From the NCBI RefSeq assembly GCF_002571385.2, contig NW_019217905.1, positions 348,049 to 412,048 on the forward strand: a stretch of DNA of 64,000 nt, read 5' to 3'. The notes below the pieces were generated by a model. It was not told the origin of the DNA, made no database searches, and saw nothing but the letters and a program-made list of their open reading frames with translations. A program made the translations under genes and the position numbers. This document shows, piece by piece, positions 1 to 64,000 of this stretch. The first letter of the stretch is position 1. Every line of letters begins with the position of its first letter. The stretch is from Stylophora pistillata. Lineage: Eukaryota.

Positions 1-641
1 CACGAATAATAGTTTCTTGGATTTCTTTCATATACCTCAAGTCTAGTAAGATCTGTATTTGGCCTTCAAGAGAACAAGTTGATCAACATATGCCAGAAGA
101 TTTTAAAAATAAATATCCAAATACAAGAGTCATCATAGACTGTACGGAGATTAATTGTCAAATGCCCTCGAGTCTTTAACTCAACAGACAGCTCTATAGC
201 TCCCATAAAAACCACACGACCCTGAAAGGTCTTGTAGGCATTACACCTGGTGGGAGCATAAGTTTTATCAGCTCACTTTATACAGGAAGAATTTCGGATA
301 GAGAAATTGTTGAGTGAAGTCGATTCTTAGAGCAAGTGTTTGATGTTGGTGACTCTGTGATGGCAGATAAGGGATTCCTTATTCAAGATCTCCTTCAACC
401 CGGGGTTTCATTGAACATGCCACCATTTTTAGGAGACCAGGTGCAGTTTAGTGCAAATAACACTGTAGACACACAATTAATTGCATCTTTAAGAGTGCAT
501 GTGGAAAGAGCCATAAACAAAATAAAGAATTTCCACATTTGGGATAGGGTAATTCCTAGTAATTTATTTGGCACAGTCAATCAGATGTGGTCAGTTTGTG
601 CATTTTTATGCAATCTTCAAAATCAAATTATTAGTACATAA
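1..641 (+). pseudogene. DDE_Tnp_4 (PIF/Harbinger-ISL2EU type) transposase, 3' part, with premature stops
   Basis: The frame of the 336..641 ORF reads upstream as WPSREQVDQHMPEDFKNKYPNTRVIIDCTE...YSSHKNHTTLKGLVGITPGG..YTGRISD..VMADKGF..LRVHVERAINKIK (catalytic D/D/E motifs). In-frame stops: TAA 177-179 and TGA 315-317. Confidence 0.85.
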
Positions 642-819
642 ATAATTATGGAACTATTATGGTTTTCATATTTTATTAACATCTGTAGAATTTAATGTAT
701 GGTTGTACACTTAGGTCAAAAGTTGTGAATATGAGACAAGATTCATAACAGTGAAAAAGGGTGATATTCTGTTTTGAAATATTTAGAGATGCAGATATAA
801 TAATCATATTAATTATCAG

Positions 820-1432
820 TCCAACACTGAAGCATATTTTTCTGAAAGACTGCATTTTCCTCTGTGTAAACATTGTTTTCATCAGGATCATAGACTAAGA
901 TAAGACCTTCGAGGCCTCTACTGATGTATTCGTCAACTCTGAAGAGTAAATGTGAACAAATAAATTTACGTTGGTCATAATATTCTCATTACTAAGTTGG
1001 AAGTTTTACTTATATGTTTAACTGAACGATTGGGAAAGCTTCGCGGAATCGCATTAGTCTTAACTTAAATTATAAAAAACTTACGGTTGAATAAACGACA
1101 AAAAGCAATGATTAATGGTCTTGATAGACCGGTGTTCTTCTAAACTGATATTTCATACAATACTAAGATATAATACAGGCCCAAGGTTTTGTGTTTGCGT
1201 AGTGCTGTGCGAAGGAAAATTCGCGGAATCGCGTTACAAAAACTTACTGTTTCACAAGCAAAGCTTTCGTGCGTAAACCTTTGCATGAGTCCCCGCGGCA
1301 TTTCAACCAGAATTTCAATTCAGAATTCTTTAACTGAAGTGGTTTCCGTCCGTTAAAAGAGGATCCTAGCACATCTTCTTCGCTTAGAAAGCAAGGGCCG
1401 TAAACTACTGGCAGAGATGATAACGACGCCAT
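820..1432 (-). pseudogene. Spliced 5' remnant of a convergent second transposon gene with an N-terminal SAP-like motif
   Basis: Exon 1432-1248 (…LKNSELKFWLKCRG…LRTKALLVK) ends in CA|GTAAGT. The acceptor CAG at 941-939 continues in frame as QVDEYISRGLEGLILVYDPDENN. It is convergent with the transposase; the left boundary is approximate. Confidence 0.55.
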
Positions 1433-4400
1433 TTTGTTTCGAGGCCCGACCGTCCTCGTTTTTATGTTTTTTTAATAAATTAGAACCCATTACCTCACGG
1501 ACATTTTGGGTATTGCATATGGTGTATGCGACGATCTTCTCAGTCGTAAAAAAAAAAAAGACACTCGGAGATCTTACGAAAAGTATTGCTTATTTCCAAC
1601 GACGATTAATCTTCGAAGATCTACCTCTGTTCCGTTTTAAAATGTCACGGAAAGTCAAATTGTAAGTTAATGCAAATGTGTGCTTTCGAGTTGTCAGTCT
1701 GCTTGCTTGTTTTCTGTAATGGTGTGAGTAAATCGGTTCTTCTTCCAGCGAAAAGCTGAAGTCAGTGAGACTCTTTCCAGCTAGAAACAAAGGGATCTAA
1801 TACGACTTTTATTCATCGAGTTCCTTCGGTTACTGTGGTGAAATTTATGGTAGAAATGTCCAAATTCAAGGGACTTGCAAAGAATAGGCGAAAGTGTATT
1901 TATAGAAGAACTCAAAACTTTGCTCAACTTTTCAAAAACGACAACTTGTGTTGAAGAATTCAGATATTAACGATCGAGAGTCACATTGATTAACGTAATC
2001 GTTAACTGCAACTACCTCTCGTTTTAACTTTCTTAGTTACTTTTTCTGAAGAACTATTAAATAACAAATCGTTTTTAGATCGCGTTTCAATCTTTTTGTA
2101 AACAGATTTAGTACCACAAAATTTATTTCGAGATCAATTTTATGCCGAAAAACCAAAGTGATTTGAGAGCAAGAGAGAAGAGAGAATTAATATTATTTAT
2201 CGCCAAAAGGTCGTGATCGAAGTCTTTGCTGAAAAATTCTGCCCAACTGGCAAAACGAGATATATTTGTGAAAAACTGCAACGAAGCTTGAGATGTTCTG
2301 CAAAGGAACTCAAGCGAAACTGATACCGCCCGCCGTGAGCGGGCCGGATGGGGAGAATACTGCCCGCTCTCGGAACCAATCAGATTGCAGGATTCGTATA
2401 ATACCGCCCGCTCACGAACTGAGAAAAAAATAAATATATCTTATTAGACGTTTTGTGGTGTAGTATCGCTGAGTATTTTTACGAGTAACTACAATTCAAT
2501 TCTTCGTTTGTGCGATGCGAGAAAACCTGTTTAACCGGTACTCTACAGTACAAATACCGCGTGATATTTGTGCTTGTCTATGGCGTTATTTGTACTCTAC
2601 GAAGTGTAGTTAGATAATAAGCAACAAATACGTACAAAAAATACTTCTACACAGTCAGAATATATCAAATTATGTTTACCTATAGTGGAAGGAAAAAGAA
2701 ACGGCTACCTTTTTACGGAACGTTCAGACAAAATCTGACGATTTCTGCCGCTTTTACCGCCACATTGAAAATAACACTACCACAATGCAATGCAATCGGA
2801 GTGCGCACACCGCCTGGGTACGCGTACGGGGATACCTAAAACGCTGTTACAGCACAAACGGTTAGGGGAATGAGACAGGAAAACAAATTATGACAAACAT
2901 GCTAAAATTTTGTATTAATTTTTAGTCACAAACAAGGGAAGATAAGGGGAAAAGACAATCAACCGTGTATAGGGAACGTTGAACGGACAATTGGTGGAAA
3001 GCTATAAGTTACCTATCTGAGCCTACCACACTTTCATCAGACCAGAAAGCACAAGTAAGTTATCACTTTAATTATAATTTTACAATCCAGAATGACGTTG
3101 CACAACGCGTCGGAGACATTTTGATATTTTGGCGTGATAAATAATTTTTTTAGATTTTCTGTAAACTCTATTTCTCCATTTTACGCATTAGTGTACTAAG
3201 AAGTTTAATGAAAACAATACGGCCAACGACTGAATAGAAAACTCAAGAAATGATGAATTTTATTTCACTTTGAAGCCAACAAGCGAAAATAGAAAACTTC
3301 CCAGTGGTCTCGATTTTAGGTGGAACGAGCACTCGATTTGATGATAAAAAATCTTAGCTCAACACTTCTTCGGTAACGACGTTAATTGCTAGTCAGCTAT
3401 TTTGTCTTCGAACTAGTGTTCAAACACTGCATTCGTCAAATGGCTATAAATTTTAATTTTGAATGAAAATGTTAAACTTCGGACATAGTCCTGAAATTGG
3501 TCTAAACAACATTTACGCAACTAATCAACTTGTATTGTTGTGTCCCTCGAAAGTGGAATATTTCATAACACTAGCCGCATGTGAAAAATTGGTCTTTTCC
3601 CCTAGGCTTTGCCCTTGACATTCTTTTTGAATCTCAGCAACTTCCATGGTAAGCACTGTGCAATTGAAAACTTAGGATGATATCAAATTAAGACTTTGAC
3701 GACTGGGACGTTTCGATTCATGCGATCAAAACTGTCTTAAAAACTAAAACACAAACGGGAAACACAAATTTTCAACCAGCATCACTCGCCGATGAGAATA
3801 CATGTCATCCTTTTGTCTAAAAACCTCTCGGCCGTGAAATTTTCTTTTGCAAACCCATCGCTCCGTGTATTTTATGATAAAATGAGTTTAAAATTCGGAT
3901 AAAGCAGTCTGACAGTTGGACCGAACTGAAGCAATCATAGCCAACGCTGTACTTTTAAAAAAGAAAAAAATAAGGGAGGATTTTAAAGTTGCAAGGGGCA
4001 TCATGATCAACTCTGCCTCCTTGGTGCACTGTTTGATATTATGCTCTCAACGTGTAAGTTTCTGCTCACAATCGCGAATCTTGTTACGATAATTAAAAGT
4101 GACTTCCGCCGTTTCCTAATAACAATTGACAAGTTTTATGCGGAAACTACTATTTTCGGGATCTACGCACGCGGTAAGAAGCAACTTTGTTCCCGAGGAA
4201 TGAGGTTTCGTGACGGGACCTTGCATTAGACTAGTTGATCTCATTCACCGTGAGCTCCCATTGGCTCCTCGTGTAGTTGTGTTCTGAGTGGCCCCTATGA
4301 CAGCTTTAGATTTGCCTGACTATAATCGAAAAGTGCTCTCTGTTTACAAAAAGGAACATCGTGCGAACGTCCAAAAGAGAGGTATAGGATATTAAAGTCC

Positions 4401-4836
4401 AGGAAACTGGCACAATAACAAGGGTCAGGTGTTAGAGAGTCTTATAAATTGTCGATAAATATTAAGACAAAGTGAATATGCTGGACCAACTGAATGTAAA
4501 GTGGATTGCTAGGTTATGGCAATATAGCCATGTAGCTCGTCTAGTAGGCTTCTTTTGGCTTCTTTCAGCCTTTATTCTTTTGGTAAGGCCCATATCGCGC
4601 AAGCATAGATTTGAAAAAAATACATTGTTAAGACAACAGGAAATTAATATTCTGGTGATCTAATTAGACTATGCGCGTAACGTTTGTCTGATCACTTTTT
4701 TTAAACTGAATCAAATGAATTCTTATCGTAGATGGAATTCATCTCGCGTTTTAGATAAGCACTCTGTTTGATCTTTCCATTTACTTCATTCGCCGGAGCT
4801 GTAGTTTGCTTCGCTACACCTGTGTTCTACGCACTA

Positions 4837-5148
4837 TGGTTAGCCTTAAAAAGAAATATCATTAGGAAGTTATTAATACTCACACGAAGAAGATCTCACG
4901 GCTGCTCAACATCCAAATGGATGTTGACGAACATATTTTGAACCTGTCATCCGACAACCTCTCCTTTTTTCAGAAACTGGTCCTTTGCCGAGGATTAAAA
5001 TTTACCATTCCTCAACGTGTGTCTCCCATGGACGTTAAAGCAAGCTTTGAAAAGGCCTATTGGAGCCTTGAACCCCACCTCAATGATGATAATTTAAAGG
5101 AATTATCTGCAGCAACGTTACGTTTCGTTCCACTCAATTACATCGAAC
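4837..5148 (+). mobile_element. Penelope-like retroelement ORF, N-terminal fragment
   Basis: ILNLSSDNLSFFQKLVLCRGLKFTIP resembles the conserved NLS...L..GL.F motif upstream of PLE reverse transcriptases. It ends at an N gap. Confidence 0.6.
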
Positions 5149-6591
5149 NNNNNNNNNNNNNNTCTGATCACTTCTTTTAAACTGAATTAAATGAAAGAGG
5201 CAATTATCGATAGTGAAGTCTACAGTGAAGTCTAGCTACCTTTCTGTTTGCGACAAGGTGGGCTAATTTCTCTTGCTGTGGAAGAAGGATGTCTTATCGC
5301 CATCCGGTATATTTCGACCAATCAGCGTTCATGGGGGAAATCCCTAGCTTTCACCTCTTCAATTCCCTGAAACTCAGGAAACAATTTGTAGGGATAGATA
5401 TTTTTCCCGAGTGCTAGACGTTTAGATAATTTCTTACTTTTTTATTTATTATTTATTAATAATTTATTACATAGCTCGCTGCGCCTGTGGGCAAGATGAA
5501 GGAAATCCTGTGTTCTGATTGGCTACCCGAGCGGGCTAGATAGGCCCATCTTGCCCGCATCGATCCCGTGCATGAAAAAAATTGAATTAGAACGACATTC
5601 GTAATTCTTGGACAATTTCGGCGATGGAAATGCAAAAAGTGGCAGAAGATAGTCAAAACAAAGAAAACAGAAACGACTCTTGCGAGTTTGTTGTGCTACA
5701 AACACAGTTGGCTTTCTTTCTAGGCTCTCGAAGTGAACAAGTCACTCTTGATTCTTATTAAAGCCAAATCTTTTTGCAATATAATAAATCCTTTATTAAC
5801 CAAGTTTGTTCGGTCAAGATGGTGAGATGTTAGCCTCGTTCTTTCTTCGCATAAATATGGACTTCGACTTCGTCTCGGTCCGTTAAAAGGAGCAAAAAGA
5901 AGTCGGCCAATATCCAGCCATCTTGACCTTACATTTGGTTAATAACGCATCCTTTATTAGTCTGGGGTCGCTATGTTCCATTTCAAAGTGCGTCAGAGGC
6001 TAAATGAAGCTCACTGGCGTTTCCATAGGAAGTTTGTTTGTTTGTTCACAACTCCCTCATTTCTGTTTTTGTTTCATTGGATATTATTTTTTAATATAAC
6101 GACGGGAGCTCTCAGAGGGAATAATTCCTAACAATACTTTTACAGAAGATGTATATAGGCGGATCAATTACTTAGAAAGTTATTTCGTTTGGAATCAAGT
6201 ATTAACAGAAGAAGGGGTAGACAACTCTTTCCGTTAAGAATTTTTTCAAATCATTACAGAATCCTTTTTAGTCAACATTCTTCTCATACATATTTATTTT
6301 TTGTGTCTGACAAAACGGAGAAATGTCTCTTGGTAGGAAGTTTCGTTAAGTTCTTCCTGCGTGGGCAGTCTGATTTCAAAGAAGATTAACGTATTATACC
6401 GAAACAGATAAAACGCGGCCTTTCATCACGGGCACTTCAATTTATCATCTACATTATCAGGCTAAGTTGCGTTGGCTTTTAAGAGTGGCCGTCGGCATCG
6501 GTCGAAACTAAAATGGATTTCAAAATTAGTTTATCCTGTCCATGGTAACCTTCGATTAAGTATGGTGGGATGCTAGTTGTAATAGCAAAGC

Positions 6592-6690
6592 GTGTAGTCT
6601 GATCCTCTGGGAGAGAGTGGTCCATTCTGAAAAAGAGTTTCAACACATCCACATTTAAACAACCGAGGGGAAGATTTTGTCACAGTCAAG
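6592..6690 (-). repeat. Degenerate copy of the Penelope-type hammerhead repeat
   Basis: Begins gtgtagtctgatc and ends cagtcaag, colinear with the copies at 29705-29809 and 48059-48168. The catalytic core is eroded. Confidence 0.45.
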
Positions 6691-8053
6691 AAGCCCCCCA
6701 TGCTCTTGAAGTTGAAAGTAAATGCACGTTCCTTCATTAGCTAAAAGCTCATTTTTGCCGACACTTCTCCCATGAAAGTGCGGTTGATAATTTGCAGCTA
6801 TTTTTCACGGAGTACCAAAACAAAACCGTAAGCTATGCAGTTAAGCTACCAACTTGAGAATGTTTTGGTTTCGTATCGATGGATTGATACGACAGTTAGT
6901 CTCTTTTAGCTTAATGGCACCTTAAAATAAACTCAGGTTTCGCGAAAGATGATAACAATACAAACAGAAGCATTGAAATGTCCTTTGTGACCGCCAAAAC
7001 ATAGTCCGATGCGCTTAAAAGGTTCTTTTCATAAACAAGTCAAGCCCACAAAATGGAAAAGCTTGGATGGTTTAGATAGTTTCGATAGATAGTCTGTTTT
7101 TTCATAACTAGCAAAACCGATTGTATAAGAGACTAGGGAAACTTTGACGCATCATTTTCTTGGTACTGATAGCACCTTGTAATAATATTAATCAAGCGAC
7201 AGTTCGTAATGAGGAATTGTATAACCAGTGTTTTATCTAAATGTCAGAATTTCAAACACTTGCGAGAGTCGGATTCTATACTTACCCTTCTTTTGTGATA
7301 AGTCACTCAAGTAGGTACGCGCTACCGTGACATTGATGCAGAACGTTCTTTCTTGGTGAGTAGCTAAGTGACCGTGAAAACCGAACTCCGTGTTTTCGCT
7401 AGTGTTTGACCTGCTTCTTGGTTACAACATGCGTCATTTATCTCAAATGTCTACGTGTTTCAAGTTGCTTAACGACTGAACGGTAACAAATTTCAAAATA
7501 GAATTGAGAAGGAGAAAATTCTTCATAAAATTCTTTCCATGCCAACTAAAGTTAACATGGCAAAATTATCGTAGCACAGAAGTCTGACGGCAAATGACAA
7601 TGCTTCTTGTAGGAAAGAAAGTCCGTAAGTTTATGTGTACGATTCAACCACTCAAACTATGAGAGAACAATATTTATTCGATTCAATTTTAGTTAACGTA
7701 ACAAAACTTTTGTTATGCCTCAAACTGGTTATAAAAACATCAACTAACTGATATAACCTTTTAAGGAACAGAAATTATTGGTTATTTATTACGTCACAAA
7801 TTTTTTGCTATTTATTAAATCAGTGTCAGAGTTCGAGTTCTCAATTTTTTATTCCGATATTGTTAACCATCGCAGTAGCGCACAAACTGGAAAAATAAGG
7901 TTAGTAGAACAATACGTTTTCGGTCTTGTTAAAACAATTTATTGAAATATTTTCGTTCAATCTGTACCATCGGGTGTCTTTTCAGCTCAGGCGATTATTT
8001 GCTCCTTTCGAGTAACGGTATACTCTTAAATTAAAACGGCTCCACGATCTGAT

Positions 8054-8358
8054 AATTGGGACCTTAAGCAAACTACTACGGCGACGGCAACGAGGACGTG
8101 GAAAAACAACAGATGTAATTGGCAGAACAATAGCTCGGCACGTGCGTTTTAAACTTTGTTCATTTCTTAGCCGTCCTTTGCAAAACAACAACGTGAAATC
8201 ATCAAAATTTGCGTCGTCTGCGAACTGAAACCGGTGTGGCGACGTATGAGACGGTAATCACATGCAGCCATTTTTGGAATTCTAATTAAAAGTAGAAATT
8301 CGTTTTTTAATCGACGTCTTCCTCAGCGTTGCCATCCTGACTGTTTAAAGTCCCTATT
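8054..8358. mobile_element. MITE-like non-autonomous element
   Basis: Imperfect terminal inverted repeats (aattgggaccttaagca / tgtttaaagtccctatt) with inner inverted matches (ggcaacgaggacgt / acgtcttcctcagcgttgcc). Confidence 0.5.
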
Positions 8359-8567
8359 AATAGTTACCGAGAGAACATGTAACGAAAGAAAGCTCTAACG
8401 GTTTTCCGGGTCGATCTTGATTAAGACATCGAGGCCTATCAGAGAACGGCGAATTATGCGATTACTTGAGTCCGTAAATTGTGAACACTAACTTTGTCTG
8501 TATATTGTACGATTTAACGCCGCTAGTTAACGGCGTAAAATCCTACGGTAGTTACTAAAAGTTGGAA

Positions 8568-8740
8568 TCACCTGAAACCACCTGAAACCACCTGAAACCA
8601 CCTGAAACCACCTGAAACCACCTGAAACCACCTGAAACCACCTGAAACCACCTGAAACCATCTGAAACCATCTGAAACCATCTGAAACCATCTGAAACCA
8701 CCAATGAAACCACCTGAAACCATCTGAAATTACCTGAAAA
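8568..8740. repeat. 10-bp tandem repeat (CACCTGAAAC/CATCTGAAAC, about 17 units), followed by short ~7-bp accgc repeats to ~8810
   Basis: Directly visible. It explains the spurious GGFRWFQVVS ORF at 8527..8883. Confidence 0.95.
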
Positions 8741-8891
8741 TTACATGAAAGCACGCAGACATGAACGCAGACCGCAGACCGCAAACCGCACACCGCAAAC
8801 CGCACACCTCGAATACCCACGCCTCGAAAAAGATCTACACAGTGTGTAATTACCAGATTTATCTCTCTTCCCTTTGTTATCAAACGAGATC

Positions 8892-9100
8892 AGTAGTAGG
8901 CATGTTGCCGATTCTGGCACACTTTCGTTACATCAACGAGAATCTAAGTTAATTTAGTTAATTTTAGTACTTTTTCATGACCTAACTCAAGACATTCACG
9001 TCAAATTATTGTGCATATACAATAATTTGGTACTTTCCGGCGGCTCGGCCCTGCACATTCACGTCAAATCATTGTGCATATGGTATAATTTTGGCACTTT
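8892..9100 (+). repeat. Left terminal inverted repeat of the Polinton
   Basis: The first 34 bp are an exact reverse complement of the right end, then the match is imperfect. It contains two copies of cattcacgtcaaat(t/c)attgtgcatat. Confidence 0.95.
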
Positions 9101-9108
9101 TGTGTTGC

Positions 9109-11934
9109 TTAACCGGTTGTATTGTCTGCTTCTCTACAATGTCCTATTGCATACGTGTGTATTTTGTCTGGTAAAATGATTCGCTTGTCATCGTCTGCAG
9201 ATAGTGCAACCTTATTGATCTCTTCCATATACATCTCATGTTTTCGACTTCGAAGGGTGTTCATTTTTCGTAGTTGTTTTTCACCGCCAAACAAACATCT
9301 CTTGTAGTCATCAAAGCTTATCGTACGTTTTACCACCCCCTCTTTCATTCCCTTACACTTCTTCACTTCTTCTTCATCACCAAACATCTTGTAGCTGTAC
9401 AGCTTAGCCCTCAGACCAACAAACTCTTCTATCATCTTTCCACCTGCCTCGTCTTTGAACATTCCAATCACTTTCTTGTTCACACCGGTCGGTATCCCAG
9501 AAGTATGCCCCTTTAAAATGTTGCTCGTGTCAAACAAACGATCAACATCATCACTTATATCTTTGTAAAAATCTTCAGTCTGAATCTCATAACAAAGGCT
9601 ATCAGTATCGGTGAAAAGAAGCTTTGATTTACCCTCTGAGTACTTAGGTTTGATGTAGTTGTAGTGAAAGTCGTACATCAATGTCTTACTGATATCGAGG
9701 ATGCTCATCCCGAGATAGAGAGGTTTATTGAAGACAATCTGTGTCTTTCCCATATGTATTGCGCAAAGATCTTCAGAGAAGATGGTTCGGTGTTTGAAGT
9801 TGACCTTATTTGTCAACTTCTTTGCCTTTTCTTCTCTGGTAACAAGTCTCACGTCGACGCGTTTTCGAATGTTCTCCATGGTTTTGCCAAAGACAGCGTT
9901 GTTCATCAGCTTGTAGAAGTCTTTTTCAAATTCGTTTTTTGCTTTGGCTCTCAAAGATGTGTTCAAATCGATGTACTTCTTCATCCAAGGACTCTCTTTG
10001 AACCTGATGACGCGGTGAATCTTTCCGATCTCTATTCCAAGACTCATGTAATGCTTCAATGTCTCATGATGAACGATGTACTTTTTCTTTTCGTTTAACG
10101 TACAGACCAGCTTATGTACTTTACCAATCAATAGATTTTCAGGAGCGGGTGGGTAGTCGTTGAAGTGATCGTGAAGCTCTTTTTTGACACCTTTCAGGTC
10201 GACTTCGAGAATGCAAGCAAAGCTTTTCCATTTTCCAAAGTCTTTTTTGTCTACCCATTCAAAACCCCCCGTCGGCAGACTCTTACTCATCGCCCAACCG
10301 TAAAGGTTGTTTGCATCGAGATACGTGATGAACTTTGAAGGTTGGGTAGGGTCAAAGGTTTCTTCCATGTATTTGTTATTGGCTTTTGCATGTCTTGTTG
10401 AAATCATTGAAATCCCACCGCGAATACCGGCTTCAAACATGTGCAACATATTTATATCAGCCAACAACTCAAGTTCTATCTCAGTCAACTTGAGACAAGC
10501 ATCCCAAGCCAAACCCGGTGCGGTGAAGTACCAGCAAGGATCGAGATCGTAGTTCTCTTTGCAAAGTTCACGAAAGTTTTCAAACACATCGGCTAGTAAA
10601 AGAACGTCGCTTCGATTGTAGAGATTGTGGTAATCTCTGAATGTCTTACAACGAAAGACNNNNNNNNNNCATCTCCTACAGATAAACTTCTTATGCTCAT
10701 TTTTTGATAGGCTACTCGATACGAGCCGACTCAAATTCTTGATGAGACAGTAATGCTTTTTGTCACCTTCACTAATAAGTAGAAGATCAACTACATTTAC
10801 AGCATGAGTCATGCTGCTCACTCTCAAGGGATTGAGTCCATTTTCATACATGTAAACGTTGACTCCTATCTCCGGATTCAACTTTTCAAAGCGACTAATG
10901 CTCTTCACCTCCATTGGAAACTCGATGCCATCCCACACGAGTTTTTCTGCCTGTTTTCTCAAAATCTTTGTGATACGCTCAGGATTACTTTGAACAGGGT
11001 GCAAAGCTCTCGTGACACACCATTTGAAGCACTCTTCATCCTTGTTTTTCATATTTATGATAGTCTTCTTACTCTCGAGATGTTTTGGTAGCTTAATGTA
11101 CGAAGAGCCTTTCAAAGGAGTGTACTTAACAGTATGTAAATCTAAACCCTCAACACGATTAAAAACCCACCCGCTCTTATTTCGTAAAAACGTAGCCAAA
11201 CTCTCCATCATTTTTTCTACAGATTCTTCATAAAGTTCTTCTCCATCAGTCTCTCGAAAGATAATCTTTTGATGAGATGAGAAATATGCAATCATCGTCT
11301 CAACCTCACCCGTAATAATATCTTTCTTTATCATCTCACACCTAAAAATGAACTCTATCTTGATATTTTTTTGTGTATTCAAAAAGTTAATAACGGTCCG
11401 TTTTACAGTCATAAGAAAACCCTTCGGTCCATAACCCTCTACCCCATCAATAGTGTACGTCTTTGTAAACCGTTTCAATGAAGACACTTTCTCAACAAGT
11501 TTGAAGCGGTGATCGTCTTTTTTGTAGAGTTGATTGATATATTGTTTGAAATCTTTCAACTTGTCATCGACTGCTGCTCGCGGTGTGTTTGACACATCTT
11601 TCAACCACTGACCCCAATCTTCAACCATTTTCTTCCCCCAATCAACAGCCTTCTCGATTTTTTTTATCAGTGGTGCTGGTGTCGGTTTCAATATATCTCC
11701 TTTAGGTATTTCATGCGTGGGTATCGGCGCGTCTAGTAGAGAGCCACCTGAGTGATTCCAGACGAACTCGATTTTTCGATATTGCTTCTGCGGCTTGGAA
11801 ACCGCAGCACTGCTTGCAGCTGCACTGCTTGACTGAATGAATCTGATAAGCTCAGCTTTTCGAAGCCTTGAATAGCCATGAAGACCATTCTTCTTTGCTA
11901 ATTTGCGGAGTTGCTCAACAGTGTGTCTCTCCAT
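9109..11934 (-). CDS. polB: Protein-primed family B DNA polymerase with an N-terminal Rho-N/HeH-like motif; the middle is lost in an N gap
   Basis: Motifs YLDANNLYGWAM, KLMNNAVFGKT, FTDTDS, GLRAKLY, KCKG and DVLLLADVFENFR are present. The 11-N gap at 10660-10670 lies where most of the exonuclease region is expected. Confidence 0.95.
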   Translation of the reverse strand: MERHTVEQLRKLAKKNGLHGYSRLRKAELIRFIQSSSAAASSAAVSKPQKQYRKIEFVWNHSGGSLLDAPIPTHEIPKGDILKPTPAPLIKKIEKAVDWGKKMVEDWGQWLKDVSNTPRAAVDDKLKDFKQYINQLYKKDDHRFKLVEKVSSLKRFTKTYTIDGVEGYGPKGFLMTVKRTVINFLNTQKNIKIEFIFRCEMIKKDIITGEVETMIAYFSSHQKIIFRETDGEELYEESVEKMMESLATFLRNKSGWVFNRVEGLDLHTVKYTPLKGSSYIKLPKHLESKKTIINMKNKDEECFKWCVTRALHPVQSNPERITKILRKQAEKLVWDGIEFPMEVKSISRFEKLNPEIGVNVYMYENGLNPLRVSSMTHAVNVVDLLLISEGDKKHYCLIKNLSRLVSSSLSKNEHKKFICRRXXXXVFRCKTFRDYHNLYNRSDVLLLADVFENFRELCKENYDLDPCWYFTAPGLAWDACLKLTEIELELLADINMLHMFEAGIRGGISMISTRHAKANNKYMEETFDPTQPSKFITYLDANNLYGWAMSKSLPTGGFEWVDKKDFGKWKSFACILEVDLKGVKKELHDHFNDYPPAPENLLIGKVHKLVCTLNEKKKYIVHHETLKHYMSLGIEIGKIHRVIRFKESPWMKKYIDLNTSLRAKAKNEFEKDFYKLMNNAVFGKTMENIRKRVDVRLVTREEKAKKLTNKVNFKHRTIFSEDLCAIHMGKTQIVFNKPLYLGMSILDISKTLMYDFHYNYIKPKYSEGKSKLLFTDTDSLCYEIQTEDFYKDISDDVDRLFDTSNILKGHTSGIPTGVNKKVIGMFKDEAGGKMIEEFVGLRAKLYSYKMFGDEEEVKKCKGMKEGVVKRTISFDDYKRCLFGGEKQLRKMNTLRSRKHEMYMEEINKVALSADDDKRIILPDKIHTYAIGHCREADNTTG

Positions 11935-12017
11935 TATGCAAATATGTATTTTGTAAAGATAGTTTTGGTCTCAAAAAAACTCTTTCTATTTTTTTTCTTC
12001 AATATTTATTTAAGATG

Positions 12018-12046
12018 TTTTCCTCACTCGATTTAAGTGAGGAAAA
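12018..12046. promoter_or_regulatory. Conserved intergenic dyad/hairpin, copy 1 (11-bp arms, 7-nt spacer)
   Basis: TTTTCCTCACT-cgattta-AGTGAGGAAAA. Confidence 0.75.
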
Positions 12047-12078
12047 ACCCACAACTTTACGTTGTTTACATCACTCTT

Positions 12079-12318
12079 TTACATCACGCCTGCCGCCATG
12101 TACCACGTACCAAATATTTCTTCTCCTCCTTCACCCTCCTGTGACCATACCATGTTATATGCCCGTTCTACCAAATGTCTATCTTTTTTAATGAGATTGA
12201 TAAGCTCATCTTTTTGAAGGTTAGAATAGCCACGAAGACCACCCACCCTTGCGATTTGGCGGAGTTGTTCGACAGTGAGTTTGTTCAACAGAGGTATGTC
12301 AACAAAGTGTGCTTCCAT
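12079..12318 (-). CDS. Small Rho-N/HeH-like domain protein (79 aa)
   Basis: LNKLTVEQLRQIARVGGLRGYSNLQKDELINLIK, paralogous to the pPolB N-terminus. Confidence 0.8.
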   Translation of the reverse strand: MEAHFVDIPLLNKLTVEQLRQIARVGGLRGYSNLQKDELINLIKKDRHLVERAYNMVWSQEGEGGEEIFGTWYMAAGVM

Positions 12319-12390
12319 TTGTTATTGTGATTGTCTTTGTAAAGTTTTCTATTTTTTATTTTCCAATTTTTTCCAATTTTTTAAGATGTT

Positions 12391-12425
12391 TTTTTTTCAT
12401 CACTCGATTCAAGTGAGGAAAAAAA
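12391..12425. promoter_or_regulatory. Conserved intergenic dyad/hairpin, copy 2
   Basis: TTTTTTTCaTCACT-cgattca-AGTGAgGAAAAAAA (one mismatch). Confidence 0.7.
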
Positions 12426-12448
12426 CCCACGACTTTACGTCGTTCACA

Positions 12449-12882
12449 TCACTCTTCATCATCTTCACTCTTTTGTACCACATATATATGCCTTGAATAT
12501 CTTGAAGCCTCTTCCCACCTCCGCCGCCTATCTGCTATCAAAAATTGATACCCCTCATTTACCAAAGCTTGCTTTTCAGGCATTCTTTTTATCTCTTCTT
12601 CCCACTCCTCATCTGTTGTTATTCCCCTATCTTCTTTAATGAGCTCGATAAGCTCACCTTTTCGAAGTTTTTTATAACCATGAAGGGGGAGATATTTTGC
12701 ATATTGGCAAAGTCTGTAAAAAGAGATTTTTTTTTATACCCTGCCTCTTTTAGACACTCCTCATCTGTTATCTCTGTATCTTTAATGAGCTCGATAAGCT
12801 CACCTTTTCGAAGGTCAGAATAGCCACGAAGACCTCTCTTCTTTGCGATTTGACGAAGTTGTACAACAGTGAGTTTTTCCAT
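12449..12882 (-). CDS. Two-repeat Rho-N/HeH-like protein (~144 aa) interrupted by a -1 frameshift in an A9 run
   Basis: Starts MEKLTVVQLRQIAKKRGLRGYSDLRKGELIELIK. After a -1 shift at 12727-12735 it reads KISFYRLCQYAKYLPLHGYKKLRKGELIELIKEDRG...SEDDEE* (stop 12449-12451). Confidence 0.75.
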
Positions 12883-12937
12883 ATCTTATTATAAATAAAG
12901 TTTTCTATTTTTATTTTTCAATATTTCTTTAAGATGT

Positions 12938-12966
12938 TTTTCTTCACTCGATTCAAGTGAAGAAAA
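12938..12966. promoter_or_regulatory. Conserved intergenic dyad/hairpin, copy 3
   Basis: TTTTCTTCACT-cgattca-AGTGAAGAAAA, with a compensatory T-A pair where copy 1 has C-G. Confidence 0.75.
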
Positions 12967-12982
12967 CTCGTCATCCGTCAGG

Positions 12983-13549
12983 TCAATCCTTTGACGGGGT
13001 GGTAGCCTTTTGATGGGGTGGTGGTATTTTAACGCTTATGGTGGGTTCTTTTTTCAACGTATAACTCTCAAATCTCAGATTGTATCGTATTCCATCGATA
13101 ACTATTGTGCTTTTTGTCTCTTCGTTAACTGAGGCAACCTTCGAACCAAACCTTCCAGGATTTATGTTGAAGTGTTGTGAAGCTTTATTTATCGAAGGGA
13201 AAACAAGCTCTTCTGACGAGTCTACAGGTGTTAATATCACCTTTTTTCTCACACCACAATGCCTTGCACAAGGAGGTGGAGGGTTTTTGATAACTTCAAT
13301 CAAGTCTTTTTTCTTGAGTTTATAAAGACCTTGCAAGCCCATCTCTTTTGCTTTCATCAAAAGTTCAGCCTTTGATTCTTTTTTTATACCTGCAATGTGC
13401 TGTGTTGGATTTTTGATAGCTTCCATCAGGTCTTTTTTATTCAGTTCGATAAGACCTTTCAGACCCATCTGTTTTCCTTTTGTCAAGAGTGCAGCTTTTG
13501 TATATATTTCAAGTTCATCTATCTTATACACCCATCGAGGTTTATCCAT
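12983..13549 (-). CDS. Protein with two HeH-like repeats and a C-terminal NUMOD1/IENR1-like HTH
   Basis: TKAALLTKGKQMGLKGLIELNKKDLMEAIKNP and SKAELLMKAKEMGLQGLYKLKKKDLIEVIKNP, then ELVFPSINKASQHFNIN. Confidence 0.75.
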   Translation of the reverse strand: MDKPRWVYKIDELEIYTKAALLTKGKQMGLKGLIELNKKDLMEAIKNPTQHIAGIKKESKAELLMKAKEMGLQGLYKLKKKDLIEVIKNPPPPCARHCGVRKKVILTPVDSSEELVFPSINKASQHFNINPGRFGSKVASVNEETKSTIVIDGIRYNLRFESYTLKKEPTISVKIPPPHQKATTPSKD

Positions 13550-13606
13550 GATGCAATCTTTTGTTTATATCTAACATTTTTTTAAGACATTTTTTTTCAT
13601 TTTTTT

Positions 13607-14358
13607 TCATAACTTCTGAAGTTCGCTCACATTAACCCACGAATTAAATTTCTCTGGATAACCGCTCCACTTCACGAGAGCTTGTTTGCCCTTCTTTCGT
13701 ATAACCTTCTCAATGCGGAAGAAACCCGAAGGGTTTGAAAGGCTCTGCTTCGCCTTCAACATCTCTTGTTCGTAGAAAGTGCCTTTAATCTCTTCCCCAA
13801 GCAGATCTTTCAACTTGTAAGTGATGGGCTGTGTGTATTGCACCTCATCAACAACAAAGATCTCTTCAGACCAATTTGGGGTGTAGCCCTTGTCGAAAAG
13901 CTGCCGCTTGAATTTGGAGATTCGAACGTGATCGCCGACCGCAAACTTTGGTGGGTAGGTATCCAGACCAGAGGTCTTCAGACCTTTTAGGTCTTCACCG
14001 TATAATTTCAAATAGACGGCACTCTCATTCTTTTTCTTGGAGGCCTCTACAGGTGTCATACCGATCGATCTATGTTTTGTGTTGTTGTACTTTTCGAGAA
14101 TCTTCGGCAAAATGTCGAGATACACCGTGTTGTTTTGAATGGTGAACTGCTTCCACATTTTTGTCTTTATCGTACGGTTCCATCTCTCACACACAGACGA
14201 TTTCTCCTCATTCTCTGTCGAGTACAGCTCTACGCCTTCCGCTTTCAGCAGGTCTTTGACGTGACTGTTGTAGTACTCCTTACCTTTATCGGTCCACATC
14301 TTCTTAGGCTTTCTCCCTTCGGAGAATATCTCTTTGAACCCCTCAGCCACACCCTCAC
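13607..14358 (-). CDS. int: Polinton retroviral-like integrase with a C-terminal chromodomain (5' part in gap; extreme N-terminus at ~14717-14760)
   Basis: Motifs MWTDKGKEY, KSSVCERWNRTIK, YNNTKHRSIGMTP and KGYTPNWSEEIF; chromodomain FRIEKVIRKKGKQALVKWSGYPEKFNSWV. Confidence 0.95.
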
Positions 14359-14726
14359 NNNNNNNNNNNNNNNNNNNNNNNNNNNNNNNNNNNNNNNNNN
14401 NNNNNNNNNNNNNNNNNNNNNNNNNNNNNNNNNNNNNNNNNNNNNNNNNNNNNNNNNNNNNNNNNNNNNNNNNNNNNNNNNNNNNNNNNNNNNNNNNNNN
14501 NNNNNNNNNNNNNNNNNNNNNNNNNNNNNNNNNNNNNNNNNNNNNNNNNNNNNNNNNNNNNNNNNNNNNNNNNNNNNNNNNNNNNNNNNNNNNNNNNNNN
14601 NNNNNNNNNNNNNNNNNNNNNNNNNNNNNNNNNNNNNNNNNNNNNNNNNNNNNNNNNNNNNNNNNNNNNNNNNNNNNNNNNNNNNNNNNNNNNNNNNNNN
14701 NNNNNNNNNNNNNNNNAGCTCATCTG

Positions 14727-15597
14727 CTAGGCTCGCTTCCCACCCTTGCGTGTCAACTTTTTTTTTTCACCCACACCCATACCTAGTTTCTGTTTGGTGT
14801 TGATTACGTTTCTCGCAAGCCAATGACCCCACTGCCTCTGATCGTACGGTATCGCATCGAGCGCTTTCACCATCTTGCGATCAGCCTCATTTTTACACTT
14901 CTTTGGGTTTGCCTTGTTTGCACAGACGCTGTAATCAACGTCATGCTGCATTGCGACTGCGTCACTCGGGCCCGCTGGTGGGTCATAGATTTCAAGAATC
15001 TGACCAGTCTTTGGGTCAAAGCGCAGTTGACTATCAAGGTCGTTGTAGGGGCCGGTATATTTGTGACCTGGCAGCGTCCAGCCGCTTTTCGGCTTCGGTA
15101 GTTTACCGATCGCTTTGTGAATATCGAAGGCTCCACCTTCGTAAAGCGGGTGAGTTGGATCATTCACCCCACCGGGTGCATACATCGACATCGACAAAAT
15201 CTGATTTACATCGTATGCATTATAATCACCACCTCCTCTTATCTTTTTGCTCATATCATTGACAAACGCATCGAGAGCCTGATCGACATACTTGCTCGCC
15301 GTCTTTTTGAACTTGCTCTTCGCATAGTCGGATTTGACAGCGTTTGCAAGCCCCAGCTGAGCCATGTTCGCCAACCCCTTCACAACCATCTCACCCAACG
15401 AGGTACTGGTTCGCCCTACATCTTCAAAGAGCGTCCCGCCTTTTTTTTTCCCCACCTCCTGTAAAAGAAACTTTGGTAATGCCACACTCGGCACACTTCG
15501 ATTTGATCATCGGTCGACCATTTTTCGCAACCTCATGCCGCTCACTCCCCGGCACGCTATCAGTCTTCTTCTTTTGCTTTACGCAGTAAGTTTTCAT
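14727..15597 (-). CDS. Parvovirus VP1u-like phospholipase A2 protein (PLA2X-type) with a DUF5679-like N-terminus; 1-bp frameshift in an A9 run
   Basis: Ca-loop TLPGHKYTGPYNDL and catalytic DAVAMQHDVDY. The upstream ATG at 15597 gives MKTYCVKQKKKT...KNGRPMIKSKCAECGITK, which joins the main frame if one A of 15441-15449 is removed. Confidence 0.85.
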
Positions 15598-15625
15598 TTT
15601 CGAGTTGTGTCCTTAGTACTATGTT

Positions 15626-16272
15626 TTATATTTTTTCGTCAAAATTTCGTGCACAGGTGCCCTTTATCTTATCGCAAAACAAGAAATCATAGGGTTCCAA
15701 CGCTGAAAAAGCGCTGACATCGAAGCAGTTTTCGTCAGCGATCAGTTTTCGATGACGCTGTGTCGGTGGTAAATATATGATCATGTGAGAGCAATTAAGC
15801 CTGATATCCATAGGTGTCTTGTGATACGACTGGGAGAGGTACACCGGCGAGATTTTATGGTGTCGTCCATCTATAAAGTGCTTGAGGATCTTGCTTTGGG
15901 TCTCTTTTGGTGCTGTGATCAAGTCATCAAAGATAACAACCTTTCGCCCCTCGGCGGGGTATTCGGTTGTGTCGGGGATCTGAGCCGGGTCCATCAGATG
16001 TAAAATCTGATACCCAGTCTTTGCGAATGCTTATGCATGACCTTAGCAAGGTCTTGTATCAACTCTTGGTGGAAGTTGGGGCTATAGATATATATATCGT
16101 CATATGGCACAAGCGGTGCCCTCAACATATAAGACAGCAGATTGGTCTTTCCGCTACCTGAGGGGCCAGCTATCAACATTCTATAGTCTTCGTCGAGATA
16201 GTCAACGCCTGGAACCCTTCTTTTTCGAGTACCTCCACCACGAGTGGTAGTCATTTTTGGTATGTTAACCAT
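15626..16272 (-). pseudogene. A32/FtsK-like genome packaging ATPase, split by a 1-bp frameshift near 16000-16020
   Basis: Walker A LIAGPSGSGKTN is in 15994..16272. Walker B VVIFDDL and GRHHKISPVYLSQ are in 15626..15994. The -1 frame bridges them as GYQILHLMDP. Confidence 0.9.
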
Positions 16273-16447
16273 TTCAGCTTTCAGCTTTCAACCTTTACAA
16301 GTATAAATGAAAATGTGTGTTGATTTTTTTCCACCACAAAGCGAACTGTCAACTATGCAAATAAGCGAATAGCTTCACTTATTTGGAAAAGAATGAAAAT
16401 GGTATAAAGAGTCTATCACAGTAAATTACATTACAAGTGAACAAAAC

Positions 16448-17212
16448 ATGATACTCACAAGTTGCAAAAAGCTTACCAAGGATAATGTTTATTTCGAAGA
16501 TGCAGAAGAAAACCAATATGGTCACCAGCGAATCAAGATCCTAGGGATAGACGGTGATAACAAGCTGGGGCCGTTGGCGGTGGCAACACCTTTTGGATTC
16601 TCGTTTGGAGTACAAGCGACCTACACAAAAGATGCCGACAAACTCACACTCACAGGGTACAGAGTCCCCATGCCTCTATGGAACCCCGAGAACGGTGGAC
16701 CAACACAAAAACAGCTTGATTTCTATACCGGTCTTAAGGAGTTGAAACATCTCTGCTATGAACATCTCAATGAGGTCTATGGCATAGATGTTGCAGAGAG
16801 CATGAGGTTCCCGTTGCTTGAGATAGAGGGAAAAGCACCTGTGCTGCACTCAAAGCTTTTGTACAGTGAAAGGTACAAGAAGATACGTACTCTCTTCCAC
16901 ACTCGAGAGAAAGCAAAAGTAAAACCACTCGATTACCTAGATCAGTACTGTCAAGTAAAGATGGTAATCATCATCGACAGCATCTATCTAGGAGATGAGT
17001 ATGCATCGGTACAGCTTAAAATAAATGATGTTTATGTCAAACCATTACCGCAAAATCAGGTGCTGCCATTGGCTATCCTTTCTGATGATGAAGAAGAGGA
17101 TGAAGAATGGAATAAATTATATACAGTAGAGAAGCTTGCAAGCATCGACCCGGAAAATGTTGCCTGGCTCTCTTCACCAGAGCTCATTGCTGAATTGGAA
17201 CGTGAAGATTGA
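16448..17212 (+). CDS. NCLDV-type (DUF2738 / T7 gp2.5-like) putative single-stranded DNA-binding protein
   Basis: Pattern RIKI..GPL..TP..FSFGV..GY.VPMPLW..PVLHSKL..IDSIYLG..SVQLK plus an acidic C-terminus (SDDEEEDEE), as recalled for iridovirus/NCLDV SSB homologues. Confidence 0.65.
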   Translation: MILTSCKKLTKDNVYFEDAEENQYGHQRIKILGIDGDNKLGPLAVATPFGFSFGVQATYTKDADKLTLTGYRVPMPLWNPENGGPTQKQLDFYTGLKELKHLCYEHLNEVYGIDVAESMRFPLLEIEGKAPVLHSKLLYSERYKKIRTLFHTREKAKVKPLDYLDQYCQVKMVIIIDSIYLGDEYASVQLKINDVYVKPLPQNQVLPLAILSDDEEEDEEWNKLYTVEKLASIDPENVAWLSSPELIAELERED

Positions 17213-17228
17213 GGTTTTTAGGACTTTT

Positions 17229-17255
17229 TTTCCTTTTTCGTTTCGAAAAAGGAAA
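17229..17255 (+). terminator. Hairpin 17 nt after the SSB stop codon
   Basis: TTTCCTTTTTCG-ttt-CGAAAAAGGAAA, repeated at 17761-17785. Confidence 0.5.
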
Positions 17256-17440
17256 GCTAGCGAGGGTAACACTTATCTCAAAAGTTAAGTGCTTACTATC
17301 TAAGAAAGCAGGTGTTGCACTTATTTGGAAAGATAAGTGTTACCCTTGTTTTTACTTTTTTAGATAAGTAATTGCAAAAAAAAAGTGTTATTTTTTTTTA
17401 GAGTTTTTTTAGAGTGCACAGAATTACAAATACAACAAGC

Positions 17441-17743
17441 ATGGAATCAATCAGCGAAAAGTCTGCAGCTGCCAAGAAGCGAGCTAGTCTCTTGGCTAAA
17501 AGACGAGCTCGTAGAGAAGCCAAGAAAATAGATGATGAAGTTCTAGAAAAGGTAGCTTCTTCCTTGCCAATCAGCGAGTCTGCAGTTGCCTTGGTTGAAA
17601 GACGTCTCAAATCTCTGAAAGAGACACCAGTCTTGGTGAAAGATGCGTTGGCGGAAAAGCCAGTCAATATGAGGCGACTGAAGCGGGCTAAAATCGCAGC
17701 TGTAGGGTCGAGGCTATTAGACCTAAGAGTTTGCGGAAGATAA
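17441..17743 (+). CDS. Small basic hypothetical protein (~100 aa)
   Basis: ATG at 17441 in an A-rich context; K/R-rich helical sequence; followed by the same hairpin as the SSB gene. Confidence 0.65.
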   Translation: MESISEKSAAAKKRASLLAKRRARREAKKIDDEVLEKVASSLPISESAVALVERRLKSLKETPVLVKDALAEKPVNMRRLKRAKIAAVGSRLLDLRVCGR

Positions 17744-17760
17744 CGAGAAACGCTTGAGTC

Positions 17761-17785
17761 TTCCTTTTTCATTTCGAAAAAGGAA
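17761..17785 (+). terminator. Second copy of the post-stop hairpin
   Basis: TTCCTTTTTC-atttc-GAAAAAGGAA, 18 nt after the stop at 17743 and between convergent genes. Confidence 0.5.
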
Positions 17786-17823
17786 AAATAGCGAAATCCA
17801 AGAATCACCCAAAGCGTTGTGAT

Positions 17824-18312
17824 TCAACCAAAACGTTTATGATACTGCTTGAGCATCTTATTTGTCTGAAATATTGGGCATAGATCTGTGATGGTGTCTT
17901 CGATGAGGATCACCTCTTCAATAAATGATGCACTGTTAAAGGGTCTTCCTCTCAGATAGCTTCTCAGCTCGGTTAAGATCTTTTCATAGGTGGTGAAAGC
18001 GAATTTGGTCATATCAATCTTTCGGTCAAACTTTTTTACATCTGTAAAAGTCTTGAGAAGGAGACCGGTACCTGATATTGTGGCAAGCGGGATTGGATTC
18101 ATGGTTACTCCACTAGCCACCCCACCGATAACGATGAGCATGGTGCTACCCATGTTGCAGAGCAGACTCTTTCGTTTGAAGCTCTTAAAAGTCTTCCGCG
18201 AGCACCACCACTTATTGTGATAGTATTTGTAAAGAGCTTTGAGTTCATCGATCTTCTCTTCACCGATAGAGTAGTCGATGTGATTAAAGTTGAAGATGGC
18301 AGCGTCAGACAT
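17824..18312 (-). CDS. Small membrane protein with a central hydrophobic hairpin (Polinton accessory; SLATT/'gasderminX'-like architecture)
   Basis: A basic helix, then LLCNMGSTMLIVIGGVASGVTMNPIPLATISGTGLLL, then a helical C-terminus. Confidence 0.65.
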   Translation of the reverse strand: MSDAAIFNFNHIDYSIGEEKIDELKALYKYYHNKWWCSRKTFKSFKRKSLLCNMGSTMLIVIGGVASGVTMNPIPLATISGTGLLLKTFTDVKKFDRKIDMTKFAFTTYEKILTELRSYLRGRPFNSASFIEEVILIEDTITDLCPIFQTNKMLKQYHKRFG

Positions 18313-18364
18313 TTTATTATGAGCGACTCATAATAAAATTAGCTTTTTTTCACAAGGCATTGGC

Positions 18365-21337
18365 CTAATCTTGCTTCACGATCAACAGATGACTCCAAGT
18401 CAGTCCATCAAGTAGAGTATTGCCGTTATCTGTCTCTATGCTCAGCGATGTGTTTGCTTGGAAATACAACAAAACGGAATGAGTCGTATTTACCCAACTA
18501 TTTCGTGTGTTGGGCAGCGGCATCAATATACCGCTCGCCGTTCTCACAAACGAATTGCTCAAGGTGAATTTGAGATTTGTCAGATGTTTAGACTTTACAC
18601 CATCGATGTATGTGACCAGATACATACCGGCGTTGTTGATTATGATTTTTGTATCGTCTGAACTGTTCACTGTGAAATCAGCGTTATCACTCTGTGAAAC
18701 GTTTGTGGAATGATCTGATGTTCCATTTACGTAAAATGTTACCTGTGTCACATTGTTATGAGCGCAGTTCCCTCGATACCAGATCTTCTTTGTTGCGTTT
18801 GTCAGCGCCGTCTTTGTCGCTTTTGTATCGATATTTGTCTGTAAAGTTGTTTGCATATCATCGACGTACTTTTTCGTCACAGCGGAAGAGGCTACGGTCG
18901 GCTCAAATTCGAGAGTGAGTTTAGAATTTATGTGCGTTCCTCCGCTCGCGAAGCTATACCAACTCGTCCACACATCTTTTGGCAAGCTGTTGTGATAGCC
19001 CTTTGATCCATAGACTATCACATAGATGGGAAGTTTCTGATCGTATGACTGGCCAGCTTTGTTTTTAATCACAACGTCAAACATCAAATAGTTTGGCGTC
19101 GCATTTGACCACTTAGTCATGTGAAGGAGGATGATGAGGTGATTTTCAAATCGGTTGCTACGCTGAGTAGAAATCGTTTCAACACTGCTGGTCGCCGTTA
19201 GAGTCACACTGTTCGGATCGACTTTACTCGATAGCCAACACACCTCACAGACGACCGTATATGCAGATCTGTCCGCTTGATACATGTTCACGCCAAAACG
19301 AGAAGAATAATAACCCTTGGCGGTGTCCAGGCTTAAATCAAACGGTTTGGTTCGAGGGTTGGTGGGGTAGAGAACAACCTGGTCTGTGATATTTTTGCCG
19401 GTGATGTCGTCCTCGTCAGAGAACTGACTGTTGCTGCTCATGATGTATGAGAGGTCGTTACTCAGCTGGGGTCCCGCTATGCTATCCGCGAATCTGTCCT
19501 CGACAAACTTTTTGTTGACCAGCTCGTCATCGGCTGAAGGCGTATGAGAAGAAGTCACTCTGTTAGGGCCCATTACAAGATCACCTGTCATCGTATCACC
19601 CGATTTGCTGACCTTGGTGTTCGCTAGATTCGTAGCAGTTGTTGTGCATTGGTCTACATATTTTTTGCTTACAGCTTCATCGTTATCTGAGAAGGTATCC
19701 GGGAGGTTTACGATTTTACGTTTACGCGCGTCTAAAGTTTGCTTGTCGTTAAGGGTGCGAAAGCTTGGTATGGTCTTCTTTGTATTGTCAACGTAGACTT
19801 GAGTAACATTGCTGAGAGTTGTCATATCGAGATATGCCTGCAGATGTCTCTTGATCGAACCAGCCTCGTATCTACTGACGAGTGTGTTTGAATTTTCGTA
19901 TGTAGACTGCTGCGCAGTCGTCATGCCTAGATAATTTTCGCGTTTGGTGTTGATTACATCTTTACCATTCATATCGAGGCTGGCCGTCATCTTCTGTGTA
20001 CCATCCAAGAGCAACACAGCTGATGTATCCGCTTTGCCGCTCAAGCCGTTCAAAACAGTCGATGAATCAGCCTTTTTAGCCAATTCGGTGTTGAGTTTGT
20101 TTAGATTTACAGCAGCTGTACCGCTGAGCGGTTGATCGCTTAGACCGGTAACCTGTCGGTCTGCCCCATGTGTGCTTGTGAAAGTTATTTTCTTCTTCAA
20201 ATCTGAGAGATCGATGTTACTGCCCGACCCTGAACCAGCAGGGCCAGTAGGTCCTTTAGGCCCTTGAGGGCCTCTGTCACCTTTGTCGCCTTTGTCGCCT
20301 TTCACTCCTTGTAAACCTCTTGGTCCTGTAGGTCCTCTCGCCCCAGCAGGTCCTTGAGGCCCTTGTGCTCCCTTGTTGAAAAGAAGGGGATTCTGCTCCT
20401 GGGATGAAAGCTTGTTTGCGTTGAGAATCCACACAAACACGTGTCTTGGTTGTTTCACAGCGTTTGTTATTCTGAATGTACCGTTAACCTGTTGAAGCGG
20501 GCTAGATACAATGATCTCCTCACGCAAGTAGCTCCATGTGTGGGGTTTGAGATACTCGTCCATGTACTTCTTTTGACCTTGAGCGTTGAATTTGATGATA
20601 GGCACCCATAATTTGAACTTAGTTATGATGTAACGCCCTTCAGCCGCCGCGTTGGATCGCAAAAAGACGTTATCATCGTCTTCAAGCCTAACTTGGATAG
20701 TAACCCTTCCATTGGGTGCTAATTGTTCCTCCATCGAGTCAAAAAAACCAAAACGGTTGAGCGGTAGGTGGATATTATTCTCTGCCGGATCACCTGTGGC
20801 GAGAAGAATTTGTCGTTTGGCAAAACCTTCGTTATAATACGCATTGTCAGTTGGTTCAATGTTTTGAGCGTTTCCATCAAGATCTAGTGTTGCATACTTA
20901 TGGCTCACTGCACCGGTGGCGGTATCCTTGTAAAAAAACTGTCGAGGCCCTACCTTCTTCGCATGCTCATCAGTCATCTCTGTGAGATTCTTTACATTTA
21001 CCACGTGGTTGGCTGCGGGGAGACCGAGGACCCGAGTGCCATCAAAAGAGATTTTGATATCTTCGATTAGACTAAAACCTCCGTTGATGATAGCTACAGC
21101 ATCTGTATCAGCGTAGTTTAAACCGTTTGCTTTTTTGTTGATCTTGAAATCTATTTCGAAGTAAGCGTTATACCAGTCGGGGACAGATTCAGAAGCTGTA
21201 GTAGTGTCTACGGTAAATTTATAAGCATCTTTCTGCTGATAGGCCCCGTTAGCAGGTGCTGCTTGCAGTGGTGTGTCGAGTTCGTATGAGTAATATTCAT
21301 ACGCCTTGGCGTATTTTGAGGTTCTCATCTGAGACAT
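18365..21337 (-). CDS. Chimeric ORF: N-terminal ~321 aa of the double jelly-roll major capsid protein fused to a collagen-repeat fibre-like protein
   Basis: MCP-type motifs [36 protein letters not shown] and [13 protein letters not shown] are followed by ~15 Gly-X-Y triplets. These are followed by repeated (A/L)V(N/S/T)KK(Y/F)V(D/E) and MTGDL motifs and a beta-rich C-terminus (NAGMYLVTY). Confidence 0.85.
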
Positions 21338-21387
21338 GTTACTTGTTGTTTGTTGAGGTTTTGATCTTGATGAGAGTCAAGACTTTT

Positions 21388-21924
21388 TTATTGCAAAAAA
21401 AGTTTATCAAAGAGACTAGACACTTCTGAGGGTTCTTTTTTAGTTTTAGGCTTAGCACCTTTAGCACCATTGGTAGCAGTAGTACCTTGAGTACTAGGTG
21501 TAGTACTAGACGTACTTGCTGGTGCTTGAGTTCTCCACGATTTATCTTGTTGTAGCAGCTTTACAAGCTTATCTCCTTTGTTTTTCTCTGTCGCATCAGT
21601 CGTGACTGGTGTCACTTGTGGTGTGACTTGTGGTGGTTGACTAGCATCACCTTGCGACCGTTTTGAAAATTTATCATAGACCGTTTCACCGACTAATTGC
21701 CCCATCTTATCACCGATTTGCTCAGCACCCTTCTCAATCGCTTTAGTCCCCGCTTTTGTTGCAAGCTCTTTCGCAGCTTTACCCGTAACCTTGGCAGCTA
21801 CTTTTGAGGCTACATTTTTGACAACGTCAAAAATTCCTTCACCTTCTTGCGCTTGGTAAGTGTCGTCAATATTTTGTAATATGGGTTTGCCATCAACACC
21901 CAGTTTTATATGTTTTCGACCCAT
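21388..21924 (-). CDS. Putative virion core/membrane-active precursor protein
   Basis: GEG|IFD motif followed by the amphipathic helix IFDVVKNVASKVAAKV; located between penton and MCP. Confidence 0.65.
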   Translation of the reverse strand: MGRKHIKLGVDGKPILQNIDDTYQAQEGEGIFDVVKNVASKVAAKVTGKAAKELATKAGTKAIEKGAEQIGDKMGQLVGETVYDKFSKRSQGDASQPPQVTPQVTPVTTDATEKNKGDKLVKLLQQDKSWRTQAPASTSSTTPSTQGTTATNGAKGAKPKTKKEPSEVSSLFDKLFLQ

Positions 21925-21986
21925 GACAAAGTCTTGTTTTTATTTATATCAGGGTAAGATATAAATAATTATGTTTTTGAAAACGT

Positions 21987-22775
21987 TTACTTTAGCAAAA
22001 GTGTTAGTGAGACGGCTGTGCCGTTGAGGTCTAATGGCCTCCCAAGGGAATCGGTTATGTATATCCGCAAGTCTCTGATAGTGCTCGTGTTTATTTTGTT
22101 ATATTTCTTTTCCATCGGTTCGAGATGCAAGGGGAAACTGAGGGGTAAATTATCAACCGAAAATCGAAAGAGAACGTCCGATCCTTTCCCACCAAAAACC
22201 GAATCGGAGATAATATTTGTACGGATATAAATATCATCCACCGAGCGAGTGATATCTGGCAGCTTGTCACCATAACTGGTCGCTGTCACGATTTTCTTTG
22301 TAAAACCGATAAGATCTCCAAAGTCACCTGTTCGCAGGTCGACTTGATAACCATCATCGAGACCGATCAGACATTTGAAAAGGGCCGGTACAAATTTGAG
22401 CTCGATGCCGGTTTTAGAATGCTTCGAAGATTCAAGCTCTCGCTTAATATAAGCGTTTAGTTCTGAATAAGAGAAATTCCCATCAGGGAATTCGATTTCA
22501 TGCCACGTGTTCCCAGAATCGTGACTATATTTGAGTTTGTTGTTGTTGTAGGTGTTGCTAACGTTGTACCACGCGTACGACATCGCCAATTCGTCAAGAG
22601 CAACATAGTATTTTGTGTTTGGGTCTAACTTCATCACAGGGTTGAAGGTAGTAGTAAAATTGTGGCTCACACCTCTCGAACAACTCAGAGAGCTAATACC
22701 GATAGGAGTTGGAGGTTTATGATTTGAGGCAATTTCCATGTTGACTGCAATTATTTGGTCAAGCTTAGATTCCAT
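21987..22775 (-). CDS. Minor capsid protein (penton, single jelly roll)
   Basis: Motifs NFTTTFNP..YYVAL, PDGNFSYSELN, DIYIRTNII and IYITDSLGRPLDLNG..VSLTL, typical of Polinton pentons. Confidence 0.85.
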   Translation of the reverse strand: MESKLDQIIAVNMEIASNHKPPTPIGISSLSCSRGVSHNFTTTFNPVMKLDPNTKYYVALDELAMSYAWYNVSNTYNNNKLKYSHDSGNTWHEIEFPDGNFSYSELNAYIKRELESSKHSKTGIELKFVPALFKCLIGLDDGYQVDLRTGDFGDLIGFTKKIVTATSYGDKLPDITRSVDDIYIRTNIISDSVFGGKGSDVLFRFSVDNLPLSFPLHLEPMEKKYNKINTSTIRDLRIYITDSLGRPLDLNGTAVSLTLLLK

Positions 22776-23920
22776 TAGCTCAGATATTTTTGTATGTATG
22801 CATCATATTGTTTTTTCGAAATTTGGTTTTTCTTCCGGAGGTAATCGATAATCTCGATTATTGCGTTACGAAGGTCAATAGATGTGTTACCCGCTTCTCT
22901 AGAGGCTGTCAACATCTTTAATTTTTCTATGACTTCTTTGATATCGGTAAATATGAGTCCTCCAGCCATTTTCGCTTTGCCAGAAGACTTGTGTAAGGGA
23001 AGGCCGGCGAGTTTTGAGAGATGTTTGAACATTTCGATTGATTTTTGTGAATAATTTGTTTTGGGGTTGTGTCTCTTTGTTAAGAGATTAATGAGAGATT
23101 TGTCACCTTGTTTTTCATAAACCGGTTGACCGGTTGAAAGATCACTCGCTTCAACCACCATTTCGTTAAATAGGCGAGGAATGTTAATGAGGAGGCCACC
23201 AAATTGTCCGTACCCATTAACTTTGTAGGCATTTCGTTTTGGTTGTGTATATTTACGCTTTTTGCGACCCTTGAGACCTTGACCTTGCGTGACAAGTATT
23301 TCATCACCATCCATGAATAAAGTAAGACGATCTCTATATTTTTTCAGCGTCTTGACTTGTCTCTCGAGTTTTTTGATTTCGTCTTTATTTACCTCTTTAG
23401 CATTCGACATACCGGCCTTGACTTTGTTCGCGTGGGTGATTCTATCATGCAAATCAAACATGTGTCCATCGTAATCGAATTGCTCCTCAAGTATCTGTTT
23501 GAATGCGGTTTTAGGTGTTTCATAACCGAATTTTTTAATAAGTTCAAGTTCGCCGAGTTCGTCTTGGGTGAAATCTTTGTCTGGGTCTGGGACTTTCATT
23601 TTCGGTTTAGGTGGTGGTTCAAGAGCTGTTGGGCTTTGTGGTGGGCTTTCGAATGTGTCTAGCTCTTTGAGAAACGAAAGATCTTGAGTAAGAGCCTGTT
23701 GATTCTCATCTAATTTTGCAATGAGCTGGTTTTGTTTGTCGTCTATTGTTTGTTTGACCTTGGACAATTCCTGTGTGATCGGTTTGAATTCCTTCTCGCG
23801 TTGGATAGCGAAACTTTGCTGTACATCTTTGTAGTCTTGTACAGTCTGATAGATTTTTCTTCGCGTGCGATCGTTTTCGAGTTTGAGAGCCATATCTTTC
23901 GAAAAGTTGGCAATATCCAT
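22775..23920 (-). CDS. Polinton PZ-like protein (likely start MDIANF at 23920)
   Basis: N-terminal FKPIT coiled coil and C-terminal LKMLTASREAGNTS..NAIIEIIDYL signature; its stop overlaps the penton ATG. Confidence 0.75.
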   Translation of the reverse strand: MDIANFSKDMALKLENDRTRRKIYQTVQDYKDVQQSFAIQREKEFKPITQELSKVKQTIDDKQNQLIAKLDENQQALTQDLSFLKELDTFESPPQSPTALEPPPKPKMKVPDPDKDFTQDELGELELIKKFGYETPKTAFKQILEEQFDYDGHMFDLHDRITHANKVKAGMSNAKEVNKDEIKKLERQVKTLKKYRDRLTLFMDGDEILVTQGQGLKGRKKRKYTQPKRNAYKVNGYGQFGGLLINIPRLFNEMVVEASDLSTGQPVYEKQGDKSLINLLTKRHNPKTNYSQKSIEMFKHLSKLAGLPLHKSSGKAKMAGGLIFTDIKEVIEKLKMLTASREAGNTSIDLRNAIIEIIDYLRKKNQISKKQYDAYIQKYLS

Positions 23921-24078
23921 GTTTTTGTTAGTGGTCAAGATAATTTTTTTAATGAGAAAACACGAAGTGTTCACATGTTTTGCATGCGTGAAGGTCATCT
24001 GTTTGCGTTTCACATGATTTCAAGTGAATCACATGGTCAACACCTCGTGATTCATTTGTATGCAGAGCACGTTTCATG

Positions 24079-24602
24079 TGGGAATAGTTTCTCCTGCTGG
24101 AGAGGGGGGTTTAGAAATATTATGGGAATAGTTTCTCCTGCTGGAGAGGGAGATTTAGAAATATTATGGGAATAGTTTCTCCTGCTGGAGAGGGGGATTT
24201 AGAAATATTATGGGAATAGTTTCTCCTGCTGGAGAGGGGGATTTAGAAATATTATGGGAATAGTTTCTCCTGCTGGAGAGGGGGATTTAGAAATATTATG
24301 GGAATAGTTTCTCCTGCTGGAGAGGGGGATTTAGAAATATTATGGGAATAGTTTCTCCTGCTGGAGAGGGGGATTTAGAAATATTATGGGAATAGTTTCT
24401 CCTGCTGGAGAGGGGGATTTAGAAATATTATGGGAATAGTTTCTCCTGCTGGAGAGGGGGATTTAGAAATATTATGGGAATAGTTTCTCCTGCTGGAGAG
24501 GGGGATTTAGAAATATTATGGGAATAGTTTCTCCTGCTGGAGAGGGGGATTTAGAAATATTATGGGAATAGTTTCTCCTGCTGGAGAGGGGGATTTAGAA
24601 AT
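24079..24602. repeat. 44-bp minisatellite, 12 near-identical units, inside the Polinton
   Basis: Unit TGGGAATAGTTTCTCCTGCTGGAGAGGGGGATTTAGAAATATTA starting at 24079, 24123, ... 24563. Confidence 0.97.
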
Positions 24603-24647
24603 TTGCATAAAACCTAGACACCACAAAAAGCCGTCACACAACACGCC

Positions 24648-24814
24648 GTCAAAATTATACCATATGCACAATAATTTGACGTGAATGCGTTGGACCGAGC
24701 CGCCAAAAAGTGTCAAATTAATGAAAAATGGGGGAGAAAAGTGCAAATTAATGTATAATCACGATAATATGACGTGAATCATGAAACTGTCCTCGAACCG
24801 GCACTTATCCTACT
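24648..24814 (+). repeat. Degenerate internal copy of the right TIR
   Basis: 24648-24720 closely matches 25336-25408. It ends gaaccggcacttatcctact, versus the true end gaatcggcaacatgcctactact. Confidence 0.8.
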
Positions 24815-24819
24815 TATTT

Positions 24820-25272
24820 TTACTTATTTAAAATAAATAAATGATCTTTGGCAGATTCAACATCCCAACCACGCTTTTTTAGCAAATCATATAAATCTTT
24901 CTTTGTCATCTTATACAATCCAACAATCGGTGGGTTATTATAACTCATTGCAATTGACATGAGTTGATCCTTTGTAAGTATACAATCTTCAATGCTGTAT
25001 TTGTATAACATTGTTGGTGAAGCCATTGGTTCATCTTCAACAAGACCTCGCTTTCTGAGATCGTTGTAGAGTTCCTCTTTTAGTTTTTTGACTGATATTT
25101 TATTATCTTTTGCAATCACTTTTAGCTCATATATTGTGTAACTTTTAATATCTCCTCTGACAAGGTTTTTCTCTCGCATCTTTTTAAACAGGTCATTCTT
25201 GTTCAATTCATATATGCTCTTCATATTTGCGTCTTGCGCAAGCTTTCGCAGTTGAGCAATTGTATAATACAT
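24820..25272 (-). CDS. Three-repeat Rho-N/HeH-like protein (150 aa)
   Basis: YTIAQLRKLAQDANMKSIYELNKNDL; YTIYELKVIAKDNKIS..KLKEEL; LTKDQLMSIAMS..GLYKMTKKDLYDLL. Confidence 0.8.
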   Translation of the reverse strand: MYYTIAQLRKLAQDANMKSIYELNKNDLFKKMREKNLVRGDIKSYTIYELKVIAKDNKISVKKLKEELYNDLRKRGLVEDEPMASPTMLYKYSIEDCILTKDQLMSIAMSYNNPPIVGLYKMTKKDLYDLLKKRGWDVESAKDHLFILNK

Positions 25273-25330
25273 ATCGGTTTTGGTTTTATAAAGTTGCTAA
25301 AGTGTTTAAATAAAGTATGACTTTTTTCCC

Positions 25331-25539
25331 AAAGTGTCAAAATTATACTATATGCACAATAATTTGACGTGAATGCGTTGGGCCGAGCCGCCGGAAAGTA
25401 CCAAATTATTGTATATGCACAATAATTTGACGTGAATGTCGTTGAGTTAGGCCTTGAAAAGTACTAAAAATAACTAATTTAACTTAGATTCTCGTTAATG
25501 TGACAAAAGTGTGCCAGAATCGGCAACATGCCTACTACT
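25331..25539 (-). repeat. Right terminal inverted repeat of the Polinton
   Basis: Reverse complement of 8892-9100. Confidence 0.95.
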
Positions 25540-25609
25540 GAGATCACGGAATGCGTAAGCGAAACTGCTATGTAAACATTGGAGTTGAATTCTTATTGAA
25601 GATATCGCA

Positions 25610-25701
25610 GTTACGACCCTCCACTGTCGAGCCGTACCAGTCTTGCTTAGGTTATGTTACGACCCTCCACTGTCGAGCCGTACCAGTCTTGCATAGGTTA
25701 T
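25610..25701. repeat. 46-bp tandem duplication
   Basis: gttacgaccctccactgtcgagccgtaccagtcttgc(t/a)taggttat x2. Confidence 0.9.
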
Positions 25702-27286
25702 GTGTGTGCCTTTTGAGTCAGTCGACGTGTGCGCAATCAGTTTTCCTTTGTGTATACAGTGTGTAATTACCAGATTTATCTATCTCTCTTTTGTCATTGA
25801 TGTTATCAGACGAGATCTCGGAATATCTGTTTTCACGTTAAAGTACTTCTACTATATGAAATCATTTTTGGTACAATCGTACAAAGCAAGCAACTCAGGT
25901 GTCTCGTTAACACAGACCTCAAGCAGACCGCAGACCGCACAGCTCGAAAAACGTGTACCCAGTGTGTAATTACAAGATTTATCTCTCTTCCCGTTGTTAT
26001 CAAACGAGATCTTGGAATGCGTCGTGAAACTGAGACTAATTTCATTGTCAGTGACAGTGAGATAACAGATAAAAATAGGCAGACCAGCTGACCGTGTGGG
26101 ATTTTTGATTTTCCGGCCTGTTGGGAATTGACTCCAGATAGAATATTCAACACACTTATAATCGCAACCGATCTACTTTTTAATCTATCTCTTATGAAGG
26201 GTGAATAGGTTCTCAGCTACCGCTAAACTGGATTTTTGTTGGGGTGAGTACTTAAAATTTGAAATGAATTGTTTCATCAGTTACATTTCGTTGATATAAG
26301 AACTGCACAAGTAATTGGAAACCATGATACACGCGCTTTGTCAGTAGAAGTTATGGATGAATGATCAAAACCACGAGGTCGCCATTAAGAGTACGAACAC
26401 ATTAAAAAGCAAGCGGTCTGTGTTTTCGCGGACTGTTTTTTTCGAGACGCTTGTAATTTATTTGAAATTCTCCAAACCTTTCCACTTGAACCTGTCGTAA
26501 ATTTTTAGGATAGTTTACGTATCATCGTGAACCTTGAAAAAAATTTATCGGTTTCGTGCTAGTATGGCTGTCGTAAACAGAAAGCCCTTGGGAAAGTGTC
26601 TATGATTCTTGGCATCAAATTTTATCTCCTTCATCTCCTTCGAACTTTGCATTTGGGCGGGGAGAGAATTGCCACCTGGTTCGTTTTGAAATGCACCGCC
26701 AAAACGAGTAGAAGTCGACGTTTTGGTGAAATACCTCTGCATCCCACTTTAGCGCTCAATCTACCCAATCGTAGCGTCTTTGGTTCAACAATCCTCCCGC
26801 AAGAAACGTGTCGAAATTCCAGTGTTCATCGTTATTTTGTTCTTGAAAAATGACACAATCACCGAATAATGTCGGTGATGCCTTATAACAGTGCGGTGTT
26901 TTGGTGAATAAACATCCTGCCGTTCCAGGAATGTAGTTGATGGATTGTCAAACAAACGACAATAACTGAATCAACTGACCTCGAATGACACAAAACGGAC
27001 TTGACGTACCGAGTGGTTTCCTATGACAGATGTTTGCATTATCAGACTGTCTGTATGGTCAAATTCCAAAAATATTGCGTATTTATCATTTTTGGTGCAT
27101 TGAATGTATGACTGCAAACTCGTTTCGGTGGAAATCCGGCGCATACACCAGCAATATTAATTGCTTGTTTAGTTCTGAGCATTGTATAAATATTTTCAAT
27201 AGCCCACCTGGATTTTAACATCTTTTACTTAAAGTAACGCATGGTCATTGAGCTCCTTTGAGATAAATTTCTAATTTGTAATTACT

Positions 27287-27574
27287 TGTTACACGACTGA
27301 GCCTTGCTTGATGAAGAACACAACACCTCGACCGTCGAATTATAGGAACTAGACGCATAACTGCGTGAACTCGGACTTTCAATATCGCACATCTGGAGTT
27401 CTCTTTAGGAGACTGCCATATTGCCATCGTTACTGTCGTTGTAGAGTTTAATATGCGTATCTAAACTACGGATTAAACCGGATTACACCGCGGTCCTTAA
27501 CTCTCCGACTCCGTACTTTCTTCTTCTCGTTCCTATCCTATAATAGTCTTTTATATATCCCGGCATGCACTACA
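27287..27574 (-). repeat. Putative 3' LTR of the Gypsy element
   Basis: On the minus strand, the polypurine tract GGAGAAGAGGGGT (27587-27575) directly precedes TGTAGTG. A TATA-like GATATATAAAAG follows, with candidate end ...GTGTAACA at 27287. Confidence 0.6.
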
Positions 27575-27702
27575 ACCCCTCTTCTCCTAAGGAGAAGACT
27601 TAACATAACGAAACAACATGAACGGGTCAAAACGTCTCCAACACGAGCCGGATTAAAGTGTTCGGTGAACTAATTAAAATGTTCAATAAATGCTCAACAG
27701 TC

Positions 27703-28589
27703 TCACTCTTTCACCGAACAGAGTTCATACACTCCGTAATCTTTTAAGTACTCCGGTGGCCTCCTTTCCCTCACTGGTCTCCCTTGGGGTTCTGTTCTCC
27801 TTCCAGTGTCATCTTCCTCGGAAGAGTCATCTTCAGCAACTTGTTCATCTGCGGTTGTATCCTCTCTCAAGTATTTCTTAACATCGGCCACGTTTCTCCT
27901 CATGTTAACTCCTTCGGGTGACGATATATGACCTCGTGACCGTGCTTCTTGCTGATGGTATATGGAAGTGGGCCATAAGCAGTCGAGAGTTTGTTCTCTT
28001 TCTTTTGTTTTAAGAGTACTAAATCACCAGGTTCTAGTTCGCTCTCTTGAGCTCTCCTTTTACTATCAGCATAGTCGGTTCTCTCCTGCTTCATCTCTGC
28101 ATCCTTGTCTCTCGCCTCACTGTCAGAGTACCTCGAGTTTCCCAGTTCAGGAATCTTTGATCTGATTTCCCTGTTGAACAGGAGTTTGGCCGGTGTGACG
28201 CCTGTACTGGTGTGAGGTGTAGTTCTATAGGCTGTTAAGAACTTTCGCATCTCGGTCCAGATATTCTTTTTTTCAGCTTTAGCAATCTTAAGGGCTTTAA
28301 GCAAGCTTCTGTTCTGTCTTTCAACCTCCCCATTTGCTTGAGGCCATAGGGGGGTCGAGGTGCGGTGTTCTATATCATTTGTTTCCAGGAAACGTTCAAA
28401 TTCATCGGACACAAACTGTGAACCGTTGTCAGTTTTCAACGACTGTGGTAACCCATGGGTACAGAAAATCTTATCCAAACTCTCAATGACTTTAGTGGAT
28501 GTCACGGACGTCAGAATGTCCACTTCGAAATATCGGCTGTAATAATCAACCACGACCAGTACATATTCCCCCGTGCCATGCCCAGCCAT
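27703..28589 (-). mobile_element. Ty3/Gypsy LTR retrotransposon integrase region (5' part in gap, frameshift near 27903)
   Basis: Motifs VVVDYYSRY, LKTDNGSQF, PQANGEVERQNR and YRTTPH..TGVTPA, plus a C-terminal RNVADVK..RPVRERRPPEYLKDY. Confidence 0.92.
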
Positions 28590-29109
28590 ANNNNNNNNNN
28601 NNNNNNNNNNNNNNNNNNNNNNNNNNNNNNNNNNNNNNNNNNNNNNNNNNNNNNNNNNNNNNNNNNNNNNNNNNNNNNNNNNNNNNNNNNNNNNNNNNNN
28701 NNNNNNNNNNNNNNNNNNNNNNNNNNNNNNNNNNNNNNNNNNNNNNNNNNNNNNNNNNNNNNNNNNNNNNNNNNNNNNNNNNNNNNNNNNNNNNNNNNNN
28801 NNNNNNNNNNNNNNNNNNNNNNNNNNNNNNNNNNNNNNNNNNNNNNNNNNNNNNNNNNNNNNNNNNNNNNNNNNNNNNNNNNNNNNNNNNNNNNNNNNNN
28901 NNNNNNNNNNNNNNNNNNNNNNNNNNNNNNNNNNNNNNNNNNNNNNNNNNNNNNNNNNNNNNNNNNNNNNNNNNNNNNNNNNNNNNNNNNNNNNNNNNNN
29001 NNNNNNNNNNNNNNNNNNNNNNNNNNNNNNNNNNNNNNNNNNNNNNNNNNNNNNNNNNNNNNNNNNNNNNNNNNNNNNNNNNNNNNNNNNNNNNNNNNNN
29101 NNNNNNNNN

Positions 29110-41462: not shown

Positions 41463-43260
41463 CGTGATGCAATTTTTTTCTTGAATTTCTTGCAAGCTAG
41501 TTACTGAGGATAGTATGTATATTGACATTAATTATATTTACGATCTGTATTTCATTCTCCTTTGCTTCTGCTCTATGGTTTTGCTTTTGTTGTACAGCCT
41601 CGTAAACGATAAATGATAGAAACTACAATAAAATTGATAGATATTGTTAAAGGGAGGGAAAGTACCTGAACGTTTCGTTGCCTTGAAAAAAATTTATTAT
41701 TTGAATTGCCTTAAGCGGACATGTAGTCCTCGAGTTTGCACACCTAGAAACCACCTCTTTGCAATCCAACAACTTTACCAAAACCTTACGTAACAAACCA
41801 AAGGTGTGATTCTTACATTAAACAGAAATTTTTCAATTATTGTTAGGGTAAAAACAACGTATCGAGAATTGGCGTCTTCGATGGCAGAGAAATCTAGAAA
41901 CTCGCCACAAAATTAATATTGATCGAACTCCCTTCTCAAGGCGTTTGTGCGGTCGAAGGTGTCAAATTTTGTTGTGAACCGCAGTCTTCCACTTGTCTGC
42001 TCGATCAAGCTAGATAAATAGGAGTTTCACTACAATAAGAGGGCTTTTTTCCTACGAGGGCCACGCTCGAAAGCTGAATTTTTAATTTGTGTACTCGAAA
42101 CTATTTTGCTCCTACCTGGAGATCGTGTTCAAATTGCTAGTGGCGTACTTCCATATGCCCGCTTTGGTTTCACCATTTCAGCCTATATGTTTCAATCAGA
42201 GGGTAAAAAGATATTTAGAAAACAAAACCGAGTCTCTTTCAAACTAAATCTTCACTGCAAACCGTAGATCGATGTCATCCCTCAAGTACTCAATGCGTCC
42301 AGTCTTCCCACTGAAAGTTCACTGAGCACAGTTAACGAAACGTTGCATTTCAGTCCAGGGGACCTCCATCTACCATGGAAAACATATTCATGGACTTCTT
42401 CGATCAAAATTATCCTTTAAGTTCCTTCTCCATACTGGAAGAGCTTTGCCTCCCCTCCAGCCCGCTAACTCAGGCATAAGCTAGTGAGCTGCCTGTCACA
42501 CGGTGATGTCCTTCCTTATATAATATGACTGCAAATCTTGGTATCTTGAAATGGATTTTTTTTTTATTTACAACAATACGTAAAGGCAGGTGATTGGTTG
42601 GCTTAAAATCATGAGAGTGGTGGAGCCATTGACTGAGTTATGATCACGTGTCTGTCACAGTTTTCACCTGGTGCCCCATGCATAGGTGGTTTTGCATTAA
42701 GGACAGCTGTGGACTTGAAGGAAAATATTTTAATACCAAACAGTTATGGATGATAGTTTCGAAATTTTGTTCTCGGAAAGATTGAAAATATTTTTCTGTG
42801 ACAATCATAATTGACCTTTAAAAACCCTTTAACTGTCTCTGTGCAGTTTATGTTGTTGGACAGTGATTATTTTCTGCGCTCTGCTTAAGGCATGATATGC
42901 TATTATTATCTGCCCTTCATTGCAGCTTTCAAGCCTAAACAAGAGAGTAACATTTCACAACTAAAACTAAGTGGTGTGATTGTTAATGGTTTTAGGCAAC
43001 TACTATGTTATTAACTTGGACTATTTCTTTTGTGGGCAAGGTTGGCACAACTCTAAAGTTATTTTTTGACCTGGAATTGAATGTGAAGTTTCTTGTGACC
43101 AAAGTGATTCAAGGGAATTGCATGACACAGTTGCCAGCAATGGGCTCACAGAGATGTGCTAAACTAGAACAAATTATTCTTGAAAGAGCTCAGTTTGACA
43201 AAGTTTTTGGAGGAAAAGACTGGGGTAAAAAGTGTGGATAACAAATCCTGTATCACCTCT

Positions 43261-43735
43261 CAGGGCTCGAATTTAATTTTTTGATCACTAACCCTTCGGG
43301 TTAGTAGACGTCCTTTTCATTAACCAAATTATAAAGTTTGGTATCCAAGCTGACAAGTTTCGATATCTCAAATATTGAACATTTCGATAATAATGACTAG
43401 GACAAATTAAAGAGTAGCTGAAATTACATGGTGACCTGAAAACTGTTGACAATTATGCACCTATTTTATTTCCCTCGCGTTTGCTGTGATTAGTCAAGAA
43501 CAGTACGTCTACAGCACATTCTCTAAAAAGAGATTAAGTTCATTTAACAATTTGAGTATTCTAAGTTTTCCTCTGAGTGTTGGGTCTACACATGTTCTGT
43601 CCCGAAGTCCACCAATGTTTAAATATGTTAGAAAATTTTACTAACCATGTCGGGTTAGTTGGACACATTTTTAGTAACCAAATGTCGAAAATTACTAACC
43701 AATGGTTAACGGGTTACTGTTAATTTCGAGCCCTG
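43261..43735. mobile_element. MITE with CAGGGCTCGAA TIRs and 5-bp TSD CCTCT (hAT5-like)
   Basis: cctct|CAGGGCTCGAA ... TTCGAGCCCTG|cctct, with subterminal actaacc/ggttagt repeats. Confidence 0.85.
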
Positions 43736-46105
43736 CCTCTCGAAAGATTGGTGATCACTAGTACGCAAGTATATGGTCTTTATCCATGTTTACTTAAAAC
43801 AAAAATCTGCGTTTTCTACTTGCTTTAGGTAGAAATACATGTGTTAATTCAAATGTAGTCAAACAAAATATATTTCTTACTGAGGTAGATGATTGCTTTG
43901 CGATAGGTCAACAAGAAGTGATAGACCGTGTTGATAACAACTTTGTATAATTTATCACTCAAGGTTCATAAACCAAATTGGTGAACTATGCAGGATTGAG
44001 ATCACAGCAATACTGAAATTTAGAAGTTATTCAATGATTTAAAGCATAAAATCTGAGAAACTCTGCAATATTGTGAACCTTACAAATTTCCCCCTTACTA
44101 TGAGTGGTAACTTTTCATTTAAATTTTTGTATCAGTAAAGAGATTGTAGGAGAAGTGTGTTTTATAAAAATTGCAGAATCAACCTTTTTTGTACGTTTTG
44201 TCATGAACTCTACTGCAACAACAATTTCGGTATCATTTGTGTATAGGAAAGTTCTGCCATCGATATTTTCACTCAAGTGATCACTATTTGAAAAGGGTAA
44301 CACATTACAGCTTCAATTATTGTTGCTATTTGAAACACAATAACTATAACCTGTCACCGAGTTTACCACACAACAGAACTTAAAGCTGGTTGATTGAGGT
44401 TTAACTGGCAAACAGATGTAATTTTTGTGTTTTTAAGCAAACAGAGGCATGTGTAAGGAAATTGCTGAGTGTGTTCCCTTTGTTGTTTTGGTTTGTAAAT
44501 TAATATTTTTTCTGTCTCCCTTCTCATTTGACTTTGATTATAGCATTAAGAACAAACTCCTTGGGAGACAACTTTCTTATCTAATTGTGATGTTATTAGA
44601 CTGCACATTTCCTTACACTGTATTCTTTCTTCATCGAACATAAAACCACTGCTAGCTCCCTGGTGTTCCATTACTTCAACAGTACCACAAGCCTCAATGA
44701 ATTATGGCAGGGTGCCAGTTTAAGAACATTCCAGCCATTCAAGACTTAAGGTCACATCCGTAGTTGACAACTCTCCAGTTAATTCCACTCATAAAGGATT
44801 TTCATTTGCATAATTTTTATTCAAAGATTTAGGCATTCATGTATAAATTTATGAGCTAGAATTTTGAATGGCTATTTTTGCATTAAATATCAGTCTGTTC
44901 ATGTTTTCAAAGATGCAAATTAGTTCTATTAATGGTGTATTTAAATTGTTGCATCACCAAACAGTAACAAAATAGTCCACATAAAAATTTGTTTTGATAG
45001 AAATGATAACAATGTTCTTGATGAATCTAATTGGCACAGTCCAACAATGAATTGTTGCTTGACCAAAGTCACTTAACAAGTCTCTGTGATGTTATTGTCT
45101 TGTATGATTAAAATAGTGATCCTCCAGCTCATTTTAAGTGCCTTAGAGTAGTACATGTGTGAATTCGAGGAGATGAGGCTTTGCGTCGTGAAAGAATGTT
45201 TGAAGGAGAGAAAATCTACACTCCAGGTGTATTAATAATAAAATTGTGTGGTTTTATTTTAAGTCAGATACATTTAACCTTAGAAACCTCTAAAAGTCAC
45301 CATCATCTAATTTGTCCTCACTGTAAAAAGCTGAATCTTTCATTAAGATCATGAAAATAAAGTAAATCATTACCAATCTTCTGTCATTACCAGAGGAAAT
45401 GTATAGAGAATAGTGCAGAGAATATATTGTTAGCACTGTTAGGGTGTAAAGGGTTAATGATTTTTTTGACTTGTTTTAGCTGACCCTTTCTCTCTTGAAT
45501 ATTCTTGGATACACACAGTAAAATTACATATAGTTTGAAGTGATTATTAGCTACACAAAGATCTTGGCACGGTATTGCCTCACTTCAATTTACTTATAGT
45601 TGCAAGGAATAAAAAGCATTGCAGTTGCCAACATTGGTTGGCTTTCTTTTTTTTACACCTGGGTGGGTGACTTGTAGACCTTAGTATTCAATGTAAAAGG
45701 ATGAGAACAGGGTAAATGAAAAACTATTTTCATGATTGAGTTGTGTTTTGAGTTGAATTTCCAGTCAGGATGACTTTGCAAGGTGTGTTTAGAAATGTAA
45801 AAGTAATGAAAATAATACTAACATTGTGATTTGAAAAAAAACAGGCCTCTGTTTTCATTCTTTGTCTTACCTTTTGATCCTGTATCAGTTTACTTTCTGT
45901 GTATTATTTTTGGGGGTGTACATGTTTATTTGGTTGAAAGAAAAGGAAAGGTAAGCAAATTTGAGAGGGTCATTTTGTTATTGAGGTTTCACTTGAGCAT
46001 GTTTGTGATGAGTGTGATTTTACTTGACTGTTTAGGGAGTAAAAGAACATTGAATATTTGGCTGAACAATTGAATTTGGTGAAGCTGAAGAACCTTGGAC
46101 CAGCC

Positions 46106-49100
46106 ATGAATTGGAATACCCCTGGAGCAGAGGCATTTCCTCCCAAGGTACTCAACTTTTACAGACTTGTTTTTTTTGTGGTCCATATTTTACCACAAGT
46201 GATGCAAGAAGTGTGGAAGAAGTTGATGGACCTTTCACTGACCTTTCATAGCTTTGATGCTGCTCAAGCTGTGAGAGATGTTGGCCCTGTAAAAAATGGT
46301 ACTGTGATCCACCTTGAAAGAGATTGTGTGAGTCTGTTTAAAGCCATCCTCAATACTAAAGTTCATGCTCAACCAAATAAGTCAGGAGAGTTGAGTTCAT
46401 TACATGAGTTATATGTCAAACCTTGCAGTGGAAAATTCCATGACAGTATTCAAAGTCCCACAGGAAACAAAGCAGAGACAGTAGCTTTAGTGGTAGATCA
46501 ACTTCGTTTGTTACAGAATGCAATTTGTCGAGAAGCTGAAACTGAAATGGTTGATGAGGATAAATTTGATTACCTCATAACATTAGCACGAGATGCTTTC
46601 AAAGCTCTTGACCTAGATGTTTCCCTGATTGACAAGTTTGTTAAGTTGAGTGAAGAAGACTTTCCCTCAGAGAAATGTAAGCAATTGCAAGAGCGATTAA
46701 AGGCAGAAAGCTATTATGCAGGACAGATCAAGGATTTGATTGTTAACTTTATCGAGGTTAAATCTGAAGACCAAAATGAGACTTGCAGACCTAACTTTCA
46801 GTGCATTTGTGATGAGCAACATAATGAATCTTTGTTATCAGTTGGCTCAACAGCATCCCTGAACTCACTTCCTGCAAGTCCTAGTGATGCAAGAGCAAAT
46901 ATACCAGATTACCCCCCAAAGTGGTCACCATCTGCATTTGAAGAAGTGTCTATTGAATTGAAAGAGAACACTGACCACACTAGAACTCCATTTGATGCTT
47001 CACCAAAGCTATTAGCAGACGATGAGGGGATGTCAAGAAATGAAGAAGGTTTGCAGACGAAAGAAGATCACAATGAGGCAGGAAATGTCTCTGTGGATGA
47101 TGGCATTGAGAAGAGTGACCAAGAGGGCCAACAGAGTGAACAGTGTAATGGCACATGCCCATGCTGTGGAAGAAATAGTATTGTCATTAGCCAATGCAAT
47201 GACAGAGTTAATGCTGCTAACAGCTTAATTATTCAGTTACAAGATGATGTTATTGCCTATCAGGATCAGTGTCCTAAACAAGAGGATGATATAAGTCAGT
47301 TGAAAGAGAAATTGACTAAAATTGAAGAGGAAAAACAAGGACTAGAAGCTGAGGTGGGACGGCAGTTGTTCCTTGAAAGTAAAGAAAAGCGTCGTACTGA
47401 GAAGATTTTTCAGTGGTTAGATGAACATGCCCATGAGCAGAGTATGCTTGTCAAAGCGAGAGGGGCATCTTATGAAGGGGAACTACTTCATGGTGCAGGT
47501 TCCATTGACAGATCAGGTAAAAAATTACACTTAAGTTGAAAAATTGTGAACATTTTCTTCTGACTTTGTGTAAACAGAAGCCATACCTTCCTGTAATCAT
47601 TCCTGACACTTTCTGATGAAAGGGCAAGTTATTTTAAAAATTTAATAGGTACAAGATTAAGGACTTGCTTTAGAAAATTAATTTTACCTGTTGATTTATG
47701 TGTCAAATCAAGAATATCATGGAAAGAAACGATTTTCCTTTCTGGAAATGATTTCTGATCATGAATGCAGGAAAATGCATCTCTGTAACTTGAGGATTTC
47801 AAATTTTTTGGGGGATCATGCCCCCCCCCTCCCTACTCAAGGAGACAAGGCCTTTTGGGTCTTGAGTTATATACAGTGGGTATGCTCAGGTGCAAAATCC
47901 ACATACCCTCCTCCTCCAAACCTTAATGGAACCCCTGAAACTTCCATTGCACTTTACTCAATTGGGAATAACAGTAATTTCTCAGTCTCAATGTGGCACT
48001 CATTTGGAGGGAGGCCTTTATTTAAGTTGATAGGGTGCATGACATGATATGCTGTGTGAAGGTGTAGTCTGATCGTCCCGGTGACTGTAGTCCTGAGAAG
48101 GACTGTTGTCGGTGGTAGTGACTGACGTTTTGATAACCTGTGCAGAAGTCATCATCAGAGTCAAGTGAATAATTGTTGTCAGTAGAATGTTCTTATTCCA
48201 GTTCGTGATATGCTGTGTCTATAGATATTTGGTAAATTACTGCAAAAAAAAAAAAAACAAACAAAAACAAAAACAAAAACAAAAAAAAAAGAGAAAAAGA
48301 AGTCATTTGTATCTCTACGTTATTGGACTTTATTTTGATTAAAAAATATGAGTAATACCAAATCTCTTGAATGAGATTGTTAAGTAAGTAGAGCTACACT
48401 TTTCAGGATGAGGATATGTTTTGCTTTGATTTTGTTATGGAAATTTTGGAGATAATTGATTTGTTGGGATACAGTATGTTTTAGTAAGAATATAATTCTT
48501 TTCATCTTGCAGAGCAACTTATTACTTCAAGCGATGAAAATGGAGATTTTTTTGGGAGAGACACTTTTTCTTGTTTAGAAGGAAATCTGGGAGATGAAGG
48601 GCCTGATAGGTCCTTAAATGAAGCTGATGAAACTTTTGATGAATTGGAAGAATTTGGAGAAAGTAGTGAAACTAGTGTATGTAACTATTCCAATGGAAAC
48701 ACATATAACAATGGTAGTGATTTTACATCCTCTAATTTAAATGCAAATGATTTACCTGACTCAAATTCTGTTACAGGCATTAGTAATTCAAGATTATCAA
48801 CTGAGAGTTGTGATTCAGTTTCTAGTTTATCACAGTCATCAATCAATTCTGCTGATAATGCACTGCCATCAACTGGAGATACATGCTCAATTACTACTAC
48901 ACTGAATTTTGATCAGGCTGGAAAAGCTTGGGAGAGTTCGGGCAAAAATGTGTTCGATGTCATGAGTAGTGGTATGGAGAACCAAGAAAGGTCTTTGTCA
49001 TCATTCATAGCAAATAAAGATTTTGAAAGTGAAGAGGTGAAAAGCGGGTGTGCTGCAAACTGTGCAAGAGAAAGGGAAGACCTAACTAGCTTTAATGGTT

Positions 49101-52100
49101 TTTGCAATGGTGATCTTGTAGATGGTCCTGTCAGTATTCCAAATAGAACTCAAGGTAGTTTAAAGCAAGTAGCAGTACCTAGTGCAAATCAAGGTCCACT
49201 TCCACATAGAGATACAACTCAGAACCAAAATCTCTCAGGTGCAGTGACTGCTCACCAAATAGATACAGTAATAATTCAGGGTGATTGTTACTCAAGCAAT
49301 CAGTCAAATAAATGGGAACATTCAGGGGCCAGACCAAGAGACAGACCCCCCAAAGGAAATAGATCCTTAGAACCAACTTCGCTCTACTCCTCATTGGTTG
49401 ACCTGGTTCCTCGACAAGTTTCGGGAGTGGCCAATGCATTCTTAGCAAGACATTCTGAAGACAAAGATCTTCATGAAAGTTTGTATTACAATGATGCAGA
49501 GAGGATGTTGGGTGAAGAAGTTTCATTACAAGGAGCTAATTCTTATATAGGGGGCATGTCAAACTTGGCCAACTTAAACAGAGCAAAACTGTACCCAGGT
49601 GACTGTCAAGTTGTTCCAAGGCCAGATCCAACATATTACCCATCATATTCTTCAGTGTTTCCTCTGACTGGTGGAGCATCTATCAGAGGAAATGGTGAAG
49701 ATGGCAACTTATTACTTAATAGCATATTTAATTGTAATTCAGTACTTCTACCTGGATCCTTATACAGTTATGTTGGAGGTAATACGAGCACAACACAAAC
49801 TGATATGAGCACTAATTATGTAGCAAATGACTTTGCACTAGACACAAGAGAGCCTCAACTACTCCAAGATGAGCAATTTTCATCTTTGCATAGGAGTGAT
49901 ATTTTACTGTCAGGGCTCACTGGCTCAAGATTGACTTCTGATGTTACAGGGATTACACGAACTCAAATGACACATTCTGTACTTGGTACTCAAAATAATT
50001 TAGGGTTGACTGGGACCACATCAATTTTACCCTCAGAGTCTTTGCAAATGCAAGCATCTGGTAGTGCTCAAACTTATGGTAACCAGCCAAATGCTTCAAC
50101 AGTTGTTCTAACTTCATCTTTAGCAGCAAGGGCTGATGGATCTGACAGCATACTATTATCAGGGTTAGAACCCGGTAGAAGTACTAATATGTCACCAGTC
50201 TCTTCAATCAGGAATGGTGTGAATACATCAGGGCAAAGAATTGTAAACAATGCATTGAACACAGTTGGTGGTCATTTGGCCTCTGGAACCTATAGAGAAG
50301 GAAACAGTAATGGTAGTTCTTCAGACTCTTGCTTAACATCTGGTGCTAATATAGGAGGAGATCAAGATCAACATTCTGGCCAGTCTGAGGGTTCAGCACC
50401 CAATAGGAACTATGGCATTGAGTCAGCGGAGTCCACTGACAACTCCTTGCTTGAATTGGAACAGCGTGTGGAAGAAGCATGACCTATGGTTGAAAGAGTG
50501 CTTCGAGAAAGAGAAGAAAGAGAAGAGTTTGGACGAGAAATTGAAAGAAAAGAGCATGAAATACGAGCAGAAAGAGCACAGAAGAAGAGAGAAAGAGAGG
50601 CAAGGGAGCTAGAGGAAGCCAGAGGATGGCCTCAACAGCAGGAACCAGTTACTGGACAGTCTTTGTGGCTTTGTGAACATTACCAACGTCATTGTAGAGT
50701 TCGTTTTCCTTGCTGTACCAACTTCTATTCATGCCACCGTTGCCATAACAATTCCAAAGAATGTGACAATGAGGAAGCTAAAGCAAGTCATGCAACTCAC
50801 CTTAAATGCAGCTATTGTCATCATGAACAAGAGGTAAATAAAGGCTTTTTTGTTGCATTGTAAGTCATAACTATTATTGGTAAATTTTGAAGTTTTTTCA
50901 AGCTGCACTGTGGATTATATTCACTGCACTCTAGTCCATATGTTTGGTGTTTAAAACATCACAGGTTGCCACACAATTGGCAACAAAAATGGATAATCTT
51001 AAGGCACTGCTCTCTGTTATAATAGTAATGAGATAAATTTGTGCCAATGCATCATTTTAACTGATCCTACAAGTGATATACTGTAATTTACCTGGTGAAA
51101 CTAAATTATTTTCCCAATCAGCAAATAAACTTTTTCTCCCTTTTTTTTCAGATTGGTGAAGACAGTGCCAAGTGTCGTAGCTGTGGAGCAAAGGTGTCAG
51201 CTTATTTTTGTGGAATCTGCAAGCATTTTACAAGCATTGACAAAAACCCCTATCATTGTGAGAAATGTGGGATATGTAGGTAAGTTACCTTTTAGACAGA
51301 ATTTTTGAAGAATCACTCTCAGATTAAGTTGGCTGGTTTACAGTTGACTCACCCACTGACCAACTCACACATTCCAACTGACACACATAATGAACCAACT
51401 TGCACATCTTAATAGATATACTCACACAGGCTTTATGTTATCTAGAGATCCATGGAACTTTTTAGAGTTGTTATTGAGCTTTTAGATGTTGTTGACCACA
51501 TGAAAATTGAGGTGGGCTAACACACATGTTAATAGCCAGTGTTGATTACAGGAAAATGCATACCAGACAAATTTTGAGAAAAGAAAAAATTACTTCTATG
51601 AACTTGTCCCACATACTTCATGAATATTTGCTTGACTTCTCCTCCTTTCTGAAATCCAAACCTTTATACTTTCAAACATATTGTGGCTCTAACCTTTCTT
51701 GCTCAATATATGACAGGCAGATTGAGCACTTCATGTGGAGAATTGTTAGATCCAAAATGCAAAGCTTACACAAGTTGGAGATTTTCATGCACTTAGTAAT
51801 GTTTATCTGGCCAAATAGGCAGTATTGAAGCATGTAGGAAGGTGATTTTAAGCATGTGCAAGTATATTTTGTTACATGACTTGTGTAAGTTGGTTCATTA
51901 TGTGTGCAAGTTGGCATGTGTGAATTGACTGGCTACTAGTTGGCTACAGCTTTATAATTTTATGTCCTAAATATGTATCACTGAGGAGTGTTGTAAAATG
52001 GATAAAATGCTATCCAAGAGTAATTACTGCCTCTACCAAATGAAGGGTGATTGCCCTTGGTATCCAAGGGCACCCACCATGTACAGTCAGCCACCAGATG

Positions 52101-54065
52101 AAACATTCCTCCTCTTGCTGTTAAATTCCTGCTACTTAGCATTGGGCACCTACTATAATGTAGATCATGGGAAATATTGAAAGGGTGTTGTGGGGTGGGG
52201 GAACCCCTAAAGTGGGCGGTACAAACTACCTAAGAGTGAAAGATAACCACTACTAGACCTTTTCTTAAATGCTGAGCTCCAATTTGAATAAAGTCATAAT
52301 ATTTCAACTGAGCCAGCACTTTTGGTATTAACTTGCTGAGCAAGAATGTGTACTTAGCCCTTAGTAGTGGTTTAGTTTGTTAATTTGTCTATTTGAAGTA
52401 GACATATTTGATGAAGTTCTTATGTTTCATCAAAGTTCATTACTCTGCCAATTTTTTGTTTTTGTCTGGTTGATTTTTTGTTTTTAGCTCCATAATTTTC
52501 CACATCAGTTTGTTCGTGTTACTGAAGAGTGATTCTTTTGTTGTCATTTCATAGGATACACAAAGACAAATCTTTCCATTGTGATGTGTGTAATGTATGT
52601 CTTGACAAGCGTCTGCAAGGAAAACACAAGTGTAGACCAGACTCTGGCCATGATGAATGTTGTATTTGTCTTGAGGTGAGCTGTTACCTTAAAAAATACC
52701 AAACCTTAGGTTGTTTGTTGTCATGCACATTTCCATCTTCAGTGCCTACCTGTTGTACTATTTACATAGTGTTTCTCTTTTTTTTCACCACAAAACATGA
52801 CATGTGTGCAGCAACTACATTGCTTTTCCCACTACACAAGCACAAAATCATCCTATCTTACTTGTATCTTGATTGTTCTCTCTCTCTCTCTCTTGATAAT
52901 GTAGGATGCATTCAGCGGATGTCAAATTTTACCCTGCTCCCACAAAGTTCATCGGGAATGTGCAATAGCTATGATACAAAATGGGATGTAAGTATCCTTA
53001 TGATAATTTTTTCAATAACATACATAAATAAATGACTTGTAGATATGAATATACACGCATCAGCTTTTTGCATCAACTGATCTTCTTTTGTGGAACAGTT
53101 TTGGTTGCTGCCCCAGCTCTTACCTCTGTTTTAGCACTTGCTCCTAAATAGGGTTGAGGAAATGATGTGATGTTAGAATGATATCCTGTAGCTCTAACTA
53201 CCATTTATTTGTGACACCTACTTGCTGGGTAATATACTGTTCTTGCAGGGTAATCATTGGGAGATCAAAGAAATGTGTTGCCACTTTGCAGAATTCCTCA
53301 GCTACATTGCAGATTTCTGGGTCCCATTTTCTGTGGCCTGAGCTATTTTTTGTTAATTTGTGGAGAACAATTCTCTGTCCCTCCATGCTATCCTCCTGGT
53401 AATATTTTTATGTGTGAAAAGCCTGTATGGTGGTACATTACATCTACTTGAACATCACTTCTTGGAGTTTAAGAATTGAAATTGACTGGGTTTGAAAGCC
53501 AGGGTTGTAAGTACAGGTGTACATGTAGAGGCTTGTTCTGGTAGTCTTGTTTTTCATGTAGGGTTGAGGTTTTGGTGATCTGATTAATAAACTCCTAGCT
53601 TGTGCCATTCTTGATCATCTTTTTATATCCATTGGTTTGGCTAATTTTAGCTATGCACTTTCAGTCTAAGGGGCATCTGAGTCCAATCATAGGGTTGTAC
53701 AAAATTTTTTAGACCGATGTCATAAACGCAGTTTTATCTCATTTCCAGTTTTTATCAAGAACCTTTTAAACAAACAAGACCGAAACATTTTGAAGAAACT
53801 AAAGTCAACGGATTGCCACCCCTTGAAAGACCTCATTCCTGTCCAAAAGACATATGTACACAATCTTAGGAAAAAAGGCTGCGCACACCCGAAAATTAAT
53901 ACACAGCACTTTATGAACACCTTTGTAAATAGATTGATATTTAAGCTCCATTTATTGTGATGACATACTTTTTAATTCATAATATGTATGTAGATTTCTG
54001 TTGTAGTTTTTCCAAATTCATTGTAACATAAGATATGTAGTTTTATCTTATGATGGAATAAAGAC

Positions 54066-54104
<39 letters not shown>

Positions 54105-54181
54105 GATCATGTTTGTTTTTATCTTTTAGTCGAACCTGTCCAGTTTGCCGACATCCATTATACAGCCCAGCTCCTGAGTGA
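46106..54181 (+). CDS. RCHY1-like: Spliced RING-H2 + CHY zinc finger E3 ligase gene (RCHY1/Pirh2-like) with a long N-terminal extension; one in-frame TGA at 50480-50482
   Basis: Phase-consistent GT-AG exons: 46106-47516, 48513-50833, 51152-51279, 52555-52675, 52905-52987, 54130-54181. CHY CEHYQRHCRVRFPCC..YSCHRCH; CTCHY YFCGICK..YHCEKCGICR..FHCDVCNVC; RING CCIC..LPCSHKVHREC..TCPVCR. Confidence 0.88.
48059..48168 (-). repeat. Intronic antisense copy of the hammerhead repeat with a mutated core (GAAA to AAAA)
   Basis: The reverse complement reads ttgactCTGATGAtgacttctgcacaggttatcAAAAcgtcagtcactaccacc. Confidence 0.8.
51340..51945. mobile_element. Intronic element with imperfect TIRs
   Basis: cacacataatgaaccaact (~51383) versus agttggttcattatgtgtg (~51888), with flanking inverted similarity. 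Confidence 0.55.
53720..54103 (+). mobile_element. LINE 3' end (L2/Daphne-like) with (TTA)n tail, intronic
   Basis: Reads ..DCHPLKDLIP..HNLRKK..PKINTQHFMNTFVNRLIFK, then AATAAA and (TTA)n at 54068-54103. Confidence 0.7.
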
Positions 54182-56175
54182 ATAGACTTTGAACAGTCCC
54201 TTCTCTTCTGGGAAGTCTTTTGTGTGCCCAAAAAAAAATCGGTGAAAACAAAAAGTGACTGGTGAGCTGAAATCAATTTTTTCACTTAATTTCTTTTCAC
54301 TCGCATGACAGACTTTGCTGAGGAGGAGGGACTGCTTGTAGACTACTGAGTGAAAATCTACATTGAGGCATTCTCCAACAATGGTTTTACCACAGAGTAG
54401 AAAAGCAGATTTGGCAGTATTTTGCAAATTCTATGCTGACTACAGACTTAAAGGACAAGCCTCCCTTGAAGCAAGTAAAATGCAATAAGGAAATGATTTT
54501 CTTCCAAAGGAATCAAGAAATCACAGCACAGTGAATTTCATCACTTTAAGGAGCCAAGTAAGCTAGTCTTGGTGTAGAGACATTATGTGCAGTGGTAAAT
54601 GTGTTATACCGTGATAACTGGACATTCTAGTATCTGATAATTATCTTAATCCTGTTTGTTTTTGAAATTTTTTTGGCCTCCAGCGGGATGTGTATTTGTC
54701 AGCTTCAAAGTCAATAATGCTGTTTATGATCACTAGGTGCCCAAATAATTTTTTTGATCTGATTAATTATTTTTCCTAACCCTTCAACTCCTACGATCTA
54801 GTAATTTAATTCTTCCCTCAAGCTAGTACATATTCTTATAAGTCGATCATGAGAATTTGGTGTTAGGTCAAGATAATGTCTACCTAATAAGTTAGAGTAT
54901 TCTCATTACAAGTGTTCTGGGTGATTTATGACTTCTGAGTTTAAGGGTTAATAAGACTTAAAATATGAATATAAATTTTTATCTTTTCAGTGTACTTTCC
55001 CAGTGTTCACATTCTGTACAGCTCAACTTTGGCTGATGCATTTGTTGAGATTCTCTGGCACATCAATTGTTGCAATTACTAGGCTATTCAATCTGTTATG
55101 AAGAAATGGCTATGTAAATCATTGTATTTAATGCATTTTTCGAGTTTCCATGTTTTTTCTTTTAATCCTTTATTAATAGTTATTTAAGGCCATAAGTTTA
55201 CAAGGCTGTACGTTGCTTTGACAGACATTTAGAAGTTCATGTTTTGTTGTTAAAAGTGTCAAACCGAGTTTTTGAGCCAAATGCCTTTAGTAATTGGCCA
55301 GGCTATTAACTGTTGTATAGAAGGGAAGTTTGACTCATTTTCACAATTTTGAAAAATGTACCAAACCAAAACAGAATGAAGAAAAATGCAAATGAAAATT
55401 GTCAAGAAAAATTATTGCTTATTATAGTCAGAGATATATTTTTGATGAATTTAAAATATTTTATATTTATTTATTGTCTTCATTAAATGGAATGTTGAGT
55501 TGACATACACCCAGTTGTGCCAATTGAATGTATACATTTAGTTTTTGACTGAAAAGGTTATGTATTTGGTGAGAAATATTTTCTCCTTTTGAGTTTCAAT
55601 AACTTTAATGACGTTTGATTGATGGGGAATTTACTAATATGGAGTTAAGATTGTTTGTGGACTGTTTTTTTTTTTGTTTTTCTCACTTATTCACTCTTTG
55701 TCAAAGCCATCTTCCAGCCTCTTCATGGTTACACTTCGTCACACCCCTTTCCTCCCCCCCACAGAGTACATTTTGCCCCAGTTTCTCCAAGAATGGTCTG
55801 TTGGGGTGTTGATTTTCGAGAAAAAAAGATCAACTTGGCAATGGACCTCTTACAGTGTACCATCACAAGTAAAAGTTGTTCCTTTATAGGTAGACTTGGG
55901 TAGCTTTTTTTTGAAACCCAATTAACAGACGAGCCCCAGCATCCTCTGCAACTTCAATGCTTATATATAACAAAATGGCGGGTTTACCACTCGGAGGCGA
56001 TGAAATGCTAAAAGAACTGGGGATTGACATCAAGCAATCTTCAACATCAGAAGCAGAAGATTTAGGTTGAAGTCTTTTCATTTTAATTGCGAACTTGGAT
56101 TGAGATGGTCAGAGTTTGGCGTGATTTTTCTATCGACTCGGAAATCCGCTTGGTGGTTCAGGATGGGTAACAGGA

Positions 56176-56334
56176 AAACACTGACCCCTAGTCCACGGAC
56201 CTCTGTACGGATCCCCCTTTACGGACCCCCCATGAAAAGACAATAATAACAATCAAAAAAATTGTCATTGTTATTATTGTCTTTTCATGGGGGGTCCGTA
56301 AAGGAGGGTCCGTGGACTAGGGGTCAGTGATTTC
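56176..56334. mobile_element. Foldback/MITE palindrome upstream of the second gene
   Basis: cactgacccctagtccacggacc / ggtccgtggactaggggtcagtg, with inner ccccccatgaaaagacaataataacaat / attgttattattgtcttttcatgggggg. Confidence 0.85.
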
Positions 56335-56533
56335 GTCTTACTCAGAGATTTCTGTAACTGGAGTCATAGGTGAACAAAATATTTTAGAGATGAAATCGGG
56401 TGCACTGGCCGTGTGTTTTAATTTTGATGTTTTCGTGGAATTGAAACATTGAGGCCTTAGCGAGGAATTTTCCTTTTCTCCGAACTTGTACTATTGATAA
56501 TCTATCCCAAGAGCCCTCGGATTATTTTGCAAC

Positions 56534-59500
56534 ATGGCGGCTAACGAGTTTGAAGCGGACGAGTCCCTTGATGATCAGATAACTGAGGTAAGTTTCTAGT
56601 TTGGGTGTCGAATCTTGAAATGTTTCTCCTGCATGTGCGTATTACTAGGAAGCAGATTTACCAGTTGCTCATTGGCTTTTTCTTTGTGAAGCGTTTGAAA
56701 CCTGTGTGATTTCTCCCTGGTAAGAGTTAATGACCGTAAATATTTTCTTTAAGACCACTTCAGAACAAGTAAGCGTTTTCCGCTGCAGATGCCAATTAAA
56801 AGTGAAGGGAAAACTTCATCAATGTTTCAAGCCAAACAAATTCCATTACGCCAAGAATCTGTATCACTTATCACTTTTACTTGAGTGATTTGATCGGTTT
56901 CGCTTTGCTACAGGAAACGCTATACCATCGAATTGCAATGTTTTTTCTTTGGTGGGAGTTTCTCAGAAGGGTAGTTTGAAAACGAACTATTACCCTTCCT
57001 GATCATCTAAGTGCCACAAATTTCTGGCTTTGGTTAGGTAAACAACGATATGATTCTGCTGCGTGGGCCATGCATACTTAGAGTCGTACGAAAGTGACCA
57101 AGAAATACTTCGAGACTAAAACTTCATTCAAAACAGTTCTTGATTTGCTGTTATGAGCGAAAAAGAATACATTGAAAGATTCCAATGATGTACGGACAAA
57201 TTGCAAAATTACTCACTTTGAAATCTGGTCTGCAAGTGCAGAAATATTTACTAGCGATTTTTATTAAATCTTGACTTTTGAGTAAACACGCACCTGATAC
57301 ACTCCTTTTGCTTTTTCGTTGTAAATAAGTTATTCATTTTAATTGGTATTCTTTCACTGGGGCTTGTTTTGGGAAAAGATGTTGTATAAAAATTTACTGT
57401 GCATTGCGTTTGCTTTTCTAGTTTCTCCAAAATTTTGATTTTTCGTAAGCACCTATTACATGTAAGTGTCAAAGGTTCATTGCTTTCCAGCAAAACTGTA
57501 CAGTCTTGGTTCTCAGTGGTTACGAAGACACAGGAAGGAATGTTTGCTTGCTGAAATAAAAATTGAGGGACAAACCTTCCTTTCCTTCATCATTGACCAT
57601 AAGTATCTTTGCCAAAAAAAAAAAAAAAAAAAAAACAAGCTAGAGGAGCCTTGAGGCTCTCCCAAATTGACATTTTGGCTAATTGAATATTGAATGTAAA
57701 CAACTTTTGGTGGATCGGAAAGTTTTATTTACACTGTTACAGAAGTGAATCATAATGAAAACAAACCCTGAGGCTGCACTGGACACTATACAGACTGGAA
57801 ATCATCTTAAACAGGGACATGTAGATTTTTTTATGATAAATACCCAATGGAATGGCCAACCACTTTCAATACTTGACAAAAGTTTTATTGAGAATCCCAT
57901 GACTCAAGAACATTGTATGCCACGCCATTGTTGTTGACAGACACCATTTATACAAGTATGTTTATCTATTTTTATGCATCAAACCTTCCCAGTCACGACT
58001 TTTACGTAGTCAACACTGCGGGTTAAATCCCATACATTTTTCATGTAGTTTTTATTCACTCAGTGAGACAGTTGTGAAAAACTTTGTTTTTAATTTGGCA
58101 GAATTTACCCCAAATTTTCCAGTATTTTTTTAGAAAAACAGATCTCTTCTAAAGTATCACAAGGTTTGATGCTTTTTCCAATCAGATTTGTTGGGGCATT
58201 GTTTTTTACTCCAAATAGTTTTGATTTGCTTAGTTAGTATAAGGAGAAGAGATGTCATTAGATTTTGTTTCTTTATGGATGGATGGACGCATTTCAACAA
58301 TTAGTTCTTTCCTTTTCCTGATTAAATGTATTGAAATATATAAGTAAAAGCTTTCATTAGTGTAACCATCTAGAGATATGATTCTTTGGTGCTTTGCATC
58401 CTAAGGTAGTACTTTCCTTCTAATTTTGATTTGGTCCATGAGAATAATTATAAAGAAATGAAGACTCTGCAAAAAAAAGAAATCAAGAGAGTCTGGAGTT
58501 GGGAGAAGTTGGTTTGTAATTTAGTGGATTGAATTGTATTTAGGAAAAACTACTTTTGTTTTGTGTTTGGTAAATGGTTTTGTGTCTGACCCTATTGGAG
58601 CTAGCTAGTGGACCACCCATTCTCAGTCTGTCCCTATTGTTGTTGAATTTCACTTCACGTTTCCAATTTTTACTCATAAAATTCTACCGACATCAGCTGG
58701 ACGAAAAACTCCGAAAGAATTGCTTTGAATTCGAGCCAAAACTCGTTTCAAATCTAAATGGAAGAGAACTATGCGAGAGGAGATGTTTGAAAAACGGTTC
58801 TTACGATTGGTGCTTCTCTTGAGAGATAATGCATGATAACAAGTCTCAACTATGAAAATGTCTAAACTGAACAAAGAACAAATTAAAGAACTGTATCAAT
58901 CTATACATCCAACAGTGCTTATCAAAAAAAAAAAACATTCAAGAGAGGGTGTTGTTTTCTATATTTACCTGTTCTCTCAGCATTTGAAGTTAGTGTACAT
59001 GATTAAATGTGGTTCATGCTTGCTGGACTTTAAATTTCAAGCAATTTTGGACTCTCAGACTCACTTCAAGTAGTTATGGTTGCAATTTTATGGCGTTGTT
59101 AAACTGCAGGCGTCCCAAGCTCGTGTCTCGAGGAAAAACAAAGGCTCATTTCATGAAATTGTCATACATTGTGTGACGTGGTGTTAAGTTATGTGAGCAA
59201 CCATTGAGAATTTGAATGTGTTATAACGAATAGTATGGGGAACAAAATATGGTCCATTTAAAACACTAGATATTCCAAAATAAGAGCATTTTACAAGTAA
59301 AATTGATTACTACTATTCGTTATTATGCATTCAAATTCTCGATGGTTGCTCACATAACTTAATTAACACCACGTCACATGACGCGTGACAGTTTCATGAA
59401 ATGATCCTTTGCTTTTCCTTGAGACGTGAGCTTGGGACACCTGTCGTTAAACTACCTTTTAATATATCTTAATATAGTCAAACCTGTTTCAAGCAACACT

Positions 59501-62299
59501 ATATAAGTAGTCAACCTGTACTAATTGGGTGGTTTTAAAGTCCTGAAATTGTTACCTCTGATTACTGTAATTTTCACCTCCATGAGTTCCCCTCAGCACT
59601 GAACAGTCACTTAAAGTGGGACTACTCAAATGAAACTAAGAATTATCTTTCAATTAAGTAAAATTTTAAACCACTACTGTCTCCAGAAATCTATGTTAGT
59701 GGTATTGTTTAGGGAGTTTTTGCACATAAGTGGACATAAGGAACTTTATTCACACTTATTCTTCGAAAAAAAATTCAACTGTAAGAAAGAAAAAAAGGGA
59801 AAAAAGAAGAGCGTTGTAACTATACATGAAATTAGACAAAGCAGGGGAAAGAGTGTGTAGTAGCCAAAGAAGCCAAGCTTTCGAGTTGGCTACTACCCCA
59901 GAGCAGTTACAGATGGGTGGTGGTTGAATACTTAAGGAGATAGCATATACACTATATAGTTATGAAAAATAAAGCTATATGATATATTAGAGTTGATCAA
60001 GATGTCTGCCCGCCGAGTAGGAAGAGTGTATATTCTCTTTTAAAGCTTCTGGCGGAGAAACACTTTATTTTAATAGGTATTGTTTGCCAGGTCTGTGATG
60101 CCACTATGCTAAATCTTGCTAGACTATAATTGGTTCTAGAAAATGGTTTGTACAAGTTTTCAAAATACCCCAAGTTTTCAAAATACCCCAATTCTGTTGA
60201 ACCAGTACTATAAAGCAGTCAATCTGTATAAGGTGGTCACCACACCATTGCCTGTGGGTGACTGCCTGATACAGGTTCAATTGTGGGCAAACAGCTGTCC
60301 TGAAAAGTGAGGATTGTGACATCCAGCATTTCAATGAACTTAGGAGTTTGGTTGAGCGTGCCATAGAGAAGTTAAAAAAATTTCCAGATCAAGAAAATTT
60401 CCCATTCTCAATGGTGGGGACAGCTATTCAGCTTGAGATTGTTTGTGCTGCACTGAACAAGTTACTGCCATCACTTGCAAAGTAGTCTAGTTTTTTCTTT
60501 TTCTACTGTTGTTTTCTGTTGTACCACAATGTAAGAAATCTAAGCGAAAGATCATTTTAATGCCATGTTGTGAAACATACATACATATTTGCAAATCGAG
60601 ACTGTGTTTTGAGGAGACATTGAATAAATTCTAATCACTGTTAGGGCTGACTTGGCTTGAGCCAAGTTGACCCAGAAATTGTTACACGTTGTTATGAATT
60701 TTTCCATTTTTACCCTATTTGAGCTTAATGGAACAAAACAAGATATAGTCAGCTTTGAGTCTCAAAAATTCTGAGCAATTCGAAGCCCAGGCCAGGCCAT
60801 ATTCTATTCATGCATAAATTGGAACTTGACTATTTTTACTACCTGCATTGAATTTGTGACATGCTTAAACCTTGATATACGCAGTATATTTCTGAGTAAT
60901 GCATATAAAAATCAACTATTCAAGGCTGCGCTCTAAGGAAAATTGAATGGAGCCCAGTGCTCTGAAACTGTGAAATCCAGGGTGCCAAGCATATGCTTTG
61001 TATGAAACAACTAAGATTTCCGAGTCGCCCAAGAGCAAAAGTAAAGCACCAGGGGCCACCGGGCTCTGTTAGAGCACAGCCTTGCTATTTAATATTTTAT
61101 TCTTTCATCTTAATTATAGATTGCTGAGTTTATAACAATGTGAATGTTCCTCTTGAAGGACTGGTTCATTTTGACAATATTTAGTACATGCCTGTGCAGT
61201 ACTGTGTAATGTTTCATCATTCATATGCTCAAATGATGTAACCTCTTGAAAATTACTGTTAGTAGAAAGGTTTAATTATCTTTAGTTCTTTACATATACA
61301 TTTGTCTGGCTTAGGATGTCTTAATGTGGAAGTATTGTTTAACTTAGGAATTTTATCCAATTTTTTAACAGAACAACCCAAGTGACTGGTATGATAGCCA
61401 TTTTGGTGATGCAGTACTAACAACAGTTACCCACGATCGATTTTATTTACAGGCTTCTGGTGGTGGTGAAATGTCTTCATTTGACTCGGTGTGCCCTGAG
61501 GACAATCTATATAACGAGTCACCCTCAAGTGTCTCAACATCATCTCTAAACTCATTCCAAGTAGGTCAGAGTTCTTTAGGTGCAATGCTTGAGTTCATAC
61601 AACACAGCTCACCAACTGTAGCTGAAGCAGCATTTAATCAATTGACACAAGGGGAGTACGTCAGTATTGAAACATTGTCAAATAGTTTCAGTAAGCCACA
61701 AACTGGCTCTGAGGAATTATCAAGTGAGGATGAAATTAAGAGATCAGGAGAAGACTTCCCTGACAGACATTCTGGTTCTTGTGTCAAAAATCAGGCAAAT
61801 GAATGGGAGCATTTAGGTGCTAGACCAAGAGATGTGCCCCCGAAAAAGAACAGTTCCTCAGAGTCTTCCTCATCATTTGACCTGACTCCTCAACAAGATG
61901 CAGGACCTGTGGCTCTTGGAGTGCACAATCCATTGTTGCCTGAACACACTGAAGACAAACAGACTGGTCCTGAGTGCTGTGAATGGTTGTCGACTGATGA
62001 AGTTGGTTTGCTTTCAAGGTCACCTGACACAGAAACAAGGGAAACTATGAAATATATCCCTCGACACACAGAGATTGCCTTCCTCTTGGATCATATTCGT
62101 GAACTAAGGGAAGAGTTAGCACGGCTGACAGTGACAGTGAAGCTCCAAGAAGAGAAGATACTAGCTCTTCAAGTACAAAGGCATTGGGAGAATATTTCTC
62201 GGCTATTTACTGAAGATGTTAGGGAGCAGAGTGGGCCTGGTACAGCTAGGGAGGCATCATCTGACCTTTACCATAAGGCATGTCTGGTGGACAGCTTAG
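56534..62299 (+). CDS. 5' part of a second spliced gene related to the RCHY1-like N-terminal extension (no further exon identified within the window)
   Basis: Exon 56534-56587 (aacATGgcg; MAANEFEADESLDDQITE|GTAAGT, phase 0) joins in frame to exon 61372-62299 (ends G|GTAAG, phase 1). It shares WEHxGARPRD and the coiled-coil exon end with the upstream gene. Confidence 0.65.
59103..59446. mobile_element. Foldback MITE with ~130-bp imperfect TIRs flanked by TTAA
   Basis: caggcgtcccaagctc..ataacgaatagta / tactattcgttat..gagcttgggacacctg; TTAA at 59099-59102 and 59447-59450. Confidence 0.75.
59997..60150 (-). mobile_element. CR1/L2 RT extreme C-terminal fragment
   Basis: RTNYSLARFSIVASQTWQTIP..IK....SFKREY. 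Confidence 0.6.
60921..61084. mobile_element. MITE with 16-bp TIRs and 5-bp TSD CTATT
   Basis: ctatt|CAAGGCTGCGCTCTAA ... TTAGAGCACAGCCTTG|ctatt. Confidence 0.85.
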
Positions 62300-63234
62300 G
62301 TAAGAAAAGTATATCGTACATACTGCAGCAGCTTCTTGCAGCATGTTCATAAGTAAATGCAAACTCTCCTAGTTTACCAGTAAGTTTCCCAGATCTTAAT
62401 GAATCTCTTGGTCACCTGCTCTCTTTCTACGTCCACTTTTTTTGCCTGTAAGGAAATCAAGCAATTATTTTTGAAGGTTGTATTTTTGTGAATCTTTTCC
62501 CTTTCTTAATTACTTGCACCTATGTTATGGAGTATCATTTGGGTGTGATAAGATTGGGTTTAACCAGACAATAAGCAATATATGAATTAACAATTAAGAG
62601 GAATGTTTTCCAAAACTAAACTTGCCCAGGTCTTTGCATCTCTAGAAGTTCAGGTGCCATGAGATCTTTTCAACTTTGCAGTCCCCATTTTGAGTGAGGA
62701 GGGAAGGGTAAGTCACTTCCGCTCGACTATGGTGCAATCCAAGAGTACTCTGTAATTGCCTTGCAATTGTCGTTACTTTGTTAGGTTTTTGATTGGATGG
62801 TAAAGAATCGTTGTTTCATCTTATAAATCCATTGTATGAAAAACTAAAACTGCAATCTACACTTGGTTGTACTAGAAACAAAGACCCCCCTAAATCCAAG
62901 ACCTAAGACCTACAAACAAGGACCTGAAAATGAAAACCCCTTAATTTTCTTGATTTAACATGATCTTTTTATGGTTTCTGGTCGGAAATAACCAGCCCAG
63001 GTTTTAATCTTTTTAATATAGGGATAAAGCACGCCATCAAGCACTTGTTTTATTTTAAAAGACCCAGAGAATTAATACTAGAAAAAGAAGACCTATAATC
63101 AAAGACCCACCAAAAAAGACCTGCAAATGAAGACCCCTCATTTTCAACTTTGAACAGAATGTGCTCTCCAGCTCTCCTGATTGATCTGAAATCCGTCAGT
63201 TGTAAATGTTTTGGCTAGCAAATATCACTATAAT

Positions 63235-64000
63235 TATATAAATGATATTTCGGCAAACATCACATCAACCATGAAAATCTACGCTGATGATACTAAAATC
63301 TATCGCAAGATCATCGAGCCTGACAAGGATGTACCAGCCTTACAGCTGGACTTGAACAAATTAAGTGATTGGGCTAATAAGTAGCCTGAAAAATGTGAAG
63401 TTATGCATATGTAACGCACAGTAGAGACAGATCTAAGCCAAGCTATTCCCTTGGTGCGCAACTAAAATCTGTTGACATTGCCAAGGACCTGGCGGTCACG
63501 ATAAACTATGATCTATCTTGGGGTTAACACGTTTCCTACATAGTAAACAAGGCAAACAAAGTGTTGGGTATAATTAGGCGATCACTTGGAAACAATAATT
63601 GGTATGCATTTTCTTGCCTCTTTAAGTTGTTAGTAAGACCAATACTCAAATACCCTGCCCCCGTCTGGAGCCCCTACCAAAAAGGGATATTGAATCTTTG
63701 AAAAAAGTCCAAAGTAGGGCATCTAGGTCAGCGTTAAAGCAAAAGCTTGGAGAAATGAGCTAAGAAGACCATTGCTGCTTATTGAATTGGCAAACTTTGG
63801 AGAAACGTAGAGAGTTTTTATCTTACTAAATGTAGTCAAACTAGAGCCAATCTGGAGCCAATCACGATTATAAGCTCCATGTAAAAGTAGCCATTCTAAA
63901 TCGCTACAAATTTTCTTTCTTTGTACGGATTGTTGATATGTGGAATAATTTGCCTAAAGATATTGTACATGCAGGTTCATTGACTTTATTTTGTAACAGA
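63235..64000 (+). mobile_element. Decayed CR1/L2-clade LINE reverse transcriptase, 3' part
   Basis: YINDI..MKIYADDTKIYR..LQLDLNKLSDWA, KDL.V, KANKVLGIIRR, LVRPILKY.APVWSP and RIVDMWNNLP, with many stops and frameshifts. Confidence 0.88.

What the first reader, a model, noticed from the sequence alone, without database searches (positions are those of the whole stretch)
11934..13606. Cassette-like array of HeH/Rho-N genes separated by a conserved, covarying 11-7-11 dyad inside a Polinton
Seen: four consecutive minus-strand genes (13549, 12882, 12318 and pPolB at 11934) begin with the same helix-extension-helix module, close to (L)TVxQLRxIAKxxGLxGYSxLxKxELIxLI, then have unrelated C-termini. 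Between them the same spacer recurs in direct orientation. It is a dyad TTTTC(C/T)TCACT-cgatt(t/c)a-AGTGA(G/A)GAAAA (12018-12046, 12391-12425, 12938-12966) about 17-33 nt past the upstream stop, then CATCTTAAA and an A-rich AAAATAGAAA tract before the next ATG. Copies 1 and 3 differ by a compensatory C-G to T-A pair, suggesting the symmetry is selected. Inference: the repeating unit is [dyad + promoter + HeH start + variable cargo], a gene accordion. The dyad could be (a) an RNA 3'-end hairpin like the mimivirus/virophage hairpin rule, (b) an operator for the HeH/NUMOD1 proteins, or (c) a recombination site, since 11-bp arms around an asymmetric 7-bp core is tyrosine-recombinase-site geometry. 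No recombinase is encoded here. I know of no description of this module in Polintons.
Basis: partly seen in the sequence, partly recalled or inferred. Interest (0 to 1): 0.88.

Follow-up and report, generated by a model that had tools for sequence, protein, structure and literature searches.

The report
Gene-end hairpins in a coral Polinton
An integrated coral virus (a Polinton) carries a short hairpin just after the stop codon of most of its gene blocks, likely a giant-virus-style signal for ending mRNAs, and the reported dyad is one of these, copied along with a small nucleic-acid-binding gene whose number varies between copies, likely by ordinary recombination.

Summary
The three dyads and four Rho_N (HeH) genes are real. 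They lie in a 16.6-kb coral Polinton (8892-25539, 6-bp target duplication).

Among 40 copies from this genome, the integrase-pPolB interval holds 1 dyad (27 copies), 2 (7) or 3 (4), with two cargo types in either order, so the accordion exists.

The dyad is not special to it. Hairpins of about 24-31 nt follow the stop codon at 120 of 282 gene ends, against 3 of 282 in coding controls. They include convergent junctions. The stems covary and the 7-nt core is conserved. The best-resolved breakpoints fall outside the dyad, which argues against a tyrosine-recombinase site.

Best reading: transcript 3'-end hairpins like the mimivirus, marseillevirus and iridovirus hairpin rule, plus an AAAT(A/G)TT motif before the replication genes. 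The accordion likely arises by unequal crossover in the shared spacer.

This would be sequence-level support for the published hypothesis that animal Polintons depend on a giant virus. RNA reads did not test transcript ends (the element is nearly silent), no helper virus was found, and all copies come from one genome.

The parts
8892..25539 (.). Integrated Polinton/Maverick copy with AGTAGT termini and terminal inverted repeats; target duplication GAGATC at 8886-8891 and 25540-25545
   Evidence: (I1)
9109..11934 (-). pPolB with N-terminal Rho_N/HeH module (about 1 kb is missing at an assembly gap)
   Evidence: PF03175; joint with 1082 letters between
11935..12017 (-). Spacer with CATCTTAAA, AAATATTG (candidate early promoter) and AAAATAGAAA before the pPolB ATG
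12018..12046 (-). Gene-end hairpin, perfect 11-7-11, 32 nt after the stop of cargo A
12079..12318 (-). Cargo type A: small Rho_N gene; most sisters are longer, with an acidic tail
12394..12422 (-). Gene-end hairpin with one mismatched pair (12391-12425 with its T/A tails)
12619..12882 (-). Cargo type B: Rho_N gene, frameshifted in this copy; a second HeH unit (about 12635-12735) lies out of frame, whereas sisters carry 2-3 HeH units in one ORF
   Evidence: (D3)
12883..12937 (-). Spacer with CATCTTAAAGAAATATTG and AAAATAGAAA (candidate early promoter)
12938..12966 (-). Gene-end hairpin, perfect 11-7-11 (13-3-13 with T.G), 16 nt after the stop of the 188-aa gene
12983..13549 (-). 188-aa gene with two HeH units and a weak NUMOD1-like region; present in most sister copies
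13607..14299 (-). C-terminal part of the RVE integrase with chromodomain; no hairpin after it
   Evidence: sister L034
17229..17255 (+). Hairpin of the same core class, 16 nt after the DUF2738 stop
17761..17785 (.). Hairpin of the same core class between two convergent stop codons (17743 on +, 17824 on -)
18311..18339 (-). AT-rich hairpin after the collagen-fibre ORF, abutting the next ATG; AATAAA in its 3' arm
21940..21968 (-). AT-rich 11-7-11 hairpin 18 nt after the putative penton gene
9002..9029 (-). Hairpin inside the terminal repeat, about 80 nt after the pPolB stop (mirrored at 25402-25429)

Best explanation
The dyad is one of about seven classes of 24-31-nt hairpins that sit just after stop codons across this coral Polinton family, and these likely fold in the RNA and mark where transcripts end, as in the giant-virus hairpin rule. 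In the replication region each hairpin is followed by a likely early promoter (TCTTAAAGAAAT(A/G)TT) and an HeH-coding start. This [hairpin + promoter + HeH start] block is shared by the pPolB gene and two small HeH genes, so unequal homologous crossover within it would add, drop or reorder the small genes without a dedicated recombinase. Shown: position, covariation, strand polarity, copy-number and order variation, and breakpoints outside the dyad. Inferred: RNA folding, 3'-end function, promoter function and the crossover mechanism. The machinery that reads the hairpins is not encoded by the element; a co-infecting giant virus is the candidate I favour, at roughly even odds against host factors.
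For: Hairpins (score >=10) lie within 90 nt after the stop at 120 of 282 gene ends in 24 copies, against 3 of 282 in-CDS controls and 0.8 expected from shuffles. Density is 1.96/kb in intergenic DNA, 0.064/kb in CDS and 0.114/kb in host flanks; 124 of 130 are 24-31 nt long. They are largely absent after six genes that are each followed by a co-oriented gene (0/10, 0/21, 2/19, 0/20, 0/17, 0/15), which fits shared 3' ends. Same-core hairpins lie at the convergent g162/DUF2738 junction, where no promoter is needed. Covariation in 29 dyad rows: 94.4% of cells paired, 3 pairs with double changes, 0/500 shuffles reach the score; slid controls give 45-57%. T.G rather than C.A lies on the upstream gene's sense strand: 18:3 after g188, 7:2 after cargo genes, 5:2 between DUF2738 genes. 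AATAAA/ATTAAA occurs near only 13 of 52 dyads (33.9 expected), and after g162 0/21, DUF2738 1/32 and the putative protease 1/18. After an inversion, genes are again followed by a hairpin, of another class; a distant copy has the HeH-type dyad after its penton (L129). L038 (2 dyads) and L042 (1 dyad) are sisters with zero-length tips in the pPolB tree, and their junction lies ~14 nt upstream of the dyad.
Against: No transcript end was seen: four RNA runs gave no pile of ends, depth under 2 over the cassette in the raw-read runs, and mostly antisense reads from a diverged pPolB copy. All copies come from one genome and share ancestry, so the counts are not independent; the shuffle test ignores relatedness. 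Palindromes can covary by template switching alone, and loop flips are seen. The hairpins after penton, MCP and fibre carry AATAAA in the 3' arm (13/14, 17/21, 15/21) and abut the next ATG, so they could be host poly(A) signals or promoters. In inverted copies one of them stays with the downstream gene's start. The core sequence is conserved, whereas mimivirus hairpins are described as not conserved in sequence (PMC4402537). C.A occurs on the sense strand in a minority of copies. No helper virus was found.
Confidence: 0.58

Rival explanations
1. The hairpins are dsDNA dyads bound by a dimeric protein (the element's HeH or NUMOD1-like proteins, or a late transcription factor) and act as operators or promoter elements for the next gene.
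For: Most lie 0-90 nt before an ATG. The core and T/A tracts are conserved. The element encodes several HeH proteins. One AT-rich hairpin travels with the downstream gene's start in inversions.
Against: The same core class sits at convergent gene ends. Arm sequences change in complementary pairs and differ widely around one core. The spacer before g188 has the promoter-like motif without a dyad.
Confidence: 0.16
2. The hairpins act on DNA: they fold in the displaced single strand during protein-primed replication, or extrude as cruciforms, and serve as pause or recombination points that let genes be shuffled as modules. Their symmetry is kept by template switching, with no RNA role.
For: Loop inversions between otherwise identical hairpins. 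An inverted block ends at the foot of a hairpin. Some dyads have left and right arms of different types.
Against: It does not explain the narrow 8-54-nt distance after stop codons, the absence after six particular genes, or the T.G polarity on the coding strand.
Confidence: 0.12
3. The hairpins are RNA 3'-end signals read entirely by host nuclear machinery (Pol II with CPSF at the AATAAA-bearing ones, and a host stem-loop pathway at the others), so the element needs no helper virus.
For: AATAAA lies in the arms after penton, MCP and fibre. No giant-virus capsid gene was found in G000, though the control for that search was uninformative. Polintons are usually taken to be nuclear (recalled).
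Against: AATAAA is lost in some copies while pairing is kept (C63, C470). It is absent or depleted at four other hairpin classes. The element is nearly silent in ordinary coral RNA, which is also expected from host silencing.
Confidence: 0.25
4. The dyad is a tyrosine-recombinase site, and the small genes are integron-like cassettes moved by a recombinase acting in trans.
For: 11-7-11 geometry with an asymmetric core; variable cassette number and order; tyrosine-recombinase domains exist elsewhere in the assembly (94 matches).
Against: Arms covary and the core flips or varies among sister sites. The L038/L042 junction is outside the dyad. The L062 duplication has its junction at the HeH start (next to an assembly gap). 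Inverted blocks carry hairpins intact. All 61 strand-matches of the pattern in G000 lie in Polinton integrase-pPolB spacers already examined. No recombinase lies in the element.
Confidence: 0.04

Closest known systems
Hairpin rule of Mimiviridae and Sputnik (PMC4402537, PMC6723459; passages read)
   Same: Palindromes just after stop codons; a small integrating dsDNA virus that lacks its own transcription and 3'-end enzymes could borrow the signal.
   Different: Here the host is an animal and the element a pPolB+RVE Polinton. The hairpins are short and uniform, one class keeps a fixed T-G-A-N-N-C-G core, and no transcript end or helper is shown.
Marseilleviridae 3' hairpins and AAATATTT motif (PMC5413956, PMC8208085; passages read)
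   Same: Intergenic enrichment of palindromes tied to upstream stop codons; an AT-rich AAATATT motif before genes.
   Different: Amoebal giant viruses with their own RNase III. In marseilleviruses the motif was not linked to an expression class, whereas here it is largely confined to the replication genes. The motif is short and the likeness may be chance.
Invertebrate iridovirus IIV-6 3' hairpins with TAATG/CATTA (review PMC5923455; passages read)
   Same: Animal-infecting virus; hairpins of 22-56 nt proposed to end non-polyadenylated mRNAs. Two classes here have TTAT..ATAA arms (TTATG/CATAA after the fibre gene), one letter from that motif.
   Different: No sequence link to an iridovirus was found; the HeH-region dyad has no such motif.
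Group 1 Maverick/Polinton (adintovirus) of stony corals (PMC11131425, PMC8502044, PMC8097293; term searches and passages)
   Same: Termini, target duplication and core gene set.
   Different: The terms hairpin, promoter and Rho do not occur in the main text of PMC11131425 or PMC8502044. PMC8097293 proposes iridovirus-dependent activation from host range; the passages read cite no cis-signals.
Poxvirus gene accordions (recalled, not read here)
   Same: Tandem gain and loss of a small gene by recombination in a dsDNA virus.
   Different: Here the unit includes its own terminator-like and promoter-like block, and no selective driver is known.
Rho_N-domain proteins of medusavirus (PMC6450098; passages read)
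   Same: Several Rho_N paralogues in one dsDNA virus; there they are virion proteins.
   Different: Here they are small, fast-evolving, and one is fused to pPolB; no homology beyond the domain was tested.

Membership tests
Polinton/Maverick | Terminal inverted repeats, AG...CT ends, 6-bp target duplication | tested here: met
Polinton/Maverick | Protein-primed family B polymerase | tested here: met
   PF03175, E 2e-14
Polinton/Maverick | RVE integrase | tested here: met
   sister L034: rve E 2e-7 (31.5 bits, just under the 32.6 cut-off) plus chromodomain; the window copy is cut by an N gap
Polinton/Maverick | A32-like packaging ATPase and double-jelly-roll capsid protein | tested here: met
   Pox_A32; a low-confidence model (pLDDT 49) of a sister's capsid ORF matches double-jelly-roll capsids in all 20 PDB rows shown and in most named BFVD rows
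Polinton/Maverick | Capsid maturation protease | tested here: inconclusive
   no Pfam hit for the candidate ORF; the label rests on a recalled motif; the ORF is missing from the window copy
Giant-virus hairpin rule | Palindromes enriched just after stop codons | tested here: met
Giant-virus hairpin rule | Structure kept while sequence changes | tested here: met
   stems covary, although the core of one class is conserved
Giant-virus hairpin rule | Transcripts end within the hairpin | tested here: inconclusive
   too few reads, no pile of ends
Virophage lifestyle | Replication depends on a giant virus | not testable with these tools
   no helper identified
Virophage lifestyle | Promoter motif shared with the helper | tested here: inconclusive
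   AAAT(A/G)TT before pPolB/HeH 22/38, g188 17/30 and DUF2738 9/28, but 0 before four structural-region genes; helper unknown
Tyrosine-recombinase site / integron-like cassette | Strand exchange within the core | tested here: not met
   the junctions examined lie outside the dyad
Tyrosine-recombinase site / integron-like cassette | Conserved binding arms and a linked recombinase | tested here: not met
   arms covary; no recombinase in the element
Gene accordion | Tandem copy number varies among close relatives | tested here: met
Gene accordion | Amplification driven by selection | tested here: inconclusive
   pooled pairwise dN/dS 1.30 (cargo A), 0.50 (cargo B), 0.38 (g188); mosaic sequences, no formal test

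The most novel reading that the evidence does not exclude
This coral Polinton family is an animal provirophage. Its genes are punctuated by hairpins and early-promoter motifs tuned to the transcription and 3'-end machinery of an undiscovered iridovirus- or marseillevirus-like giant virus of corals, and the HeH accordion beside pPolB is an arms-race array of small nucleic-acid-binding proteins acting on that helper.
Probability: 0.27. Interest if true: 0.88.

Novelty: new variant of a known kind. Interest (0 to 1): 0.6.

Why it matters
How animal Polintons are expressed, and whether they need a helper virus, is an open question. PMC8097293 proposed iridovirus-dependent activation from host range, and notes that Maverick virions have not been observed. 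An element-wide set of gene-end hairpins and a class-specific upstream motif give concrete signals that can be tested by mapping RNA ends and by matching them to giant-virus genomes from corals. The same scan can be run on Polintons of any animal genome. I found no description of such signals in animal Polintons in the searches, or in term searches of six Polinton papers; paywalled papers and all supplements were not seen.

Tried and rejected
Relatives outside this genome: none found. Five scans of viral contigs and two of metagenome contigs returned nothing, so there is no cross-species test. Protein relatives of g188 exist in ENA/Logan assemblies (37 hits), but their DNA could not be fetched.

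RNA: four runs laid on 9000-18500 showed no transcript ends.

Helper virus: no NCLDV capsid in G000, but the control rang nowhere, so the search is uninformative.

Rfam: no match over the element.

HeH origin: PDB gave only weak Rho and Tho1 hits (E 0.2-0.6), phages gave none, the Atlas gave leads under 0.9, and cargo B gave 49 unnamed Rho_N/SAP proteins. The profile search over representatives never ran. The origin of the HeH genes is therefore unresolved.

Trees used short fragments, and three pPolB rows were mis-cut (L032, L050, L058); only starred nodes are used.

The original hairpin-rule paper (PMC2704430) was not held.

Rejected: bacterial-type intrinsic terminator (the stem is followed by an A-tract, not a U-tract); independent mobile palindrome (no match outside Polinton spacers); purely old, static tandem duplication (number and order differ among near-identical copies).
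Full report
OBSERVATION. There are no further fuzzy copies in the window. All four ORFs carry Pfam Rho_N. Three details need correcting. The 188-aa gene has two diverged HeH units starting near residues 16 and 58, and no dyad before it. The 87-aa gene is frameshifted, so its stop is 196 nt from the next dyad. The differing C-termini of the two small genes are partly decay, since sisters encode longer HeH proteins with acidic tails.

CONTEXT. The genes lie in a Polinton at 8892-25539 with AGTAGT ends, terminal inverted repeats and a GAGATC target duplication. It encodes pPolB, an RVE integrase and an A32 ATPase. A sister's capsid ORF gives a low-confidence model whose top matches are double-jelly-roll capsids. 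The host is a coral, by run labels. The labels penton, PZ, protease and fibre rest on position, recall and a collagen hit; they are not confirmed.

THE ACCORDION IS REAL. I fetched 39 sister loci found with the window's interval. Of 40 including the window, 27 have one dyad between integrase and pPolB (one of them, L047, is truncated), 7 have two and 4 have three; 1 has lost the interval and 1 was unresolved. There are two cargo types, A and B. The three-dyad copies read B-A (window, L031) or A-B (L039, L046). L038 (two dyads) and L042 (one) are zero-length sisters in the pPolB tree (100/99), and the window, L031 and L046 group together (100/97) despite different order (short fragments, three mis-cut rows ignored). 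The L038/L042 junction lies about 14 nt upstream of the dyad. The 762-bp duplication in L062 joins at the HeH start, though it borders an assembly gap. Unequal crossover within the shared spacer and HeH start is the simplest inference. Pooled pairwise dN/dS is 1.30 for cargo A (7 copies), 0.50 for cargo B (6) and 0.38 for g188 (15), so cargo A shows no purifying selection; drift and diversifying selection were not told apart.

THE DYAD BELONGS TO AN ELEMENT-WIDE PATTERN. For 24 copies (23 extended with neighbouring stretches, plus the window) a hairpin of score >=10 lies within 90 nt after the stop at 120 of 282 gene ends, against 3 of 282 in-CDS controls and 0.8 expected from dinucleotide shuffles. 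By gene: penton 8/14, MCP 14/21, protease-like 14/18, fibre 17/21, g162 15/21, DUF2738 26/32, g188 14/21, HeH cargo 6/12, pPolB 4/20. They are absent or nearly so after g407 0/10, g178 0/21, PZ 2/19, ATPase 0/20, PLA2 0/17 and integrase 0/15, each of which is followed by a co-oriented gene. Broken ORFs are included, and the integrase/PLA2 split was heuristic. Apart from pPolB (18-58 nt) and two hairpins after ATPase/PLA2 (0 and 4 nt), distances from the stop are 8-54 nt. Density is 1.96/kb intergenic, 0.064/kb in CDS and 0.114/kb in flanking host DNA; 124 of 130 intergenic hairpins are 24-31 nt long. The class with the T-G-A-N-N-C-G core also follows DUF2738 genes and sits at the convergent g162/DUF2738 junction (window 17761-17785), and in distant copy L129 it follows the penton. 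After an inversion that carries two hairpins intact, fibre and DUF2738 are again followed by hairpins, of swapped class.

STRUCTURE OVER SEQUENCE. In 29 distinct dyad rows (alignment A2: 3 from the window and 26 of the 29 variants), 94.4% of cells pair, three pairs show double changes, and 0 of 500 shuffles reach the covariation score; slid controls pair at 45-57%. That test ignores relatedness, and palindromes can self-correct by template switching, so selection is likely but not proven. Pair 12 is mostly T.G on the coding strand (18:3, 7:2 and 5:2 against C.A in three contexts). In two of the three window copies this extends the stem to 13 bp, and in all three the coding strand folds 1.6-3.2 kcal/mol better than the opposite strand. 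Host-type poly(A) signals are scarce near these dyads (13 of 52, 33.9 expected from mononucleotide shuffles) and after g162, DUF2738 and the protease-like gene. Against this, AATAAA lies in the arms after penton, MCP and fibre (13/14, 17/21, 15/21), and those hairpins abut the next ATG. An AAAT(A/G)TT motif precedes pPolB/HeH starts (22/38, 4.5 expected), g188 (17/30, 3.1) and DUF2738 (9/28, 3.0), but not g178, MCP, PZ or g162 (0/17, 0/16, 0/10, 0/18); fibre 4/23 and penton 3/14 are weak exceptions.

NOT A RECOMBINASE SITE. Arms covary while the core is kept, the core flips between copies, the junctions examined lie outside it, and all 61 strand-matches of the pattern in G000 fall in Polinton spacers already examined. 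No tyrosine recombinase lies in the element, although 94 domain matches occur elsewhere in the assembly. A few dyads with unlike arms could be crossovers in the loop or intermediates of compensatory change.

RNA. Two contig sets and two raw-read runs were laid on 9000-18500. Raw reads came almost only from a diverged pPolB copy, mostly antisense in X17; depth over the cassette was under 2 and no pile of ends appeared. The 3'-end function is therefore untested.

COMPARISON WITH WHAT IS KNOWN. Mimivirus mRNAs are cleaved by a viral RNase III and polyadenylated in palindromes that are not conserved in sequence (PMC4402537, passages). Sputnik has this signal at 16 genes (PMC6723459, passages). Marseilleviruses show the same intergenic bias (PMC5413956, passages) and an AAATATTT motif (PMC8208085, passages). 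IIV-6 transcripts lack poly(A), and 22-56-nt hairpins are proposed to end them (PMC5923455, passages). PMC8097293 (passages) hypothesised that animal Mavericks need a giant virus, possibly an iridovirus. Medusavirus packages four Rho_N proteins (PMC6450098, passages). Term searches found no gene-end hairpins in PMC11131425, PMC8502044, 10.1101/2023.10.16.562556, 10.64898/2026.06.19.733378 or 10.1101/2023.08.22.554363, and no Rho or HeH domain in PMC11161782; 10.64898/2026.07.28.741278 describes only terminal palindromes. No supplements were read, and they could hold such annotations. Earlier notes of this scan report gene-end hairpins in polinton-like viruses of other genomes; they agree but are not independent evidence.

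VERDICT. This is a Polinton by the tested features. It looks like a hairpin-rule virus in sequence anatomy, but membership (transcripts ending at the hairpins, dependence on a helper) is untested. The accordion is genuine and probably mechanistically ordinary. The larger result is the element-wide punctuation, which makes the helper-virus hypothesis for animal Polintons directly testable. Novelty: new variant of a known kind. Interest 0.6.

Noticed in passing
window 18365-21337: One ORF joins the first ~320 residues of the capsid protein to the collagen fibre. Sister copies have capsid, PZ-like, protease-like and fibre genes separately, with two more hairpins, so this copy has an internal deletion.
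   Followed up: partly
window 24648-25474: A fifth Rho_N gene (24820-25272) lies between two copies of the inner part of the terminal repeat, next to a 44-nt tandem array (23947-24690): a second HeH cassette at the element's end.
   Followed up: no
L031-L046, between g162 and the ATPase: DUF2738 genes (recalled as SSB-like) form a second accordion of 1-3 paralogues, most followed by a same-core hairpin.
   Followed up: partly
G000 C290, C470, C211, C296 (L054, L055, L064, L110): Gene blocks are inverted or moved with their hairpins intact.
   Followed up: partly
L125, L127, L130, L138: A second, more distant pPolB element family in this genome has longer AT-rich palindromes at some gene junctions, including before its pPolB gene; not tested statistically.
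   Followed up: partly
window 9143-10215: RNA reads from a diverged pPolB copy are abundant and, in run X17, mostly of the orientation expected for antisense transcripts.
   Followed up: no
window 8563-8735: A 10-nt tandem repeat and a short repeat family in the host DNA just outside the left end; a related 74-nt stretch recurs at 25938-26011.
   Followed up: no
window 15626-16272: The packaging ATPase is split into two ORFs in this copy; most sisters have one 213-215-aa ORF.
   Followed up: partly
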